The notes under the pieces were generated by a model. That model did not search any database. It was not told the DNA's origin and saw only the letters and a list, made by a program, of their open reading frames with translations. The position numbers and the translations under genes are program-made. Below, piece by piece: positions 1 to 64,000 of a stretch of 64,000 nucleotides of DNA (positions are counted from its first letter, which is position 1; every line of letters begins with the position of its first letter). Origin of the DNA: Giardia intestinalis (taxonomy: Eukaryota); assembly GCA_000002435.2 (NCBI GenBank), contig CM018793.1; one strand, 5' to 3'.

Positions 1-363
1 CGTGTACCGAACGACGAAGAGGGACCAGTCTGTTCCTGAGTTCTGTGCTATTTGGTAGGCAGAACGTACCTCCTCGCTGGACGATAGAAACGGTGTTGTC
101 GAGGTATTTAAATCTTCATGGGAATACTTTATGCGGACGCGAAAAAACTGTGATTTGAGAAAGCCTGCCTTGGTTTTATCCTGCAAGGCGATCTTTAAGC
201 TATCCAGTGTTTGGAAATCTTCGGGACTCAGATCAATGTCATAATATGTAGCGTATCTATAGCTTGGCCTGTCAATCGAGGCATCTTGGCGGAGTGAGCA
301 CAGCTCTATCCGGGTCCGGCGGGTGTACCCGTGCTCTGCGCCACCAAGCGAGTAGTTGTCCAT
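1..363 (-). CDS. Hypothetical protein, partial: start at ATG 361-363 and runs off the window start (about 121 codons visible: MDNYSLGGAEHGYTRRTRIEL...)
   Basis: Manual reverse-complement translation of 1-363 is open with no stop, downstream of the 442..858 gene in the same orientation. Not in the ORF track because it is truncated. Confidence 0.35.
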   Translation of the reverse strand, partial: MDNYSLGGAEHGYTRRTRIELCSLRQDASIDRPSYRYATYYDIDLSPEDFQTLDSLKIALQDKTKAGFLKSQFFRVRIKYSHEDLNTSTTPFLSSSEEVRSAYQIAQNSGTDWSLFVVRYT

Positions 364-441
364 CCGCAGCAGCCTTGCTTTTAATCCACGATTGGACACA
401 AAGACACGAAATTTGAAAAAAGGCCCATGTGCAGGCCTAGT

Positions 442-858
442 TTACTTAGGATTGACAGCCGGACCCTCAAGGTCGTACTGGTGCGGTAGCACGGCTGCGA
501 GTTCCTTGTTCGCACTGATGTCTGCCAAGAGCTGTCGAGTTTCACTCTGAAAAAAGCTATACAGTCTTAGATGCGCAGCAATCTTCAGCAAAGCCTGCTC
601 GCGCGTATAAGCCTTTTGTTGCAAACACGATAGAGCTGTCTTCGGATCTATTGCATACCGCGTGCATATAGCAGTAGTCAGCTGCATGTCATAGTTGATT
701 TGCTCTATCTCCTGCAGCAGTCTCTCTAGGCATCCTTTCAAAAAAGATACTGTTCCAACGATTCCATCCATCGCTTGTTGTATGTCGCCATAAGGAGCTT
801 TGCTCAGCCGAGTAGAGCCTATAGAGGTGGTCTTCTGGCCTGCATTTTCCCCATTCAT
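442..858 (-). CDS. Hypothetical protein (138 aa, predicted helical)
   Basis: Complete ATG..TAA ORF with non-repetitive composition. Its start codon overlaps the stop of the upstream gene as TAATG (856-860). Confidence 0.45.
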   Translation of the reverse strand: MNGENAGQKTTSIGSTRLSKAPYGDIQQAMDGIVGTVSFLKGCLERLLQEIEQINYDMQLTTAICTRYAIDPKTALSCLQQKAYTREQALLKIAAHLRLYSFFQSETRQLLADISANKELAAVLPHQYDLEGPAVNPK

Positions 859-1418
859 TATTTTTTGATCCTATTCTGCCGTGGGTCGTTATTATTGTGA
901 CTGTTATAATATCCTCTGTCACCTCGCTCGCCTCGCCTGAAATCTTTATTATCTCCTCGCCGAAAGTCTCGGCCGTCTCCCCGCCTATTATCTCCCTGCT
1001 TATAGGATCTGTAGCCTCGTTCCCGATGCGGATCATAAATGTTCCCTACCGTTTCGTTGAGCGCAAGAAAGCAACCCTCGACATCTGGCGGACGCATCCG
1101 CTGCCGGCTTGCCCACTGATTAAATGCTGTTCGGAAGTTATGAAGAGAACAAGCAGCACACAAGTGCATGGTGCTATAGGCAGACCACGTATTCTCGTCA
1201 AAGCCGTAGTTGAACGAAGGCGGGCCTGCGTTGCTCTCCGCAAGGGACTTGAGGAGAATAATATCGTTGGACACTACGGGGTTGCTTGCGGGAACAACGC
1301 ACCGCAGTGGGTGATTTAGTATTGCATTGTTGAAGTTAGTCACGTCTGCATCCGCATCTTCGCTGCTCTCTCCAGCATCGTGGATGAACAGCCCGGCGAC
1401 CCCTCTATCATCGGACAT
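858..1418 (-). CDS. Hypothetical protein with C-terminal RG/RGG-rich tail (…RRGDGRDFRRGDNKDFRRGERGDRGYY…), possible RNA-binding protein
   Basis: 186-aa ORF with an ATG start at 1416-1418 (checked). The RG-repeat tail is typical of arginine-methylated RNA-binding proteins. No catalytic motif recognised. Confidence 0.5.
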   Translation of the reverse strand: MSDDRGVAGLFIHDAGESSEDADADVTNFNNAILNHPLRCVVPASNPVVSNDIILLKSLAESNAGPPSFNYGFDENTWSAYSTMHLCAACSLHNFRTAFNQWASRQRMRPPDVEGCFLALNETVGNIYDPHRERGYRSYKQGDNRRGDGRDFRRGDNKDFRRGERGDRGYYNSHNNNDPRQNRIKK

Positions 1419-1430
1419 TTATTTTTTGTC

Positions 1431-2714
1431 ATGTCACTACCAAACATTGTGACCACTATGTTCCAGCCCACTGGGAGCGTCAACATCACAGCAGCAGCCA
1501 TATTACCTGGTGAGCAGCCTGCAGACGACGGAATTGTCTTTGCTCATAAGTCGAATTTGTACTATTACACAGCCTCTAACAATCAGCCCCAATGTTTGGC
1601 CAGTATGCCAGGACACACCTCAACAATAATAGCCATACTCACATATAGACAATCTCCATCTAACCCCCATAGCATACTCAGCGTGAGCCAATCCGGGGAA
1701 CTGATTCTTTGGAGCTTGACCACGTCCTCGCGGTCGCCAGCAGCAGTGCAATATACCCCTTCTCTCGTTGATGTGGGGAGATTGACAACTAGACCAATAA
1801 CTTGCATAGACGCACACGACAACAACACGATACTTTTGGGCTGTACGTCCTGCATCGTAATCTGTAGGCGTTTCAGCGTTAACACGCATTTTGAGCCAAC
1901 AAATATAGAATTCTGTCATGATCAAACTGGCCAGCTCAAGCTACAGACTGATCTGGCTGATAACCGATCTATGCATGGCAATATAATAACTGCACTGCAC
2001 TTGAAGCCGCTACTACTGCCTGACACTCCTAGCTCATCTCAGCTGGCCCTGTCTGCTGCGAGCGACTCGTTGGTCTATTGTTTTTACATTTCCATGGTTA
2101 ACGTAGTCTACTATGTGGAGGTCGCCTTGAAAAACGGGCAGGACACTTCCTCGAGCCAGGGGAGAGACTACCGACCCCAGGAGCCTCAGCAGCAGAACGC
2201 ACAGCAGGCCCCCGTTCCAATGTCTCATCGTATCATATGGCGCAACGATCACCAGCCAGTAATAGATTCTATTTACTCTACCACCATTGGCAGTACTGAG
2301 TACATTTTCTTCGGTCGTCGGAATGGCAACCTGACCATATTGAGCTTCGATAAAAATGCCCAACAATATAGCCCATTGTATGACGGCCCACTGACCCCCT
2401 CGCTTCTTACTGACTTGGGAACAAATCACATGTTGCAGAATAGGTCCAGTATACGGCTTATCCAGGCGTTTGCAAAGTTCAACACGCTCTGCATTGTCTC
2501 AATGGATTCGACCGTTCTCTTTCTCAACCTAAAGAAGCTTGGCGAGTGCAGTAAGAAGATTTCTAATCTGTCTCTGCTGACCCAATCTGTCGTTAGGCAC
2601 GTTGGAAGGTACATTACTGCGTCTTTTGAGCAGCTGCATTCGGAAGCGGAGGGACCCGTTTTACGCCTCTTTGCTATGGCCCCTACCACCGATACATCTG
2701 TAGTTCTATGTTAA
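1431..2714 (+). CDS. Hypothetical protein, possibly WD-repeat / beta-propeller-like
   Basis: The ORF track start at 1380 is GTG. The first in-frame ATG is 1431 (ATGTCACTACCAAAC). WD-like strands are present (…SGELILWSL…, …ITCIDAHDNNTILLGCTS…). Confidence 0.5.
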   Translation: MSLPNIVTTMFQPTGSVNITAAAILPGEQPADDGIVFAHKSNLYYYTASNNQPQCLASMPGHTSTIIAILTYRQSPSNPHSILSVSQSGELILWSLTTSSRSPAAVQYTPSLVDVGRLTTRPITCIDAHDNNTILLGCTSCIVICRRFSVNTHFEPTNIEFCHDQTGQLKLQTDLADNRSMHGNIITALHLKPLLLPDTPSSSQLALSAASDSLVYCFYISMVNVVYYVEVALKNGQDTSSSQGRDYRPQEPQQQNAQQAPVPMSHRIIWRNDHQPVIDSIYSTTIGSTEYIFFGRRNGNLTILSFDKNAQQYSPLYDGPLTPSLLTDLGTNHMLQNRSSIRLIQAFAKFNTLCIVSMDSTVLFLNLKKLGECSKKISNLSLLTQSVVRHVGRYITASFEQLHSEAEGPVLRLFAMAPTTDTSVVLC

Positions 2715-2746
2715 GGCTTCGAGGTTTTCAGCGAAATCTTCTATAA

Positions 2747-3952
2747 ATGTCTTCCTTGGCGCGCGTTAACGGGGTCATTATTTTCGCTTCACCCAGGCGC
2801 TTATTTTGCCTTACAAGCTCCCCGCTTGCTGGTACGGCGCGAGAAACCCAGTGGACACTCAAAGAATGGCATCATGGCATCGATTTGGAAGATAGAATGA
2901 TCTTAGAACTTGCTGGGGGAAGAGTGCCAGATAGAATGTCTGTCCTCGCTGTTCTTCTAGATGACAAAAGGGTCCTACTGATATGGATCCCTTCTGGCTG
3001 CCCAGACGAACCTGCGCCTGTTTCCTATTCAGTCACGTCAACTTATAGAAAGGCGTCTGCCGCTGTGATCAGCGACGGAGTTCTTGTTATATCTGATAGG
3101 TTCGGAAGCGTCTACTCGCATAGCCTTACAAGTCTAGAGCTAGATAGATCCAAACACAATGATCTGTCCACCCCCATCAACAAGGCCGTTACTTTTGCTC
3201 TGGCTGAGCCCGTCGCAGGGAGATGCACAACAATAACGTCACTGATCGCAGGACCGGACAGATCTGTTTACTTTAGCGATCGAGATGGAGTGATCGTGGG
3301 ATCTAAGATAGACTCCCTTCACGATATCCGTTGCATATGGAGCACTAAGAACACGTATCTGGAGCAGATACTACCGTGGCATTCGGGTGGTGTCCTTGCA
3401 CTTGGGGACCTTGGCATATTCCATTGTCGGTATTCGCAGGAGAAGCTATCTAGCGAGCCTGTTATATTGAATGACCAGCTGAGCAGTCCGACCGGTTCCA
3501 CTGTTCACATGTGCATGTGCATGTCTCAGCAGGGCACCGCAGTCTTTGCTGCAGTCTTAACGGTAACCACAGCCAAATTTTCGCGAAAGCTCGACATAGT
3601 GAGCCTTACAATCAGTGAGATCACAATCAGTGACGAGAAGATATCTGTCACTGAAATATTCACTTACGACATTGGAGCTTGCCTGGACTGGGAAAGTGAC
3701 ACACTCACTCTTAGGCAGCTTTCACGTAGTAAGATAATGCGCGCATACGATGTGATTCCACTCCGGGGTTCTCTAGGGCCTGTGTCGGGCGATTCCATGC
3801 CACTGTTTTTGGACAACTTGGGCACTCTTTTCTGCACCGGCACTGAGCTGGTGTCGGTCTACCCCAAAACTCTGAGCAATGAAGTCTTAGCCGAATGGGC
3901 GTGCAGTGATCGAGTGGTCATGGAGCACGGGCACCGCCAAGCGAAGCTATAG
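2747..3952 (+). CDS. Hypothetical protein (401 aa)
   Basis: ATG at 2747 preceded by AT-rich TTCTATAAATG. Long ORF with no recognisable catalytic motif. Confidence 0.5.
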   Translation: MSSLARVNGVIIFASPRRLFCLTSSPLAGTARETQWTLKEWHHGIDLEDRMILELAGGRVPDRMSVLAVLLDDKRVLLIWIPSGCPDEPAPVSYSVTSTYRKASAAVISDGVLVISDRFGSVYSHSLTSLELDRSKHNDLSTPINKAVTFALAEPVAGRCTTITSLIAGPDRSVYFSDRDGVIVGSKIDSLHDIRCIWSTKNTYLEQILPWHSGGVLALGDLGIFHCRYSQEKLSSEPVILNDQLSSPTGSTVHMCMCMSQQGTAVFAAVLTVTTAKFSRKLDIVSLTISEITISDEKISVTEIFTYDIGACLDWESDTLTLRQLSRSKIMRAYDVIPLRGSLGPVSGDSMPLFLDNLGTLFCTGTELVSVYPKTLSNEVLAEWACSDRVVMEHGHRQAKL

Positions 3953-4051
3953 ACACACTCATGTTGCGCTGAATGAAGCCTGTTAGAATTAGCTTAAAAA
4001 ATAGCGAGAATATTAATTTTATATCCATAAACTTTGCTAAAATTCTTGTAA

Positions 4052-5389
4052 ATGGAGGCTCCGTCTACGATCAAGGCTATCAAGGCCCGCATGATCATCG
4101 ATTCCCGTGGGACCCCCACGACGGAGGTCGAGCTCACCACCCAGCTGGGCGTGTTCCGCGCTGCGTGCCCCTCTGGAGCATCTACAGGGATGCACGAGGC
4201 TCTCGAGCTCCGAGACAAGGACCCGAGCGCCTTCCGGGGCAAGGGGGTTGAGCAGGCTCTCGAGAATATCAGGAAGATCATTGCTCCCGCGCTGATAGGC
4301 ATGCCTGTCCGTGACCAGCGTGCGATAGACGAGAAGCTCCAGGAGCTGGATGGGACCGCGGGTAAGACCTTCAGTATCCTCGGGGCGAATGCTGTGCTGC
4401 CCGTCTCGATGGCTTGCTGCCTTGCCGCAGCACGCGAGGAGCACATCAGCCTTTATCAGTATCTTAACAGGCTTGCCAACAGCAACAGCAGCAACGTAAC
4501 AGGCGCTAGGGATGTGAGGCTTCCGGTTCCCTGCATGAACATCATCAATGGTGGGAAGCACGCTGGCAACAAGCTTGGGCCCCAGGAGTACATGATAGCT
4601 CCCACAAAGGCGAAGAACTTCATGCAGGCCATGCAGATGGGTTGCGAGGTCTACTCAAAGCTTAAGGAGATCCTCAAGGACGAGTTTGGGCTTGCGGCGA
4701 CCGCCGTCGGTGACGAGGGCGGCTTTGCTCCCAACGTTGCTGATCCAGAGGTTCCTCTCAAGTACATCACAAAGGCCATCGACGCGTGCGGGTACAACGG
4801 CCTCATGGGCATCTGCATTGATGCCGCGGCATCGGAGTTCTATTCCAAGAACGAGAACGTCTATGATTTGAACTTCAAGGATCCCGAGAACCCCAACAAG
4901 GTCAGCGGCGCTGAGCTCGCAAACATCTACCTTGGCTGGTGCAGACGCTACCCAATCGTCTCTTTTGAGGACCCGTTCGATGAGGAGGATCATACCACGT
5001 TTGCAAACTTCCTCGCTGCGCTCAGGCAGGAAGGTCTTCCGACACAGGTTGTCGGTGATGACTTGACTGTTTCGCAGGTGTCACACATCCAGAAGGCCGA
5101 AACGTACAAATCTTGTAGCGCCCTGCTCCTCAAGATCAATCAGGTCGGAACTATCACTGGTGCGATTGATGCTGCGAATCTTGCGATGTCTTATGGCTGG
5201 AGCGTCATGGTCTCACATCGCTCTGGTGAAACGGAGGACGTGTTCATTGCCCATCTGGCGACGGCTCTCGGGTGTGGCCAGATCAAGTCTGGCGCTCCGA
5301 GCCGCTCTGAGCGCTGCGCTAAGTACAATGAGCTTCTTCGCATTGAGGATAGCACCAAGATACCTTATGGTTTCGAGGCCTGGAAGTGA
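4052..5389 (+). CDS. ENO: Enolase (phosphopyruvate hydratase)
   Basis: Full-length 445-aa match to the enolase family: IIDSRGTPTTEVEL, SGASTGMHEALELRD, LLLKINQVGT, SHRSGETED signature, AGQIKSGAPSRSER. AT-rich initiator TTGTAAATG. AGTGAAT polyA signal 10 nt after the stop. Confidence 0.97.
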   Translation: MEAPSTIKAIKARMIIDSRGTPTTEVELTTQLGVFRAACPSGASTGMHEALELRDKDPSAFRGKGVEQALENIRKIIAPALIGMPVRDQRAIDEKLQELDGTAGKTFSILGANAVLPVSMACCLAAAREEHISLYQYLNRLANSNSSNVTGARDVRLPVPCMNIINGGKHAGNKLGPQEYMIAPTKAKNFMQAMQMGCEVYSKLKEILKDEFGLAATAVGDEGGFAPNVADPEVPLKYITKAIDACGYNGLMGICIDAAASEFYSKNENVYDLNFKDPENPNKVSGAELANIYLGWCRRYPIVSFEDPFDEEDHTTFANFLAALRQEGLPTQVVGDDLTVSQVSHIQKAETYKSCSALLLKINQVGTITGAIDAANLAMSYGWSVMVSHRSGETEDVFIAHLATALGCGQIKSGAPSRSERCAKYNELLRIEDSTKIPYGFEAWK

Positions 5390-5398
5390 GGTTGTGCA

Positions 5399-5405
5399 AG
5401 TGAAT
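5399..5405 (+). promoter_or_regulatory. Giardia-type polyadenylation signal AGTGAAT (AGTRAAY) downstream of enolase
   Basis: Lies 10 nt 3' of the TGA stop at 5387-5389. Matches the known Giardia polyA consensus. Confidence 0.6.
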
Positions 5406-5491
5406 TTTTCTGTGTCTTGACTTGCTAATGCTAGTGCCGGGAATGTGTTCGCATTCGTATGGTTCGCTGGCCTGGAGGACCCTGAAAATTA

Positions 5492-6454
5492 ATGTCGGTC
5501 GTCATCTCAGGAAAGATCACCGGCGTCTCGGCTGACTTTTGTGAGGCGTGCTCTCACACAGCTGTCCACATGTACAATGGCTTACTCTATTGCTTTGGAG
5601 GCGGAAAGAAAGGAAGTAACTATCTATTCCGTGTAAGCGAGAAGCTCTCTGTTTCATCGAGACGACCTATGCCATGTCTTCCCAGGACGCTGAATGCAAC
5701 CTGCATCACCAATAACAGATTATACTCTCTGGGAGGCTGCGAATCTATGTTGAACATTCACGATGGACTGATCAGCGGAGATGTATTGAGCATAATTAAC
5801 CTCGTGGATAACTCCTATTGTGAAGTTTTCTTGATAGGCGTTAAGATACCCGGACTAGTGGGTGCAACCCTCCTGCCCCTGGACTCAGCAAACATACTGC
5901 TTTGCGGCGGTGCCGATAGCTCCGGTCAAGCGTCGACAGTTTTCTATCTAATTAGTACCACTGAGTACCGCGTATCTATATACTGCGAGTTTCCGGCTCC
6001 TGGCATTGGTTCGTCATTCACCCTTGTGAACGGGGTCATTTATGCATTCGGAGGGCAGACGACAGGAGGCCTAGGAAACACCCTATACACCTTAACTGTT
6101 TCAAAAGCCACAGAAGAAAGACAATGGACGTCGCACAGAGTTCCTTCAAAGATTCCAAGGAGATACTGCCACTCTGCATGTGGGTACGAAGGCTATCTAG
6201 CTATCTTTGGGGGCCGGACAGAGACACGTATACTTAATGATATGTGGATCTACATCCCTCAATCTGATGAATGGCGAAAAATTGTCTGTCCTCCGTCTCT
6301 AGGTGGTCGATACTCAGCTCCCATGTGTGGCTTAAAAGAAGGGATTCTTGTGGCCGGCGGTATCGGGGCGCTCGCTATTTACGGCGCTCCCTTCATTGTA
6401 GAGCCGCTGTACTCCCTAACCAAAAGTCCAGTTAAACAAGTGGCACTCATATAA
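5492..6454 (+). CDS. Kelch-repeat (beta-propeller) protein
   Basis: Six recurring Kelch-like blades with GG doublets (LLYCFGGG, LYSLGGCES, ILLCGGADSSG, VIYAFGGQTTGG, YLAIFGGRTETRILNDMWIY, ILVAGGIG). Confidence 0.6.
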   Translation: MSVVISGKITGVSADFCEACSHTAVHMYNGLLYCFGGGKKGSNYLFRVSEKLSVSSRRPMPCLPRTLNATCITNNRLYSLGGCESMLNIHDGLISGDVLSIINLVDNSYCEVFLIGVKIPGLVGATLLPLDSANILLCGGADSSGQASTVFYLISTTEYRVSIYCEFPAPGIGSSFTLVNGVIYAFGGQTTGGLGNTLYTLTVSKATEERQWTSHRVPSKIPRRYCHSACGYEGYLAIFGGRTETRILNDMWIYIPQSDEWRKIVCPPSLGGRYSAPMCGLKEGILVAGGIGALAIYGAPFIVEPLYSLTKSPVKQVALI

Positions 6455-6476
6455 ATTTACGGTGCAAAAAGAGAGT

Positions 6477-9400
6477 ATGTCGACCAACGATAATTTGTCG
6501 TCGTCATCTTTCGCAGAGCACGAGCCTTTAGAGGGTGACTGGCTAGATAACTTCTTGGAGGAAGATGAGGCTGGCTCCCATGCTGATGACACATTACCGC
6601 TGGATTCTGACGCTGAGCGCGAGGCTTTTGAGAAGCCCCTGCTTCCTGAGCAGCGATACTATGCCGAGCGAGCCATCGATCTCCGTAATACCCTAGAGCG
6701 GCCACAAGGGAATCGCTTTCTTGGACTATTCAATGACAGCATTCTACAAGGTCGAAGCTCCTTTCTGGATGAAAATCCATCCGAGAATACGCTTGATACG
6801 ACAATAACAGATCAGGACAGAGACAAGCTCTACCATCTAGAGTACTTGCGCAGGAGTGGCCGAAGCTGGCAACCCATAGAATACACGGATGTCAAGCTAG
6901 AAAAGGTTCAGTTTACAGACGTTGAAGGTGCCATATCTGCATTTCTAATCCGCCCCAACGATCCTATGATTCGTAAGCAAATCGTAAAGGAGTTTTATAA
7001 CTTTCTATGCATGTACACAGATACCCCATCAGTGCCCGAGCTCACCGCTAAACTCCACGATCCAGAAAGCCAAGGCAAACCCATTTCAGATTCGTACCTC
7101 AGAGACCTCCAGAGTCTTGGCCAAAGCTACACCCCTCTCGATGAAGTAACCTCCATAACTGATACGTACGTTACTAGGAAGTCACAACCAGAGTCCCGCG
7201 TACCTTATTATATATCCCAACTCCTTAATTTGTTCCAGCACCGCATTGTGGACTCGTTGACCGTGAACCTTCTGCATCTCTACAAATACAAACCGGCTCT
7301 ATGTAAGCTTGTGCTTGAGCACCCGACGGAAACAATCTCAATCATCGATGAGGCCACACTATTCTTCGTGCATCGTGTAGAGTCCAACTACATACTTTCA
7401 AATAATAGGATAACTAGTCGGTTTCTCATTCCATATCTCAAGCCAAGCGATTTAGTAGCTTTAGGAATAGACTGCGCGGAGTATGATTTACTTGAGAAGT
7501 CATGGAAGAGCTTGAAGTCTGCGTGCCTTAACAAGTACGTCCGTTTAACAGGAGTTGTCACAACAAAGAGCACTAGGCTCCCTCGCCTCTCACAGGTGAC
7601 TATGCTTTGCAGGGACTGCGGGGCTGAAATGGGTCCTTTCAACCTGTCTGCCAGAGGCACCATAACCACCAAGGAAACTGTCCGGTCTGACCAGCAGGCG
7701 ATTGCGTTTCTTCCTAAGAGGTGCATAAATGAAACGTGTCGCTCGAGCAAGCTATATATTAGTACAAGTGGAACCACTTACGAAGATTTCCAGCGCATAA
7801 CAGTTCAGGAGCCTCCTAATAGTGTTGTCAGCGGTCAGCTTCCCGAGAAAAAGGAGGTTCTTTTAACTGGGGACCTCATAGATAAGGTGAAGCCGGGAGA
7901 TATGATCGTTGTTTGCGGGGTATATCGCCACATTTACGACGGGAAACTGAATAGACGGGTTGGGTTTCCTGTCTTTTCAACCCTTATTGTAGCAAACTAT
8001 GTTGCTAAAGTCTCTGACGTTTTCTTTAATTTCACGGCAGACGACAGTGCGGCAATGACCAGATTGGCAACCACCCTCAGTGGTGATGAGCTAGACAGTT
8101 TATTTCTGAAAGCCATAGCGCCGTCAATCCACGGAATGCAGGTCGTTAAGCAGGCAATTCTCATGGCCCTGGTCGGTGGGATATCCCACGCTCTAGACGG
8201 AGGAAGTGGCCAGGCTGCCTCACGATTCACAAGAGGCGATCTCCACATGCTGATACTCGGAGATCCTGGCGTGTCTAAGTCCCAGCTTCTTAAGTATGTA
8301 CAGCATATCTCACCAAAGTGCGTCTATACCAGCGGAAAGGGTTCATCGGCGGCCGGCCTCACCGTGTCGGTTAAAAAGTCAAGCGTGACAGGAGAATTCT
8401 ACTTGCAAGCTGGGGCTCTGGTTCTTGCAAACGGTGGGATTTGCATTATTGATGAGCTGGACAAGATGAACGAGATAGATAGAACAGCTCTGCACCAAGC
8501 AATGGAGCAACAGACGGTGTCCGTAGCAAAAGCAGGCATAATATCTACTTTGGAAGCTCGTGCGGGAATCATAGCCGCGGCCAACCCCGTCAGCGGCCAG
8601 TACGTCTCCAGCCTTCCAGTGACCTGCAATCTCAACATCGGTGATGCATTGATGAGCAGGTTTGACTTGATATGTGTTGTGAAAGACATGGTTAATTATG
8701 AGACAGACCTGGCCATGTCTAAGTTTATTGTTCAGCAGCATTGCAGGGCACACCCGTATGTTGGAGAGGCCATAGACTATCTGACGATGTATAGAGAGGA
8801 GATTGGTCAATTGGAGGCTCGTTTGCAGGCGCTAGAGCAACCAGAAGACAATCAAGAAAACACAGACGCCTCAAAAGCCGTTCGCGATGAGATAGACCAA
8901 TTGAGTGGACGATACAATAGGATAGTGCAGACACTAACGAACCTGTTTGGCGTAGACCACACAGAGGCAATCCTGGGCAGAGGACTTGTTGTCGACTCAG
9001 ACTATCCAGAGTTTATTGACGGGGAGCTATCCTCTAGACAAATAGTCGACCTTATTTTGGGTGCTACTGACGCCACTGGAGATCGAGCTAACATAGGGCC
9101 AAAGCATAATAATTACATCCTCCCACAAACCTTTCTAACAAGGTACATCTTTTATGCACGAATGATGCGACCCCAGTTAACCAAAGAGTGTCAGGACATC
9201 ATCTCAAAGTTTTACACTAATGTTCGACAGATGGTCACCACCGGATGCACTCCGATTACAAATCGACAGATAGGTACTTTGTTTCGTCTTGCCGAAGCTC
9301 ATGCACGCCTACATCTGCGCAAATCCGTAACCAAAGATGATGGTAACTTTGCTATTCGACTTTTTTCTGCACTATATGTGCCACAGCAGAAGGGTGCGCT

Positions 9401-9704
9401 CCAGTATGGTGTGCAGAATAAGCTTGGGACCATTTGTAACATAGAGCGAGATAAGTTTGGCGCAATCATGGCAGTGCTTGCTGACTGCATACGTTCAGCA
9501 CAAGTGTATAAGGAGACTCAAGGTGGCTCTAAGGCTGTGAGTGAGGTTCGCATCACTCCTGCATATCTAAAAGCTGAGTGCGAAATACACAATGTAGAGT
9601 TTATTAGCGGATTTCTGCAATCTCCTGTTCTTCGGCGAGGATACACCTTGGAGTATGATGCATCTGGTACGGTTACTCACATAATTAAAAAATACGCTTC
9701 ATAA
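6477..9704 (+). CDS. MCM-family replicative helicase subunit (MCM2-7 class; Walker A and zinc finger look most like MCM7) with a long N-terminal extension and a coiled-coil insertion
   Basis: Walker A GDPGVSKSQLLKY, Walker B CIIDELDKM, arginine finger SRFDL, zinc finger CRDCG…CINETC (CX2C…CX4C). ORF-track start 6462 is GTG; the first ATG is 6477. Only 22 bp separates it from the upstream gene. Confidence 0.85.
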   Translation: MSTNDNLSSSSFAEHEPLEGDWLDNFLEEDEAGSHADDTLPLDSDAEREAFEKPLLPEQRYYAERAIDLRNTLERPQGNRFLGLFNDSILQGRSSFLDENPSENTLDTTITDQDRDKLYHLEYLRRSGRSWQPIEYTDVKLEKVQFTDVEGAISAFLIRPNDPMIRKQIVKEFYNFLCMYTDTPSVPELTAKLHDPESQGKPISDSYLRDLQSLGQSYTPLDEVTSITDTYVTRKSQPESRVPYYISQLLNLFQHRIVDSLTVNLLHLYKYKPALCKLVLEHPTETISIIDEATLFFVHRVESNYILSNNRITSRFLIPYLKPSDLVALGIDCAEYDLLEKSWKSLKSACLNKYVRLTGVVTTKSTRLPRLSQVTMLCRDCGAEMGPFNLSARGTITTKETVRSDQQAIAFLPKRCINETCRSSKLYISTSGTTYEDFQRITVQEPPNSVVSGQLPEKKEVLLTGDLIDKVKPGDMIVVCGVYRHIYDGKLNRRVGFPVFSTLIVANYVAKVSDVFFNFTADDSAAMTRLATTLSGDELDSLFLKAIAPSIHGMQVVKQAILMALVGGISHALDGGSGQAASRFTRGDLHMLILGDPGVSKSQLLKYVQHISPKCVYTSGKGSSAAGLTVSVKKSSVTGEFYLQAGALVLANGGICIIDELDKMNEIDRTALHQAMEQQTVSVAKAGIISTLEARAGIIAAANPVSGQYVSSLPVTCNLNIGDALMSRFDLICVVKDMVNYETDLAMSKFIVQQHCRAHPYVGEAIDYLTMYREEIGQLEARLQALEQPEDNQENTDASKAVRDEIDQLSGRYNRIVQTLTNLFGVDHTEAILGRGLVVDSDYPEFIDGELSSRQIVDLILGATDATGDRANIGPKHNNYILPQTFLTRYIFYARMMRPQLTKECQDIISKFYTNVRQMVTTGCTPITNRQIGTLFRLAEAHARLHLRKSVTKDDGNFAIRLFSALYVPQQKGALQYGVQNKLGTICNIERDKFGAIMAVLADCIRSAQVYKETQGGSKAVSEVRITPAYLKAECEIHNVEFISGFLQSPVLRRGYTLEYDASGTVTHIIKKYAS

Positions 9705-9718
9705 ATCTGAGCCTCGAA

Positions 9719-12700
9719 ATGCAAATTTCCTCTGTCGATGACTGGTTTACAGCTATCGAACGGGGAGACTGGGCTACGGTAGAGTCCAACGTTGAAGTAT
9801 TTCATGGAAGCCGCAACATGATGCACGAAACTGGCTTGATGTGTGCTGCCCGCAAAGACTTTGTGGATGTGGTTAGAGTGTTAATGGAGCATGAGGCAAA
9901 GCTCCGAGATCATAATGGATATACTGCTCTTATGTTTGCGTGCGAAAACAATGCAGCGGATTCTGCAAGGCTACTCCTAGGTCTCGAAAAGCACATCTTT
10001 TTATTTGATGGCCGGACAGCCCTTCACATAGCTTGTGAGAGTAACTCAAACGCATGCGTGGAGCTTCTAGCTAGAGAGCTGGGGAGTGTGCGTGATAAGC
10101 ACGGGCGGTCAAGCCTTTTTTCGGCAGCAGAGGTGGGCAATACTACTGCTATATCCATATTGTTACTAGTAGCATCCTTTTCTAAAAAAGAGATTCAGCA
10201 AGCAAAATCCACTCTCAAAAGTCTGGGGATACCGTCTGATGAGCTTCTTTTTGATGAGCATGCAACTTTGGACTCCAACGGGTGCGCAGATGTTTCAGGT
10301 TCTCACCAGTGCCAATGCGAGCAACTGCTCTCTGCTCAGGACACGCATGACGGCGTTGTATCTGATGGCGGATCAGCCATAGAAGATGTGGTTGAAACTC
10401 CAGATCCTGTCATGCAGTTGAAGACAGAACTTAAGCGCAAGACAGCAGTAATAGAACAGCTGAATGAGGAAGTAGAAGCCATGCGAGCACAACTACATAA
10501 TGCACAGCAGCTCGTAAAGCAGAAAAACGCAGAGGTAGAGGCTCAAAATATTGCAGGAGATGTCTCAAACTCTATGTCACTATATAGATTTTTATCTCTG
10601 ACACCAGCAGTAGCACGTATCAATCTGACCACCGAACTCTCAAATGTCCTGGTGGCTGTTCCGACAGCATCACTTCCACAGAGGATGGTGACCACCGATG
10701 TCATGTGGACAAGTGACGTGCAGCATCTTCTTGATACAAAAGCGCAGGAGTTAGCCATGCTTTATGACGTACTAACTATTATTTCGGGCCTCTTTCTTGA
10801 GGTGGATGAGGACTTGGCGAAGGATCTCCTTCTTCTCTGCCACTCTTCTCGTTCAGCTTCAACGACTTACTCGCTGTATGACGGAAATGTACGCCTGGAT
10901 GGCATACTTAATTGTCTGCCTGACACAGAGAAGTTTTCGGGATCTTCGCCTTCTCTGCTCCAGCCTTTACTTAAAGGTATTAAGGAGAAGGCAAAAGCAA
11001 TTGGAAAAATCAGCAGTGCTCTCATGAAGAAGGTTCAGTCTATCTTATGGAGAGAGCAGGAGCTCACATCACAAGTAGAATATCTCGAAGAGGAACGAAG
11101 TAATCTCTTAGACAAGCTTGTTGAGGCACGCTCAGTTAGGTGTGCAGGGAATTTCGGGGCAAATGGAGAACTGACCACAGACGAAGCCATACAAGTCTCA
11201 TGTAACGATAGCCTCTTGGATAGCGTAAGAACCCTGCTCAGTGATCACAAGATATTACTCCCGTGTCCCCAATGGGACGACCTGCATCTAGAGCAGTCCG
11301 CCGCCACTTTAGGAGGCGTTGCCAGCGCTAACGCTAGCATGGCAGGAATTGACCAAAGCATGTCAGGCACCACCTTCTTAACACACGACCCTGGCGCAAC
11401 GTCTTTTACTGCATCGTATACAACTGCGGCTCGTCAAACAGTTCAAAAGAATTATGCGGCGTATGTACGCAGTCTGGAGATGAATGTAGCAAAGACAACA
11501 GCACAGCTAGCTATAATCCATCATAACTTGCAATCTAGTAGATGGAATATGACTGATTTTGGTCCACTTCTAGCTGCCTCCGAAAGGCCCAGTGGCGTAG
11601 CAGAACGATCGAGGGTAGTGACTAGTGATCGATCTACGTCTCCTGTTGCCGAATTTGAGCACAAGGGGCTTATGTTAGAGAACAAGCGCCTTAATTCTAT
11701 TATCGACGAGCTGAAACTAGCACTAAACAACACTCCTCTAGAAGCAAACGAAACAGAAGAAGAATGCTTCGAGCGGCAGCTCCGCAGATTGTCTTCATTG
11801 CCACAGTCACAACTTACCGGAAAGGGTATTGCAGTTGGTCCTCAGACCATAGAGTACCTTCGAAGGAAGCTATTAGCAGACATGCAGCCTGCAGGGCCCG
11901 CTTTCCATGTACCCATGCAAAGACCTCCCTCGCAGGCTGTGCCCTTTATAGGGTCTATGGCCCCCGACGCTGCACGGTTGCATGCCTCGTACGCTAAGCT
12001 TGCTCAGCCTGTCGATACACTCTTAGATGATCTACTGAGTAGCAATAAGCCATTACTAGAAGTTAGTGCCAAGGCCGAGATAGCAAGAAAGGATTATCTT
12101 CATCTGACATCAGGTTTGTTGCCTAATGCCACTAGCATCGAGCCTCCCTCTGTCTCCCCTGAGGATGCTCCCAGTCACTCGTCTACCCTATCTGGTGGTG
12201 TAGAGTTAGCCAGACGGTCCGCAACCCTGACTCCCCTGATGGTCGCTATTTATTCTAAATCGTTGCTCGATGTGGAGAGATATTTAGACTATGCGGGCCA
12301 AGCCAAATTAGATGGAACAACCGCCCTAATGCTTGCAGTCGAACTAGGGTTTACTGAAGCAGTCAAGGTACTTAGAAACAAAGAGAGTCGGTTTGTACGT
12401 GATGACGGAGTAACGGCTCTAAAGTTAGCTAAGGATACTGGTCACAGTGAGATTATTGCACTCCTATCCCAAAAACCAAATGAAGAAACGTCTGATAGCT
12501 CTCCAAAGATCGAAGATATGCGACTGGATTTGCACGAGGCTGCTAGAAACTTCCAAATAGACGAGCTTCAACGGCTTGCTATACCGCTAGCAAAAACCCG
12601 AGATCATAAGGGTCGCACGGCTCTTATGGTGGCTGCATCAGTAGGAAATTCTGCTGCAGTTGAGACCCTATTGCAGCTCGAAGGCGGGCTCCAAGATGCA

Positions 12701-12883
12701 CGCGGTACAACGGCCCTTATGCTGGCTGCCGAGCAGGGTCACTTGGACTGTGTGCGACTCTTATCTCCACATGAAAAAGACATTCATGATAACTCGGGAT
12801 ACGACGCGCTGTTTTACATGGCTCGAAGTAAGGTGTGCATTCCACCGGAGATCTTGCGCAAAATGCAGGAGTATCTGTTATGA
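9719..12883 (+). CDS. Ankyrin-repeat protein with central coiled coil (Giardia 'Protein 21.1' type)
   Basis: N- and C-terminal ankyrin repeats (…GYTALMFACENN…, …GRTALMVAASVGNSAAVETLLQ…, …GTTALMLAAEQGHLDCVRLL…) flank a coiled-coil and low-complexity middle. Confidence 0.8.
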   Translation: MQISSVDDWFTAIERGDWATVESNVEVFHGSRNMMHETGLMCAARKDFVDVVRVLMEHEAKLRDHNGYTALMFACENNAADSARLLLGLEKHIFLFDGRTALHIACESNSNACVELLARELGSVRDKHGRSSLFSAAEVGNTTAISILLLVASFSKKEIQQAKSTLKSLGIPSDELLFDEHATLDSNGCADVSGSHQCQCEQLLSAQDTHDGVVSDGGSAIEDVVETPDPVMQLKTELKRKTAVIEQLNEEVEAMRAQLHNAQQLVKQKNAEVEAQNIAGDVSNSMSLYRFLSLTPAVARINLTTELSNVLVAVPTASLPQRMVTTDVMWTSDVQHLLDTKAQELAMLYDVLTIISGLFLEVDEDLAKDLLLLCHSSRSASTTYSLYDGNVRLDGILNCLPDTEKFSGSSPSLLQPLLKGIKEKAKAIGKISSALMKKVQSILWREQELTSQVEYLEEERSNLLDKLVEARSVRCAGNFGANGELTTDEAIQVSCNDSLLDSVRTLLSDHKILLPCPQWDDLHLEQSAATLGGVASANASMAGIDQSMSGTTFLTHDPGATSFTASYTTAARQTVQKNYAAYVRSLEMNVAKTTAQLAIIHHNLQSSRWNMTDFGPLLAASERPSGVAERSRVVTSDRSTSPVAEFEHKGLMLENKRLNSIIDELKLALNNTPLEANETEEECFERQLRRLSSLPQSQLTGKGIAVGPQTIEYLRRKLLADMQPAGPAFHVPMQRPPSQAVPFIGSMAPDAARLHASYAKLAQPVDTLLDDLLSSNKPLLEVSAKAEIARKDYLHLTSGLLPNATSIEPPSVSPEDAPSHSSTLSGGVELARRSATLTPLMVAIYSKSLLDVERYLDYAGQAKLDGTTALMLAVELGFTEAVKVLRNKESRFVRDDGVTALKLAKDTGHSEIIALLSQKPNEETSDSSPKIEDMRLDLHEAARNFQIDELQRLAIPLAKTRDHKGRTALMVAASVGNSAAVETLLQLEGGLQDARGTTALMLAAEQGHLDCVRLLSPHEKDIHDNSGYDALFYMARSKVCIPPEILRKMQEYLL

Positions 12884-15800
12884 TTGGAAAAACTTATCTG
12901 CAATCTTGTTCTGGAGTTCTTCGATTTCAAGATCAATACTGTTGATATCTATTGAGGGGCGCTTGATGACTGGGGAAGGCTCATCCTTGGTCCGCATGTA
13001 ATTGATGACGGGCTTGATTGTAGCACTTATCCCAGACTGACTACTGAAGTCTCCGATTGCAAGACTACGACTGCCTTCTTGAAGGACATCCGCACCTGAC
13101 GGACGGGCTGCGCTGTATGCTAGATCCATTATTTGTTCCTGCATGCGTGTTTCCCGCTGTGCTAACTCTTCTTTTTGCATTTCTAGACTCATGATCTTTG
13201 TCCGTTGTGCAAAGTCGAGACCCTTGTAGTACTGGATATCCTCCTTTAAGCTCTGGACCTCAGCCTTGGCCTCTTCAGTTAGCCGCATTGACTCCTCGAC
13301 GGCAGCCTGGTGATCTGCTCTGTCTAGGGTAGCAGCCTGGTCCACTGCGCTGAGCTGGGCCCGTGTGGCCAACAGCTGTGCCTCTGTACGCGCTGTTTTT
13401 GCAATCATATCCGATTTAAACTGCTGTGCCTGCATGATTCCCTCACGCAAAAGTCTATTTGCCTCAAGCTGCTCTTGAATGGTGGTATCTCGCGCCTGAA
13501 TATCTGCTTGCAAACGTCTGTTTTGACCCAGCAGAGCATGGTGATCTGTCTGGAGGTTAGCATACTTTTCTGCAAGAGACTTGAGCTCCACACGCAGTAG
13601 GGCTATGTCAGTGAATTCCGCTTCTACATGTAAATGGTCTATGTTCCTTACTGCCTCTAGCTCCTGTTCGAGGGCGACTATCCGCTTGTCTCTGCTTGCG
13701 AGGGTATCCTCGTGAGCTTGCTGGGCACATAGTAAATCATTGTACTTGCCTTCTAATTGGGTTACCTTATCTCTGAGTGCGTGCTGGGCCGTAACGTTAG
13801 CGCTTAACTCCTTAGAAAGCACAGATATCTTGCCCTTAAGCTTCTGAACGTAGGCCTGGCCTAACTCATTGTCTCCGTCCGTCGCTTTGGCCAGGGTGTC
13901 ACGAGTCCGCAAGTACAGTGCTGACCTCAGTGAGCCCATTGCAAGCAGCGCCAGATCTCTGTTCCTGTTTGACTGCAACGATGTTAGAAGGATTGCGGTA
14001 GAGCTATCTGATGAGTACCTCCAGATCTTGAAGGACCGCTTCATCAACAATTGTGCGGCCAAAGCGTCTGCTCTGCTAGCATGTAATTCAATGAAAGCTT
14101 TAATAGCTGGATGCATAATGAGAAGGGGTGTCTGGCTTTTCCAGGTATGAAATGCCCGTTTTCGAAGAGTACTATCAAGCCTACTAACTAATAATTGTAC
14201 CATGATTCTAGTCTGTCTCATTCGGAGGTATCTCTGGACAAGAGCACCGAAGGCAGTCCTAGTGATTACCCTATTTTTCAATGCTACCATGGCCCTTATC
14301 TTTTCAGCGCGGCGAGTGTACCTCAGCAAAGAAACCCATGCCCTACAAATCAATCTCGTCCTAGTATTTAACTGTACAGTGCTCTCTGCATGCCTCATGC
14401 ACGAGATCCTTTCACGCCACAGGTTCAGGACCCCTCGGAAAGAGAGGATGTCTGTTCTCGGCGGACCATGTAGCTCCAACCAGCGAGCGTAGCGTTGGCT
14501 ACGTTCCGAGGCTCGCCGCTCTGACTCCGCACAGAGAGACAGAAGAGCGATTCTCTGAAGAATCTGCGTTTCATAATACTCTATTGCCTTGCTAAGGTCT
14601 CGACGAGTGACACTTTGGGATTTATGTGCATTCAGCTCAGAAACATGTGCCTTCCATGTAATGAAAATGTTTCGCAACCGTTGTTGAGGTAGAATGACAG
14701 TCTCTAGCAACACACTTTTGAAACAATCTTGTGAAAGCTTGCGAATTGTAGCAAAAGATCTAGACAATAAAAAATATCGATACTGTGCATGGGCATGGTT
14801 CTCGAGCTTCCCTAGCCTCATTTGAGCCCTGCAGTTCTGAACAAAGGTGTCCAATGCAGCACGCTTCATGATCCTAGTGAATAGAGCTGCAAAATGTTCA
14901 AGGCGCGCGGTTTGCTTCCGAGCGGTTGCGCTGTAATCGCCGCTATTTTCATTCAGATAACTTCCAGATGAAAAGGACTGCTGCTTGGAACTGGAATCAG
15001 AATACTTTGCACGAAGAAGAGACAATTCTTTTGCCTGTTCAGCAATGATAGATTGAAGCTCTTGAGGAGAAGAAAGAGAGTATCGATTAATGATATGTGC
15101 AAGACTGTGTGCAGACTGGTCACTGGATAAGTGGACATCTAGATCGCCAATAATCATGCCAGTGTTACTTAAATCGGAGACGTACCCGGGGCCCTTGTGA
15201 GCCTGGAATGAGTTATTGATTGAGCCATTGATTTGCTTATGAAGGCTTATGGAGGCAGAACGCTTCCTTCTGGATTCTGCAATTTGGTTATAGGCAGCTG
15301 TACTTGCTTGTGTAAGAGAGACAAGTGGATCTGGCCTTCCCTCTGTAGATGAGGGCCTAGCGGACCTAGCGTGCTCGTTCTGCTTATGTAGCTTATTCAG
15401 GGAAATAGGGTCTGGGCGGTGTCCCGAATGCATGCTTTGGGTGTCTGCCTCTGCCAATTCGCTGAAGGTTCGCATATTCATTTTGTTGGGGAAGAGCTCA
15501 ATAGAGTGAGGGGCACTTTCCGTCGCGTGCTTAAATATGTCCTTTTCATCCCTATCGGCCTCGTGTAGTGATCTGAGAATGGTGCTAGGTTGATCTCCAG
15601 GAAGGGTGGTCATGTCTCGGACTAAAGATGCATTTGATAGAGGGCGATCCCCTACCTGCGCAGTGTTCTCGATGTGCGACTGCACATCACTCGGCAGTTT
15701 GTTGCCTTCTATGTGCTGGGCCGCCTTGAGTTTCTCTCTGAGGGATTTGGGAGAAAACCTCTGTGCTATCTCCACTACACAGTTTGCTTGACGAGGCTTG

Positions 15801-16360
15801 CTAGTTGCATCAAAGCCGCCAACTACAAGCTTGGCGGCTTCTTCACGCTCAGCCTCGGTAACATCTTGCCCATCCAAAGATTGGAGAGAGGCACAGGCAG
15901 CTATGACCCTAATACGATAGTCACTTTGCCGCGCAATTCCATTTCCATCCAAGCGAAGCGTACGAAGATTAGGTAGAGCTGACAGGTACTCCAATTGAGA
16001 GATATCAACTATATCATTATATGCCAGTGAAAGAGACCGTAAGCGTGGAAACTGCGTAACTCCTGCAAGGTCCGATATCCTATTGTTGGAAAGAAAAAGC
16101 GTAGATATACCTCTGTATTGTGAAGGCAGGACGTCTATTTCCTCTATCCCCTTTTCAATAATGTTGATTTTCCCTGCAGAAAAACACGCAGGGTATTTTT
16201 CAATGTAGGTGCTCAGCAGTGTGAGAGGCCTGTTAGGCAGTTGCTTTTGAGGCTTAGCCCCTCTATTTTGTGCAGATCGAGTTCTCATGGCGTACTCTTG
16301 CTGGATAGCAGTCCGATAGAGTTGGTGAGCTACGTAACTCTTGCCGCCAGCAGGCTGCAT
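12878..16360 (-). CDS. Leucine-rich-repeat plus long coiled-coil protein (centrosomal/axonemal LRR-CC type)
   Basis: N-terminal LRRs (LFLSNNRISDLAGVTQFPRLRSLSLAYNDIVDISQLEYLSALPNLRTLRLDGNGI) followed by about 700 aa of heptad-rich coiled coil. ORF-track start 16378 is TTG; the first ATG is 16358-16360. Its 3' end overlaps the convergent gene by 6 bp. Confidence 0.6.
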   Translation of the reverse strand: MQPAGGKSYVAHQLYRTAIQQEYAMRTRSAQNRGAKPQKQLPNRPLTLLSTYIEKYPACFSAGKINIIEKGIEEIDVLPSQYRGISTLFLSNNRISDLAGVTQFPRLRSLSLAYNDIVDISQLEYLSALPNLRTLRLDGNGIARQSDYRIRVIAACASLQSLDGQDVTEAEREEAAKLVVGGFDATSKPRQANCVVEIAQRFSPKSLREKLKAAQHIEGNKLPSDVQSHIENTAQVGDRPLSNASLVRDMTTLPGDQPSTILRSLHEADRDEKDIFKHATESAPHSIELFPNKMNMRTFSELAEADTQSMHSGHRPDPISLNKLHKQNEHARSARPSSTEGRPDPLVSLTQASTAAYNQIAESRRKRSASISLHKQINGSINNSFQAHKGPGYVSDLSNTGMIIGDLDVHLSSDQSAHSLAHIINRYSLSSPQELQSIIAEQAKELSLLRAKYSDSSSKQQSFSSGSYLNENSGDYSATARKQTARLEHFAALFTRIMKRAALDTFVQNCRAQMRLGKLENHAHAQYRYFLLSRSFATIRKLSQDCFKSVLLETVILPQQRLRNIFITWKAHVSELNAHKSQSVTRRDLSKAIEYYETQILQRIALLSLCAESERRASERSQRYARWLELHGPPRTDILSFRGVLNLWRERISCMRHAESTVQLNTRTRLICRAWVSLLRYTRRAEKIRAMVALKNRVITRTAFGALVQRYLRMRQTRIMVQLLVSRLDSTLRKRAFHTWKSQTPLLIMHPAIKAFIELHASRADALAAQLLMKRSFKIWRYSSDSSTAILLTSLQSNRNRDLALLAMGSLRSALYLRTRDTLAKATDGDNELGQAYVQKLKGKISVLSKELSANVTAQHALRDKVTQLEGKYNDLLCAQQAHEDTLASRDKRIVALEQELEAVRNIDHLHVEAEFTDIALLRVELKSLAEKYANLQTDHHALLGQNRRLQADIQARDTTIQEQLEANRLLREGIMQAQQFKSDMIAKTARTEAQLLATRAQLSAVDQAATLDRADHQAAVEESMRLTEEAKAEVQSLKEDIQYYKGLDFAQRTKIMSLEMQKEELAQRETRMQEQIMDLAYSAARPSGADVLQEGSRSLAIGDFSSQSGISATIKPVINYMRTKDEPSPVIKRPSIDINSIDLEIEELQNKIADKFFQS

Positions 16361-16461
16361 GCTCCGGTGGGCTCCCAAATTTTAAGTTAAGTTTTAGCTC
16401 TCTCACAAGGAAAGACCCTCAGAGATATTTACAACCAAATTGCGTCGCTGTCTCGCACGAC

Positions 16462-16908
16462 CTAGAAATAAATAGCCATCATGAGGCCCTTCTGCTTCAT
16501 GCCGCACTTTTTATAGAACTCTGCCGTGTCCGGGTCAGTATCCAGAATAACCTTGTAACAGTCGTTGTTCCTTGCCCGCTCTATCAGTGAAGTAATCAAA
16601 AAGCGCCCTATTCCTTGGTTCCGAAGAGTAAGATCTACGACAACGTCCTCGATATGACCAACAGACCGCCCTGCGTGGAGCAGCTTTGGCTCGATAATAA
16701 GTGTCGCGCATGCACAAACGGTGTCAGTTTCATCCACAACAACAGTTACGTCGTGAGATGGATTTGTGCTGACACTCTTGTAGAAGCTCACGAGCTTTTC
16801 GCGCGGAACTTCTCCCACCACGGAAAGTTGCTCCAGCAGTGTAGTCAGGCGTGAAAGGTCACGTTCCTGGATAGAGCGCAAAGAGTAGCGCCCCAGGTAC
16901 TTGGCCAT
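16462..16908 (-). CDS. GNA1: Glucosamine-6-phosphate N-acetyltransferase (GNAT family; UDP-GalNAc cyst-wall precursor pathway)
   Basis: Matches GNA1 core motifs: ATLIIEPKLLHAGRSVGHIEDVVV, RNQGIGRFLITSLIE, CYKVILD, FYKKCG. ORF-track start 16920 is TTG; the first ATG is 16906-16908. Confidence 0.85.
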   Translation of the reverse strand: MAKYLGRYSLRSIQERDLSRLTTLLEQLSVVGEVPREKLVSFYKSVSTNPSHDVTVVVDETDTVCACATLIIEPKLLHAGRSVGHIEDVVVDLTLRNQGIGRFLITSLIERARNNDCYKVILDTDPDTAEFYKKCGMKQKGLMMAIYF

Positions 16909-17007
16909 CCCTCTCTGCAAAATTCTCCAAAGGCGAAGGATAAAAAATGTGCAGACATATTACCTTTTCCCGCCTCGTCTCAGCCTTTTTGTAATAAATC
17001 TCCTCAA
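16909..17007. promoter_or_regulatory. 99-bp divergent intergenic region shared by GNA1 (-) and the CBS-pyrophosphatase (+). Presumed bidirectional promoter
   Basis: AT-rich tracts GGATAAAAAATGTG and TTTGTAATAAATCTCCTCAAATG. A CTACAG (Myb2-site-like) hexamer lies at 17012-17017 just inside the + gene. Confidence 0.4.
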
Positions 17008-19095
17008 ATGTCTACAGGAGGTCTATTTTCTTCAGGCGTCTACTCTACAAACTTTGCTCCAAATCATAAAAAACACAGGTCTATGGAGGCTGCAGATCTT
17101 GTCCAGGAGCAGCCCGCCCCCATTGTGGTGATAGGGCGGAAAAACCCTAACTCCGACTCTATCCTTTCTGCGGTGGCATATGCCCATTTGCTCCAACGCC
17201 TTATGCCACATAGAACAATAACCGCCGCTGCCGCTGGCCCCATAAATGCACAAGCCTCCTACGTCTTGAAGAGGTTTAAGACAAAGAGTCCTGAAATCAT
17301 TCTCGACATCACTCCCCGTGCCCAGCATTTCAACAAGGACCAGCTAGTTGCCCTTACCGAAGATGAGCCACTGTCGCGTGCCCTGGAGCTCTACTCCATT
17401 TACAAGTTTCACGTTCTTCCGGTAATTAATAGCCAAGATCAGTGCATTGGACAGATTGCGCTGACTGACATGTTTTCTGACTTCTTGAGACCACACAGAG
17501 AGGGAGACCTCAAGAGTGTCATCACTTCCCTCAACACAGTAAAGAAGACGGTAAGGGGCCGGTTTCTCTTTTCATCGTCAATAAGCAATAAATCGAGCTC
17601 AACCCCCATGCGGCCAGGGCACGACCAGATACGACGATACAATATCATCACACCTGTAACCGTCCCGGAATATTTTGCCACCCAGACCTCCCACTTCACT
17701 CCCGAAGACTGGCAGTCTTGTATCTTCGTCGTCGGACACTATCCGGAAGTCATTGACATGATTATACGCAAAGGAGGCGGGTGTATCGTTCTCAGTCGTA
17801 GTAGCCATGTTATTGTTACTGCGAGCTCCCTGGACAGTCTTGTCAACGACAGCGACAGCAGCGACGACGAGTTTGGGGATAACGACCAGGACCCGCGAGG
17901 TTCTTTGAGCCATTCAAACTTACTGGCCACGCCATCTCTGAGCAGTTCTTTGATGACTCCAACGATAGGCGCCGTTAATACGGGAATTAGGCGGAACTCC
18001 AGTAGCTCCACCTTGTCCTCTTCACGAATCTTCACGGAGGAGCTCATCAACATGTTGAAACAAGGCAAGACGTCCGTTATCCTCACAAACATGGCCGTCT
18101 CGAGCGCAGCGATCCTTGTTAAGCAGTCCACCCCGGTCGGTCTCTACGTTAACAAGTCCAAGCACTTAATTGTGCCCGACACTATGATGCTAAGCGAAAT
18201 CAGAAAGAAGTTTGCCACGACTAAGGAGCGGGCCGTCTGTGTGGTTGACCCCTCGACAAACAAGCTCACAGGCGTTGTAACAGACATGGATCTTACAAAG
18301 AAGACACTCATCGAGGTCGTGCTTGTTGACCATAACGACATAGGCGACTCCGTTCAGGGAATAAAGTCCAGCGGGGTAGACATAATTGAAATTATAGACC
18401 ACCATAAGCTCAACAATCCCACAACACCCACTCCGATAAAGGTCACCATAGACCAGGTGGGGAGCACCTGCACCATAGTGACAAAGATGTTCCGGGACAA
18501 TGGAATTGTGCCCCCTGTGAACATCGCAGGGATCTTACTATCTGGAATAATATGCGACACCATTGGCCTCAGATCCCAGACAACAACCATATCTGATAAG
18601 AAAATGTGCGACTATTTAAGCCAGATTGTGGGAGTCAGCAGGCATGAGCTATCGCAGGAGATCTTCACAGCAAGCTCTGTCCTGATGAACTGTCAGAACA
18701 AGGAGAAACTGGTTCGTTCCGACATTCTCTCGTTCGACTTTCCAAACAAGCGCGAGAAGAAGTTTGCGATTGCAGAACTGCAGATCACCCAATACGATAT
18801 ACTCTCTCAGGGTACGCTGGCGGAGCTTCTTTCAATAGCCGAAAAGATTAAGGTGCACGACAAGTATCAGTTCGTGGCCATTCTTGCGACTAACATTGAT
18901 CCTAAGCAATCAGGATGGTCCAGCCTAATCTTCTACAGTGGCCCGGACTCCCTCATAGCTGAGCTCGGGTACACGCTGTTTAACGGAATGGATGGGATAT
19001 ACGAGTCTCGTGACATCACGAGCCGAAAGAAGCAGCTTCTCCCCCACATTCTCAGCGCGCTGAGTACTTTGGTGTTGGAGCGGGACGATTTGTAA
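17008..19095 (+). CDS. CBS-domain-containing family II (DHH/DHHA2) inorganic pyrophosphatase, bacterial CBS-PPase architecture
   Basis: N-terminal DHH motifs (IVVIGRKNPNSDSILSAVAYAHLL) are interrupted by CBS1 (HVLPVINSQDQCIGQIALTDMF), a DRTGG-like segment (FVVGHYPEVIDMIIRKGGGCIVLS) and CBS2 (VCVVDPSTNKLTGVVTDMDL). DHH motifs III/IV follow (VVLVDHND…IIEIIDHHKL), then DHHA2 (GSTCTIV…LLSGIICDTIGLRS). A Ser/Asp-rich low-complexity insert is present. Confidence 0.75.
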   Translation: MSTGGLFSSGVYSTNFAPNHKKHRSMEAADLVQEQPAPIVVIGRKNPNSDSILSAVAYAHLLQRLMPHRTITAAAAGPINAQASYVLKRFKTKSPEIILDITPRAQHFNKDQLVALTEDEPLSRALELYSIYKFHVLPVINSQDQCIGQIALTDMFSDFLRPHREGDLKSVITSLNTVKKTVRGRFLFSSSISNKSSSTPMRPGHDQIRRYNIITPVTVPEYFATQTSHFTPEDWQSCIFVVGHYPEVIDMIIRKGGGCIVLSRSSHVIVTASSLDSLVNDSDSSDDEFGDNDQDPRGSLSHSNLLATPSLSSSLMTPTIGAVNTGIRRNSSSSTLSSSRIFTEELINMLKQGKTSVILTNMAVSSAAILVKQSTPVGLYVNKSKHLIVPDTMMLSEIRKKFATTKERAVCVVDPSTNKLTGVVTDMDLTKKTLIEVVLVDHNDIGDSVQGIKSSGVDIIEIIDHHKLNNPTTPTPIKVTIDQVGSTCTIVTKMFRDNGIVPPVNIAGILLSGIICDTIGLRSQTTTISDKKMCDYLSQIVGVSRHELSQEIFTASSVLMNCQNKEKLVRSDILSFDFPNKREKKFAIAELQITQYDILSQGTLAELLSIAEKIKVHDKYQFVAILATNIDPKQSGWSSLIFYSGPDSLIAELGYTLFNGMDGIYESRDITSRKKQLLPHILSALSTLVLERDDL

Positions 19096-19203
19096 AGCAA
19101 TCTGAGTGTTTTTCTCACACTTCCTCTGTGCTGTGGTGAGCAGCAGCCTCCGCAAAGTGATCGATTGCATGCTGTGCAAGAAAATCCACTGATCCATACT
19201 TTA

Positions 19204-19233
19204 CTTTCATTCTACTCTTTCATTCTACTCTTT
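19204..19233. repeat. 13-bp direct tandem repeat (ctttcattctact, about 2.3 copies) in an intergenic region
   Basis: ctttcattctact ctttcattctact cttt, read directly from the sequence. Confidence 0.8.
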
Positions 19234-19566
19234 AGGCGCCAAATTACAAAAGGAGACAGCTCACTGTCGAACAATCAAGGTCACTACGAGTGCACAGGAA
19301 TTCTTCATTGTTGGAAGACAGCTAGTGGGACAACCACAGCGGCCAAAGGGAGCAACAAATGCCCGACACTCCTGAGCGTTCGCCCTGTCGCATCCAACGT
19401 CTCTGCAAGTGGTCCCTCAAGGCTAGCTAAACGGTTTTTTACGGCTCTTGCTGTGTCTGATAAGGCTTGTGTAAATGCGCCGCACGGGCGGAGATCATCC
19501 ACGGTAATATCTGCCATGTCCTGGTTTACAGTATTTTTAATTAGAAGCTTTTAAGCCCTCGAAGCC

Positions 19567-21195
19567 ATGGACCTTCATTCCGCCTCGCTGCTCGGAGGGC
19601 TCGTGGTTACATTGGCTTTTTTGCTGATCCTGTATTATAAACATTTGCGGAAGACGCGGCTGCGGCTTTCCCGGGCTTCTTTGAGTGAAAAGCTATCTGT
19701 GGCCACTGGATGGATAGGCCTGACGGGAGTACGCCCAACAATGGAAGATGGCCACGTCATCAATCTTGCATTAAGATATGAGGGAGATAACTCTGAAGAT
19801 TCCTATCCAGCGGAGAATTGCCATCAGCCCTCTGTTTGCCTCTTTGGAATTTTCGACGGGCACAGCGGGACGGCATGCAGTAATTATCTTAAGACAAATT
19901 TACAGAACCTAATATCCAAGGAGCGAGATGTGTTCTATGGGGCAAGCAGCGAGGACGTATGCGAAGCGCTCTGCAGAGCCTTCCTCGCAGCAGACTCAGC
20001 CTTTGCTGACATCTTCTTCGCAGCCAACAAAAAGCACGGGGATCGATCCTCCGTGATACTCCCCACCCCAGGCTCGACAGCATGCATCGGCCTTCTGAAC
20101 AAAGACATGCTCTATGTGGCAAACGTAGGTGACTCTCGCGCAGTGCTCGGCCGTGTTAATAACGCAGACCTCTCTGTATTCCACGTCGACTTGAGCAAGG
20201 ACCACAAACCCAACCGATCTTCGGAAACAATGAGGATACTATCTGCTGGCGGCTCCGTACAGGCATCCCACGTGTCATCTAATAAGTGCCTTGTCAGCGT
20301 TGGCCCTCTTCGCGTTTGGCCAGGTGGACTCAGTGTCTCTCGCGGTATCGGGGACTTTTCTTTGAAAGCTAACAAAGAGTTAAAAAAACAGGGAATCCGG
20401 GGAGACCTCATCTCTGCGTATCCAGAAATCAGGTATACCGTGACAAACATTTGCGATCAATTTTTAGTTATTGCCTGCGACGGCGTTTATGACGTTCTCA
20501 GTAGCAAGGAGGTGGTCGAATTTGTGTACGCTAACCGACCCACAATAATGATTGATGAGATGAAAGCGGCGATGGGGCATAATACAGGTATGGTCGTTGG
20601 CTCCCATGTCGAGGATGAGTTTTCGGATTCCCCACTAGATCAATGCAGCTCCGGCTCCAGCTCCTGTCAAACGCAGAATATCACCAAATCCAAGTATCGC
20701 AATCTTTTAAGAAAGGCACTGCACGGTATAAAGCGGCTGTTTTTCCTCGTCCACCGCTTCTGTGCCGTGCTTTACTACAAGCTACTATCCACTCCACTTA
20801 ACCCCTCAGAGGCCTCAGTGGAGCTCAACGGGGGCGAAGAACCCGCCGACAACCTTGAACTCAACGAGGACATGATCCAGCAAGTTGATTGTCTGTGCGC
20901 ACAAAAGCTGGCCGAGAAACTCGCCCACCTTGCTCTAGAGCGTGAGGCGACAGATAACATAAGCGTTATCGTGGTACTCTTCCGATGGAAGGGAATAACT
21001 CCAAACACCATAGGAGGGTGGCGTGCTTATAACCAAGTGCTCACTATGCACTCGCTCAGGGAGGACGGAGACCTACGCCCACCAATACCAGACCTCTCCG
21101 ACGAGAGCTCATGTATAGCAAGAAACCACGCCGACGACGTCACTCTGTGGATCAGCAAGGACGACCCTAGTTACCCGTTTATCCGAAGCAAGTGA
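19567..21195 (+). CDS. Protein phosphatase 2C (PPM family) with N-terminal transmembrane anchor
   Basis: PP2C motifs FGIFDGHSG, VANVGDSRAVL, LSKDHKPNRSSE, LSVSRGIGDFSLK, FLVIACDGVYDVLS. N-terminal hydrophobic helix LLGGLVVTLAFLLILYY. Confidence 0.9.
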   Translation: MDLHSASLLGGLVVTLAFLLILYYKHLRKTRLRLSRASLSEKLSVATGWIGLTGVRPTMEDGHVINLALRYEGDNSEDSYPAENCHQPSVCLFGIFDGHSGTACSNYLKTNLQNLISKERDVFYGASSEDVCEALCRAFLAADSAFADIFFAANKKHGDRSSVILPTPGSTACIGLLNKDMLYVANVGDSRAVLGRVNNADLSVFHVDLSKDHKPNRSSETMRILSAGGSVQASHVSSNKCLVSVGPLRVWPGGLSVSRGIGDFSLKANKELKKQGIRGDLISAYPEIRYTVTNICDQFLVIACDGVYDVLSSKEVVEFVYANRPTIMIDEMKAAMGHNTGMVVGSHVEDEFSDSPLDQCSSGSSSCQTQNITKSKYRNLLRKALHGIKRLFFLVHRFCAVLYYKLLSTPLNPSEASVELNGGEEPADNLELNEDMIQQVDCLCAQKLAEKLAHLALEREATDNISVIVVLFRWKGITPNTIGGWRAYNQVLTMHSLREDGDLRPPIPDLSDESSCIARNHADDVTLWISKDDPSYPFIRSK

Positions 21196-21262
21196 GCTGC
21201 TATCCAGAGAGAGCCAACAAATATAGCATAAGACAGACCATACGTCCATAATACCACTTCGT

Positions 21263-21868
21263 TTAGTAGCACAATCTGTAGTAGAGATGTTTCCCCGCAC
21301 TGCCCGACGTTCGTGTTATTCTGATGAGGTCCCCTGGCTTCGCGTCATACCACCGCATGATGGGATCCGACGTTTGAATGAGAGGTATTTGTGCTTCCGT
21401 GACCCGGAGCTCAGCTAAAACTCTGGCCTTTTCAGTGTTCGATAGGATGGTGTGCTTCGGTACGAGACGGTGCTTTGTGGGATTGATAAGAAACTGAGAA
21501 AAGTCGTGTATGTCTACTTCTACATCATTAATCACACGGTGCTCTGATCTACACGAGATCGCTGGACCGCCGAAGTAGACAAAGAGGCACTTTTGAACGG
21601 CCTCTTGGTCCACGTACTGCCCGATTGCTGCAGAAGCATCGACCCACGGAAGTATACTGTATACCACAGCGGTAGCCACAGGGCCCTTTGTAATGATAAA
21701 CCAGAGGGGTCGAAGGTTAGTAACGTTATCATCTATTAGTCGTCCCACCTCCTCAGCGGAGAGTCCCATCTGCTTTTCCAGGGGCCCCATCTCATACCCT
21801 CTATCGCGGTACATTTCAAGAACGACCGTATGCACGCGGGCAATGTGGTCCAGCGCAAGCGAGTCCAT
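21263..21868 (-). CDS. RPB5: DNA-directed RNA polymerases I/II/III common subunit RPB5 (RPABC1)
   Basis: C-terminal RPB5 domain: HRLVPKHTILSNTEKARVLAELRVTEAQIPLIQTSDPIMRWYDAKPGDLIRITRTSGSAGKHLYYRLC, compared with the human …HELVPEH…LP.[33 protein letters not shown]. Confidence 0.85.
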   Translation of the reverse strand: MDSLALDHIARVHTVVLEMYRDRGYEMGPLEKQMGLSAEEVGRLIDDNVTNLRPLWFIITKGPVATAVVYSILPWVDASAAIGQYVDQEAVQKCLFVYFGGPAISCRSEHRVINDVEVDIHDFSQFLINPTKHRLVPKHTILSNTEKARVLAELRVTEAQIPLIQTSDPIMRWYDAKPGDLIRITRTSGSAGKHLYYRLCY

Positions 21869-22139
21869 TTATTTTAAATGCAATGTCAGTAGAGAGTAAA
21901 TCGAGAGTAAACTACGAGTTGTCAGCTGCGCGGAGGCAAGGACGCTGGAAAACATATGGGGGACGTGCGCAGATTAACATGGGTGCATCAGCCAGGTGAA
22001 TTGCCCGGTGATTGTCGACACAGTTGAGCGGAAGGACCTTGTGCCCCCGCAGACAGCAGCAAATAAAAAAATTCAAAAATATAAAGACCTAAAAAACTGC
22101 GCACATTTGTGCCGCCAGATCTCTTGGGATCCCGAGGTG

Positions 22140-23237
22140 ATGTCAACAGCTATCTCCTCTGGGAAGCCTTACAAATTCCACGTCAAGCTGTGCGTTTTAG
22201 ACTATCACAAGCAGACCGCAACTCCCGTATTCAGTGGGCAGATAGAGTTTTCACGCCTAGAGGAATTTATGGCAGCCATAGAGGAGCATGTTCTTGCGAA
22301 CAATGTAGTAGAGTTTAAACCAAACCACCTGTATTATAAACTGAGCAAGACCACGTTTGATCCCTTTGACAGCAAAAACATATCCTTTGTACAACGTAAC
22401 AACGGTAAGTTAATATCCCTCAACTACTATCGCAACGGGCCCGTGTCCCAGCAGGAGGTCGATAAGCGCACGCCCCCGCGCACCGTACGGCGCTCTACGT
22501 ACCATTCAGAGGAAAATGAGCAAAGGATACAAGCTCTCTCTCAGCTCCTCAGCACCAAATTTTCGGATGTCATACTGGAGCGTAGTATCTGGAACATCAT
22601 CGCGGCAGACATGCTCGTCAAAAATATAAACCCCGACACCCTTGACGCTCTTCCAGACGACTACTACACCTTTCAAGAGGCCCAGTCAATGATCAGGACG
22701 ACTCCAGCGTACATGGACGAGGGTCTTAGCACGTCAGTTAGTGACTACAGCTTCATGCAAGCACACACAAATTTACCGAGTAATTGCATCCAGACCATTC
22801 CACCGCACGACTCTGTATCTCAGCCAATGCCCTATCACGCCGCTTCCAAGACGATACAAAGCATGCAATCCGTGGAGCCTGGCCGGAAGCTTCTTTGTAT
22901 GGATTTGGTCTTCAAGAACGTTGTCATGGATGCGGTCCAGGAGATCACAGACGCGGTCCAGAAAATACAGGAAAAGTACATGTCGAGCACATACGCATGC
23001 AGCACCAATAACACCATCGGTATAGGAAGCGGAAGACAGACAGACGACGAGGAGGATGATGATGACGACCGCGTGGGGCGCGCCGTAGGGGAAGGTCCCG
23101 AGGGAGATATCGACTTACTCACTCATCGCGGGCATGATCGGGGTGCCAGAAGAAATGAGCCCGACGACGGCCCTTCAATTAGAGGTGTTTCTAGTGGTCC
23201 TCTTTCTATGCTCGGCATCGGTCCAAAGGTCAACTAG
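22140..23237 (+). CDS. Hypothetical protein with acidic (DDEEDDDDD) C-terminal region
   Basis: ORF-track start 21996 is GTG. The first in-frame ATG is 22140. An AT-rich stretch (AAATAAAAAAATTCAAAAATATAAAG) lies 60-100 bp upstream. Confidence 0.45.
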   Translation: MSTAISSGKPYKFHVKLCVLDYHKQTATPVFSGQIEFSRLEEFMAAIEEHVLANNVVEFKPNHLYYKLSKTTFDPFDSKNISFVQRNNGKLISLNYYRNGPVSQQEVDKRTPPRTVRRSTYHSEENEQRIQALSQLLSTKFSDVILERSIWNIIAADMLVKNINPDTLDALPDDYYTFQEAQSMIRTTPAYMDEGLSTSVSDYSFMQAHTNLPSNCIQTIPPHDSVSQPMPYHAASKTIQSMQSVEPGRKLLCMDLVFKNVVMDAVQEITDAVQKIQEKYMSSTYACSTNNTIGIGSGRQTDDEEDDDDDRVGRAVGEGPEGDIDLLTHRGHDRGARRNEPDDGPSIRGVSSGPLSMLGIGPKVN

Positions 23238-23367
23238 TCATAAAAGGTGTCACCTCAGACGTAAATACTATATTCACTGATCCTTTGCTTGCGTCAGTCT
23301 CGGCAGAGGAAGACCTTTCGCAAATTTGAGGCTCTTTAAATTTTTCAGACGGAGCCATTTGACACAC

Positions 23368-24732
23368 ATGTCGCTAGTGCTATCGGCCCTTGGCAGCTCA
23401 GGCACTGAGAATCGTCTGCAGAGAAGCGGGAGCCGTCATAGAGGCCTCAGCTATAAGTCAGATAGGCTGAAAGTCTCTCTTGTCCTGTCGGTACCTAAAA
23501 CTGGTCCGAGTGCAGAAGAAACATTAAAGGAAGACATACGGTTCATAGACCGGCTAAAGCACCCTCATATCTCTAGGATCACGGCAGCAGTAAAGGATAA
23601 ATCGGATTATTACGAAGTATGTCTTTCAACCCACATCGAGGGGCAAACCCTCAGAGACCTTATAGATTGCAAGGCTGCAGATTCGGCTGTGATTGCAGAA
23701 GATAAGGTTTGGGCCATCTTGGCCCAACTCCTGGATGCAGCAGCTGCCTGTCAACGTCTTTACCGGTCACATCTGAATATCGCACCGTCGAACATTTATA
23801 TCTCTGACCTGTACTACGTTAAACTGGGGCGTCCGCTATTGACCAGTGAGCGGAAAGAGACGACGACCTGGTCAAGCGACACCACCCCATACAAGAGTCT
23901 AGAGGTCATCAGTGGCACATCCTTCTCCCCAGCCTCTGACGTGTGGTCCATTGGATGTATTGTCTATGAACTCTGTACTTTAACACCCCTATTCACAGCC
24001 CGATCTGTCAACGATATGCTTCAAGATCTTCAAGAGATTTCTCGCCTGGAGTTCATCCCGGGATACTCCGCAGATCTCTTTTTGCTGCTTACGCAAATGC
24101 TCGCAGTAGACGAAGCAGCTCGCATCTCTGCTTCTGACGCTCTACGACATCCACGAATCCGGCATTCTGTCGGGCAATTCAGATACAACATCGAAACAGA
24201 GTTATCAGAGCTTACCTTTGAGGACCTCCCAGAGCTCTTCACTGAGAAGAGAGTGCAAAAGCTAGGAGGCAGTCAAACGCGGAGACAGGGAGGAAGTGTG
24301 TTGCAGACCTGTGAACCCTCTACTCGGAGGGATTCGCCTTCGTGTAAGAGCCGGGTTAACGCAAGCGCCACCGCTGTGAAGGGCGCCATACGAAATCTAG
24401 CCATCTCCAGACTATCTATGAGCCTTCAGGAGTGCGTCAAGATGGCGGAGAACAAAAACACTGGGCCGTCCAGATCAGCTGTCATGGAGGACCGGGCTGC
24501 CAGGGCGATTAAACATGAAGAGTTTGATGGCCCGGTATCATCACCAGATTTGGCCATGTCTCCCGGGGAGTCTGCCATCATCAACTCTCTAGAGATTCTT
24601 CTGCGGCCTTGCGATCACGTGATGACGACCACGGAGTATGCTCGCTTGCTAGACTTGAGGCGCTGCCCTAGTTGTGGGGGCAAGGTTAAGAGCATAGAGT
24701 TTATAAACGAGCTCACGTCCATAAGGATATGA
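23368..24732 (+). CDS. NEK-like protein kinase-fold protein, predicted catalytically inactive (pseudokinase)
   Basis: Kinase subdomains VIII-XI are recognisable (SPASDVWSIGCIVYELCTLTPLF), but HRD is replaced (SHLNIAPSNIYI) and the DFG region is degenerate. ORF-track start 23326 is TTG; the first ATG is 23368. Confidence 0.6.
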   Translation: MSLVLSALGSSGTENRLQRSGSRHRGLSYKSDRLKVSLVLSVPKTGPSAEETLKEDIRFIDRLKHPHISRITAAVKDKSDYYEVCLSTHIEGQTLRDLIDCKAADSAVIAEDKVWAILAQLLDAAAACQRLYRSHLNIAPSNIYISDLYYVKLGRPLLTSERKETTTWSSDTTPYKSLEVISGTSFSPASDVWSIGCIVYELCTLTPLFTARSVNDMLQDLQEISRLEFIPGYSADLFLLLTQMLAVDEAARISASDALRHPRIRHSVGQFRYNIETELSELTFEDLPELFTEKRVQKLGGSQTRRQGGSVLQTCEPSTRRDSPSCKSRVNASATAVKGAIRNLAISRLSMSLQECVKMAENKNTGPSRSAVMEDRAARAIKHEEFDGPVSSPDLAMSPGESAIINSLEILLRPCDHVMTTTEYARLLDLRRCPSCGGKVKSIEFINELTSIRI

Positions 24733-24790
24733 TGTGCTTGGTTTAGTAACTTTCCAATTCTTCGCAGGATATCTGGCAAGAAATGTGAAT

Positions 24791-24804
24791 TTTCCATTTA
24801 AAAA
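24791..24804 (+). promoter_or_regulatory. AT-rich initiator-like promoter element (TTTCCATTTAAAAA) abutting the NEK kinase ATG
   Basis: Giardia core promoters are short AT-rich initiators within about 20 nt of the start codon. Confidence 0.4.
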
Positions 24805-26550
24805 ATGTCACAAAGGCACGACTACCCAGCCCTCAAGGACTACGAGATAATCGGCTTTCTTGGCCAGGGACAGTTCGGCGCGGTCCACAAAGTTAAATCA
24901 AAGACTTCTGGGCAAATTTACGCGTGCAAAATAATGAGGTATGAGAACATGTCCCGGAAGGAGAAGCAGCTGCTTCACAGCGAAATAAACCTACATAAAA
25001 AACTATCGCACAAAAATATCGTCCAGTACTATCGCACCATACTGGGCGAAGAGTCGAAGGAAATATATCTTTTAACGGAGTACTGCGGCAAAGGCGATCT
25101 TCTCAAGTTTGTCAAGGAGTATCCTCAGAAGATCATCCCCGAGGCTACCATCTGGAACATAATGGGGCAGCTTCTGCAAGCTCTCCAGTACTGTCACTCT
25201 CCCACAAAACCAGGGTTTGACTATGGGACCGTCATTATCCACCGTGATATTAAGCCTGCAAATGTGCTTATTCGTGACGATGGCTGCATAAAGCTATGTG
25301 ATTTTGGATTTTCCAAATCTTGCGGCCTTAATGAGGTTGCCGTCACCATTCTTGGATCTCCCATGTACACGGCTCCCGAGTTGTTCAAGCGGCAGCCGTA
25401 CAACGAAAAGGCAGACATCTGGTCACTGGGATGCGTTATGCACCACGTCTGCACCCGTGCTGTCCCATTTATCGCTACTACCAAGGAAGGCCTTACGAAG
25501 CAGATCTTGGAAGACCAGAGGACCCCGCTTCCGTCTCAGTACTCAAAGGAGCTCGTAAAGTTCCTCCAATCCATGATAACGCAAGACCCAGACAAGCGAC
25601 CTAGTGCTTCAGAACTTCTTCTTTGCCCAAAGTTTAAAGAAGTGGGTGTAGTAACGGCAGAAGACCATCAGGCCGAACTGAAAGAGCCCCAAAAGGATGT
25701 CCAAGAACTCGCCACCACAATAGCACAGAAGAACTCCGAGATAGAGTCTCTTCAAGCCCAAGTAACGGAGCAGGCAAGGACCATTGAGAAACTAGAACGG
25801 CAACGCAGCAATGTAGGGGACCTTCAAAAGGTACAGGAGGAGCTGAACGCCGCTCAGCACGAACTCAAGCTTCTTGACGACACCAATAAATCCCTCAGAA
25901 TGCTATCGGACTCCAGGATGCAACTCATAATTCAATTAAGGGCGGAGATTGACGCACTCAGGGAAAAGGACACTTCACATACCAACAGCCTGGTGAGCAG
26001 CGCGCACGGAATGACCGGATTGCACATTGCAGCAAGGGGAGGAGATACAGACCAGGTGAAGAAGCTTCTATCGGCTGATGCCGGCAAAAAGACCTCCAAG
26101 GGCGAGACTGCTCTCATGTTTGCTGCTGCCAACGGTTATGATGCGTGTGTGAAGCTGCTTATTGAGGATGAAGCAGGAATTCAGGATAAGTATGGGGGCA
26201 CAGCCTTGATGCGAGCTGCGATGAATGGTCATCTTGGAGCGGTGCGGCTGCTGAAGACGGTCGAAATGGGCGTCTCTGGATCCCGCGGGGAGACGGCCAT
26301 GATGTATGCTGCATACTACGGCCATCTAACCATTGTCAAGGAGCTCAGCGTCAGTGAAAGTAAGAAGCAAATGAAGGACGGAACTACGGCTCTCATGATG
26401 GCCATCGCAGGGAATTCTCAGTCCTGCGTAGACTTCCTTCTGAAAGAAGAGGGCAAATTGTGCCGCGTCTCTGGTGAAACCCCGTTGCAGCTTGCACGGG
26501 CGATGGGCAACCAGCATCTAGCGGACCTTTTGGCTGTTGACGCAGAGTAG
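24805..26550 (+). CDS. NEK-family serine/threonine kinase with coiled coil and C-terminal ankyrin repeats
   Basis: Intact catalytic motifs: GQGQFGAV, ACK, HRDIKPANVL, DFG, YTAPE, DIWSLGCV. A coiled-coil linker and ankyrin repeats follow (TGLHIAARGGD…GETALMFAAANGYDACVKLL…). AT-rich initiator CATTTAAAAAATG. Confidence 0.85.
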   Translation: MSQRHDYPALKDYEIIGFLGQGQFGAVHKVKSKTSGQIYACKIMRYENMSRKEKQLLHSEINLHKKLSHKNIVQYYRTILGEESKEIYLLTEYCGKGDLLKFVKEYPQKIIPEATIWNIMGQLLQALQYCHSPTKPGFDYGTVIIHRDIKPANVLIRDDGCIKLCDFGFSKSCGLNEVAVTILGSPMYTAPELFKRQPYNEKADIWSLGCVMHHVCTRAVPFIATTKEGLTKQILEDQRTPLPSQYSKELVKFLQSMITQDPDKRPSASELLLCPKFKEVGVVTAEDHQAELKEPQKDVQELATTIAQKNSEIESLQAQVTEQARTIEKLERQRSNVGDLQKVQEELNAAQHELKLLDDTNKSLRMLSDSRMQLIIQLRAEIDALREKDTSHTNSLVSSAHGMTGLHIAARGGDTDQVKKLLSADAGKKTSKGETALMFAAANGYDACVKLLIEDEAGIQDKYGGTALMRAAMNGHLGAVRLLKTVEMGVSGSRGETAMMYAAYYGHLTIVKELSVSESKKQMKDGTTALMMAIAGNSQSCVDFLLKEEGKLCRVSGETPLQLARAMGNQHLADLLAVDAE

Positions 26551-26597
26551 TGCCACTTAGCTAGTATTTAATCCGTAGTAAAAATTCAAAAATTTCT

Positions 26598-27245
26598 ATG
26601 AATCGACACGTATACTACACAAAGGAAGACGTCGCGCAGCACTGCACGGCAGATGATTGCTGGATTTCGCACCATGGGCGAGTCTTTGACTACACATCTA
26701 TCATCAAATCCAACCCAGCCAATCTCGTTGAAAGCATTGTCCGCGCTGCAGGCGGAGACATAACGTCATGGTTTAATCCTGCGACAGGAGACCCCTTTAT
26801 TATGGAGGACCCCGTCACCGGGGAGAACCTCTATCGACACCCGAATGGGCTCCCACTGCTTCATTCTTGTATACCCTACCCGGCGATGGACATGCCCGTC
26901 CCGCCTGAAACTCCGTGGTGGAGGGATAGTAGATATGAGATAGGTCTACTGAGCAAGAATTCGCGGCCACTTGAAATTCTAAACACCCTCACAGAGCATC
27001 GGCACATGATTACTGTCCCCGAGGAAGAGACGCTTGCAGAGATTGCTGCGCGGTACTCTCGGTTTAATTCTATTGCACTGACTGGGTACCGGTGGAAGTA
27101 CCTTGGAGAGGATCTGCACATGGACAAGACACTGACGGAAAACGGGATCAAGGACGAGAGAGACGTCTACCTGAAGCTCAACTGGCCTCAATCTGAGTGG
27201 TATACGCCATGTATAACGCTTATCTGGAAAGATGAGCTTATTTAG
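26598..27245 (+). CDS. CYB5D1: Cytochrome b5 domain-containing protein 1 (CYB5D1) orthologue (cilium-associated; heme-ligand histidines not evident)
   Basis: b5-like N-terminus (YTKEDVAQHCTADDCWISHHGRVFDYTSII) and CYB5D1-specific C-terminal blocks (PWWRDSRYEIGLLSKNSRPLEILNTLTEH…YRWKYLGEDLHMDKTLTENGIKDE). AGTAAAT polyA signal 4 nt after the stop. Confidence 0.8.
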   Translation: MNRHVYYTKEDVAQHCTADDCWISHHGRVFDYTSIIKSNPANLVESIVRAAGGDITSWFNPATGDPFIMEDPVTGENLYRHPNGLPLLHSCIPYPAMDMPVPPETPWWRDSRYEIGLLSKNSRPLEILNTLTEHRHMITVPEEETLAEIAARYSRFNSIALTGYRWKYLGEDLHMDKTLTENGIKDERDVYLKLNWPQSEWYTPCITLIWKDELI

Positions 27246-27248
27246 TCG

Positions 27249-27255
27249 AGTAAAT
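27249..27255 (+). promoter_or_regulatory. Polyadenylation signal AGTAAAT downstream of CYB5D1
   Basis: Lies 4 nt after the TAG stop at 27243-27245. Confidence 0.6.
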
Positions 27256-27269
27256 GGTTGTTCGGGGGC

Positions 27270-27995
27270 TTAGTACGTTCTATAGACGCATCTCAGGCAG
27301 TGCTCTGTGTTGCTGGCGCTGCGACGCTCCATGAAGGGTGCTATGCATGAAGCTGCTGTGAAGTCATCTATGAACCCCAGGTACACCTGTCGCAGCTCCT
27401 TCATACCAACAGTGAGGCCTCCTAAACCTTTTACCGGCGGAGGCTTATAGGCCCTGTTGAAAAGATCTCCAGGTCCAAGACCCAGCTCTTCAGTACAAAC
27501 TTCGTCGGCTGTGCCCAACCGACTATTGAACCACCTAATTACCTGGTCAGACAGGGTAAGTTTTTCTCCGTTCGTACGAATAACCCTACTAAACTTTGTG
27601 AAGCGCGGAATGGGGCGATGGCCCGGTGCCTGCTGCATGATTGTTGACATGTCTATCGGGCACTTCTCTGCCAGCTGCGAAAGGTAGAGGCTGCTAGAAC
27701 TGCCAGACGCCTCGTGTGGTAAGCATAATCCATTGGAGAGGCCAAAGATCTTGCCAAATGGTAGCCTCAGTGGTGTAAATGTCTTCGAAATAGTATGAGT
27801 GATGAAGGCGTATTGCTCTTTGAACCTCTTTCCGATGTGTTGCATAGGTCCCTCTAAAGCGTCAGAATGGGATAGACTTGGTGGGGTAACCTCCCTATCG
27901 GTCAAAAATTCCATCCTGAGGGCAGATGCAACCAGGGGCCACACAACAAAGCATCCAAGCGCCGACCCCAGCAGGTCAACAGGACGAGGCCTCAT
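27270..27995 (-). CDS. Hypothetical protein with N-terminal hydrophobic segment (241 aa)
   Basis: ATG at 27993-27995 (checked). N-terminal LLGSALGCFVVWPLVASAL. No recognisable catalytic motif. Confidence 0.45.
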   Translation of the reverse strand: MRPRPVDLLGSALGCFVVWPLVASALRMEFLTDREVTPPSLSHSDALEGPMQHIGKRFKEQYAFITHTISKTFTPLRLPFGKIFGLSNGLCLPHEASGSSSSLYLSQLAEKCPIDMSTIMQQAPGHRPIPRFTKFSRVIRTNGEKLTLSDQVIRWFNSRLGTADEVCTEELGLGPGDLFNRAYKPPPVKGLGGLTVGMKELRQVYLGFIDDFTAASCIAPFMERRSASNTEHCLRCVYRTY

Positions 27996-28087
27996 TTACT
28001 AACGACATTTCACAATGGAAAGGACATAAAATATGAAAAAGATAGGTTAGAATTTGAAGTTTGTTACTAAAGATCCGTGCTCGAGAA

Positions 28088-29791
28088 ATGCGCCACAACA
28101 GTTACGAACCAAGCAGGAAACGGAACCAGACTGGTGAACAACAAACCAGAGGTTATGGTATACAAATGGTGGCAATTGAGGAGGAAAATGAAGACTCTTC
28201 GAATAATCAAGCAAATAGCTCAGAGTACATATACACAGGTGAAGAGACGGTGCACGAAGAGACATACGACAGCAGCCTCCATGAAGATGAGGCTGACCAA
28301 GCACATGGAGCCCAATCTCCACAAAATGGAACAAGTAGCGAAAATCAATCTCCGACTAAGCCTCACACAAAGCAAAGAAATGCACCCAGAAATGTTCGAG
28401 ACAAAGCACCACCCTATGGAAATGACGCCAGTACAAATACCCAACACCGACGACCAAAAGAAGAGCACCCAACGAAAGAACGAAAACACAAAAAGGATCA
28501 ACAAGAAGATTGCCGGCAGCAGGGCCAGAATCATGCTAAGCAGAGTGCTAGACGAGATGGGGAGCAGACTGTATCAAGAGCAACCACTACAAGGGAAGCT
28601 TCCAAGGCTGGGGGGAAATATATTGAACCGATTGCAGCACCAAAAGACAGACCTACACAACAACAACAGCAACAGCAGCAGCAACAACGGAACAATAGCA
28701 AAAAAACTAATCATGAATATAGCATGCAGCTTTCCACCGGAAATGACTTTTTGACCGAATCAATTCAAAGGGAAAGAGACACACGGTTTCCACACCCCCA
28801 TAGGTACCCACGAGCCAGAGAGAGTAACTCAGAGTATGCAGCCATACTGGACGACTACGCTGAACTCTACAAGATACGGATAACGATTCCAGAGGAGCAG
28901 GTGGCCATGCTATCGAGGGAGTTGAAGACCATCAAAGGGCAGGTGGTTGACATTCAAAGTCGGCTGGACGACACGTTTGCCAGCGTTCTCAGATATATGG
29001 AAGAAGGCAAGCAAGACGTGAGGCAGTTAGTCTCTAGCATGCAAGGCATAAGCAGCAACATGAGTGCGTTTTATAAAGACGTGGACACGAGGCTGCGAGA
29101 CGCCAACGAGCAGATGTCAACTAAACAGCTATCACTGAAGGCTGGACCAGAACAACAGCACAACGATACTGCCATACTAGAGCTATTTGATGCCCACTTG
29201 AAGACAACCCTGAAATCATGCTTACCTGCCTATCTTCAATCTTGTCAGACCTATCCTCCCCTCGATGGAAAGGTAAATACCAATGAGGCAGGGGGCTATT
29301 GTGAGGCAGTCGACCCCATGGCTGTCAGTGTAAGACAACTTAGAGCGCCTCTGCCACTGACAGACACTAGCTCAGTGGAAGAGAAATACAAAATATTAGA
29401 ACAAAAATACAACCGAGCACTTGTAACAATAAAGGCTATGCGCCTTACTGCCGGCCTTGACTGTGTTCCCGTGAGCACGGAGGCTGACTATTTAGAGTTT
29501 CTTAGAGAGCTAGAAAGCAGAGCTGGGCCGATAAATAGAGAATTTTCCAAGGGAAGATACATGCTGAAAATTCGAGGGATAAATGACGATACAGACGCAT
29601 ACGTAGGTATCCTTGACGTGACATCCGACGACAATATTTTGTTACGGCACAGACAACTCCCAGACACATTATCTTCAGACACCAGCGAGCAACTGAAGAA
29701 GGACATGATTATGAGGATAAACGACATGTCCTACGTGGTGCACGAGATATATGAGTCACTCTTACCACCACCTAGCACAGACAATGAATAA
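28088..29791 (+). CDS. Hypothetical low-complexity Q/K/E-rich protein with poly-Gln tract and C-terminal coiled coil
   Basis: ORF-track start 28061 is TTG. The first ATG is 28088; an alternative ATG lies at 28166. Q10 tract at 28658-28687. An overlapping alternative-frame ORF (28077..28754) is judged spurious. Confidence 0.45.
   Translation: MRHNSYEPSRKRNQTGEQQTRGYGIQMVAIEEENEDSSNNQANSSEYIYTGEETVHEETYDSSLHEDEADQAHGAQSPQNGTSSENQSPTKPHTKQRNAPRNVRDKAPPYGNDASTNTQHRRPKEEHPTKERKHKKDQQEDCRQQGQNHAKQSARRDGEQTVSRATTTREASKAGGKYIEPIAAPKDRPTQQQQQQQQQQRNNSKKTNHEYSMQLSTGNDFLTESIQRERDTRFPHPHRYPRARESNSEYAAILDDYAELYKIRITIPEEQVAMLSRELKTIKGQVVDIQSRLDDTFASVLRYMEEGKQDVRQLVSSMQGISSNMSAFYKDVDTRLRDANEQMSTKQLSLKAGPEQQHNDTAILELFDAHLKTTLKSCLPAYLQSCQTYPPLDGKVNTNEAGGYCEAVDPMAVSVRQLRAPLPLTDTSSVEEKYKILEQKYNRALVTIKAMRLTAGLDCVPVSTEADYLEFLRELESRAGPINREFSKGRYMLKIRGINDDTDAYVGILDVTSDDNILLRHRQLPDTLSSDTSEQLKKDMIMRINDMSYVVHEIYESLLPPPSTDNE
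28658..28687 (+). repeat. CAA/CAG trinucleotide tract encoding Q10
   Basis: caacaacaacagcaacagcagcagcaacaa, read directly from the sequence. Confidence 0.9.
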
Positions 29792-29797
29792 GGCCGA

Positions 29798-31129
29798 CTA
29801 CAGACTCCATAAGTCCCCAATGGAATCAATGCCTGGAACAGATTGAAAGGCCACACCAAGCACATCATCCAGAGTCATTGTTAATTTTCCGGAACCACCG
29901 TCCTTTCCATCTACATGCCCTGGTGCACATGAGCTACTGACAATGTATCGTGCGGCAAAATTTGTGCGACTTGCAACAGCCTGGATAATCTTTAGCACCT
30001 TGCTCCCGTCCTTGGAGTTAGTCTGCGGCCCGGTTTTGACAACCTCGACTCCTGCTTGGACTCCAAAGCCACCAGGACTTTGCTCAGAGGATACCAAAGC
30101 ACTAGCCTCATCCACAGAGCCCTGTGCTTTTATCTCTACTCCATAATCTGGCTGTGCTTGCGCCTTTTGTATACTTATAAGAACGCTCTGTGCAAGGCTT
30201 TGAATAGGAACACTGGGAGTTGCCTTCTGCACATCAAATGCAAAGGTAGCTATGGAGTAAGAGCTGAGTCCTTTTCCTCTGTGTTCCTTTGCCCTAAGTG
30301 TCTTCCTGTCGAGTTCATTGCATGGAGACAGAAACTCTTTCATATTATCGTTTGCAGGAATAGAAAAGACTAGAAGCTTATCATCAGAGCCTTTTATTTC
30401 TTTGAGCGATAGACTTAAGACATCTACATAAGGAATGCTGACATTATAAGACTCGTTAGCAGGAGAAAACCAGATAATTCTATGCGACGTGCGTACAAAG
30501 ACGCCAAGCACATTACTCACTCCTATCGCAGACACTAGTCCTATGTTGCTTATGCTGCTAAGGATTACTTCTCGAGAAAGCAATATAGGTTGTCCATCTC
30601 GAACAATAGAGGAGCGCACACGAACGCGTCTATACATGCGTGTAGTGTCATGCGCTCTATACACTGCTTGTAATATGTTAAAGAAGTTTGAATTTTGTTG
30701 AGTGAATTCTCTAGAGCTCGGTTTCAGCTCAAATTTATAACCCAGCTGATTGAATGTGGCGTGAAGTACCACGGACCTGTTGCCTGTGATGAAGAGTCCA
30801 TTGTCAGGTGGAACGCTCTCTTCCAGACCTGCCACTTTTTGTTGCCTGTCTCTGTGTAGATTGCCAACAGAGATTTTTGTAATTGTGCTGAGGCCGACAC
30901 TAATACTGTGACCGTTGGGGTCTCCACGAGAGTTCCACGCCAGCCGAAGATTGGTGAGTGTGACCGTTCCAAACCTGAGAGAGTCTAGGACCGTTGGGTC
31001 TGCCCTGACATCCTCAACGCCGTCAAAGCGCACGATTGCGTATTCTCCAGGGACTAGCACTAAGGCATCTGCTGGTGCATCAATGAGCAGCAGTTTGTCC
31101 GGCCTATTGTGAGAGAAGATCTCCTTCAT
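29798..31129 (-). CDS. BBS5: Bardet-Biedl syndrome 5 protein (BBSome subunit) orthologue with about 100-aa C-terminal extension
   Basis: BBS5 blocks: RFGTVTLTNLRLAWNS (cf. GRLLVTNLRILWHS), QAVYRAHDTTRMYRRVRVRSSIV (cf. [23 protein letters not shown]), GVFVRTSHRIIWFSPANESYNVSIPYVDV (cf. [29 protein letters not shown]). Confidence 0.8.
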   Translation of the reverse strand: MKEIFSHNRPDKLLLIDAPADALVLVPGEYAIVRFDGVEDVRADPTVLDSLRFGTVTLTNLRLAWNSRGDPNGHSISVGLSTITKISVGNLHRDRQQKVAGLEESVPPDNGLFITGNRSVVLHATFNQLGYKFELKPSSREFTQQNSNFFNILQAVYRAHDTTRMYRRVRVRSSIVRDGQPILLSREVILSSISNIGLVSAIGVSNVLGVFVRTSHRIIWFSPANESYNVSIPYVDVLSLSLKEIKGSDDKLLVFSIPANDNMKEFLSPCNELDRKTLRAKEHRGKGLSSYSIATFAFDVQKATPSVPIQSLAQSVLISIQKAQAQPDYGVEIKAQGSVDEASALVSSEQSPGGFGVQAGVEVVKTGPQTNSKDGSKVLKIIQAVASRTNFAARYIVSSSCAPGHVDGKDGGSGKLTMTLDDVLGVAFQSVPGIDSIGDLWSL

Positions 31130-31153
31130 TTTTTTGATGTATTTGCAAATAAG

Positions 31154-33517
31154 TCATTTGGTCCACGAACGTGTGAGCTCCACGAACCATTGCTTGGTGT
31201 CTGTGCACATGGGCAGGAAGTCTGCAAGCTGTTTGTGCGTCGTCGCCTTGCGGTTCTCCAAAGTAAGAAGAAGGAAGGACAACACCCCAACAATCTTTTC
31301 TTCTACACAATTAGAGATTGTCTCATAGAGTCTAGAGGGAATAGCGTTTGTAACGACGTGTCTAATGTCGTGTATGAGCTCTTTTATAGACGAGAGGATG
31401 CTTATCAAGGGCTCTTTGGTCCTGGGTGCAGCCACCACGCAGCACCCAACTGCATTGCAAATGGCTGGGGTTAAAATCTCGGCAAAGATGCTTGGAAATG
31501 TGGTGGTTTTAAAGGTATCCAGGAAAAGCTCGAATTGGCCGATAATAAGACTTTGTACGCGGCGAAAGTCCTGCTTACCATTGGGGTGAGAATCGAGCAA
31601 GGGATAAACACCGCCCGAACACAACTCTCCTGCCATAGCTCCTGCTAATGTCCGCATAGCCGTATCCGCAGCTGTATTCCATGTCTCCTGAAGGCTCTCT
31701 AACAGTAATTTCTGTCTGGTACACACATTTTCACACTCGGAAGAGGCTGACTGTTGGCCTGAATGTTCTACCTCCTGGATATCAATGGCCCCTTCAGAAA
31801 CAATCGCCAAATGAGACAGTAACATCCCAGGGATATTGCTTTCAAAAGTGCTAATAGACCACAGCACACCGTATACAGTTGCTATGACACGGGGAACAAG
31901 GGGAACAACGAGCAGCTCGCTCGGGTCATATACTGTCATTTGCTTGCATGGAGACCTGTTTAGAAGAGAGTGCTGAAGTGGAAACCCACTAATTTGCGCG
32001 TATCTTTTCTGCAAAATAAGATTGCTATCGGCTGGAAAGCTTAGCTGCTCAAGAAGAGACCCTGCAAGCTCCTTCATGCATTGGACCACCGCCTCTGACA
32101 CATAGAGTCTAGCATTGTTGTCCAAAAACGCTGATGTTTGCTGCAGAAATGCCTTCCATGCTCTGAGGATGGACACTATCTGTGGAGGAGGAAGGCCGTT
32201 GTAGATGTTAAAGCTAGAAAAGTCTACTGCACCCAGAGTGTTCAACGAGTCTAGCCTAACCTTGGAAATGTTGCTATCGAGATCAGACAGAACTAGGGAG
32301 CTAAATAATGGCACAAACAAACCTGATGAGATGGGCTTCTTCAATTCTGGAAACAAACTTGCAAGTCGTTCGTAGTCGGGGCTCTTTCGCAAGTCCAGTT
32401 CAAACGCCACAAATGCAATTGCAGCAGTAGTGAATGCACCATTATCACTTCCAATTGTTACGACTTTGAGAAGTCTGGTCAGGGTTTTCCGCACACTGCT
32501 AAGATAGGTTTCATAGATAGCGATGAGTACAGACGTATCATAGGCTGATTTAGTAGTGGCAGACAGCCCCACAGACATAGCTTCTAGTTCGTCGTACGCC
32601 TGTTGAATCCAGTGTGATACAATCTCCTCTAATTTAGATAGATATGGAATAGAAGCACTGACAAGGTGCTGAAACCTTTGGATAGAGAAGGCAATCTCCT
32701 TGACCCTTTCATTTATCACTTGGTCGGCGGAGGTGCTCGAAGAGAAGATCTGCCCTCGGTCCACTACTATCGCTGCAAGAGACTTGTGTCCCTGCAGCAC
32801 CGTGCCGAGTGCCATGTGTGGCATTGCCTCTGTCCAGAAATCTGCGCTATCATCGATTGGCGATCCCTGTATCGGGGGTAGACGACTCAGGAGCATGCCA
32901 GTATATGATGAGAACTGCTTCATGCAAGTGCCGACAGCAGGAATGGATGCATATGGTTCAATCCGTCTCTCAATAAGCTTAATAAAGGCCAGACGCTGTG
33001 TTGTAGAAGATAGATCAGCCAGGGCACGTTCCAAGTTAGATGGCAATGAGCTAACTCGCGATATATATGCTCTAGTAAGGACCAGAGTGGACGATGCAGA
33101 CATCAGAGTGTCTCTCAGATGAAGTACCTGAATTAGGCGATTACGTATCGCAGCTAAGCGGCTATCTAAATTTGCTGCTTGGCTCACTAGTCCACGTCCT
33201 CGAGTATACATGTCGCTGACTTTGGAGATATCAACTGCGGAAGGCACGGTGACATTCGTAGTCAGCGCAGTCTGAGCGGCCTGCTCCTTGATTGCCTCTA
33301 GCTTATTCTGCAATATCTCCCGCAACTGCGTAGCCGACATGTTTGCGAGCTGAGAGTCGATAAAGGCAAGTGGGGAGAAATCTTTATCAAGAAGCTTTCG
33401 ATCAAGCTCATCCAACCCGGGGAGACGCTGAATCACATCCCTAGAGAGCACAAGATCCATCCCGGCAGGAGTGTGCAAATCTGCAGGCTCGGAACTACTA
33501 CTCTTAGCGACGTCCAT
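31154..33517 (-). CDS. Hypothetical alpha-helical protein (787 aa). N-terminus faintly resembles vesicle-tethering (COG/GARP/exocyst-type) subunits
   Basis: ATG checked at 33515-33517. The N-terminal KDFSPLAFIDSQLANMSATQLREILQNKLEAIKEQAAQ pattern is like CATCHR-family tether N-termini. Similarity is weak and unverified. Confidence 0.5.
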   Translation of the reverse strand: MDVAKSSSSEPADLHTPAGMDLVLSRDVIQRLPGLDELDRKLLDKDFSPLAFIDSQLANMSATQLREILQNKLEAIKEQAAQTALTTNVTVPSAVDISKVSDMYTRGRGLVSQAANLDSRLAAIRNRLIQVLHLRDTLMSASSTLVLTRAYISRVSSLPSNLERALADLSSTTQRLAFIKLIERRIEPYASIPAVGTCMKQFSSYTGMLLSRLPPIQGSPIDDSADFWTEAMPHMALGTVLQGHKSLAAIVVDRGQIFSSSTSADQVINERVKEIAFSIQRFQHLVSASIPYLSKLEEIVSHWIQQAYDELEAMSVGLSATTKSAYDTSVLIAIYETYLSSVRKTLTRLLKVVTIGSDNGAFTTAAIAFVAFELDLRKSPDYERLASLFPELKKPISSGLFVPLFSSLVLSDLDSNISKVRLDSLNTLGAVDFSSFNIYNGLPPPQIVSILRAWKAFLQQTSAFLDNNARLYVSEAVVQCMKELAGSLLEQLSFPADSNLILQKRYAQISGFPLQHSLLNRSPCKQMTVYDPSELLVVPLVPRVIATVYGVLWSISTFESNIPGMLLSHLAIVSEGAIDIQEVEHSGQQSASSECENVCTRQKLLLESLQETWNTAADTAMRTLAGAMAGELCSGGVYPLLDSHPNGKQDFRRVQSLIIGQFELFLDTFKTTTFPSIFAEILTPAICNAVGCCVVAAPRTKEPLISILSSIKELIHDIRHVVTNAIPSRLYETISNCVEEKIVGVLSFLLLTLENRKATTHKQLADFLPMCTDTKQWFVELTRSWTK

Positions 33518-33823
33518 GACTCCTACGACTCAGTTCTTTAAATATAAAGCTGCGAAGCCGCAGATTCGCAGATTTGTAGTGTTTACTAGAAATAGTTTTG
33601 AGTCGAGTGGGTTGCTTGATGTAAACCACCTCTTAGGCCTACCTCGCGCTCTGAATTGGGTGCGCTCCTCGACGTTCACTGCTCATCGTTCCATTTCTCA
33701 AGACGACGCTGCGCAGCGCGGCGAGGGCTCAGACATAAGGGGCAAAACATAGAATTACTGGAGTCTGTATTAAGCAATTTACTCAGCAGGAACTACTCTT
33801 TTCCTATAAGTGTGCGGTTTGCC

Positions 33824-36349
33824 TCAGTTGGGTTTTCGCAGCCCAAGCGCAACCCCCAGTCGTAAATTAGAAAGATCCTCTGCATCTGCTGTCTTAATAG
33901 GGTCTTTTGATAAGTCTGGCCGATGATTCGCTGGCCCCACCTGGAGCCCAGTCATGCCATTGGACTGAGGCTTAAGATAGTTGATAGGAGGCGAGCAACT
34001 ACTAGACAATCGCAGCTCTGGAAGCCATGTCATGAGCATCGAACACGAAGTGTCCACGCCTCTGCTTTGCTCTATAACCGATAACTCTTTGAGGAGGGCT
34101 TCCCACATGCCAGAGAAGCGCAGCTCCAATTCTCTACAATCCTGCAGAACGTAGGTAAAGAGCCTACCGTTCCTTGCAAAGGACGCGGAAAGCTTGCAAA
34201 ACAGCGATATGATGTAACATGTTCTTAAGCAAAGACAGAGCATGTCGTTGACAAGAGCTTTTATCGAACGAGTAATAGTCCCACGGGCGTGAGCTTCCTT
34301 CAATAGCATTGCCAGATTACCAGAGGTGAACCCACCTAGCAAGCCTCCAGCACGAAGAGGCTCTAAGCATACACCATGAAAGTAAGTATTGTGACTGATA
34401 ACAAATCGAGCCATCAGGTTGAGAACTCTGGTGATGCCCGGGAAAAGAGGAGACATACAGGTTCTTCGGGGATTCGTGCTCCGCATCGCTAGGAAACTTT
34501 CTCTTTGAGCTTGCTCCTCGAGATCTTCAGCTGCTAATTCTGAACCGTCCTCATGAGGAGTGTGCATGCGATATCTTTTAAGCTCTTGCTTTCCTAACTG
34601 TTTCTCCAATCTTGCCATCATATTAAATGCACAGTTTAGTGATGTGTTGGTGAACTGCGACAACCTGCACATGTATGACAGATCTGCAACGCGTGTTTGA
34701 GAGCGTTCTCCGAGGAAGTACTCTATACGCTCCGCTGAAAAGGCTTCTTCAGTGACATGGAAATGTACTGCACCGAAGGCTAAAAGCATAAGAGAGTCCG
34801 AAGGCTCAAGCAAAACATAATCTCCTCGAAGCAACTCGTTATTCTGAGCAGCAAGCGTGACCCGTTTATGGATCCTCCTAAACTTTTTTCTAAAGAAGTG
34901 CTCAAGTAGAACAGGGCTAAAGGAGCTACCACTTTCAGAGCAATGCTTAGACAAACCTCGATGCATAATAGTGTGCATATGAGATATAAACTCCAAGGGA
35001 ACCCGTATCTTAAACCATGACTCAGTGAGCAAATTGTCGCCTATGGCGCCGTGAAGTTGGCCTCCTTTGGAGAGTGTGTTAGTTAGTGCTGAATGGGATG
35101 ATAGCTCAATTGTCTCCATGGTGTACTCCGCCAACCGTGTAGTAGCGTGAATAAAGTTACTGGTGGCCTCAGACTGAAGGAAAAGAAGGCTCAATCGCGA
35201 ACATATTCGCTCCCTTTCGGCAGCAAGTGAGTCACTGAGCCGTCTGTTAATAACCACAAGGAGATTGCGTACGCGTTCAACGTCTGCTAAGGGCCACACA
35301 GAGTCTTTGAAAAGCGTCGGAAGCACTTCGTTTTGAAAAGTGGTTATTGTGCTCGACACCTCGTAGAGCAGAGGTAATAACTCTGATGGCTCCAGATGAT
35401 CTGGAGCATTCCAGGAGGCAAAGATACCTGTCATACCTGTCACCTCTTCTGCACTAAAGGAGGATACAGGGTCTGAACCTGTCTCAGGAGTAAGTCCATC
35501 GTTGAGCGAGTCCTCTTCTAGGTGCACAGAACTACTAACGCTCTCCTCAGACAGACTTGTGTTGTCAGAATGGAGGGACATTTGTTTGTGCGGCCGGTGA
35601 TATCTACGTCTTAGAAGCATAGACAGCAAGTCCGTGTAGCAAAGAAGCGGTATGTTAATGTTAACAAGAAAGGCAGGCAGTGAAGACTTAGAGACCGAGA
35701 CTAAATCTGTTGTTGCTGTCGCAGATGTTTCAAGAAGGCAATTCCCAATCAGTACACTGTCAGTAGGAGGAGTAAGATACCCTCCATACGAAAGCTCGCT
35801 TAGCATGCTACCGACAAACACCTGCCTGCATCTCATGACCAGCCTGGCTAAAAACACAGAGGACTCAGACAAAGAAATGCAACGTTGAAGTGCATCTAAC
35901 AAGGCAGCTGATTGACTGATTTGTCTATTTGCGGGGCTAGATCTCACCCAATCCAACTCTTTAAACACTGGCTCCAGTTTCAGAATATCAGAGCTTGCTA
36001 AAGTAACAATCGCTCGGAGAAGCACTGCTATAGACAAGTCGCTGTGTGGGGAAGAAGAATTTAACGACCGAGCAGGTGACCAACAGATCGAGGCGAGAAC
36101 CGACCGCAGTCTATTCAATTCATCGAGAATAGTGTCAATAAAAGCCAGAACAGTGGGTCCGAAGGGTATCGGTATCAAAAAACGGGACTTGTACGCCACG
36201 TAAGCTCCTGCTAGACGGGCTGCGTCTGCTGCTTGTATGGCCTGCTCGATATCTGCCATTATGGCGACAGAAGCTTCATATCTTCGTAATAGTGCACTGT
36301 GCTTTGCGATGTCGATAGAAAGCCCTAGCACAGAATAGAAGCCTTCCAT
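33824..36349 (-). CDS. Hypothetical protein (841 aa)
   Basis: ORF-track start 36388 is TTG. The first ATG is 36347-36349, with AT-rich CTTTAAAATTTCTTAATGCA just 5' of it. Confidence 0.5.
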   Translation of the reverse strand: MEGFYSVLGLSIDIAKHSALLRRYEASVAIMADIEQAIQAADAARLAGAYVAYKSRFLIPIPFGPTVLAFIDTILDELNRLRSVLASICWSPARSLNSSSPHSDLSIAVLLRAIVTLASSDILKLEPVFKELDWVRSSPANRQISQSAALLDALQRCISLSESSVFLARLVMRCRQVFVGSMLSELSYGGYLTPPTDSVLIGNCLLETSATATTDLVSVSKSSLPAFLVNINIPLLCYTDLLSMLLRRRYHRPHKQMSLHSDNTSLSEESVSSSVHLEEDSLNDGLTPETGSDPVSSFSAEEVTGMTGIFASWNAPDHLEPSELLPLLYEVSSTITTFQNEVLPTLFKDSVWPLADVERVRNLLVVINRRLSDSLAAERERICSRLSLLFLQSEATSNFIHATTRLAEYTMETIELSSHSALTNTLSKGGQLHGAIGDNLLTESWFKIRVPLEFISHMHTIMHRGLSKHCSESGSSFSPVLLEHFFRKKFRRIHKRVTLAAQNNELLRGDYVLLEPSDSLMLLAFGAVHFHVTEEAFSAERIEYFLGERSQTRVADLSYMCRLSQFTNTSLNCAFNMMARLEKQLGKQELKRYRMHTPHEDGSELAAEDLEEQAQRESFLAMRSTNPRRTCMSPLFPGITRVLNLMARFVISHNTYFHGVCLEPLRAGGLLGGFTSGNLAMLLKEAHARGTITRSIKALVNDMLCLCLRTCYIISLFCKLSASFARNGRLFTYVLQDCRELELRFSGMWEALLKELSVIEQSRGVDTSCSMLMTWLPELRLSSSCSPPINYLKPQSNGMTGLQVGPANHRPDLSKDPIKTADAEDLSNLRLGVALGLRKPN

Positions 36350-36783
36350 TGCATTAAGAAATTTTAAAGCCAGTGATCTTTGCTTCAACAGAGATCTTCA
36401 GCAGATTTGAGCTCAGCCATACAATTCTTCAACTCTCCATATGAATACCGATGACAGTACTGGTCGATAGGGAGGTGTAATGACAACTAGCAACCTATCG
36501 AACGTCACTTGTGTCCTCCTTCCTGGCAAGTCCAAAGCTTAGTCATATGCAATTACGCTAACCAGAACAGAACCTTTGTGGTCTTAAACAGAGCAGTCCA
36601 TGCTCAACACAGGAAAAGCTGTTAACGGCTTGCCGTATCTTACAAAAAGCTCTGCGGAAAAGCCCTGCACTTACTGATTCTCACGGGAAAACCAATCATA
36701 ATCTTTCTCCTGCATCGATAAAGTTTCACAAAAACATCTTAGCTTGATATAATTTACACCTATATTTTTCAATCAGCAGCACA

Positions 36784-37968
36784 TCATCGTTTAAGTTTGG
36801 GAAGAATAAGTACTTCACTGGCAAGAGCCTGCCTAGGAATTGAGGGCTCTGCTTTCCCATAATACTTTACGTGTCCGGCTAAGCAGGGAAGATTGATTAG
36901 TGCTTGCTGTGCAACCCTTTGCCGTAGTTGAGAGAGATAGTCGATATGGTTCCCAGGAACTTGTGCGGGCGGGACGGTTTTTATATGCCCGCAATAACGA
37001 ACCCTCTGCTGCAAAATCTTCAGCACAGGAGGCAGGTTTAGAATGTTCGATTCTTTGTCCTTAGGACGAGCACACTTAGAATTCAGCAGGCTTGAAGTGA
37101 CAGGATTGCGTGCCATGCCTGGAGGTAACTTTTTCCGCAAGGCTTTAGATATGACAGGAAGACAGCACGCTGGAGCTTGTAAGGAGGTCTCAGGCTGTGC
37201 TAATAAATTATCATATGATAAAGAAAAATCATGCGAATGCCGTACTGTATGCTCCAATTCTGATACATGCAGAGAACCTATGTCAGTTCCGGTTAAATCT
37301 ACCGAGGTAGGAATGATCCGCGGAGCGTTGTGAGATACAGATGGGTTCGAATGAATGGAAATGTTAGGCAGTGACACATCACCTGAAGACATAGAAGGCT
37401 CTTGAGGCGGAGAGAAAACAGAAGAGTGCACGCTATCTAAATCCTTGAGTTGAAGGTACTTCATTTGAAGAAACGGGGAGGGTATGTTATCGTCTGATGT
37501 GTTCTTATCTGCGCTGGACTTCGGATCATATTGGATGACGGATCCTGTCACAGAGAGTATGCCAATGGAATCGTTACTGCATTCCGATGCCCAGATATTT
37601 TCACCGTCTAAAGACGATCCTAATATGCTGACATTTCCTGTGTTGAGAAATCCGTCTGAAAAGTCTGTATAATTTTGGTTGCGGTCATTGTCCCACGACA
37701 CACCCTGGTTTAAACTTTCATCTATGCACGTTTCTACTTCCCCAACTGGATTCATATTATCATTATTTATATTGAAGGGGGTCTGATGGGAGTTCAAAAG
37801 CTTTCCTGTTTGCGGTAAAATGGGATCCTTTTGAACGTAAGCTGGTCTGTACCCTCCGTTCAGCCGCTCTAGCTGCCGCATAGCCATCTGTGTGCAGTGG
37901 TATTCGTGCTTAGGGGGGAGAAACCGGTCTGGGTGGGCGACTCCTTCGAGAAGGAACGATGGTTCCAT
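36784..37968 (-). CDS. Hypothetical Ser/Asn-rich, largely disordered protein (394 aa)
   Basis: Complete ATG..stop ORF. Only a 27-bp spacer separates it from the upstream gene. Confidence 0.45.
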   Translation of the reverse strand: MEPSFLLEGVAHPDRFLPPKHEYHCTQMAMRQLERLNGGYRPAYVQKDPILPQTGKLLNSHQTPFNINNDNMNPVGEVETCIDESLNQGVSWDNDRNQNYTDFSDGFLNTGNVSILGSSLDGENIWASECSNDSIGILSVTGSVIQYDPKSSADKNTSDDNIPSPFLQMKYLQLKDLDSVHSSVFSPPQEPSMSSGDVSLPNISIHSNPSVSHNAPRIIPTSVDLTGTDIGSLHVSELEHTVRHSHDFSLSYDNLLAQPETSLQAPACCLPVISKALRKKLPPGMARNPVTSSLLNSKCARPKDKESNILNLPPVLKILQQRVRYCGHIKTVPPAQVPGNHIDYLSQLRQRVAQQALINLPCLAGHVKYYGKAEPSIPRQALASEVLILPKLKR

Positions 37969-37995
37969 TTTTATGATTCAAGGATTGAACATACT

Positions 37996-40242
37996 TTACT
38001 TTATCAGGGCTGTGTTGGTCTCGGCTGGCTGCGTACCAAAGCCAGGGTCAGCCGTTGCATCGCGCACAATATTGATTGCCAAACCGACGGATTCCTGGTC
38101 CTGCTTCAGCCTTGAAATAAGGACGCGCCTATCTATTTCCGGTAGCAGAAAACTAGCCATGAGATCCCGTATGCACTTCTCAGGGTTCTTCATATACTGC
38201 TTACTGTTTTCGTAGTCTAAAGCAACAAGTGCCTCTACTTGGCGGATGGCCAGCTCCTTTGACCTAACTGCCGCATCAGCATCTATTGCTCGTCGACTGA
38301 TCCTCGTGAGAAGGCCATCAGCAATATCTCTGTGGGCCTCCATTATTTGCATCTGTGCAAAGTTACTCTTTGTGCGCTCAAAGTTGACGTTTTCTCGCCG
38401 AATAGACTCCTCTTTCTCGCGGCGATAGCGCTCACGAGTGGCCACCTCGAGGATAGCTCGCGCTCTGTTTATTTGTTCCTTTCGAGTTCTTTCTTTCGCC
38501 AGGGCGTCTAGGGTTGTCCCTATGATGCCTGTCACCGCTGACGAAATTGATCCTGTTGCCAGCGCAGACTTTAGAGCCGTGATGCGGTCTTGCGTAGCGT
38601 CTGATAGAAGCTCATCTTCATTGCGGGCCGCTACTAGCTCGTGTGCAAGACGAAGCTCGCGGACAAGCCCGAGCCTCCTTTCTTTGCCATTATAAAGCCG
38701 TACCTGAGCGGCTGCACCTCGAATAAGGTTCTGAATGAAAAGAGCTGCATCCGCTAGGCGGATATTATCTATAGTTGGTGGATCCTGGAAGTGCAGAGCC
38801 TGAGTTTGCTTTCCAATATCGCGAGCGGCCTGTTGGGCAGTATCACCTTCCTGTGGCTGTGCAGAGGACGCGGGACCACTGGTTGACATAGCTGCAGTTG
38901 CCGCATTTGATTCTGCTGCTTGATGAGCCTCGGCTCCGTCATCTCCTGGCTGGCCCTGACCTTCCTTGATATCCTCTTTGGTACCTCCCCTGCCCATAAG
39001 ATATTGACCCACTTCAACACCGGTTCGTGCAAAGCGACGCTGTGTATGGTTAAGGTACATCTCAAATTCACCCTTAGTCATTCCAGGAGGTGGAAGAAGC
39101 TGTGGGATGGGGTCGTCGGATGTCACAGCCCGAGATTTCTTGGCTCCACGCTGCCTACGGGTGTAGCCCTCTCCGTTATATAACCTGGCCGATTGGGCAG
39201 ACCGAGTATGGTTCAGGGGTGCACCCAGGATCAATCTGTTCTCCTCCGGCATAAATTGGAGTATCTCATCAAAGCTTTCTTGAGTACGTAAGTCTGTCCC
39301 AGCTAACTTGATAACTCCTGTGTATCGATACGGGGCTTCCCCTGGCTTTAGAAACGGAGCATTAAGAATGTTAGCAGAGTGTATGGTTCCGTTGACAACT
39401 GTAGACGTCGAAATAGTTTCAGGCAAAGCTAAGCGTGGGCCTCTTTTAGCCGTATCTATAACAGACCGATTGCTAAAATTATGGGACTCCATGCGCCGGA
39501 CCATGCGCTGAATAGTCGCATCCCTGCTATGTGCCTGCTTCTTTAGAGTCATCAATCTTTGTGAACTTAATTTATCAAGTTGTGCAGACGCCTTCATCTC
39601 GTGCGTAGTTCTCATTCTCTCTAGTTTGTGGATCCTGATCTCTGTGCGCGCTTCTTCGCGCTCCATCAATTTCTGAATGAGGAGCTCGAGTCTCAGGTCC
39701 TGTACCTTTTTCATCTCTGCCTCTTTGCGCTTCCACTCAGCCAGATCACGCTCGACAAGCATGGATATCCGCTTCTGCTCGTTCTGCAACTCCTCATATG
39801 TATATGTGGCACGTGTTGGGTCTAAGGGCGCTGGAATGGCTGCATCAAAGTCCTGTAGACGCTTGATCCGCTCTATAACCTTCATGGTTTCTTCATGTGC
39901 AGGAAGTAGTCCATTTGCAACCGTGAGCTCCAGCAGGCTCTTCACCTCTTGATTTGATGTCCCGCACGCGTCTTCTTCGAGAGGAGCTGTCCAAGGATCT
40001 GTTTGTATCTCGATTTCACGGAAATCAGTTTGAATGGCAACAGAGATGCCAATAACCTCTGCCCTTTGCTTTACTGTGCGGTGTACATCTGGGGGAGCAC
40101 GTGGCAAATCGGTGCCTGTAAATGCAATCCCCCTGGACGAGACCTGCTCAACACGCGGTATCATTGGGCGACGATAATAGGCGTTACTACTGACCGTCTG
40201 GACTTGGGTTATTGGGCCAGATTCATCTTGAAATGACCACAT
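37996..40242 (-). CDS. CFAP91: CFAP91 (MAATS1)-like axonemal protein with IQ motif and coiled coils
   Basis: Blocks resembling CFAP91: IQTDFREIEIQTDPWTAP (cf. TQTDYRDADVQTDPYSAEY), EWKRKEAEMKKVQDLRLELLIQKLMEREE, IQ-like ALFIQNLIRGAAAQVRLYNGKERRLGLVRELR. The comparison is to the human sequence as I remember it. Confidence 0.55.
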   Translation of the reverse strand: MWSFQDESGPITQVQTVSSNAYYRRPMIPRVEQVSSRGIAFTGTDLPRAPPDVHRTVKQRAEVIGISVAIQTDFREIEIQTDPWTAPLEEDACGTSNQEVKSLLELTVANGLLPAHEETMKVIERIKRLQDFDAAIPAPLDPTRATYTYEELQNEQKRISMLVERDLAEWKRKEAEMKKVQDLRLELLIQKLMEREEARTEIRIHKLERMRTTHEMKASAQLDKLSSQRLMTLKKQAHSRDATIQRMVRRMESHNFSNRSVIDTAKRGPRLALPETISTSTVVNGTIHSANILNAPFLKPGEAPYRYTGVIKLAGTDLRTQESFDEILQFMPEENRLILGAPLNHTRSAQSARLYNGEGYTRRQRGAKKSRAVTSDDPIPQLLPPPGMTKGEFEMYLNHTQRRFARTGVEVGQYLMGRGGTKEDIKEGQGQPGDDGAEAHQAAESNAATAAMSTSGPASSAQPQEGDTAQQAARDIGKQTQALHFQDPPTIDNIRLADAALFIQNLIRGAAAQVRLYNGKERRLGLVRELRLAHELVAARNEDELLSDATQDRITALKSALATGSISSAVTGIIGTTLDALAKERTRKEQINRARAILEVATRERYRREKEESIRRENVNFERTKSNFAQMQIMEAHRDIADGLLTRISRRAIDADAAVRSKELAIRQVEALVALDYENSKQYMKNPEKCIRDLMASFLLPEIDRRVLISRLKQDQESVGLAINIVRDATADPGFGTQPAETNTALIK

Positions 40243-40406
40243 TAACTCTCTAAATTTAGTTTTTGCTTACCGCTTTGTACTTGTTTTGCTGTGACCATTT
40301 ACCAGGTTGAATAATGCTGTAGTGACCCTAGTTGTCTTTGCATAATTCTGAAAAAAGGAGACTCTGAATACTCAAAGGCCAAGTACACGTGTCTTCACGA
40401 ACAAAA

Positions 40407-42506
40407 ATGAGAGGACTTCAGTTCCTCGAAAGGACCCCTGTGTTTGCTCTAAATGAGCTGCAGGTGGCTCCGTGGCCAGTGCAGCTCCAGGTTGATGGAA
40501 TAAAAAGCCACACATACCTCCCCGCTGGAGGAGTTGTCAAGGCGGTGCCCACACTGGTGACTGAACAGGTCTGTGAGGGGTCGTTCTTTTCTAATATCGA
40601 CAAGAATCTCTTTAGAATGTATAGTACTATCAAAGCTACCCTTGCTGGCCACTCTTCTGAGCGCCTGTTCAAGGCCGCGCTTCAGTCTGCCAACCCATAC
40701 GCAGAGCTCTTTGGGACGATTTTGCGGAACAAGGAGTTGTCAACATTTCGTTTTCTTGAGCTCGGACTAAGCTGCCAACTGTTTGCACACCTGGATCGAG
40801 CCATGCGGAGCCTTCTAACACCTTCTGAAGCCGGGCAGTATATGTGGAACTTTGTAGCCATCTCGCCACATCTATACATGGATGGCATTCGTACATACCT
40901 CGAGACACGCATCCCAGATGTCCCATTGAGTCAAGTCCGAAGTAAGATTCCCTTGAACTACATCTGCATTCACTCTAGAAAGGAGTCGCCGCGGTGTACA
41001 TATTCTAAGATTCCTTTCAAGGCCATTCAGGGCCCGTCTATTGACGATTTTTCACAGGTTGAAAAGCTGCGGGGCATGATTGTCTCCTCTACCCACAGTC
41101 AAGGTGCACACTTTCTTCTACTTGAGTATGACCCGACAATACCGGGTACCGAGCTATACTCAAACTATATTCAATACTCCCAGCTCCCCTACTTCATAGT
41201 ATCCGTCTTGCTCGCTATCTCACCAAGCACAGTCAAATTTGGCGGCTCCTGTGTCTTCAAGGCAACAGACCTCTGGTCACCTATACACGCAGAGCTGCTT
41301 CACCTTTGTGAGGCCTGCTATGAGTATGTCGCAGTCTGTAAAACTGCTACGATGAGGATATTAGACACAGAGCGGTGGGTCGTGCTGAAAGGACGCAACA
41401 GAAACATGTATGATATCGACTATCCTAGTTTTATTAGCTCGATAGAGAAGATCATCAACGTCACATACCCAAAGACACCAAAGGAGCCATTCACATTTTG
41501 CAGCTCTATACTGGGCCCCTTTCTTCAGCGCTCCACGCACCCTATAGACATCTTTAACAATACAGAAAGCTCTACAAGTCTCGCACAGTATATTTTCTAC
41601 AACAACAACTCCGTATTAACTCTCCAAACAAGCCTCTACATCCAAGCCTTACTTCTCCACGGCATAAATAGGAAAAGCTACACTGGACTCATCCAGTTTA
41701 TCAAGGAGTATGCATCGGTCTTAACTTTTAGTGGCGTGCCAGCACCTGCTGAGCCATCCAGACAGAAAGAGGTGGAAGCGCCTGTTCAGTCAGGTGAAGC
41801 TGAAGTTGTCCGTAAAGAAGAAAAGGCAACTCTTGATCCATCATCCCACGAGCAGTCTTGTTCATCAAATGATAGCTCTGGTATGATGGCCTTTAGTGAA
41901 GGTAGTGACCCAGATAACAATTCACTAGACACACATAAGGCACGAATAAGCAATGATATCCTAGTTCCGCCCTTAACGACTGAATATGCCGATGAAGGCA
42001 ACGCTAGCACAGTTAGCGCGGAAGCTCTAGCCATGTGCGAACGGCTGAATCAACACATAGGGAAGCACTACACAGAAGTGGACATAGACGCTCTAGAGAG
42101 TTATTTGATGACGCACTACTCTGTGCGCCCAAGGCAAGTCATTCCCTACCAGTACTACAGAGATAGAATGTTTGGATACTTCCGTGAGATTTTCACAATG
42201 AAGCCTGATACACGCAGTATAGAATACATCATCGGAAAAGATTCAGATCACCCCGGTAGTGGCATAAACTGGAGCAAGGCTGAGCTGCTTTACTCCAGTA
42301 CTGCACAGCTCGTGGAGCGCGAACAAGAGATGCGAAAGGCAGAAGCGGAAGCAAAAGCTCGCGAATCCATGCGGAAAAAGGACGGAGGTGCAGAAATAGT
42401 CAAGATAGGAGGCCTTGCTACTATTAATGATGCAAAGGAACCGGCACCTAGTTCAGCCAAGGAGCCTGAAAGAAAGCAGAAAACAAAAAAGATCAATAGT
42501 AAGTAA
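40407..42506 (+). CDS. Hypothetical protein with possible degenerate FtsJ/RrmJ-like 2'-O-methyltransferase core
   Basis: ORF-track start 40389 is GTG; the first ATG is 40407 (ACAAAAATG). GGSCVFKATDLWS resembles the FtsJ GGxFVxKxF motif, but no clear SAM-binding Gly-rich motif I was found. AGTAAAT polyA signal overlaps the stop. Confidence 0.45.
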   Translation: MRGLQFLERTPVFALNELQVAPWPVQLQVDGIKSHTYLPAGGVVKAVPTLVTEQVCEGSFFSNIDKNLFRMYSTIKATLAGHSSERLFKAALQSANPYAELFGTILRNKELSTFRFLELGLSCQLFAHLDRAMRSLLTPSEAGQYMWNFVAISPHLYMDGIRTYLETRIPDVPLSQVRSKIPLNYICIHSRKESPRCTYSKIPFKAIQGPSIDDFSQVEKLRGMIVSSTHSQGAHFLLLEYDPTIPGTELYSNYIQYSQLPYFIVSVLLAISPSTVKFGGSCVFKATDLWSPIHAELLHLCEACYEYVAVCKTATMRILDTERWVVLKGRNRNMYDIDYPSFISSIEKIINVTYPKTPKEPFTFCSSILGPFLQRSTHPIDIFNNTESSTSLAQYIFYNNNSVLTLQTSLYIQALLLHGINRKSYTGLIQFIKEYASVLTFSGVPAPAEPSRQKEVEAPVQSGEAEVVRKEEKATLDPSSHEQSCSSNDSSGMMAFSEGSDPDNNSLDTHKARISNDILVPPLTTEYADEGNASTVSAEALAMCERLNQHIGKHYTEVDIDALESYLMTHYSVRPRQVIPYQYYRDRMFGYFREIFTMKPDTRSIEYIIGKDSDHPGSGINWSKAELLYSSTAQLVEREQEMRKAEAEAKARESMRKKDGGAEIVKIGGLATINDAKEPAPSSAKEPERKQKTKKINSK

Positions 42507-42508
42507 AT
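42502..42508 (+). promoter_or_regulatory. Polyadenylation signal AGTAAAT overlapping the stop codon of the 40407..42506 gene
   Basis: AAGTAAATAC, with the TAA stop at 42504-42506 embedded in the signal. This is a common Giardia arrangement. Confidence 0.55.
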
Positions 42509-42651
42509 ACTATTTGTACTTATATGTGGATTACTACGATAACGCTCAAACCTTTAAATCAGATGTGTGCATAGTGTAGTGGCTTTAACTTGCAAAATAA
42601 AATTCCACAGAAATTTGAAACAAATCGGGAGTTGAGCTACTTGGCATCCTC

Positions 42652-43971
42652 ATGAAGGGTATACCAATACCAACTAGGAGCTCAAATGATTATGTTCAAC
42701 AAGAAAGTACACACCAAGGTATACTCCGCGAGGCTAAAACTACAGACACTAGAGTATTAGCTAGAGAGCCCTCCCTCTGCTTTGAGGACGCCTTTCAACC
42801 ATATGACCCAAAGAAGCACCATACTGACGCTAGATACATTTCTGGCGCTTTTCAAGAATACTACTCCGGAAAGAAACAGATCGCTCTTGAGGTTCCCCTG
42901 AATCTAGCATCAGTGACAGACCACGATGTTAAGAGTCGCGATCTTTACCATCCCACTGTAGGCCGCAATGTCCTTTCTCCTCGAGGCTTCAGGCTTAACT
43001 GCAGCCCACCCAAACGACCTGAGCTGCCTCTAATGCCGCCAGACAAATTATTGGCGCATGCATCGGAGCGACACCTTAACTCTGTAGCTCTAAATCCCTT
43101 CCTGACAAAGCAGTTATTTCCACACCAGTCCGTTGCCCAATTTATCAGCCTTAGTGACGGTACACTCTGTACTTATCCGCTAACGCACCAACAGGTGAGA
43201 TCAAAATACAGGCGATCATATACCCCCTTTCGGCCAGCTCCTCCAGCCCATGCATCCGCCCGCAACCTCACGTCTCCACTAGGTTCATTTGCAGAGCCAA
43301 CTATTCTAGGAAGTTCGCCACAATCCAATTTTGCTTGCAAGAAGCGTGTATGTATTAGCAACGCTAACTTGTCTGCGTACTTCAGAAAAACGCAAGAGAT
43401 ACATATGAAGCTCTTCCCGGTGGTGGACAATCGAGGCATTCCTGGAAAGAAATATCGATCTGAAAGCGTTCCTGCTATAACACCTATGGTCACCAATGAA
43501 AACTTCTTTGCGCAGCCTCTACAATCTCCCTTCAAAAACCTAAGCCCCTATATTTCTAGTCTAAAGCACTCCCCACCCCCTGCTCAAAAGCGCCCGGCAA
43601 GCACGTATATTGTGGACTCTTTCCCCGGTCGACTTGTGGGCGAGAAGAGACCGCTGACAACTACCATATCTACCTCTAAAGCCAATAACTCGAGACAGCA
43701 CTCTCCCTCATTCAAGAGTCAAGATAGTCCCCTCACAAGAGAGTTGACGGCCAAGGAGGCTACTCAACTGGGGGGAAGACCCCAACGGTCGGCACCAACT
43801 ATTGCCAGGCGGCCAACAATGCGAAGTTCGTTAGGTGCATGGGCTCTCGATCAAAGCCCAGCAGAAGAGATCCTTGAAAAAGTCAACCGTGAGCATGCAC
43901 TACCTCCAAGACGCATAAACTTCAGTTGCAAAAAAACCATTCCACTGTATCGGGCACGCTCCACAGGATGA
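42652..43971 (+). CDS. Hypothetical Pro/Ser-rich disordered protein (439 aa)
   Basis: ATG at 42652 (checked). Low-complexity composition. Confidence 0.45.
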   Translation: MKGIPIPTRSSNDYVQQESTHQGILREAKTTDTRVLAREPSLCFEDAFQPYDPKKHHTDARYISGAFQEYYSGKKQIALEVPLNLASVTDHDVKSRDLYHPTVGRNVLSPRGFRLNCSPPKRPELPLMPPDKLLAHASERHLNSVALNPFLTKQLFPHQSVAQFISLSDGTLCTYPLTHQQVRSKYRRSYTPFRPAPPAHASARNLTSPLGSFAEPTILGSSPQSNFACKKRVCISNANLSAYFRKTQEIHMKLFPVVDNRGIPGKKYRSESVPAITPMVTNENFFAQPLQSPFKNLSPYISSLKHSPPPAQKRPASTYIVDSFPGRLVGEKRPLTTTISTSKANNSRQHSPSFKSQDSPLTRELTAKEATQLGGRPQRSAPTIARRPTMRSSLGAWALDQSPAEEILEKVNREHALPPRRINFSCKKTIPLYRARSTG

Positions 43972-44352
43972 TCAACCTGACATCTTGAGCTTGCACTCAA
44001 GACATTTGGAAGAGCACTTTTAGGAGCATCTCTCAGAATTGGTCGCCGACCACAGCTCACTCCGATAAAGGCATACCATAAGCAGCACAATTACCTTAGA
44101 TTGAATAGTACATCAGTCTGGCAGTTCATAAATGGTTATGAGTTCCTTATCTTATTGCTTTAGCGATTGGTATTAAGTGCGCGTGCATAAAGCTTCACAA
44201 TTACAGAGTACTGCCCAGTGCACACCATGTTCTTTAATATAGAGCTAACCATGCATCCTTCATTTAACTATATTATCAAGTAATTCTCATCCTTGGTACT
44301 TATAAAGCGTGCATATCTGTTTGGTTAGTCACAATGCATAGAGCTCCTGAAA

Positions 44353-47076
44353 CTATAAATCAGATTCTTGTAATACAAACATGTTTTCAATAAGAGCTCG
44401 GCAATAGGGACATTTCCAGATAGATTCTACGGTGTATATCTTATCAGTACAAAACGAGCAGATAACCAGGTGTCGACAAGGTAAGAGCACACAGTCGGGT
44501 TGACGAGACATGCACACTATGCACGCATTCTCCGAGTGAGATTCTTCCAGCTTATAGAAGTGGTCGTCGAGCTCATCGAGAGAATTTTCGGACTCGCCTA
44601 AGATAGCGGCCCAAAGTAGCTCCAGGAAGCCTGGGAATGCACAGGATAGCTCCTGATATTCTCTATGTGAAAGAAGCGCAGCTAACAAGCGAGTTGAGAA
44701 TTTGCGTGTTATTGAGAGGAACACTGTGTTTGTGAGATCATCTCTAATACTCTCGTAGCAGGCTGCAAACGCTTCTTCAGTGTCTTGATTCATCTGATAG
44801 AACTCTCGTAGTTTAGTGAAACATAACTTCCCACTGGGGTCAGAGATGCATGCTTCTGACAGCAATAAGAGAGAGCATTTGCGATGACCGTGCTTTAGTG
44901 CGAGGAATAGAGCGCAGTTGCCATTTGAGTCAAACATGCCGGATTCAGATGCCACCAATTTCTCTATGATGCAGTCCTTGCCTGCTGCAGCTGCTATCAT
45001 CAGAGCAGTGGTTCCCGACGGATGCATCATGCAGTAATCTGTCGACTTCATACCCACTTCAGAAGACAGGTAATTGACAGCTTTATCATGCCCATTTAAG
45101 GCCGCATACATCAGCGCTGTCCAGCCAGTATTATCACACACGCCAATCTCTGTTGTTAGATGTTTAATAGCATTAATATGCCCTTTGCTGGCAGCATGCA
45201 TCAGGGAGGTCTGACCATTCTGGTCCTGTATCTTCCCTTCTAGAGTTATCAATAAATCGATAATCTTTATGTTACCCTTTCTAGCTGCTTTCATAAGGGC
45301 TGTTTGGCCATTGTGGTCTCGACGACCTGCTTCCTTTAAAAGAAGCCTTGCACAATTGATTTTGTTGGCTTCAGATGCATGCATTAAAGCTGTCTCTTTG
45401 GACTGATTTAGATAGCCCAGTTCAACCTCAGCGAGCTTTTCGGCAATGTCGCTATGCCCCATTGCACTGGCAATCATAAGCGCCGTTGTCCCCTTCCAAT
45501 ATGGCCGTCTAAAATGAAGACGCTCTGTAGACTGAAGACCGGCTTCTTCTGCAAAGAAGTAACCTAGGTAGTCTGTGTGACCTGAAAGAGCCACGTGCAT
45601 AAGCGCCGTCCACCCGTTACTATCACGCATTCCTCGCTGGTAAATAAACCGGGAAAGAAGCACCTCGTCGCGCATTACCGCCCCAACCATGAGCATTGTA
45701 TATCCATGTGTATAATTGAGCTTTGCACGCTTAGCAAGCAGGAATGCGGCACAGTACGTATGGTCCAATCGAAGTGCAGTGTCCAGAGGAGCTTCATCAG
45801 CTTCTTTCAGGTCATCGAGCAGGCTCATAACAAGGTCATCACGCCGATGCAGCACACCAAAATCAAGGGGTGTTCGGTAAGTCTTATCTCGGATATCAAG
45901 TTCAGAGGTAAGAAGCTTTGCGCAGGCCTTGTTATCGGCTAAGACTGCATAGTGGAGTGCAGTAAGCCCATCACAGTCCTGAAGTCTCTGCTCTTTATTT
46001 AATAGGAGAGAGACGATTGCAGTGTAACCATAGTGTGCGCTCCTCATTAAAGCAGTACAACCAGAGAGATCCTGCTGCCCTGCCTCATCAATTCTGCTCT
46101 GAACAAGATCGATAGAGCCAGAGATGGCAGCTTCAAAGAGAGTTAACCCGTCCGGTGAAGGAGGAGGAATCCTGTCGCCTAGTTCATCTCCAAGTAAAGA
46201 CAGAACATGTAAGTGGCCTTCCGAAACCTCTTCGTCTTGAGTATTATGCGCACTGTACTGTGCATGCCAAGACGCAGTGTGGCCAGCCGTATCCTGCAAT
46301 CCCTGCTCATATGGTTTTAGTAAGTGAACTATATGTGTCAGGCCTCGCGAGGCTGCAATCATGAGGGCTGTTGTTCCGGGTTTATAGAAGTCCCAATCGG
46401 ATGACGTTTGTGCACCAGCTTCGCAAAGCAAAAGGCGCACGCAGTCTATATTATTAGAATAAGTTGCATACATCAACGCGGTCCACCCCTCGTCATTTCT
46501 GAAAGAATTCTCGCGAGTTCGTAAGAACCGGATTGCTGTGGGACGATTATACATGGCTGCATGCATAAGGGCCGTCATTCCACACCCTCCTTTGATGCCA
46601 TGTTCTAGCTCAGCAAGCAGTTCAATCGACCGCATGTGCCCAGGGGAGACTACATATCCTTCTCTTATTGCATAGATTAGCGCAGTTGAGTCAGAGGAGT
46701 CTATCATTCCTGCCTCATAGGCCATTAAGATACGGACTAGCTCATCATATCCATAGGTTGCAGCAACCATAAGAGCCGTCGTTCCAGATGAAAACTGGTC
46801 CCATCGATTGGCCATTGTTAGGCCCGTCTCCACAAGTAGCAATTTGGCACAGTCAATGTAGTTGTTCATCACAGCGTAAATAAGAGCTGTCCACCCCTCT
46901 GCATCCTGGAAGCAGGCTTCCTTGCTTACCAGAATCTCAACACAGCCGGGGTGATTATTGGCTGCAGCACACATCAATGCAGTTTTTCCACCTGGAGTCC
47001 TTCTTCCTACTTGGTCAATATGCTGCATAACGCCATTCACATCTCCACGCTCAGCTGCATCAATTAACTCTGACAT
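44353..47076 (-). CDS. Ankyrin-repeat protein (Protein 21.1 type) with C-terminal C3HC4 RING finger, putative E3 ubiquitin ligase
   Basis: More than 20 ankyrin repeats (…GKTALMCAAANNHPGCVEILV…, …GWTALMYAALNGHDKAVNYL…). C-terminal RING: CIVCMSRQPDCVLLPCRHLVICSFCTDKIYTVESIWKCPYCRALI. Confidence 0.85.
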   Translation of the reverse strand: MSELIDAAERGDVNGVMQHIDQVGRRTPGGKTALMCAAANNHPGCVEILVSKEACFQDAEGWTALIYAVMNNYIDCAKLLLVETGLTMANRWDQFSSGTTALMVAATYGYDELVRILMAYEAGMIDSSDSTALIYAIREGYVVSPGHMRSIELLAELEHGIKGGCGMTALMHAAMYNRPTAIRFLRTRENSFRNDEGWTALMYATYSNNIDCVRLLLCEAGAQTSSDWDFYKPGTTALMIAASRGLTHIVHLLKPYEQGLQDTAGHTASWHAQYSAHNTQDEEVSEGHLHVLSLLGDELGDRIPPPSPDGLTLFEAAISGSIDLVQSRIDEAGQQDLSGCTALMRSAHYGYTAIVSLLLNKEQRLQDCDGLTALHYAVLADNKACAKLLTSELDIRDKTYRTPLDFGVLHRRDDLVMSLLDDLKEADEAPLDTALRLDHTYCAAFLLAKRAKLNYTHGYTMLMVGAVMRDEVLLSRFIYQRGMRDSNGWTALMHVALSGHTDYLGYFFAEEAGLQSTERLHFRRPYWKGTTALMIASAMGHSDIAEKLAEVELGYLNQSKETALMHASEANKINCARLLLKEAGRRDHNGQTALMKAARKGNIKIIDLLITLEGKIQDQNGQTSLMHAASKGHINAIKHLTTEIGVCDNTGWTALMYAALNGHDKAVNYLSSEVGMKSTDYCMMHPSGTTALMIAAAAGKDCIIEKLVASESGMFDSNGNCALFLALKHGHRKCSLLLLSEACISDPSGKLCFTKLREFYQMNQDTEEAFAACYESIRDDLTNTVFLSITRKFSTRLLAALLSHREYQELSCAFPGFLELLWAAILGESENSLDELDDHFYKLEESHSENACIVCMSRQPDCVLLPCRHLVICSFCTDKIYTVESIWKCPYCRALIENMFVLQESDL

Positions 47077-47803
47077 TTAAAATTTAATGAATCGGGCTTC
47101 TTCAATTCAGTAGACACTACCACAGCTTCCATAGATGGATAATGCTATAATATCGGGTCTCCTAAAGCTGCAGGTTGAAGGCGTAACTGTTGGAAGAAAG
47201 TTATGCGTTGTGATGGAATCTTTGACTGCATTACTTTTTACAACATAGTCAGGATTTATGATATATGCCCTATAGAGATCCGTATCTCGATGCAGATTCT
47301 CATTCCACTAACGTGCTTTTTTGAACTAGAACGCATCAAATATATGGTAATGATACAGTAGATAGTACTGGTATCTTACATGAAGAAGAGCTAACAGCGT
47401 GGCCACAATCTATCATCTAGCTGGGTCCAATTTAACTGACATTAGTTTCATAGCAATTACAAAATAGTATGTGTAAAAGCATTCTTCTGTCCAGTAGTGT
47501 TCTAATGTTCTCATCTCAAATCTAAGAGTATATCTCCACGAAGCTTTGAGTTATCAAGACAATCCCAATATTATCGAGCGCTTTGTTCACATGGTTTTCC
47601 TAATATGGCATGATAGAGAGAATGCGCTAAGAAATTAAGGCAGCTAGCAGAGATAGTATCCCACATAAAAAAATTAGCAAGGTAAGTTTGAGAATATACG
47701 TTGCTAAGAAGCTATTCACTTTAGCAGTGGTTTAAAATACCGTCCTAAAATACTATGAACACTACCTTATTATGACTACACGTATACGCGCTTTTTCACA
47801 TTA

Positions 47804-50257
47804 TTACACAGATTTTGAGCGAACGAGCGCTGTAGTACTCGAAGAAGCACCGATGTGCTTGCTTCTACAAAGGAACCACCAGCAAAGGAAACCAACCAAA
47901 ACACCGATGACAACTACCCCGGCCACTGTCCCCCCTGCGATCGCCGCCGTCCTCTTCCTGGCCAGCTCCTTGGCTGGGACACAGACGCCCTTCGTGAGGA
48001 CCGCGTCGAGCTCGCACATGCACAGCCCCTGGTTCGATGAGGCCCTGGCACCGCACCCCTCTGCACATGTCCGCTGATCTATCTGGATGTTATGATTCGA
48101 GGCGGCACACAAGAGGCACTTACCCGACTCATCGCAGGCAGCACACAACGGCATGTCAGGGGGACACTCGGTTGGGAGCACACACCCGGACCTGTCCAGC
48201 GCCGGCAGGAAGCCCCGCTCGCACCAGCACCTCCGCACGCCACCGGACACCTCTCCCACCACTTTGTCCCCACTGCACTCCCCCAGGCACGACCGCCCGT
48301 CCAGGCTCACGAAGAGCTCCCCCGCACACTCTGTGCAGAAGGAGGTATGCCCGCAGGTCTTGCACCCCGGAGTGGCGCAGGGCAGGCACGCATCTCCGTC
48401 TGCGTAGTACCCGTCCCCACAGGCGTTGGGGTCAATGCAGCTCCCGGTGGTGGCACCCGAGGTCCTCTTCAGGAGCTTGTCAGAGGGGCACCTGGTGCAG
48501 CGGCCGGGGCCAGGGGCAGTGCACCCCAGACATGTCGGATCGCACTCCAGCAGCTTTCCATCGTCCGATATCCAGTACCCCTTCTTGGTCGTTGTGCACT
48601 TTCCGTTTGACTGCTTACCACAGATAGTGCTTCCTGGATAGTGCACCGTTGTGTAGCAGCCCCCGTTCATCAGGAAGGCCGCTCCTGAGCATGTAGTACA
48701 AGCACCATTTGTCGTACTGGTACAGTACGCGTCCCTTTGTGTGTTCGGAATACACACCCCGTTGAACGGATACGTGCTTGCGTCCTTGCAGCGCGTGCAG
48801 TACCTGCTGCCGTCGATGGTGATGCCGCACTCTGCACACTCACTACCAACAGAACACTGGCTAACGCAGTCTGCGCTCTCGCTGGAGGCAATCGAGAAGT
48901 TCAGGATCTTACCGGGACTGCACTGCTGGCAGCCGGTTGGTGTGCCATCTTTGCAGACAGCGCACGAGTTTGTGCATGGTGTGCACGTTCCAGAGCTGTT
49001 GTAGAACGTCGGCCTGCAGACGCAGCGGCACGACAGTATCTTGGTTGAGCTACTCTTTTCTACTATCTCTGTGCACGCCCCCCGAGTGTCTCCACTGCAG
49101 CTCTCACTGCAGGACTTCCCATCCACTCCTAGGTATCCCGCCGAGCACCGCGTACACGTCACACCGTTATTGTAGCCGCATGTAGCACAGCCACGCACAC
49201 CGTTGTTTCCAGCGTCGCCGCATAAGTATCGGTCGCCACTGCTAGTATCAGTTTTAGGAAAAATGAAGTCAAAAGTACTGCTCCACTGGGTGCATTTTCC
49301 CTGGTCGATCTTCTGGCACAGCCTTGAGCCGATGAAGGAGTTTCTGTCATAGCAGCCGCCATAGAACAAGAAAGACTTCCCGGTGCTGGAGCAACCTGTG
49401 CACAACCCTCTGCTTGCATCTTTCGTGCAGTCAGAAAACAGGCTTCCGGAGGCGCTTTCCCCGACGAAGGTGCACCCCCCATTCTTGGGTGCGTGCGACG
49501 TGTTCACGCACTCTGTGCAGATCGTCACGTTGTCTAGCTCGTACTGATTCGCCCCCGCGCATATGGCAAATCCAGTCGAACTGTGTCGACTATAGCATCC
49601 ATATTCATAGAACAAATGTGTCTTGTGGCATGACGTACAATACCCGTTAATGCAGTTGTGAAGCCCTTTGGCTTGACACTGATAGTCAATCGGATAGAGA
49701 CTTCTAGGATTACATTCAAAGCACAGCGCAATACCTACTTTGTCAGTGATGGGGGGAAGGCAGTCTAGACACCCAGAGGCGCCCTTGTACCCATTGAACC
49801 CGACCGTGTCGGAGCACAGAATGCACTTCTCAGCTGCACCCACATCTGGATTGGTGAAGACATATTTCTTGATAGTTTGTACGTTACATTCGGTACACTT
49901 GCCGCCTGTTGCTTGACAACAGATGTCACTCCCGACAGTAGATTGATCTATCGTATAGCAGCCACCGTAGAATAGGAACACGTTTTGCTCTGACTTGCAC
50001 TCGACACATCGAGTCGGCGACGAGGCGTCATCTGGAATGCATACAGAAGAAGCATCTAGCAGCTGACATGTTCCATTTATCGGGACGTAGCCAGAAACGC
50101 ACTGGGTGCACAACTCATCTCGCCCCACAAAGATGCACCTATTCTGAGCACAATTGTTTTGGTTATTTTTGCACGCTACACCGAAGCTGTTGTAATATAT
50201 TTCCGCAGCTGCTTCACAGAATGAGGCAAAAAGAAGCACTGACAGCAAACCGAGCAT
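47804..50257 (-). CDS. High-cysteine membrane protein (HCMP; VSP-like CXXC-rich ectodomain with longer cytoplasmic tail)
   Basis: Signal peptide MLGLLSVLLFASFCEA, dozens of CXXC and GGCY motifs, and a C-terminal TM helix plus tail (VVVIGVLVGFLCWWFLCRSKHIGASSSTTALVRSKSV) rather than the VSP CRGKA ending. GC-rich codons produce spurious ORFs in all frames. Confidence 0.85.
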   Translation of the reverse strand: MLGLLSVLLFASFCEAAAEIYYNSFGVACKNNQNNCAQNRCIFVGRDELCTQCVSGYVPINGTCQLLDASSVCIPDDASSPTRCVECKSEQNVFLFYGGCYTIDQSTVGSDICCQATGGKCTECNVQTIKKYVFTNPDVGAAEKCILCSDTVGFNGYKGASGCLDCLPPITDKVGIALCFECNPRSLYPIDYQCQAKGLHNCINGYCTSCHKTHLFYEYGCYSRHSSTGFAICAGANQYELDNVTICTECVNTSHAPKNGGCTFVGESASGSLFSDCTKDASRGLCTGCSSTGKSFLFYGGCYDRNSFIGSRLCQKIDQGKCTQWSSTFDFIFPKTDTSSGDRYLCGDAGNNGVRGCATCGYNNGVTCTRCSAGYLGVDGKSCSESCSGDTRGACTEIVEKSSSTKILSCRCVCRPTFYNSSGTCTPCTNSCAVCKDGTPTGCQQCSPGKILNFSIASSESADCVSQCSVGSECAECGITIDGSRYCTRCKDASTYPFNGVCIPNTQRDAYCTSTTNGACTTCSGAAFLMNGGCYTTVHYPGSTICGKQSNGKCTTTKKGYWISDDGKLLECDPTCLGCTAPGPGRCTRCPSDKLLKRTSGATTGSCIDPNACGDGYYADGDACLPCATPGCKTCGHTSFCTECAGELFVSLDGRSCLGECSGDKVVGEVSGGVRRCWCERGFLPALDRSGCVLPTECPPDMPLCAACDESGKCLLCAASNHNIQIDQRTCAEGCGARASSNQGLCMCELDAVLTKGVCVPAKELARKRTAAIAGGTVAGVVVIGVLVGFLCWWFLCRSKHIGASSSTTALVRSKSV

Positions 50258-50872
50258 TGGATTTTACATTACAAAACTTATTGCAATTTTTTCTTAAAGG
50301 GTTTATGCACATAACTCTGTTCTTTACTAGCCTCATGATCGCACTCTTCTAATCATGCTAAATTAAGGCTTTTCTAGTTCTCAACCTCTTTGGTGCTTGT
50401 GTCTTTTTCTTCGCAACTTGTAAATTATATCTTTTTGGAGTAATACTGCTCATGAAAGTATGAACCGACTAGGCAACTCATTGGACGATGCAGTAACAGT
50501 GGTAGGTTATAAATCTATTTATTTGACGAATAAAAGGTGATTCGCCCCATCCATCGGCTATTTTCAGGGCTGTGCTGTAGGTGCCCGTCTGCAAGCATGC
50601 GGCTCCAGCGTGCCGCGCGAAGCCCCCGGGCGCACCCCCATCGTCCAGGCACCGATAGAGCTCCCTCGCAGATCGAGCCTCCTACCGTGTTTGCAGGAGC
50701 AATGGAATGCGAGATTCGCAGGAGCCCAGAGATCGAGCACGACTACCACTCGGTGTGAGGTCAGGCATCATGCGCTAGAACCCTGGGTCAGCGCCCCAGC
50801 CCGCCAGTGTGAGGCGCCGGGCACTCACTGCTCACCCACGCCAGAACACCGCCCACCTGTTCACCACACAGC

Positions 50873-50879
50873 GTTTACT
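50873..50879 (-). promoter_or_regulatory. Polyadenylation signal AGTAAAC downstream of the VSP gene
   Basis: The reverse complement of GTTTACT lies 20 nt after the VSP TAG stop. Confidence 0.6.
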
Positions 50880-50898
50880 ACCTAAGTCACAGCTAAAT

Positions 50899-52095
50899 CT
50901 ACGCCTTACCCCGGCAGAGGAACCACCAACACAAGAATCCCACGAGGCCCCCGACGACGATGACAGCAGCCACAGCAATGCCTGCAATAGCGCCGGTAGA
51001 AAGGCCGCTACTCTTGTTTGTGCTACCGCTATCATTTATGAGGTAGCAGACGACAGATCCTTGATTATTAGATGGAGGAGCGCAGCTCACACAGCTGCTA
51101 ACACCTTGGATAGCACTACTATTCTCGGTACATTTCACACACAGCTTTTTATCAGAATCGAAATAGTATCCCAGAAGGCAAGATTGGCATTCGGGTGCCC
51201 GCGAGGATGTCCCTGTACATGTGTCACAGCCTGTTGGACACACAGGACAGGCTCCAGTATTGGTATCTGGTCTCTGTCCATTTACGCACGTAGTACACAG
51301 GCTATTGGGACCCACCGCTGCACATATCTGGACACCAGGCTGTCTGCCGAGTTTATAGCAGCCTCCGTCTTGAAGGAAATGATCTGCAGCACACTGAGTG
51401 CATACGCCACCTGCTGCGTTCGTGCAGAATGAATTCCTTGTTACTGAATTAGCGCACACGCCATTCTGAGGTGCCCACTTATCTTCCTTGCATTTTGAAC
51501 AGTACTTCGTACCGCCGATTACCGCTCCACACTCTGCACACCCGTCCATCTCTGCTTTGCACTCATCTACGCAGGATCCACCTTGACTAGGATCATCATT
51601 GGTGTATTTTAGCATTTTCCCGGGAGGACAAGCTGTGCACTTTGCTGGCCCCTTTGTGGTGCACCCAGCACAGCTAGGATCACAAGGCTCGCACGCTTTG
51701 TCTCCATCATAGTAGCTTCCTATTGCTCCGCAGCTCTGCGTGCACTGCTTTGTCGGGGTGAGGTAATTGTTATCATTACATTCAGTGCAGATTTCGTTGT
51801 CTGTTTTGGGGTTGTCACAGGTCTTACAGTTGGGAGTATTGCACTGTGTGTTAGAGGCCTTCTCGCACCTGTTCTCTCCGGTGACCGGTCTGTATCCTCC
51901 CTCGCACTCGCACACATTCGAGCTGGCCGCGGAGTGCGCCGGGCAGGCGGCGTCACAGCTCTTCCCGTCGACCTGTATCTTGTGAGAATCGTTGGTGCAT
52001 GCCGTGCACGTCTGGTCGCCAGGGTCGCAGGTCTTGCAGCCCGCCGCACAGCTTGCCTGTGTTACCGCACAAACTAGGAGAAATCCTAACAACAT
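50899..52095 (-). CDS. Variant-specific surface protein (VSP)
   Basis: CXXC-rich ectodomain with GGCY motif, a TM helix and the invariant VSP tail GFLCWWFLCRGKA-TAG. Start placed at the ATG preceding signal peptide MLLGFLLVCAVTQA. The reading frame stays open 94 codons further upstream to a TTG at 52377, with other ATGs at 52338 and 52140. AGTAAAC polyA signal 20 nt after the stop. Confidence 0.85.
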   Translation of the reverse strand: MLLGFLLVCAVTQASCAAGCKTCDPGDQTCTACTNDSHKIQVDGKSCDAACPAHSAASSNVCECEGGYRPVTGENRCEKASNTQCNTPNCKTCDNPKTDNEICTECNDNNYLTPTKQCTQSCGAIGSYYDGDKACEPCDPSCAGCTTKGPAKCTACPPGKMLKYTNDDPSQGGSCVDECKAEMDGCAECGAVIGGTKYCSKCKEDKWAPQNGVCANSVTRNSFCTNAAGGVCTQCAADHFLQDGGCYKLGRQPGVQICAAVGPNSLCTTCVNGQRPDTNTGACPVCPTGCDTCTGTSSRAPECQSCLLGYYFDSDKKLCVKCTENSSAIQGVSSCVSCAPPSNNQGSVVCYLINDSGSTNKSSGLSTGAIAGIAVAAVIVVGGLVGFLCWWFLCRGKA

Positions 52096-53956
52096 TAGCC
52101 GGAGTACACGTGCAACTGCTCTTCCGCTAGGCTGGTGCATTGACCGCGAGCAGTGAGAGACAGCCGCTCTTGCTCTCTCGATCAGTTGAACTGGAGAAGA
52201 ACGAGATAGGAGCACACCCACCAGAGGCCAGCTGATAGTGCAGTTCTCTCTGGCTTCAGTAAGAACAAGACCAGTAAGGGACAGACTCAGATCGCACCTC
52301 TCTTGTGGAATGATTGGTCGGGGTGCACTCTTGTACATTGCTGTCAGTATGTTTGTCGGCTTCCTTTGCAGAGGCAAGGTGTAGATTTAGATAGCAAACG
52401 TGTCCCTTGTACAACCTGCTCTCTCCTCGCCAGGCACGGACTCCAAGATCTCTGTGCATGCGGGACCAGGAAATCCTAAGTAAGCAGCGATGCTCCTCCT
52501 GCTCCGGTAGCCCAGCCGCTAGCAGCTCCTCTCCAGGGGCTTTTGCTCCCTGGTCACAGCCTTCTGTGCTCTCTTGCAGTCCCTGGGGAGATACCGGGTC
52601 CGTGGAAGTGCGGACCAATAGAGGTAAGCCCATGAGACGCTCTCGCCTGGTGTGTGCATAGCTCTGATCTCGTGTACTAAATACTACTAAAGTTCCCACC
52701 GCATAACAAGGTGCCAGGGGGCTCGGAAGGCAGCCAGCCCTCCCAGATCTGGACAAGAGGGAAGCATTGCCCAAAGCGTGCTGTCTCCTGAGCCAGTGAA
52801 CTAGGACTCCTATCACCCCAGATCATCATAGTGCTACCGCTGTCTACTATGGAGGCACTCTGACCCACAGTGCCTGAGGTTGTTGGTGCAGGCGGCAAAG
52901 GGCTCTTCATAGTGGGCTACCATCAGTGGAAGGAACGGGAGCCTGGGTGTCTTGTCCTTCTGCCAGTGATCGGCACCCGTTGCTGTGGGTACTGGGGTGG
53001 CGGAAGTTCCCACCTGCTGACAAGGAGCCGGGCGATGTTCGCTTGTCATTGTCAACCCGGGCTGCGGCTGGCCCTGGGCAGATAGACATGAGCACAGGGA
53101 TCCCGTCCCCCGCCGTAAACCACACCACACAGAGAGGGTGTGGTAGTTCGATGTATCTCCCCACGCTGCACAACCAAAGAAGAACGGCCTTTTGATGCGT
53201 AGCTCTGGGAGCCTGCAGAGCCCAACCGAGGGGACTACATCCTGGTGCTGACTTCTGATACGGTTCGGTAGAGGCCAGCTCGATGCTCGCAAGCTTGTGG
53301 GAAGCACCAGGGCCGGCACATGCACCTGGACAGCAACGCAGGCACACATCTCGGATGCAACTCCGCTAAGGATCTTGCGAGGGGTCGGCCTGCGTCAGTG
53401 GTGGAAGGACTTGTGCGCAAGTAGCTCTGTGGCCTGTTGGTCGCATCCTCTTCTGCCGTAAAGGATACCCACCGATGATCGTTACGAACTGGATGGCCCC
53501 TGTCTATCTTTGAGACTCACCAGTGTGCACAGTTGTCGATGAGGCGGATCGTCCACTAGTCACGCCCTGCTGGACTGGTCACTGTTCCACACATCCGCTA
53601 CCTAATTATGGGCGGGAGCATCGGGCACAAGAAGAACTATGACAAGGACCCGCTGGGGTAAGCGTGCTCTGCAGCTCCTTTGGATGCCCCAGTCCCTTAC
53701 GGCTCAGGCACTGGGGCCTCAATGCATCTGCCCCTTACTGGGTTCTCCGCCGGCTAGTGCGACCTAGGCAGACACAGAGGAGTCCCGGTTCCTGTTCTGT
53801 GCAAGCTCGTCAGATCAGCCTGGTCGTGAGGCCTGGCGATACTTGACGCGTATGACTCAGAGATGCCAGTTTTATTGTGCATTACTGCATAGTTCTCTCA
53901 CTTCCAGTAGATAATTCGGTGATCTAACTAAAGAAGAGTAAACCCTCAGCATATAA

Positions 53957-55453
53957 ATGAAAGCACGCGTAATAACCCCAGATACCTATGGACTAAAGAA
54001 GAGCCACCACAAGCAAGAAGCATCTGAAGGCAGCATCTCAAAGACAAAGGCACAAGCATACAAAGGGTGGATTCCCAAAGCATACTACAAAATGACCATA
54101 CCAGGAATAGAACATCTGCAAGCCAAAACCCGCCAAAAAATCACTTCCATTCCAACAACACCACCAATTAGCGGCGCTATTCCATTACTATGGCTTGCAG
54201 ACTCAGACGGAGCGGTTTTAGGAGTAGACAGACCCGATGAAAGACCCGATAGATTTTTGGTGCTAATTCGATCTCCAGCCAAAGACCTTTCTGTACAGTG
54301 CTGGGAGGACAAGGTTAAAAGAAGCTCTCTACTCCTGAGTGGGCATGACGACTCATATACCCCGCTTACTTTTCTTTGCGTTTCAACAATGTACTTTATA
54401 TTGGATGCTCAGGGATGTATACATGTATATTCTAAATCCGGAGGCTATATAAGGAGCTTTTCTTCTGCCACAAATCCAATTGTGGGCATTACGCGTGCTA
54501 ACGACTCACAGCTTTTGTGCAACATAAAGCAACCTATTATAGCAATCTCCTACCTACTTGGGGATGTCGACTTCTTTGTTGTTAATGATGAGGGAGAGCT
54601 TTCTATTTATAACTGCATCCAGTCTGGTCTCTTTGCGCCCCATAGGTTGGTGATCAAACACGGCCATCTTTTTATAGCCAACCGTAGCAGTCAATATGGG
54701 ATATTTAACATCAGAACCAGGACATCCGTGTACTTTGGAGCAACCATCGCCCCCGTAGTAGATCTCTGTATCGCATCCGAGTCTGGCACAAACATTGCAT
54801 TCTGTCTCTTAACTGAAAACTCTCGAGTAATAGTTATAATACCGCCGATCACCGTTCTACGGCGATCTGTACCTTCGAGTGGTGTACCACTAAAAGATCT
54901 ACTAAGGGCTACGACACACACCCTTATATTTGGCCGATCTGAAGAGTGCACTCCCACCTCTGTGGCACTTACTTACCAGAACAACCTGATTACTATATTT
55001 ATTACTACAGCGGGAGGGCACATTTACATGCGACGCTTAGGGGTCACACACGAGATAGACACCAACGGCAATCTTTCAACATTCAAGCTGGATTCAGATG
55101 CACTCAGTTTTATTCACGTGACCCGATCCCTGAGCCCGGAGTCAGAAGCACACTACTCCCAATTGGTTACAGATGCACTTTCTCAGCCTCGAGGGTCGGT
55201 CGAAAAGGCAGAAGCGGTCCGACATCTTATCGAGGCATCTGCCTGTCAATCACAATGTTACGTTATCGCTGAAGATATGGTTCTCTGTTCTGCGCTGGCA
55301 GGGATGTCCGGTTGTGAAGAGCCTCTAAACTCAGTGACAGTTCTGTCTGAGCCTCAAAAGGATGACATTTATTGGGTCTCTGGTGTGATCACAAGCCCCC
55401 ATGGCTTGCTTATTTGGTTTACCCTGCCTCTTTTATGGCACAACTTGGGTTAG
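53957..55453 (+). CDS. Hypothetical beta-strand-rich (propeller-like) protein. Possibly the N-terminal part of a larger gene continued in 55435..57744
   Basis: ATG at 53957 with ATATAAATG initiator. Recurring beta-blade-like segments. Its stop at 55451-55453 lies 16 nt after the first ATG of the next ORF, which is in another frame. Confidence 0.55.
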   Translation: MKARVITPDTYGLKKSHHKQEASEGSISKTKAQAYKGWIPKAYYKMTIPGIEHLQAKTRQKITSIPTTPPISGAIPLLWLADSDGAVLGVDRPDERPDRFLVLIRSPAKDLSVQCWEDKVKRSSLLLSGHDDSYTPLTFLCVSTMYFILDAQGCIHVYSKSGGYIRSFSSATNPIVGITRANDSQLLCNIKQPIIAISYLLGDVDFFVVNDEGELSIYNCIQSGLFAPHRLVIKHGHLFIANRSSQYGIFNIRTRTSVYFGATIAPVVDLCIASESGTNIAFCLLTENSRVIVIIPPITVLRRSVPSSGVPLKDLLRATTHTLIFGRSEECTPTSVALTYQNNLITIFITTAGGHIYMRRLGVTHEIDTNGNLSTFKLDSDALSFIHVTRSLSPESEAHYSQLVTDALSQPRGSVEKAEAVRHLIEASACQSQCYVIAEDMVLCSALAGMSGCEEPLNSVTVLSEPQKDDIYWVSGVITSPHGLLIWFTLPLLWHNLG

Positions 55454-57744
55454 CCTTAGAGAAATTAAATAAAATGGACTCTCTCGACGCTGCTGATCCT
55501 CGCGTTGCAGTAGCCACCATTGTAAATACGGCACTGTATTCTTCATACTCACATCTAATTTCACACGGACTTCCCTCGCAGCTTAATCATGCGTTGAATG
55601 TACTGAAAAGTGTCATTTTGGAGAAGCAGGACTGCCCAATCCTCGCCGTGAATCTACGGGTGAACTACGAGTTTACCTTCAGCAACCTCTCACTCATCTC
55701 TCTTGCTGATGCTAGCTTTATGGCTTGTGCGAAAAGGATTTGCCCAGGCCCTGTAACGAAGATGCTCATTCTGTCGTTTGCCTCTGCTATCCATGAGAAT
55801 GTCTCAGGGGTTGTTTTGGCTAGTTCTCTGGTCCAGAATATTCCCTGGTCCGTCAATGTACCTCTTAGCTACTTAGCCAACGTGTTCCAGACTTTCTCAG
55901 GGCTTATAAAAGCTTCCGAAAGCAAACTTGCCCGCGTTCTTTACATGTGCGTCAGTGTGGTGCTTTTTACGCTCGATCAGAGAAACTACACAGAGGAGCT
56001 TCCGTTTGATGCAGCACGAGCCAAGTTGACATCCAACGCGCACATTTCTAAAGCAACACCCATCATACGCGAAAGCATTCGTTCTCTGCTCTGGTCATTA
56101 AGCTGCATTTATGCGTACTATCTCTTACAGCACACCAGGGGTCAGGCTGACCCAGTCCGTGCGCAGGAGCTCTTGGTTTCTGTTTACGAAGACTTCGGAG
56201 ATCTCTTAAGCGGGGTACTTTCTCCACTAGAATGGCGTGCGCCCGAACATACTGTACCGGTTCATTTTTCGTTTCTCTCAGAATCAGAAGCTATGCGGAT
56301 AACGAATGATGTATTAATACAGCGTGCTTTTGTGATGAGAACGATTGATGATGAAGAAGAGCAGATTCTCAGTGAGATAGATGCCTGGCAAAGGACTGAA
56401 GAGGCAGCGCACGCAGAGGAGGCCTTTTTCCAGGACAAGCCTCTCGTAATCGCGGACACTGGGCAGAGGATACGTAGACACGGATCTCATTCTTCAGCTG
56501 CGCACGAGATGAAGGTACCTCTTTTTCCATTAAAGAAGTTTCAAGAGGCGAAGGATAGTGATGAAACCTATACCTCTGACTCTTATTCCTTTGGAGTAAC
56601 GTTTTCTGATGTCGATATCATACAGCGTCACATGGGCCCAGACTTCTGTATTCCTTTACGTGTCACTTTCTATGGTATGCTGGCTGTGCTTGTTGACGAC
56701 TCAGTGGAGACGGTGCGAAGAATGGCAATTTATGTGTGCAACACCATTATGGGAACAATCATTCAGCGCCTTAATTCGATTGATGACATATTACAACTGG
56801 ACGGCTCCCTTCTTTCTCCATCTACTCTCGACAGCCCGCATGTAATAGCTAAATACTGCAAGGTTATTACGCTTGCTCCCTACCACATCCTTCGTGAGAT
56901 ACTATACATTAATCAGGCTTTGCTCGCTGATTCAGCCATTGCGGTCAAGTATCTAATGGGAGCCATGCGTTTTATGTTAGCAGATCTAAAGCCGTGTGAC
57001 TTTCTTGCTGATCTTTCTAGCAACATCAGGGCAAACACCTCTCTTGATTCTCATCACTTAACTAAGAGAAACATGACATTTTTATTTTTGGATTCTATTT
57101 TCTATAAGCTTATGTTACAGATTGTTCACATGTCAGATTTAACGTCAGATATCATTGACACTTTGTTCTTGGGATATTTCCCAAGACTTTCTGTTTTTAG
57201 CACTCCGGGATCTTATGACTGTTTGGGGAAAATAAGGTTCTATCAAAATCGGTTGCGGGATAAGAAGCCGGTTCCAGAGATCGGAGAACTTATTCGGGAA
57301 GACATAAGCAAAGGAATTGATGGGATATATCACCTGCTTCAAATATTCAATATGTTCTACACTGATCTGCGAGCAGTACCCCTTCCACCCGAGCTTCTGA
57401 AGCACCTGCGTGAGGCGTGCTATCTGGGGGCTTTCATTTGTGGCTCTCGCCCCTTCCTTTGCGAGCTTTGTTGCAGCCCGCTACTAATGGGCTCCAATCA
57501 GGCACTTTCCAACGCATTTTGCTTAGACGTATTCGATGTCAAGACTGTCCAGTTAAAGCTGCGTGAAACTCTCCACGACTCTGTCATGGACAGATTGGGC
57601 AAGGGCGAGTTTTGCAACGAAATCCGCGTGGCATTTCTTTGGGGTTTTCTTCTTGCTCTTAGATACGCTCCCCCGTCCATTCAGTTTGTATGCGATCATC
57701 CTTGTTCTCCTTCTGCAGAGAGCCTTCGTTCATTTACTCAATAG
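55435..57744 (+). CDS. Hypothetical alpha-helical (solenoid-like) protein. Possibly the C-terminal part of the preceding gene
   Basis: ORF-track start 55372 is TTG. The frame opens after TGA at 55363-55365 and the first ATG is 55435 (MAQLGLALEKLNKMDSL…). Confidence 0.5.
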   Translation: MAQLGLALEKLNKMDSLDAADPRVAVATIVNTALYSSYSHLISHGLPSQLNHALNVLKSVILEKQDCPILAVNLRVNYEFTFSNLSLISLADASFMACAKRICPGPVTKMLILSFASAIHENVSGVVLASSLVQNIPWSVNVPLSYLANVFQTFSGLIKASESKLARVLYMCVSVVLFTLDQRNYTEELPFDAARAKLTSNAHISKATPIIRESIRSLLWSLSCIYAYYLLQHTRGQADPVRAQELLVSVYEDFGDLLSGVLSPLEWRAPEHTVPVHFSFLSESEAMRITNDVLIQRAFVMRTIDDEEEQILSEIDAWQRTEEAAHAEEAFFQDKPLVIADTGQRIRRHGSHSSAAHEMKVPLFPLKKFQEAKDSDETYTSDSYSFGVTFSDVDIIQRHMGPDFCIPLRVTFYGMLAVLVDDSVETVRRMAIYVCNTIMGTIIQRLNSIDDILQLDGSLLSPSTLDSPHVIAKYCKVITLAPYHILREILYINQALLADSAIAVKYLMGAMRFMLADLKPCDFLADLSSNIRANTSLDSHHLTKRNMTFLFLDSIFYKLMLQIVHMSDLTSDIIDTLFLGYFPRLSVFSTPGSYDCLGKIRFYQNRLRDKKPVPEIGELIREDISKGIDGIYHLLQIFNMFYTDLRAVPLPPELLKHLREACYLGAFICGSRPFLCELCCSPLLMGSNQALSNAFCLDVFDVKTVQLKLRETLHDSVMDRLGKGEFCNEIRVAFLWGFLLALRYAPPSIQFVCDHPCSPSAESLRSFTQ

Positions 57745-59353
57745 GCCTTTGGGCCACGATATTTGTGCTTTCCTTGAAAAATTTGACTGGGTGCATCAGA
57801 TCAATCCGGACATCCCCGTGGACTAATTCAAACAAGTGGTTACATGCCACCTTGGGTTCTCCTTCCCTCAGAGGTGCCGTTATGTACCCCAGCCATCCCT
57901 TGTCTTGGTGATTGCTAACAGCACAGAGGATCTTGTCCTCTATGTCCCGTTCATAAGCTGTCACTCTATAATTATTCTGTAGAAACGTTTTAAGTCGGGT
58001 AGGATCTCCAGTATTCTTGTCATACATATGCACAAAGGGACAGCCGTGTACTTCTAATTGCTGCCCGGACCTATCTCCAGTTGGAACAAGGGTTCCAATA
58101 GTATTACATCCACGACACATAGCTGGCTTACGCCCGCCAACCTTACCGTGGATGTGTTTGATATTATATGCGTACTCCCTGGTAAACTTCTCCTCAGGAA
58201 TCACTCGTGTGTAAAACGACTTCTGATATTCAAGGTCGTCTTCGCATGACATTCCACAGCTGTTAAAAAAGCTGGTCAGTTGCAGACGGGCTTGGTACTT
58301 AAGCTTGTTGTTTGCCTTCAAACCATTGATGCAGTGTAACATGCACGGGGGGATACACCCAGCACGAATGGCTGCGTCGATATTTTTCCGACTGAGCTTC
58401 CTATCTTCATCCAGCTGAACCTTTGCCTCCAAGCTATTAGAGTCTATGCGCGTTTGCCTAAGGATCTCTAGAAGCTCTGCAAATTGCGGTATCCGGATGT
58501 CTGAGACAGAGGCACAGATACTCTGAGACGCCTTGTAAATGGCTGTAAATTTGATCAGCAAGAGTGAAATTAAATCTTCTGCAGCCAATAGAAACATCCC
58601 CGCCACGCATGGCACACGTTTTGCGGCGAGCTCAATACATGCTGAAAACTTTTCGCGACGTGTGAGGTAAAACGTGGAGAGAGATAGTTCGACATACTCA
58701 ATTTCTTGTATTAGTCCTAGGCACATTGCTTTGATGTATCGAAGAGCCTCCCTGTCAGAATCGTTAGTTAAATTGGTAGGCCCTGTGGCAGGCAATCTAG
58801 AAATAGAGTCTAAGGTAAAAAGGACAGGGCCATTTTCGTCAGAGATAAGTAAATCAGACACCATATACAGATAGGACGAGAGAAGACAGCTGGTTCCTTC
58901 GCCCTTACTCTTGATATTGAGCGGAGCACAGGGTTCTCCCAAAGATGAGAGGACATGTCTTGGATGGCTTCCGGGGGCCAAAAATGCATGCACAAAGCGG
59001 GAAAAGGCAAGTATTCTCTCGCAATTCATATGCCATGCCCATGCATCCTTATCTGAGGCAAATGCAAACCGCAATAGCCAATATGATCGCGTATCCTGAT
59101 CAGTGGAAAACGGCAGCCCCACTAGCCAATTATGGTTACAGCCGTTCTCAGCAAAGGTTAGCCCTACATTATTGACCACGGTGGCATGATTTTCAAGCAA
59201 TCCGGTTTCTAAGGAGCCACGCCAGCATCTATCAAGCTTTTGAAGAATCTTCAACCGAAGTACCGCTTCTTTTTCGAATACCAAAACGGATCCTTTGAAA
59301 ATGCTGAAGTCATCCGGACGCAAAAACTGACTAAACGGAGGCGAGGTTTCCAT
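57734..59353 (-). CDS. PRIM2: DNA primase large subunit (PriL / PRIM2)
   Basis: Conserved PriL C-terminal motifs: GCIPPCMLHCINGLKANNKLKYQARLQLTSFFNSCGM, NIKHIHGKVGG…GCPF Fe-S cluster region. Its 3' end overlaps the convergent upstream gene by 11 bp. Confidence 0.8.
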   Translation of the reverse strand: METSPPFSQFLRPDDFSIFKGSVLVFEKEAVLRLKILQKLDRCWRGSLETGLLENHATVVNNVGLTFAENGCNHNWLVGLPFSTDQDTRSYWLLRFAFASDKDAWAWHMNCERILAFSRFVHAFLAPGSHPRHVLSSLGEPCAPLNIKSKGEGTSCLLSSYLYMVSDLLISDENGPVLFTLDSISRLPATGPTNLTNDSDREALRYIKAMCLGLIQEIEYVELSLSTFYLTRREKFSACIELAAKRVPCVAGMFLLAAEDLISLLLIKFTAIYKASQSICASVSDIRIPQFAELLEILRQTRIDSNSLEAKVQLDEDRKLSRKNIDAAIRAGCIPPCMLHCINGLKANNKLKYQARLQLTSFFNSCGMSCEDDLEYQKSFYTRVIPEEKFTREYAYNIKHIHGKVGGRKPAMCRGCNTIGTLVPTGDRSGQQLEVHGCPFVHMYDKNTGDPTRLKTFLQNNYRVTAYERDIEDKILCAVSNHQDKGWLGYITAPLREGEPKVACNHLFELVHGDVRIDLMHPVKFFKESTNIVAQRPIE

Positions 59354-59391
59354 TTGAGTATTTTTTGAAATTACTTATCATTGGGGTCTCT

Positions 59392-61452
59392 TTAGCCAGA
59401 ACTGCTCGAGGATGTGTCTGCCTGTAGAAAAATGAGAGAGGCATCCATAGAAGATTCGGCCTCAAAAATTGCTAGATCCTGAAGCTCATCACTTGGCGCT
59501 ACAGCTGATAGTCTCAAAGAGTGTCTCACCCGGTCTTCAGGACTAAATACAGACATAGGGCTTATGGCAGTTTCTGCGCATACTTTATCAGACGTAAGCG
59601 TGCTCGTCTGACTATCTTTGATAAGCCCCTTTTCAACCAGCAGAGCCAAGCATGCAGCTCCTGCTTGTACATCCTTTCCATCTTTAGCCTGTCGTACCCA
59701 GCATTTAGTATGATAGACAACTCCACGCTTTTTATTATCAACGATGTCATGCTCCACGTCAATGAGTACGCTCATACAGGTAGCCTTTCCATTGCGGGCA
59801 GCGTGTATGAGAGCTGTGTATCCCCGTTTATCGCGCATACGATGCTCTAAGTGTGTGTTAGATGGCTCAGTGGTAGAAAGGTCGATCATTCCTTTGACAA
59901 ACTCTACGGCCCCAGCTGCCGCCGCGAGCATAAGCGCTGTTCGTCCATTCCTTCGCGTCATCCGGCCTTCTACGGGTAATAAGTACTTTAACGACTCCGG
60001 CATATTACGTCTGGCAGCCACCATCAGGGCTGTGCTTCCACTCTTAGTTTTAATCTTCTTCTCCAATGGGACCAGCATTTCAACGGATGTCCACTTACGG
60101 CGAATGATAGCCAGCATAAGAGAAGTTAAGCCTATAGTCGTGCGAAGGCCTCTTTCATGGGGAGCTAAAAGCTCGATCACTTGGACGTGTCCCTTTTCAG
60201 CAGCCATCATCAATGCCGTCTTCCCCCGCTCAGTTTGCATCTTTGCTTCAGTTGGTATAAGCTGGGACACAACGCTAACGTGGTTGTTAGATGCGGCATA
60301 CATCAGGGCTGTCTTACCACGGGCAGGACTATCGCGACTGATAATCTGAAGTCTAACTTCACTAAGAAGAAAAGGTATAAGCGCTGCATGTCCATGCTGA
60401 GCCGCGTACATAAGCGCAGTTTTACCCAGAAAAGTCGCCAAACCACATTGATCTAAATGCGCTATGGCCCGATCATAGTCACCAGATGATGCTGCGCTCA
60501 TTAAATCAGTTAAATCCGAAAAGGGTATCTGTGCATCTGTAGTGCAAAGATTACGGTTATCAAGTGCGATCTTCGTGTCCTTAATTTTAGAGAATAGTGA
60601 TGACTTTAGAAGATCACCTGCTGCTGGACGTGAATCTGGAAGCAAGGAAAGCAAACTAAACAAAGTTTCACGAAGTTGTGGAGAATAGTGGGAAAGCAAT
60701 GGATTATCTTGCAGCGTGTTAACAAGTGTATCAAGAGAGATGCCCTCGGGTGCTTGCAAAGTACACATAGTATAAATGAGCATCCCGAGAGACCACATGT
60801 CGCTCTTGGTACTCCAAGTACCTTTCTCGAGGGCTTCTGGTGCAATAAATACGTCCATATTTGACGCAAAGCTGTACTTGCTAGAGCTGTAGGGTGTGCT
60901 GTTTGGAAACAAGTAAGCCATATCGCACAAGGCAACAGAACCATCCCAACGTAGCATCACATTATTCAGATGAAGACGCCCATGAATGAGCTCGTTCACG
61001 CGGGGAAGAGTACTAGCTGGCGCAGCTGTCTTAGGGGAGATGCCAGTAGTAGATCGGTGCTTGAATTCGTGAAGATAGTGTAAGCCTTCAAGGATTTGCT
61101 TTGCGATCTTTAACACCGTATACTCAGACATATCAAGGCAGGAGTCTCGATAGCTCTGTATAAGATGGCCTAGAGGCTCCTTACATAACTCTCGTATCAA
61201 GTAAATAGTACCTGAGCCCGGGCACTGGAACGCTCTGTAATAACAGGCTAGGGTCTGAGTCTGCAACAACGTATACATGTGACCATCGGTTATGCATGGA
61301 AAGATCATGCGGGAGGGGGTGCACCGAGGCGTCAAAACCCGAAGTGCCCTATGCTTCTTTACAGAGACATCCATAACTTGATACGTTGCCGACCCGTGGG
61401 ATTTCTGCATGGTGGTACAGATCTCCAGGCCTAGGGCACGAGGAAGATCCAT
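59392..61452 (-). CDS. NEK-like pseudokinase with C-terminal ankyrin repeats
   Basis: Kinase fold present (APEALEKGTWSTKSDMWSLGMLIYTMCTL), but the catalytic HRD is replaced (GRLHLNNVML) and DFG is altered (LCDMAY). Ankyrin repeats follow (GKTALMYAAQHGHAALIPFLL…). ORF-track start 61455 is TTG; the ATG is at 61450-61452. Confidence 0.75.
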   Translation of the reverse strand: MDLPRALGLEICTTMQKSHGSATYQVMDVSVKKHRALRVLTPRCTPSRMIFPCITDGHMYTLLQTQTLACYYRAFQCPGSGTIYLIRELCKEPLGHLIQSYRDSCLDMSEYTVLKIAKQILEGLHYLHEFKHRSTTGISPKTAAPASTLPRVNELIHGRLHLNNVMLRWDGSVALCDMAYLFPNSTPYSSSKYSFASNMDVFIAPEALEKGTWSTKSDMWSLGMLIYTMCTLQAPEGISLDTLVNTLQDNPLLSHYSPQLRETLFSLLSLLPDSRPAAGDLLKSSLFSKIKDTKIALDNRNLCTTDAQIPFSDLTDLMSAASSGDYDRAIAHLDQCGLATFLGKTALMYAAQHGHAALIPFLLSEVRLQIISRDSPARGKTALMYAASNNHVSVVSQLIPTEAKMQTERGKTALMMAAEKGHVQVIELLAPHERGLRTTIGLTSLMLAIIRRKWTSVEMLVPLEKKIKTKSGSTALMVAARRNMPESLKYLLPVEGRMTRRNGRTALMLAAAAGAVEFVKGMIDLSTTEPSNTHLEHRMRDKRGYTALIHAARNGKATCMSVLIDVEHDIVDNKKRGVVYHTKCWVRQAKDGKDVQAGAACLALLVEKGLIKDSQTSTLTSDKVCAETAISPMSVFSPEDRVRHSLRLSAVAPSDELQDLAIFEAESSMDASLIFLQADTSSSSSG

Positions 61453-61561
61453 CAATAAAGTGTACCTTGGACATTTGGACAGTCAATTTAAAATGGCATG
61501 AAAACTGAGCATATTTTGTTTTAGCCAAATTTGGAATCCCTACTCCTTCTGCACTTAGAGG

Positions 61562-64000
61562 ATGCGGCTCACACTGGCCATTCACAAAGCGTTTGCAACT
61601 CAGAAAGCGAAACGAGAGGAGATCGATTTTGTGATTAGACCGAATTCAGAGGAGAAGACAATCTCTGTTTCGTTACTGGTGAAGCAGGAGGTAGCCGCAG
61701 TTTGTGAGGTCGCTGCAGCCTATCGCAACTTTGGATCATCAGCCCTTGTTTCTGATTTGGCAAACATCCTTCGTGCAGTGTCTGCTGGTAACGAGTTTTC
61801 TATAGTTGCGATCTCTACCAATAGCGATCGCTTTGGACCCCTATTTCCATATACAACAAACACAATAGAGCCATCTATGCTAGGACAGATCATAAGTACA
61901 GTACGTGACGAGCTTAAACAGACGAAGAAAGCACCGGTGCGGTATTTGATAACCCTTTCTTGCTTATGTATCGCGCAACGTGGCCGTGTAGTCGATATGC
62001 TTTTCCCAGATAACACCGAGCTTAGCCTAAGCAGAGATGAAGCCGGTAATGTGTATTATGAAAATCTAGCAGAGGTGGCATGTTCTTCAAATGATGAGCT
62101 TGCTGCCATTCTGTTGGCAATTCAAGGCGAGTATACACGAGTGGCCGAAGCTTCTAGGCAAAGTGAAGTAAGCCCAGTAAGCCCACCCCGTGATCAAAGC
62201 ACAAAAGAAACGAAAGTACCAGCTCTTCGCCTCAATATTGCGGTGCGTCAGTATAAGATGACAAGAAAGGACGACAGCGAGTCTGACAGAGAAACTGAAA
62301 CATTGACACTTGACGCGACTTCATCATCTGGTGGTTTACAGCTATCGCCTCCTGGTGAAAAGATCAAGCCTCATGAAAAGCCTGCAAAGGGGCACTTCTG
62401 GAAGGAGATTTCTACTGGGAATATGAGCTTTTACTACATTACTCTACAAGACGTTCTCGGAATACTCAGTAAAACATCTCGTCTCAGCACATATGTACTT
62501 CCAGAGATGAACAGACCAAACTCTAGTGCATTCTTCGAAATAAGTCCCGAAGCAGATTCTAAGCTATGCCTAATGGCCTTTGACCTCATGAATGACCTTC
62601 TTCATAGGTGCTCGCATGCCTGGAGAGCTGCAGGCGTTAATATCTTTCGTCTCAACGAGGCGCAGTCTCATCGCTCAGGGTCTACCGATCTTGTCTCTAG
62701 TCGCCCTCGCTCCCGCTCCTCCAGGAGCTACTTCACAATGGAAGATCTTGACACTTGTGATGATATCACTCCGCAGATTAATGTTCGGCGCATCGAAAGG
62801 CAGACTGAAGCGGAAAAGAGGTGCAGCGAGTTTAAAACCCAAATATCCAAGCAAGCACAAGGATACCAAGACCAACCTGTAACTAGGGCTCCAGCAACAT
62901 CCTTGCAAAAGGGCTCTATCTCCAGGCACAGTGATTCGGAAGAGTCTGCTGATGCTTTTCAGCTAACCTCCGCCCAGAAGCCTACCATTCTCAGCAAGAA
63001 GCAGCGACGAGCGTCTAGTCGCACCGGAAAAGCGACAGTGCAATCGCGTGGATCTATGACAGGCACACGCCTTTCATCCATAACCGCTGCTTCTACCCCC
63101 ACGCAAGGCAGTACTGTACATCGATTGAACGCTGAGGTTCCCGATACAGCAACGAATCTGTCAAAATTTACACACATGCTTCATCTTACCAGCAAACTAG
63201 CGGAGGAGGAAGACAAAACGCAGTCTAAAAAGGGTTCTGGCTCTGCTGGCAAGCGTACAGGCCAGATACCGGAGCAGCAGAAGCGCTCTGAGTCTCGCCG
63301 GACACTGTCCCCGACGATTGTCCGTCCACGAGAGCAGTCTGCTGCTGATGCACGCATTGAGCGGGCACATATGACTGCCAAGCAAAGTCAGAGCCCCCAC
63401 GTGGGGGGTATTAAGACTGTGAGTAGCATGCTTGAGAAAACAGAGCTCCTCAATCTTAGCAGGGGAAGCTCAGTCGGCAGTAGATCCGAGAGTAAGGGAA
63501 AAATTCGGCCTATGAGCCATGAGCATGCGTCTCCACACTCTTCTAAGGGAGCGCAGATGGCGTCTCCAACTCGCAGAGCCAGTAGAGCCAGTGACCGGCG
63601 CGCGAGCACACAAAGCCCAACCCGTAATAGATCAGAACTGGACATTCTTTCACAGTATAGATCCATGCGCATCCCTGCAGATGAAAATGGCCAGTTTGAC
63701 ATGTTCTCTAAGATGCAACTTGAAATAAAGCGATTAGCACGTGAGTTGGAAGAAACTCGTATTGCTAAGGTCGTTACAGAGTCGGGAAGAAATAATCTAG
63801 TGGCGGAGAATACTAGACTGAGAGAAGAGATTGCTAGTTTAGTGGAGAATCAAAAGTACAAGACTCACACAATTAAGCGGTTGGAGAAGCAGCTCATGGA
63901 AGCCAGGGCAAAGCCTGCAAAAATGCATAACTTAGTGACCCAAGGTGTGACTCAAACCCCGGTAAGTTCCTTGGGAGGCAAAAAGCAACACTCATACGAC
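61562..64000 (+). CDS. Hypothetical Ser-rich protein with C-terminal coiled coil, 3'-partial (runs off the window end; more than 812 codons)
   Basis: Manual translation from ATG 61562 is open through 64000 (MRLTLAIHKAFATQKAKREEIDFVIRPNSEEK… …LEIKRLARELEETRIAKV…). Absent from the ORF track because no stop lies within the window. AT-rich divergent spacer 61453-61561. Confidence 0.5.
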   Translation, partial: MRLTLAIHKAFATQKAKREEIDFVIRPNSEEKTISVSLLVKQEVAAVCEVAAAYRNFGSSALVSDLANILRAVSAGNEFSIVAISTNSDRFGPLFPYTTNTIEPSMLGQIISTVRDELKQTKKAPVRYLITLSCLCIAQRGRVVDMLFPDNTELSLSRDEAGNVYYENLAEVACSSNDELAAILLAIQGEYTRVAEASRQSEVSPVSPPRDQSTKETKVPALRLNIAVRQYKMTRKDDSESDRETETLTLDATSSSGGLQLSPPGEKIKPHEKPAKGHFWKEISTGNMSFYYITLQDVLGILSKTSRLSTYVLPEMNRPNSSAFFEISPEADSKLCLMAFDLMNDLLHRCSHAWRAAGVNIFRLNEAQSHRSGSTDLVSSRPRSRSSRSYFTMEDLDTCDDITPQINVRRIERQTEAEKRCSEFKTQISKQAQGYQDQPVTRAPATSLQKGSISRHSDSEESADAFQLTSAQKPTILSKKQRRASSRTGKATVQSRGSMTGTRLSSITAASTPTQGSTVHRLNAEVPDTATNLSKFTHMLHLTSKLAEEEDKTQSKKGSGSAGKRTGQIPEQQKRSESRRTLSPTIVRPREQSAADARIERAHMTAKQSQSPHVGGIKTVSSMLEKTELLNLSRGSSVGSRSESKGKIRPMSHEHASPHSSKGAQMASPTRRASRASDRRASTQSPTRNRSELDILSQYRSMRIPADENGQFDMFSKMQLEIKRLARELEETRIAKVVTESGRNNLVAENTRLREEIASLVENQKYKTHTIKRLEKQLMEARAKPAKMHNLVTQGVTQTPVSSLGGKKQHSYD

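Follow-up and report, generated by a model that had tools for sequence, protein, structure and literature searches.

Replaced metal ligands and a diverged regulatory insert in a CBS-pyrophosphatase paralogue of Giardia intestinalis

GL50803_8163 of Giardia intestinalis is a real gene, encoding a family II (DHH/DHHA2) pyrophosphatase (PPase) with a CBS–DRTGG-like–CBS insert. Ligands of its M1 metal site and its substrate-binding lysine have been replaced, so it is probably no longer a normal pyrophosphatase. Judged from its sequence, we would on balance read it as a regulatory paralogue among the CBS-PPases that has been remodelled and has little or no activity.

That Giardia has a CBS-PPase is already known, because the protein is annotated and listed in reviews. 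PMC11210485 cites Baykov et al. 2017 for a listing of the Giardia CBS-PPases, and itself models GL50803_8163 as a CBS-PPase and remarks on its two loops. The substitutions in its orthogroup (below, group A) are a new point of our analysis, which may already stand in Baykov et al. 2017; a text search for His9/Asp13 in papers on family II PPases returned no match.

The gene, its start and its GNAT neighbour

The gene lies in a window of 64,000 nucleotides (the whole stretch of DNA that was analysed), in which we confirmed a 695-codon open reading frame (ORF) at 17008..19095 on the plus strand. Its product is 100% identical to G. intestinalis XP_001709328 (GL50803_8163, the gene ID being taken from a genome-ordered table). 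The current RefSeq annotation is "manganese-dependent pyrophosphatase", and two models, of 695 and 670 aa, are on record. The ORF had earlier been taken to begin at 17008, a start that is not conserved across assemblages: the ATG found there is ATA or absent in the others. The conserved start is Met26 (17083), which is kept in three comparison loci (L001–L003) and in Giardia muris and agrees with the 670-aa RefSeq model. Residues 1–28 are predicted to be disordered (pLDDT <50 in the structure model).

Upstream of Met26, we find a conserved CTACAG (17012–17017), a conserved CTACTCTACAAA and, just upstream, an A-rich CATAAAAAA element. The first 25 codons of the ORF are probably promoter or 5' leader and not coding. 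CWACAG is the published Myb2 site, and a published GlMyb2 ChIP-seq match is assigned to the neighbouring gene, GL50803_14651. Within the window, CWACAG is not enriched (72 found vs 75 expected), and at this chance frequency the case for the single site consists of its conservation and the published ChIP match.

GL50803_14651, annotated as a glucosamine 6-phosphate N-acetyltransferase, stands head-to-head with GL50803_8163, an arrangement kept in L001–L005. The earlier note had described this as a pairing with the encystation enzyme GNA1. The arrangement itself stands; the link to encystation does not, as published data show GL50803_14651 neither induced during encystation (RNA-seq) nor Myb2-dependent (qPCR). 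In G. muris, no more than 14 bp appear to separate the GNAT ORF from the PPase start, and the comparison of intergenic motifs excludes this species.

Table 1. Features of GL50803_8163 and its upstream region (positions in the window; residues of the 695-codon ORF)
Feature	Position	Strand	Basis
GNAT, 148 aa, annotated glucosamine 6-phosphate N-acetyltransferase (GL50803_14651)	16462..16908	-	Pfam Acetyltransf_1
Divergent intergenic region common to GNAT gene and GL50803_8163	16909..17082	.	sequence comparison
25-codon 5' extension of ORF	17008..17082	+	ATG not conserved, motifs conserved
Coding sequence, Met26 to stop	17083..19095	+	670 aa; XP_001709328.2; conserved start
DHH domain, N-terminal part (residues 39-100)	17122..17307	+	Pfam DHH; motif I GRKNPNSD at 17134-17157
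CBS domain 1 (residues 111-156)	17338..17475	+	Pfam CBS
DRTGG-like domain, first part (residues 173-263)	17524..17796	+	hhalign, Foldseek, alignment; GDR->GHY, TGG->SRS
Ser/Asp-rich disordered insert (residues 264-343)	17797..18036	+	within DRTGG-like domain
DRTGG-like domain, second part (residues 344-382)	18037..18153	+	hhalign alignment resumes; helix-strand-helix in model
CBS domain 2 (residues 383-434; Pfam about 387-430)	18154..18309	+	Pfam CBS second stretch
DHH domain, C-terminal part (residues 435-545)	18310..18642	+	motif II DHNDIGD; motif III DHH 464-466; motif IV Asp517
DHHA2 domain (residues 551-683)	18658..19056	+	Pfam DHHA2; SRKKQ at 19021-19035

Domain layout and origin of the family

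The bacterial-type CBS-PPase architecture proposed earlier is borne out. Pfam DHH (E 2.8e-15) and DHHA2 (E 1.4e-06) both score above their gathering thresholds, and since the DHH match is spread over residues 39–514, the DHH domain is interrupted. Inside this span, Pfam CBS matches in two stretches (E 1.2e-10; residues 111–156 and about 387–430), and in the second of these we recognized, by eye in the alignment, a motif of the G-h-h-T-x-x-D type (GVVTDMD).

The protein was also correctly set apart from the Prune/PPX1 type. Searching the PDB with phmmer returns family II PPases only (E 2e-31 to 5e-24), with no PPX1 or Prune sequence match at E<=0.001. In Foldseek searches with the structure model, PPases are likewise best (E 2e-21); yeast PPX1 (2qb6) matches only weakly in fold (E 2e-12, TM 0.31), and NrnA/GdpP reach E 1e-10 or weaker. 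The NCBIfam models for CBS-PPases (PRK14869 group) match at E 2e-90 and yet remain under their curated equivalog cut-offs. Against the models for (putative) Mn-dependent diphosphatase, the protein reaches 303.6 bits with NF011445 (cut-off 483), 294.2 bits with NF011443 (cut-off 335) and 193 bits with PRK05427 (cut-off 283).

The Pfam scan that was to find DHH, CBS, DRTGG and DHHA2 thus recovers all of them (CBS twice) except DRTGG: PF07085 gives no match at E<=10 with either the whole protein or the excised middle region (in two fragments). It is present in every bacterial match and absent from the Giardia-clade matches (P0001–P0008). When profiles are compared (hhalign), the Giardia middle region aligns with the bacterial DRTGG region over the full 130 columns (98.4%, E 8.5e-15). 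In Foldseek, the regulatory region matches the cpPPase structures 3l2b/3l31 with a TM of 0.80 on the 233-residue target, the alignment behind the model having included bacterial sequences. A diverged DRTGG-like domain is therefore located between the CBS domains, seen by profile–profile and fold comparison only.

The Ser/Asp-rich insert reported earlier is present and predicted to be disordered (pLDDT <50 at residues 276–338), but its place is within the DRTGG-like domain, whereas the note had put it between DRTGG and CBS2. No other segment of the protein evolves as fast (pN 0.17–0.22). The idea that the insert was elaborated in Giardia after a transfer must be given up: it occurs at the same position in all diplomonad copies (21–231 aa vs 7 aa in Barthelona and bacteria).

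Two paralogues (groups A and B) are present in both G. intestinalis and G. muris and predate the split of these two species. GL50803_8163 belongs to group A, whereas the canonical paralogue, XP_001709297.1 (691 aa), belongs to group B and is encoded on the same chromosome, outside the window. Homologues also occur in Spironucleus, Hexamita and Barthelona. CBS-PPases are also reported in other protists and in algae. In an unrooted neighbour-joining tree (200 bootstraps) of metamonad and prokaryote-type sequences, the diplomonad-type sequences group together among the prokaryote-type ones in 197/200 replicates, and with Barthelona included in 179/200. Within the diplomonad clade the order receives low support (A+B 50–63/200, A+Hex 20/200, A+P0115/P0117 81/200), so the origin of group A is dated only to before the G. 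intestinalis/G. muris split. Group A is more distant than group B from every outgroup.

These groupings argue that the CBS-PPase family is inherited vertically within the metamonads (Giardia, Spironucleus, Hexamita, Barthelona), and, given its presence in these genera and in G. muris, any transfer must therefore be ancient. As for the lateral gene transfer from bacteria suggested before, the nearest nameable relatives outside the metamonads are indeed all prokaryotic; the clade is nevertheless metamonad-wide and not Giardia-specific, and no donor is resolved. The top prokaryotic matches are Opitutae, Desulfuromonadales, Spirochaetota and Planctomycetota (28–36% identity), and not Firmicutes. 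A recent bacterial transfer or contamination, for which the otherwise typically prokaryotic architecture and these bacterial relatives might speak, is rejected by the single metamonad clade and by synteny (LRR protein–GNAT–PPase, kept in four G. intestinalis-type assemblies and G. muris), next to the low bacterial identity and a G+C of 0.486–0.491, like the rest of the window and without compositional anomaly.

Active site, selection and possible function

In the preprint on the 9M0M structure (T. commune), M1 is formed by His10/Asp14/Asp84 and M2 by His106/Asp16/Asp84/Asp158, with His107/Lys215/Arg305/Lys306 binding the substrate. Below, canonical residues follow the numbering of B. subtilis 1k23, via alignment. 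Read directly from the sequence, His9 has become Arg44 (codon CGG, 17137–17139) and Asp13 has become Asn48 (codon AAC, 17149–17151). M1 has three protein ligands, of which these are two; the third, Asp441 (= Asp75), is kept. The M2 site is complete, consisting of Asp50 (= Asp15), Asp441, His465 (= His97) and Asp517 (= Asp149). In motif II, Glu78 and Gln81 are changed to Asp444 and Asp447. The substrate-binding set His98/Lys205/Arg295/Lys296 is incomplete, as Lys205 is replaced by Leu574 (codon 18727–18729); His466 (= His98) and the SRKKQ motif (S672-R-K-K-Q676) are kept in G. intestinalis. In the orthogroup, Gln590 is changed to Glu. Altogether, the G. intestinalis protein retains 8/11 canonical catalytic residues, among them DHH, SRKKQ and all of M2. 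The earlier note did not contain the catalytic-residue replacements.

Among 146 canonical sequences, His9 and Asp13 are 100% conserved and Lys205 is 99% conserved. At these three positions every group A sequence (7/7) differs, and the replacements His9->Arg, Asp13->Asn, Lys205->Leu, Glu78->Asp, Gln81->Asp and Gln590->Glu are confined to this group. The G. muris orthologue has SKNNQ in place of SRKKQ and has lost Arg295, Lys296 and Lys297 besides Lys205. Counted over 43 columns conserved in 138 prokaryote-type references, group B keeps 41–42, GL50803_8163 37 and its G. muris orthologue 31.

Comparison between assemblages shows the gene to be under strong purifying selection. Overall dN/dS is about 0.03, and CBS2 gives 0.007 vs L001; these figures are rough since synonymous divergence (dS) has reached saturation between assemblages (pS about 0.7–0.9), and pN/pS is therefore safer. 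By that measure, the C-terminal part of the DHH core is most conserved (pN 0.004–0.03 vs pS about 0.7). DHHA2 has diverged much faster in group A than in group B, with an identity between the two Giardia species of 35.5% vs 56.6% (p = 4.7e-4), and the DRTGG-like domain's first part shows the reverse (56.8% vs 33.3%, p = 0.004). All assemblages and G. muris have an intact reading frame, the gene is transcribed at a steady level (log2 CPM 7.7–8.7, about 8), and proteomics records hold one peptide identification. A decaying pseudogene, as the replacement of several catalytic residues might suggest, is rejected by these selection and expression data.

From sequence alone, the canonical ways of activating the nucleophilic water (with two metals) and of holding PPi would both seem compromised, in which case GL50803_8163 would be at best a slow PPase with altered metal use. 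More probably, it would have little or no catalytic activity and serve as a partner or sensor that binds nucleotides. The guanidinium group of Arg44 may occupy the position of the M1 cation; swapping M2+, a neutral His and Asp- for Arg+ and a neutral Asn would leave the net charge unchanged. The eight catalytic residues and the most-conserved DHH core that are kept argue that some active-site event persists, and as Asn can still ligate metal, a weakened M1 may remain. Bacterial CBS-PPases have AMP and ADP as inhibitors and ATP and Ap4A as activators, and CBS-PPases are active as tetramers, their dimers being inactive (PMC11172384). Because they act as tetramers, it is conceivable, as pure conjecture, that GL50803_8163 co-assembles with the canonical paralogue. 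Either role, slow PPase or sensor, would fit an organism that spends PPi in glycolysis (through the PPi-dependent enzymes PPi-PFK and PPDK) and could not afford its unrestrained hydrolysis.

A wider reading, which we put forward tentatively and with clearly less confidence, would have the diplomonads keep dedicated paralogues beside a canonical CBS-PPase, with the nucleotide-sensing CBS/DRTGG part preserved and the catalytic centre dismantled in part (Giardia group A) or to near completion (Spironucleus, Hexamita). Group A would then be a pseudo-enzyme or regulatory subunit with Arg at M1 that binds adenine nucleotides and either tunes the canonical enzyme (e.g., in mixed tetramers) or buffers PPi, thereby shielding the PPi pool for glycolysis.

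The strongest competitor, although rather unlikely in our view, is that GL50803_8163 is a fully competent, adenine-nucleotide-regulated Mn/Co-dependent PPase that tolerates its substitutions, for instance because Asn48 and Asp441 hold M1 or because a third metal compensates. The M2 ligands, DHH, His98 and SRKKQ of the G. intestinalis protein would all suit such an enzyme, as would the very strong purifying selection on the DHH core, the strong matches to family II PPases and PRK14869 models and the expression of the gene. Against it stand the near-invariance of the three replaced positions, the missed equivalog cut-offs and a DHHA2 that is relaxed relative to the paralogue; the losses in the G. 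muris orthologue are difficult to square with PPi binding, and the canonical paralogue could supply the ordinary activity. No published enzyme assay of GL50803_8163 was found in the literature.

We consider it improbable that the protein is a neofunctionalised DHH phosphoesterase acting on another substrate (a nucleotide, polyphosphate or other phosphoanhydride) through the M2 site, a reshaped M1 side and the DHHA2 lid. The changes do cluster in the M1-ligand motifs and the substrate-binding DHHA2, where they are fixed across the genus and not drifting, and the DHH superfamily includes nucleases and phosphodiesterases of the same fold. Still, the low DHHA2 identity between the two Giardia species looks more like relaxation than newly fixed specificity, and positive support for an alternative substrate is lacking.

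Comparison with known systems

The bacterial CBS-PPases, such as those of Clostridium perfringens (cpPPase, 3L2B/3L31) and Desulfitobacterium hafniense (dhPPase), have the same domain order as GL50803_8163, with an insert of ~250 residues (CBS–DRTGG–CBS) in the DHH domain, followed by DHHA2. They share the M2 site, the DHH motif, SRKKQ and the fold of the regulatory region. In the Giardia protein, by contrast, two of the three M1 ligands, Lys205, Glu78, Gln81 and Gln590 are replaced, and a disordered loop of 80 residues interrupts a DRTGG domain that has diverged beyond Pfam detection. Canonical family II PPases (B. subtilis PpaC 1K23, Streptococcus 1I74/2ENX, T. commune 9M0M) are the best solved matches and agree with GL50803_8163 in DHH and DHHA2 fold and motifs; unlike it, they are dimeric, possess all catalytic residues and do without the regulatory insert.

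Closer to home, the group B paralogue has the same architecture and a disordered insert at the same position, and is about 37% identical to GL50803_8163. It differs in keeping His9, Asp13, Glu78, Gln81, Lys205 and Gln590, with a better conserved DHHA2 and a less conserved DRTGG-like part than group A. The degenerate paralogues of Spironucleus salmonicida (EST47522.1) and Hexamita inflata (CAL6074311.1 and CAL5984823.1) are likewise members of the metamonad clade and share the architecture, with a short insert; in Spironucleus, an apparently canonical copy exists beside the degenerate one. Most of their metal ligands are gone, Asp75, His97 and Asp149 among them, and they are clearly dead as PPases, whereas GL50803_8163 lost only the M1 side and Lys205. 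Their orthology with group A is unsupported, in keeping with the bootstrap value for A+Hex given above.

In reviews, GL50803_8163 figures as representative of eukaryotic CBS-PPases and as a possible drug target. If it is inactive or regulatory, Giardia's real PPase would be the group B paralogue, and both target choice and metabolic models should change. How an organism running its glycolysis on PPi limits PPi hydrolysis is a real physiological question, and one that a pseudo-PPase sensing nucleotides would answer in a testable way.

A precedent within the superfamily is Cdc45, a eukaryotic non-catalytic protein of the DHH family (RecJ-like), in which the DHH fold was kept for structural or regulatory purposes after catalysis was lost. 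It belongs to another subfamily with another function, and its homology to GL50803_8163 does not go beyond the superfamily. If our preferred reading of GL50803_8163 as a remodelled regulatory paralogue is true, it would add a new case of pseudoenzyme evolution to the DHH superfamily, possibly one in which a metal was replaced by an arginine.

The gene, its start and its neighbours

The protein encoded in the window is 100% identical to XP_001709328, the 'manganese-dependent inorganic pyrophosphatase' of Giardia intestinalis, and its position between GL50803_14651 and GL50803_14650 in a genome-ordered expression table identifies the gene as GL50803_8163. Further neighbours are a PP2C phosphatase and Rpb5. 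The ORF was earlier taken to begin at 17008, but this ATG is missing from three other Giardia assemblies (ATA in the homologous locus L001), whereas Met26 and the A-rich CATAAAAAA element just 5' of it are conserved in the same three. As the G. muris orthologue also starts at the Met26 position and residues 1-28 of the 695-codon ORF are predicted to be disordered, Met26 most likely opens the coding sequence; the RefSeq model had 695 aa at first and has 670 aa at present. The first 25 codons are probably promoter or leader, containing CTACAG, CTACTCTACAAA and CATAAAAAA elements that, unlike the ATG, are all kept in those assemblies.

Features and their coordinates (window positions unless another sequence set is named)
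Feature	Coordinates	Strand	Remarks
LRR-plus-coiled-coil protein, large	12878-16378	minus	1166-codon ORF, upstream of the GNAT gene
GNAT, annotated glucosamine 6-phosphate N-acetyltransferase (GL50803_14651)	16462..16908	minus	Pfam and annotation
GL50803_8163 ORF	17008..19095	+	Intact, 695 codons
Probable promoter/leader	17008-17082
CTACAG	17012-17017		Same orientation as the PPase gene
Most likely GL50803_8163 coding sequence	17083..19095	+
PP2C phosphatase	19567-21195	+	542 residues; catalytic domain within 52-325, then a long C-terminal region without Pfam match
AT skew outlier	28001-30000		0.31 at 28-30 kb
G+C outliers	48001-54000		0.56 at 48-50 kb and 52-54 kb versus ~0.48 elsewhere
G. muris GNAT ORF	L005:3408-4000		N-terminal extension of about 44 residues
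P0117, CBS-PPase gene	L087:4381-6957		858 aa; tandem with P0115
P0115, CBS-PPase gene	L087:7182-9422		746 aa; tandem with P0117

The earlier note called the head-to-head pairing with the encystation enzyme GNA1 (GL50803_14651) notable. The arrangement is indeed conserved, but the encystation link is not supported: in published RNA-seq, GL50803_14651 is low (log2 CPM 5.3-6.2 during encystation in 3/3 series, with 6.9 attained in just one series, in its cyst sample) and is not induced early, the early-induced acetyltransferase of that paper being GL50803_14259. It is a published GlMyb2 ChIP-seq hit (2.7-fold), but not a Myb2 target by qPCR. The intergenic region common to both genes holds one CTACAG, 71-87 bp upstream of Met26 and conserved in four assemblies, which matches the published Myb2 motif CWACAG; within the window this hexamer shows no enrichment and occurs at chance frequency. 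It is only a lead, but the ChIP signal might serve the divergent PPase gene instead, which is mildly up in encystation. In G. muris, the GNAT ORF has no Met at the point where the G. intestinalis protein starts; its extension leaves only 14 bp before the PPase start codon and contains three CTGTWG sites. The LRR protein stays adjacent to both genes in other assemblies and G. muris.

Domain architecture and active site

That Giardia possesses a CBS-PPase, the earlier headline, is a real observation that is already in the literature: a 2024 review (PMC11210485) describes CBS-domain family II PPases as formerly thought prokaryotic, credits Baykov et al. 2017 (as cited there) with finding them in several protists, Giardia included, and models XP_001709328.2, remarking on 'two loops'. 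Its details need correction, and its interpretation was only partly right. Pfam matches DHH from residue 39 to 514, the domain thus being interrupted, CBS in two stretches (111-156 and about 387-430) and DHHA2 at 551-683. The best E-value against NCBIfam CBS-PPase models (PRK14869 group) is 2e-90, with their curated equivalog cut-offs unreached (e.g., 303.6 bits versus 483), and sequence comparison with solved structures brings up family II pyrophosphatases only (E 2e-31 to 5e-24). The predicted DRTGG domain escapes Pfam: PF07085 has no match on the window protein even at E<=10, and is present in every bacterial relative matched and absent from the Giardia-clade relatives P0001-P0008. In profile-profile comparison, however, the Giardia middle region aligns with the bacterial DRTGG region over the full 130 columns (98.4% probability, E 8.5e-15), and the AlphaFold2 model (mean pLDDT 81) resembles 3l2b/3l31, the CBS-DRTGG-CBS regulatory region from C. 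perfringens (TM 0.80 when scaled to the target length of 233 residues). Profile alignment and predicted fold thus indicate a DRTGG domain that is present but diverged (GDR to GHY, TGG to SRS).

No part of the protein evolves faster than the Ser/Asp-rich segment (roughly residues 264-343, with pLDDT <50 at 276-338). It had been placed between DRTGG and CBS2 as a post-transfer elaboration in Giardia, but alignment, pLDDT and profile alignment locate it within the DRTGG-like domain, and every diplomonad copy has an insert (21-231 residues) at the same position, where Barthelona and bacteria have 7 residues.

Aligned to B. subtilis PpaC (1k23), the window protein has Arg44, Asn48 and Leu574 in place of His9, Asp13 and Lys205, and retains Asp50 (Asp15), Asp441 (Asp75), His465/466 (His97/98), Asp517 (Asp149) and Arg673/Lys674 (Arg295/Lys296). 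The paper on the T. commune structure (PDB 9M0M) assigns the counterparts of His9, Asp13 and Asp75 to metal M1, those of His97, Asp15, Asp75 and Asp149 to M2, and those of His98, Lys205, Arg295 and Lys296 to substrate binding. By this alignment, the window protein has lost two of its three M1 ligands and one of the four residues that bind substrate, and its M2 site is complete.

Among 146 canonical sequences, His9 and Asp13 are 100% and Lys205 99% conserved; all seven sequences of group A, the window protein's orthogroup, depart from all three. A systematic scan covered 43 columns with 90% or more conservation across 138 prokaryote-type references, of which the canonical Giardia paralogues keep 41-42, the window protein 37 and its G. 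muris orthologue 31. Six replacements are common to all of group A (H9R, D13N, E78D, Q81D/E, K205L/I/T, Q590E), E78D and Q81D/E both lying within the DHNExxQ motif II, beside Asp75; the G. muris orthologue adds D203N and SRKKQ to SKNNQ. Since motifs I and II, the source of M1 ligands, hold four of the six and these are fixed across the genus, the changes look like remodelling rather than drift. In the literature as far as we could read it, this remodelled M1 site is undescribed, and it changes the likely function of GL50803_8163. A fully active enzyme, as annotated, would fit the intact M2 site but not the replaced M1 ligands and Lys205, and we consider it unlikely, albeit a serious contender.

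Among 159 sequences examined, the sole other one with Arg at the His9 position is P0204 (432 aa), which also has Asp149 replaced by Asn and ends before DHHA2.

Constraint and origin

Between G. intestinalis and G. muris, DHHA2 identity is 35.5% in group A versus 56.6% in group B, the canonical paralogue and its counterpart (Fisher p = 4.7e-4), whereas the first DRTGG-like part shows 56.8% versus 33.3% (p = 0.004), and in its CBS1 and DHH parts group A is no less conserved than group B. Group A is also the more distant from every outgroup. Group A has a relaxed substrate-binding lid, with the regulatory module and DHH core tightly held. An enzyme with a changed substrate, as the altered M1 motifs and DHHA2 domain might suggest, we regard as rather improbable.

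Between assemblages, dN/dS is about 0.03 overall (DHH core pN 0.004-0.03 versus pS about 0.7), ratios that are rough because pS is saturated. In published RNA-seq, log2 CPM is about 7.7 in trophozoites, climbs gradually to 8.3-8.7 late in encystation (three series) and is back at 7.7-7.8 after excystation, and proteomics found one peptide in a mitosome-enriched fraction. A pseudogene, which lost ligands might otherwise suggest, is countered by low dN/dS, expression and the peptide, and hardly deserves consideration.

An exhaustive search yielded 2638 relatives. Closest are orthologues in other Giardia assemblies and G. muris; also close are the second Giardia paralogue XP_001709297.1 (~37% identical, same chromosome, outside the window, with a counterpart in G. 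muris) and homologues from Spironucleus salmonicida, Hexamita inflata and Barthelona sp. A neighbour-joining tree of 133 sequences over 542 columns unites the 16 diplomonad-type sequences as one clade in 197/200 bootstraps, or in 179/200 once Barthelona is added; group A is recovered in 200/200, and the branching order within the diplomonad clade is not settled by this tree. The nearest named prokaryotes, 28-36% identical, are scattered over Opitutae/Verrucomicrobiota, Desulfuromonadales, Spirochaetota and Planctomycetota and point to no donor lineage. The G+C content of the gene is unremarkable, and the order LRR protein, GNAT, PPase is conserved as far as G. muris. The bacterial origin proposed in the earlier note is plausible for the family, but not as a Giardia-specific event, given the metamonad clade, synteny and ordinary G+C: any transfer was older than the diplomonads, with duplication afterwards. 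A recent transfer, for all the bacterial architecture, can be dismissed on the same grounds with near certainty.

The Barthelona sp. PCE protein (P0123, KAL0229683.1), from a deep-branching metamonad, is annotated only as hypothetical; the insert seen in diplomonads is missing from it, a GD-type DRTGG motif is retained, and ahead of CBS2 it has a separate insertion some 33 residues long.

Spironucleus and Hexamita have paralogues with most ligands lost, which implies that diplomonads tolerate and retain non-catalytic members of the family. With most metal ligands gone (PNDGCDVNQ at nine ligand/motif positions of P0118) and a common clade in 200/200 bootstraps, P0118 and P0125 (H. inflata) and P0122 (S. 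salmonicida) appear to be dead enzymes that Hexamitinae have retained. The diplomonad-like organism of L087 (Logan SRR31929897) has two divergent CBS-PPase genes in tandem, P0117 and P0115, both with Asp149 replaced by Asn and P0115 also without Lys205 and SRKKQ; SRR31929897 contains a canonical copy as well (P0006, L006).

A possible role for GL50803_8163

Fold, regulatory module, M2 site and DHH motif are kept under selection, and other residues now occupy the positions of the M1 ligands His9 and Asp13 and of Lys205. This would impair the way a pair of metals activates the bridging water and the way PPi is normally gripped, which would make a slow or altered PPase. Exchanging M2+ (the metal ion), neutral His and Asp- for Arg+ and neutral Asn would leave the net charge unchanged, so Arg44 may take the place of M1. 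More likely than a slow or altered PPase, judging from the residues, is a partner or sensor that binds nucleotides and has weak catalysis or none; the physiological logic of such a role would lie in Giardia's glycolysis, which uses PPi. Bacterial CBS-PPases act as tetramers, their dimers being inactive, and are switched by AMP/ADP versus ATP/Ap4A; by analogy, mixed assemblies of GL50803_8163 with its canonical paralogue are conceivable.
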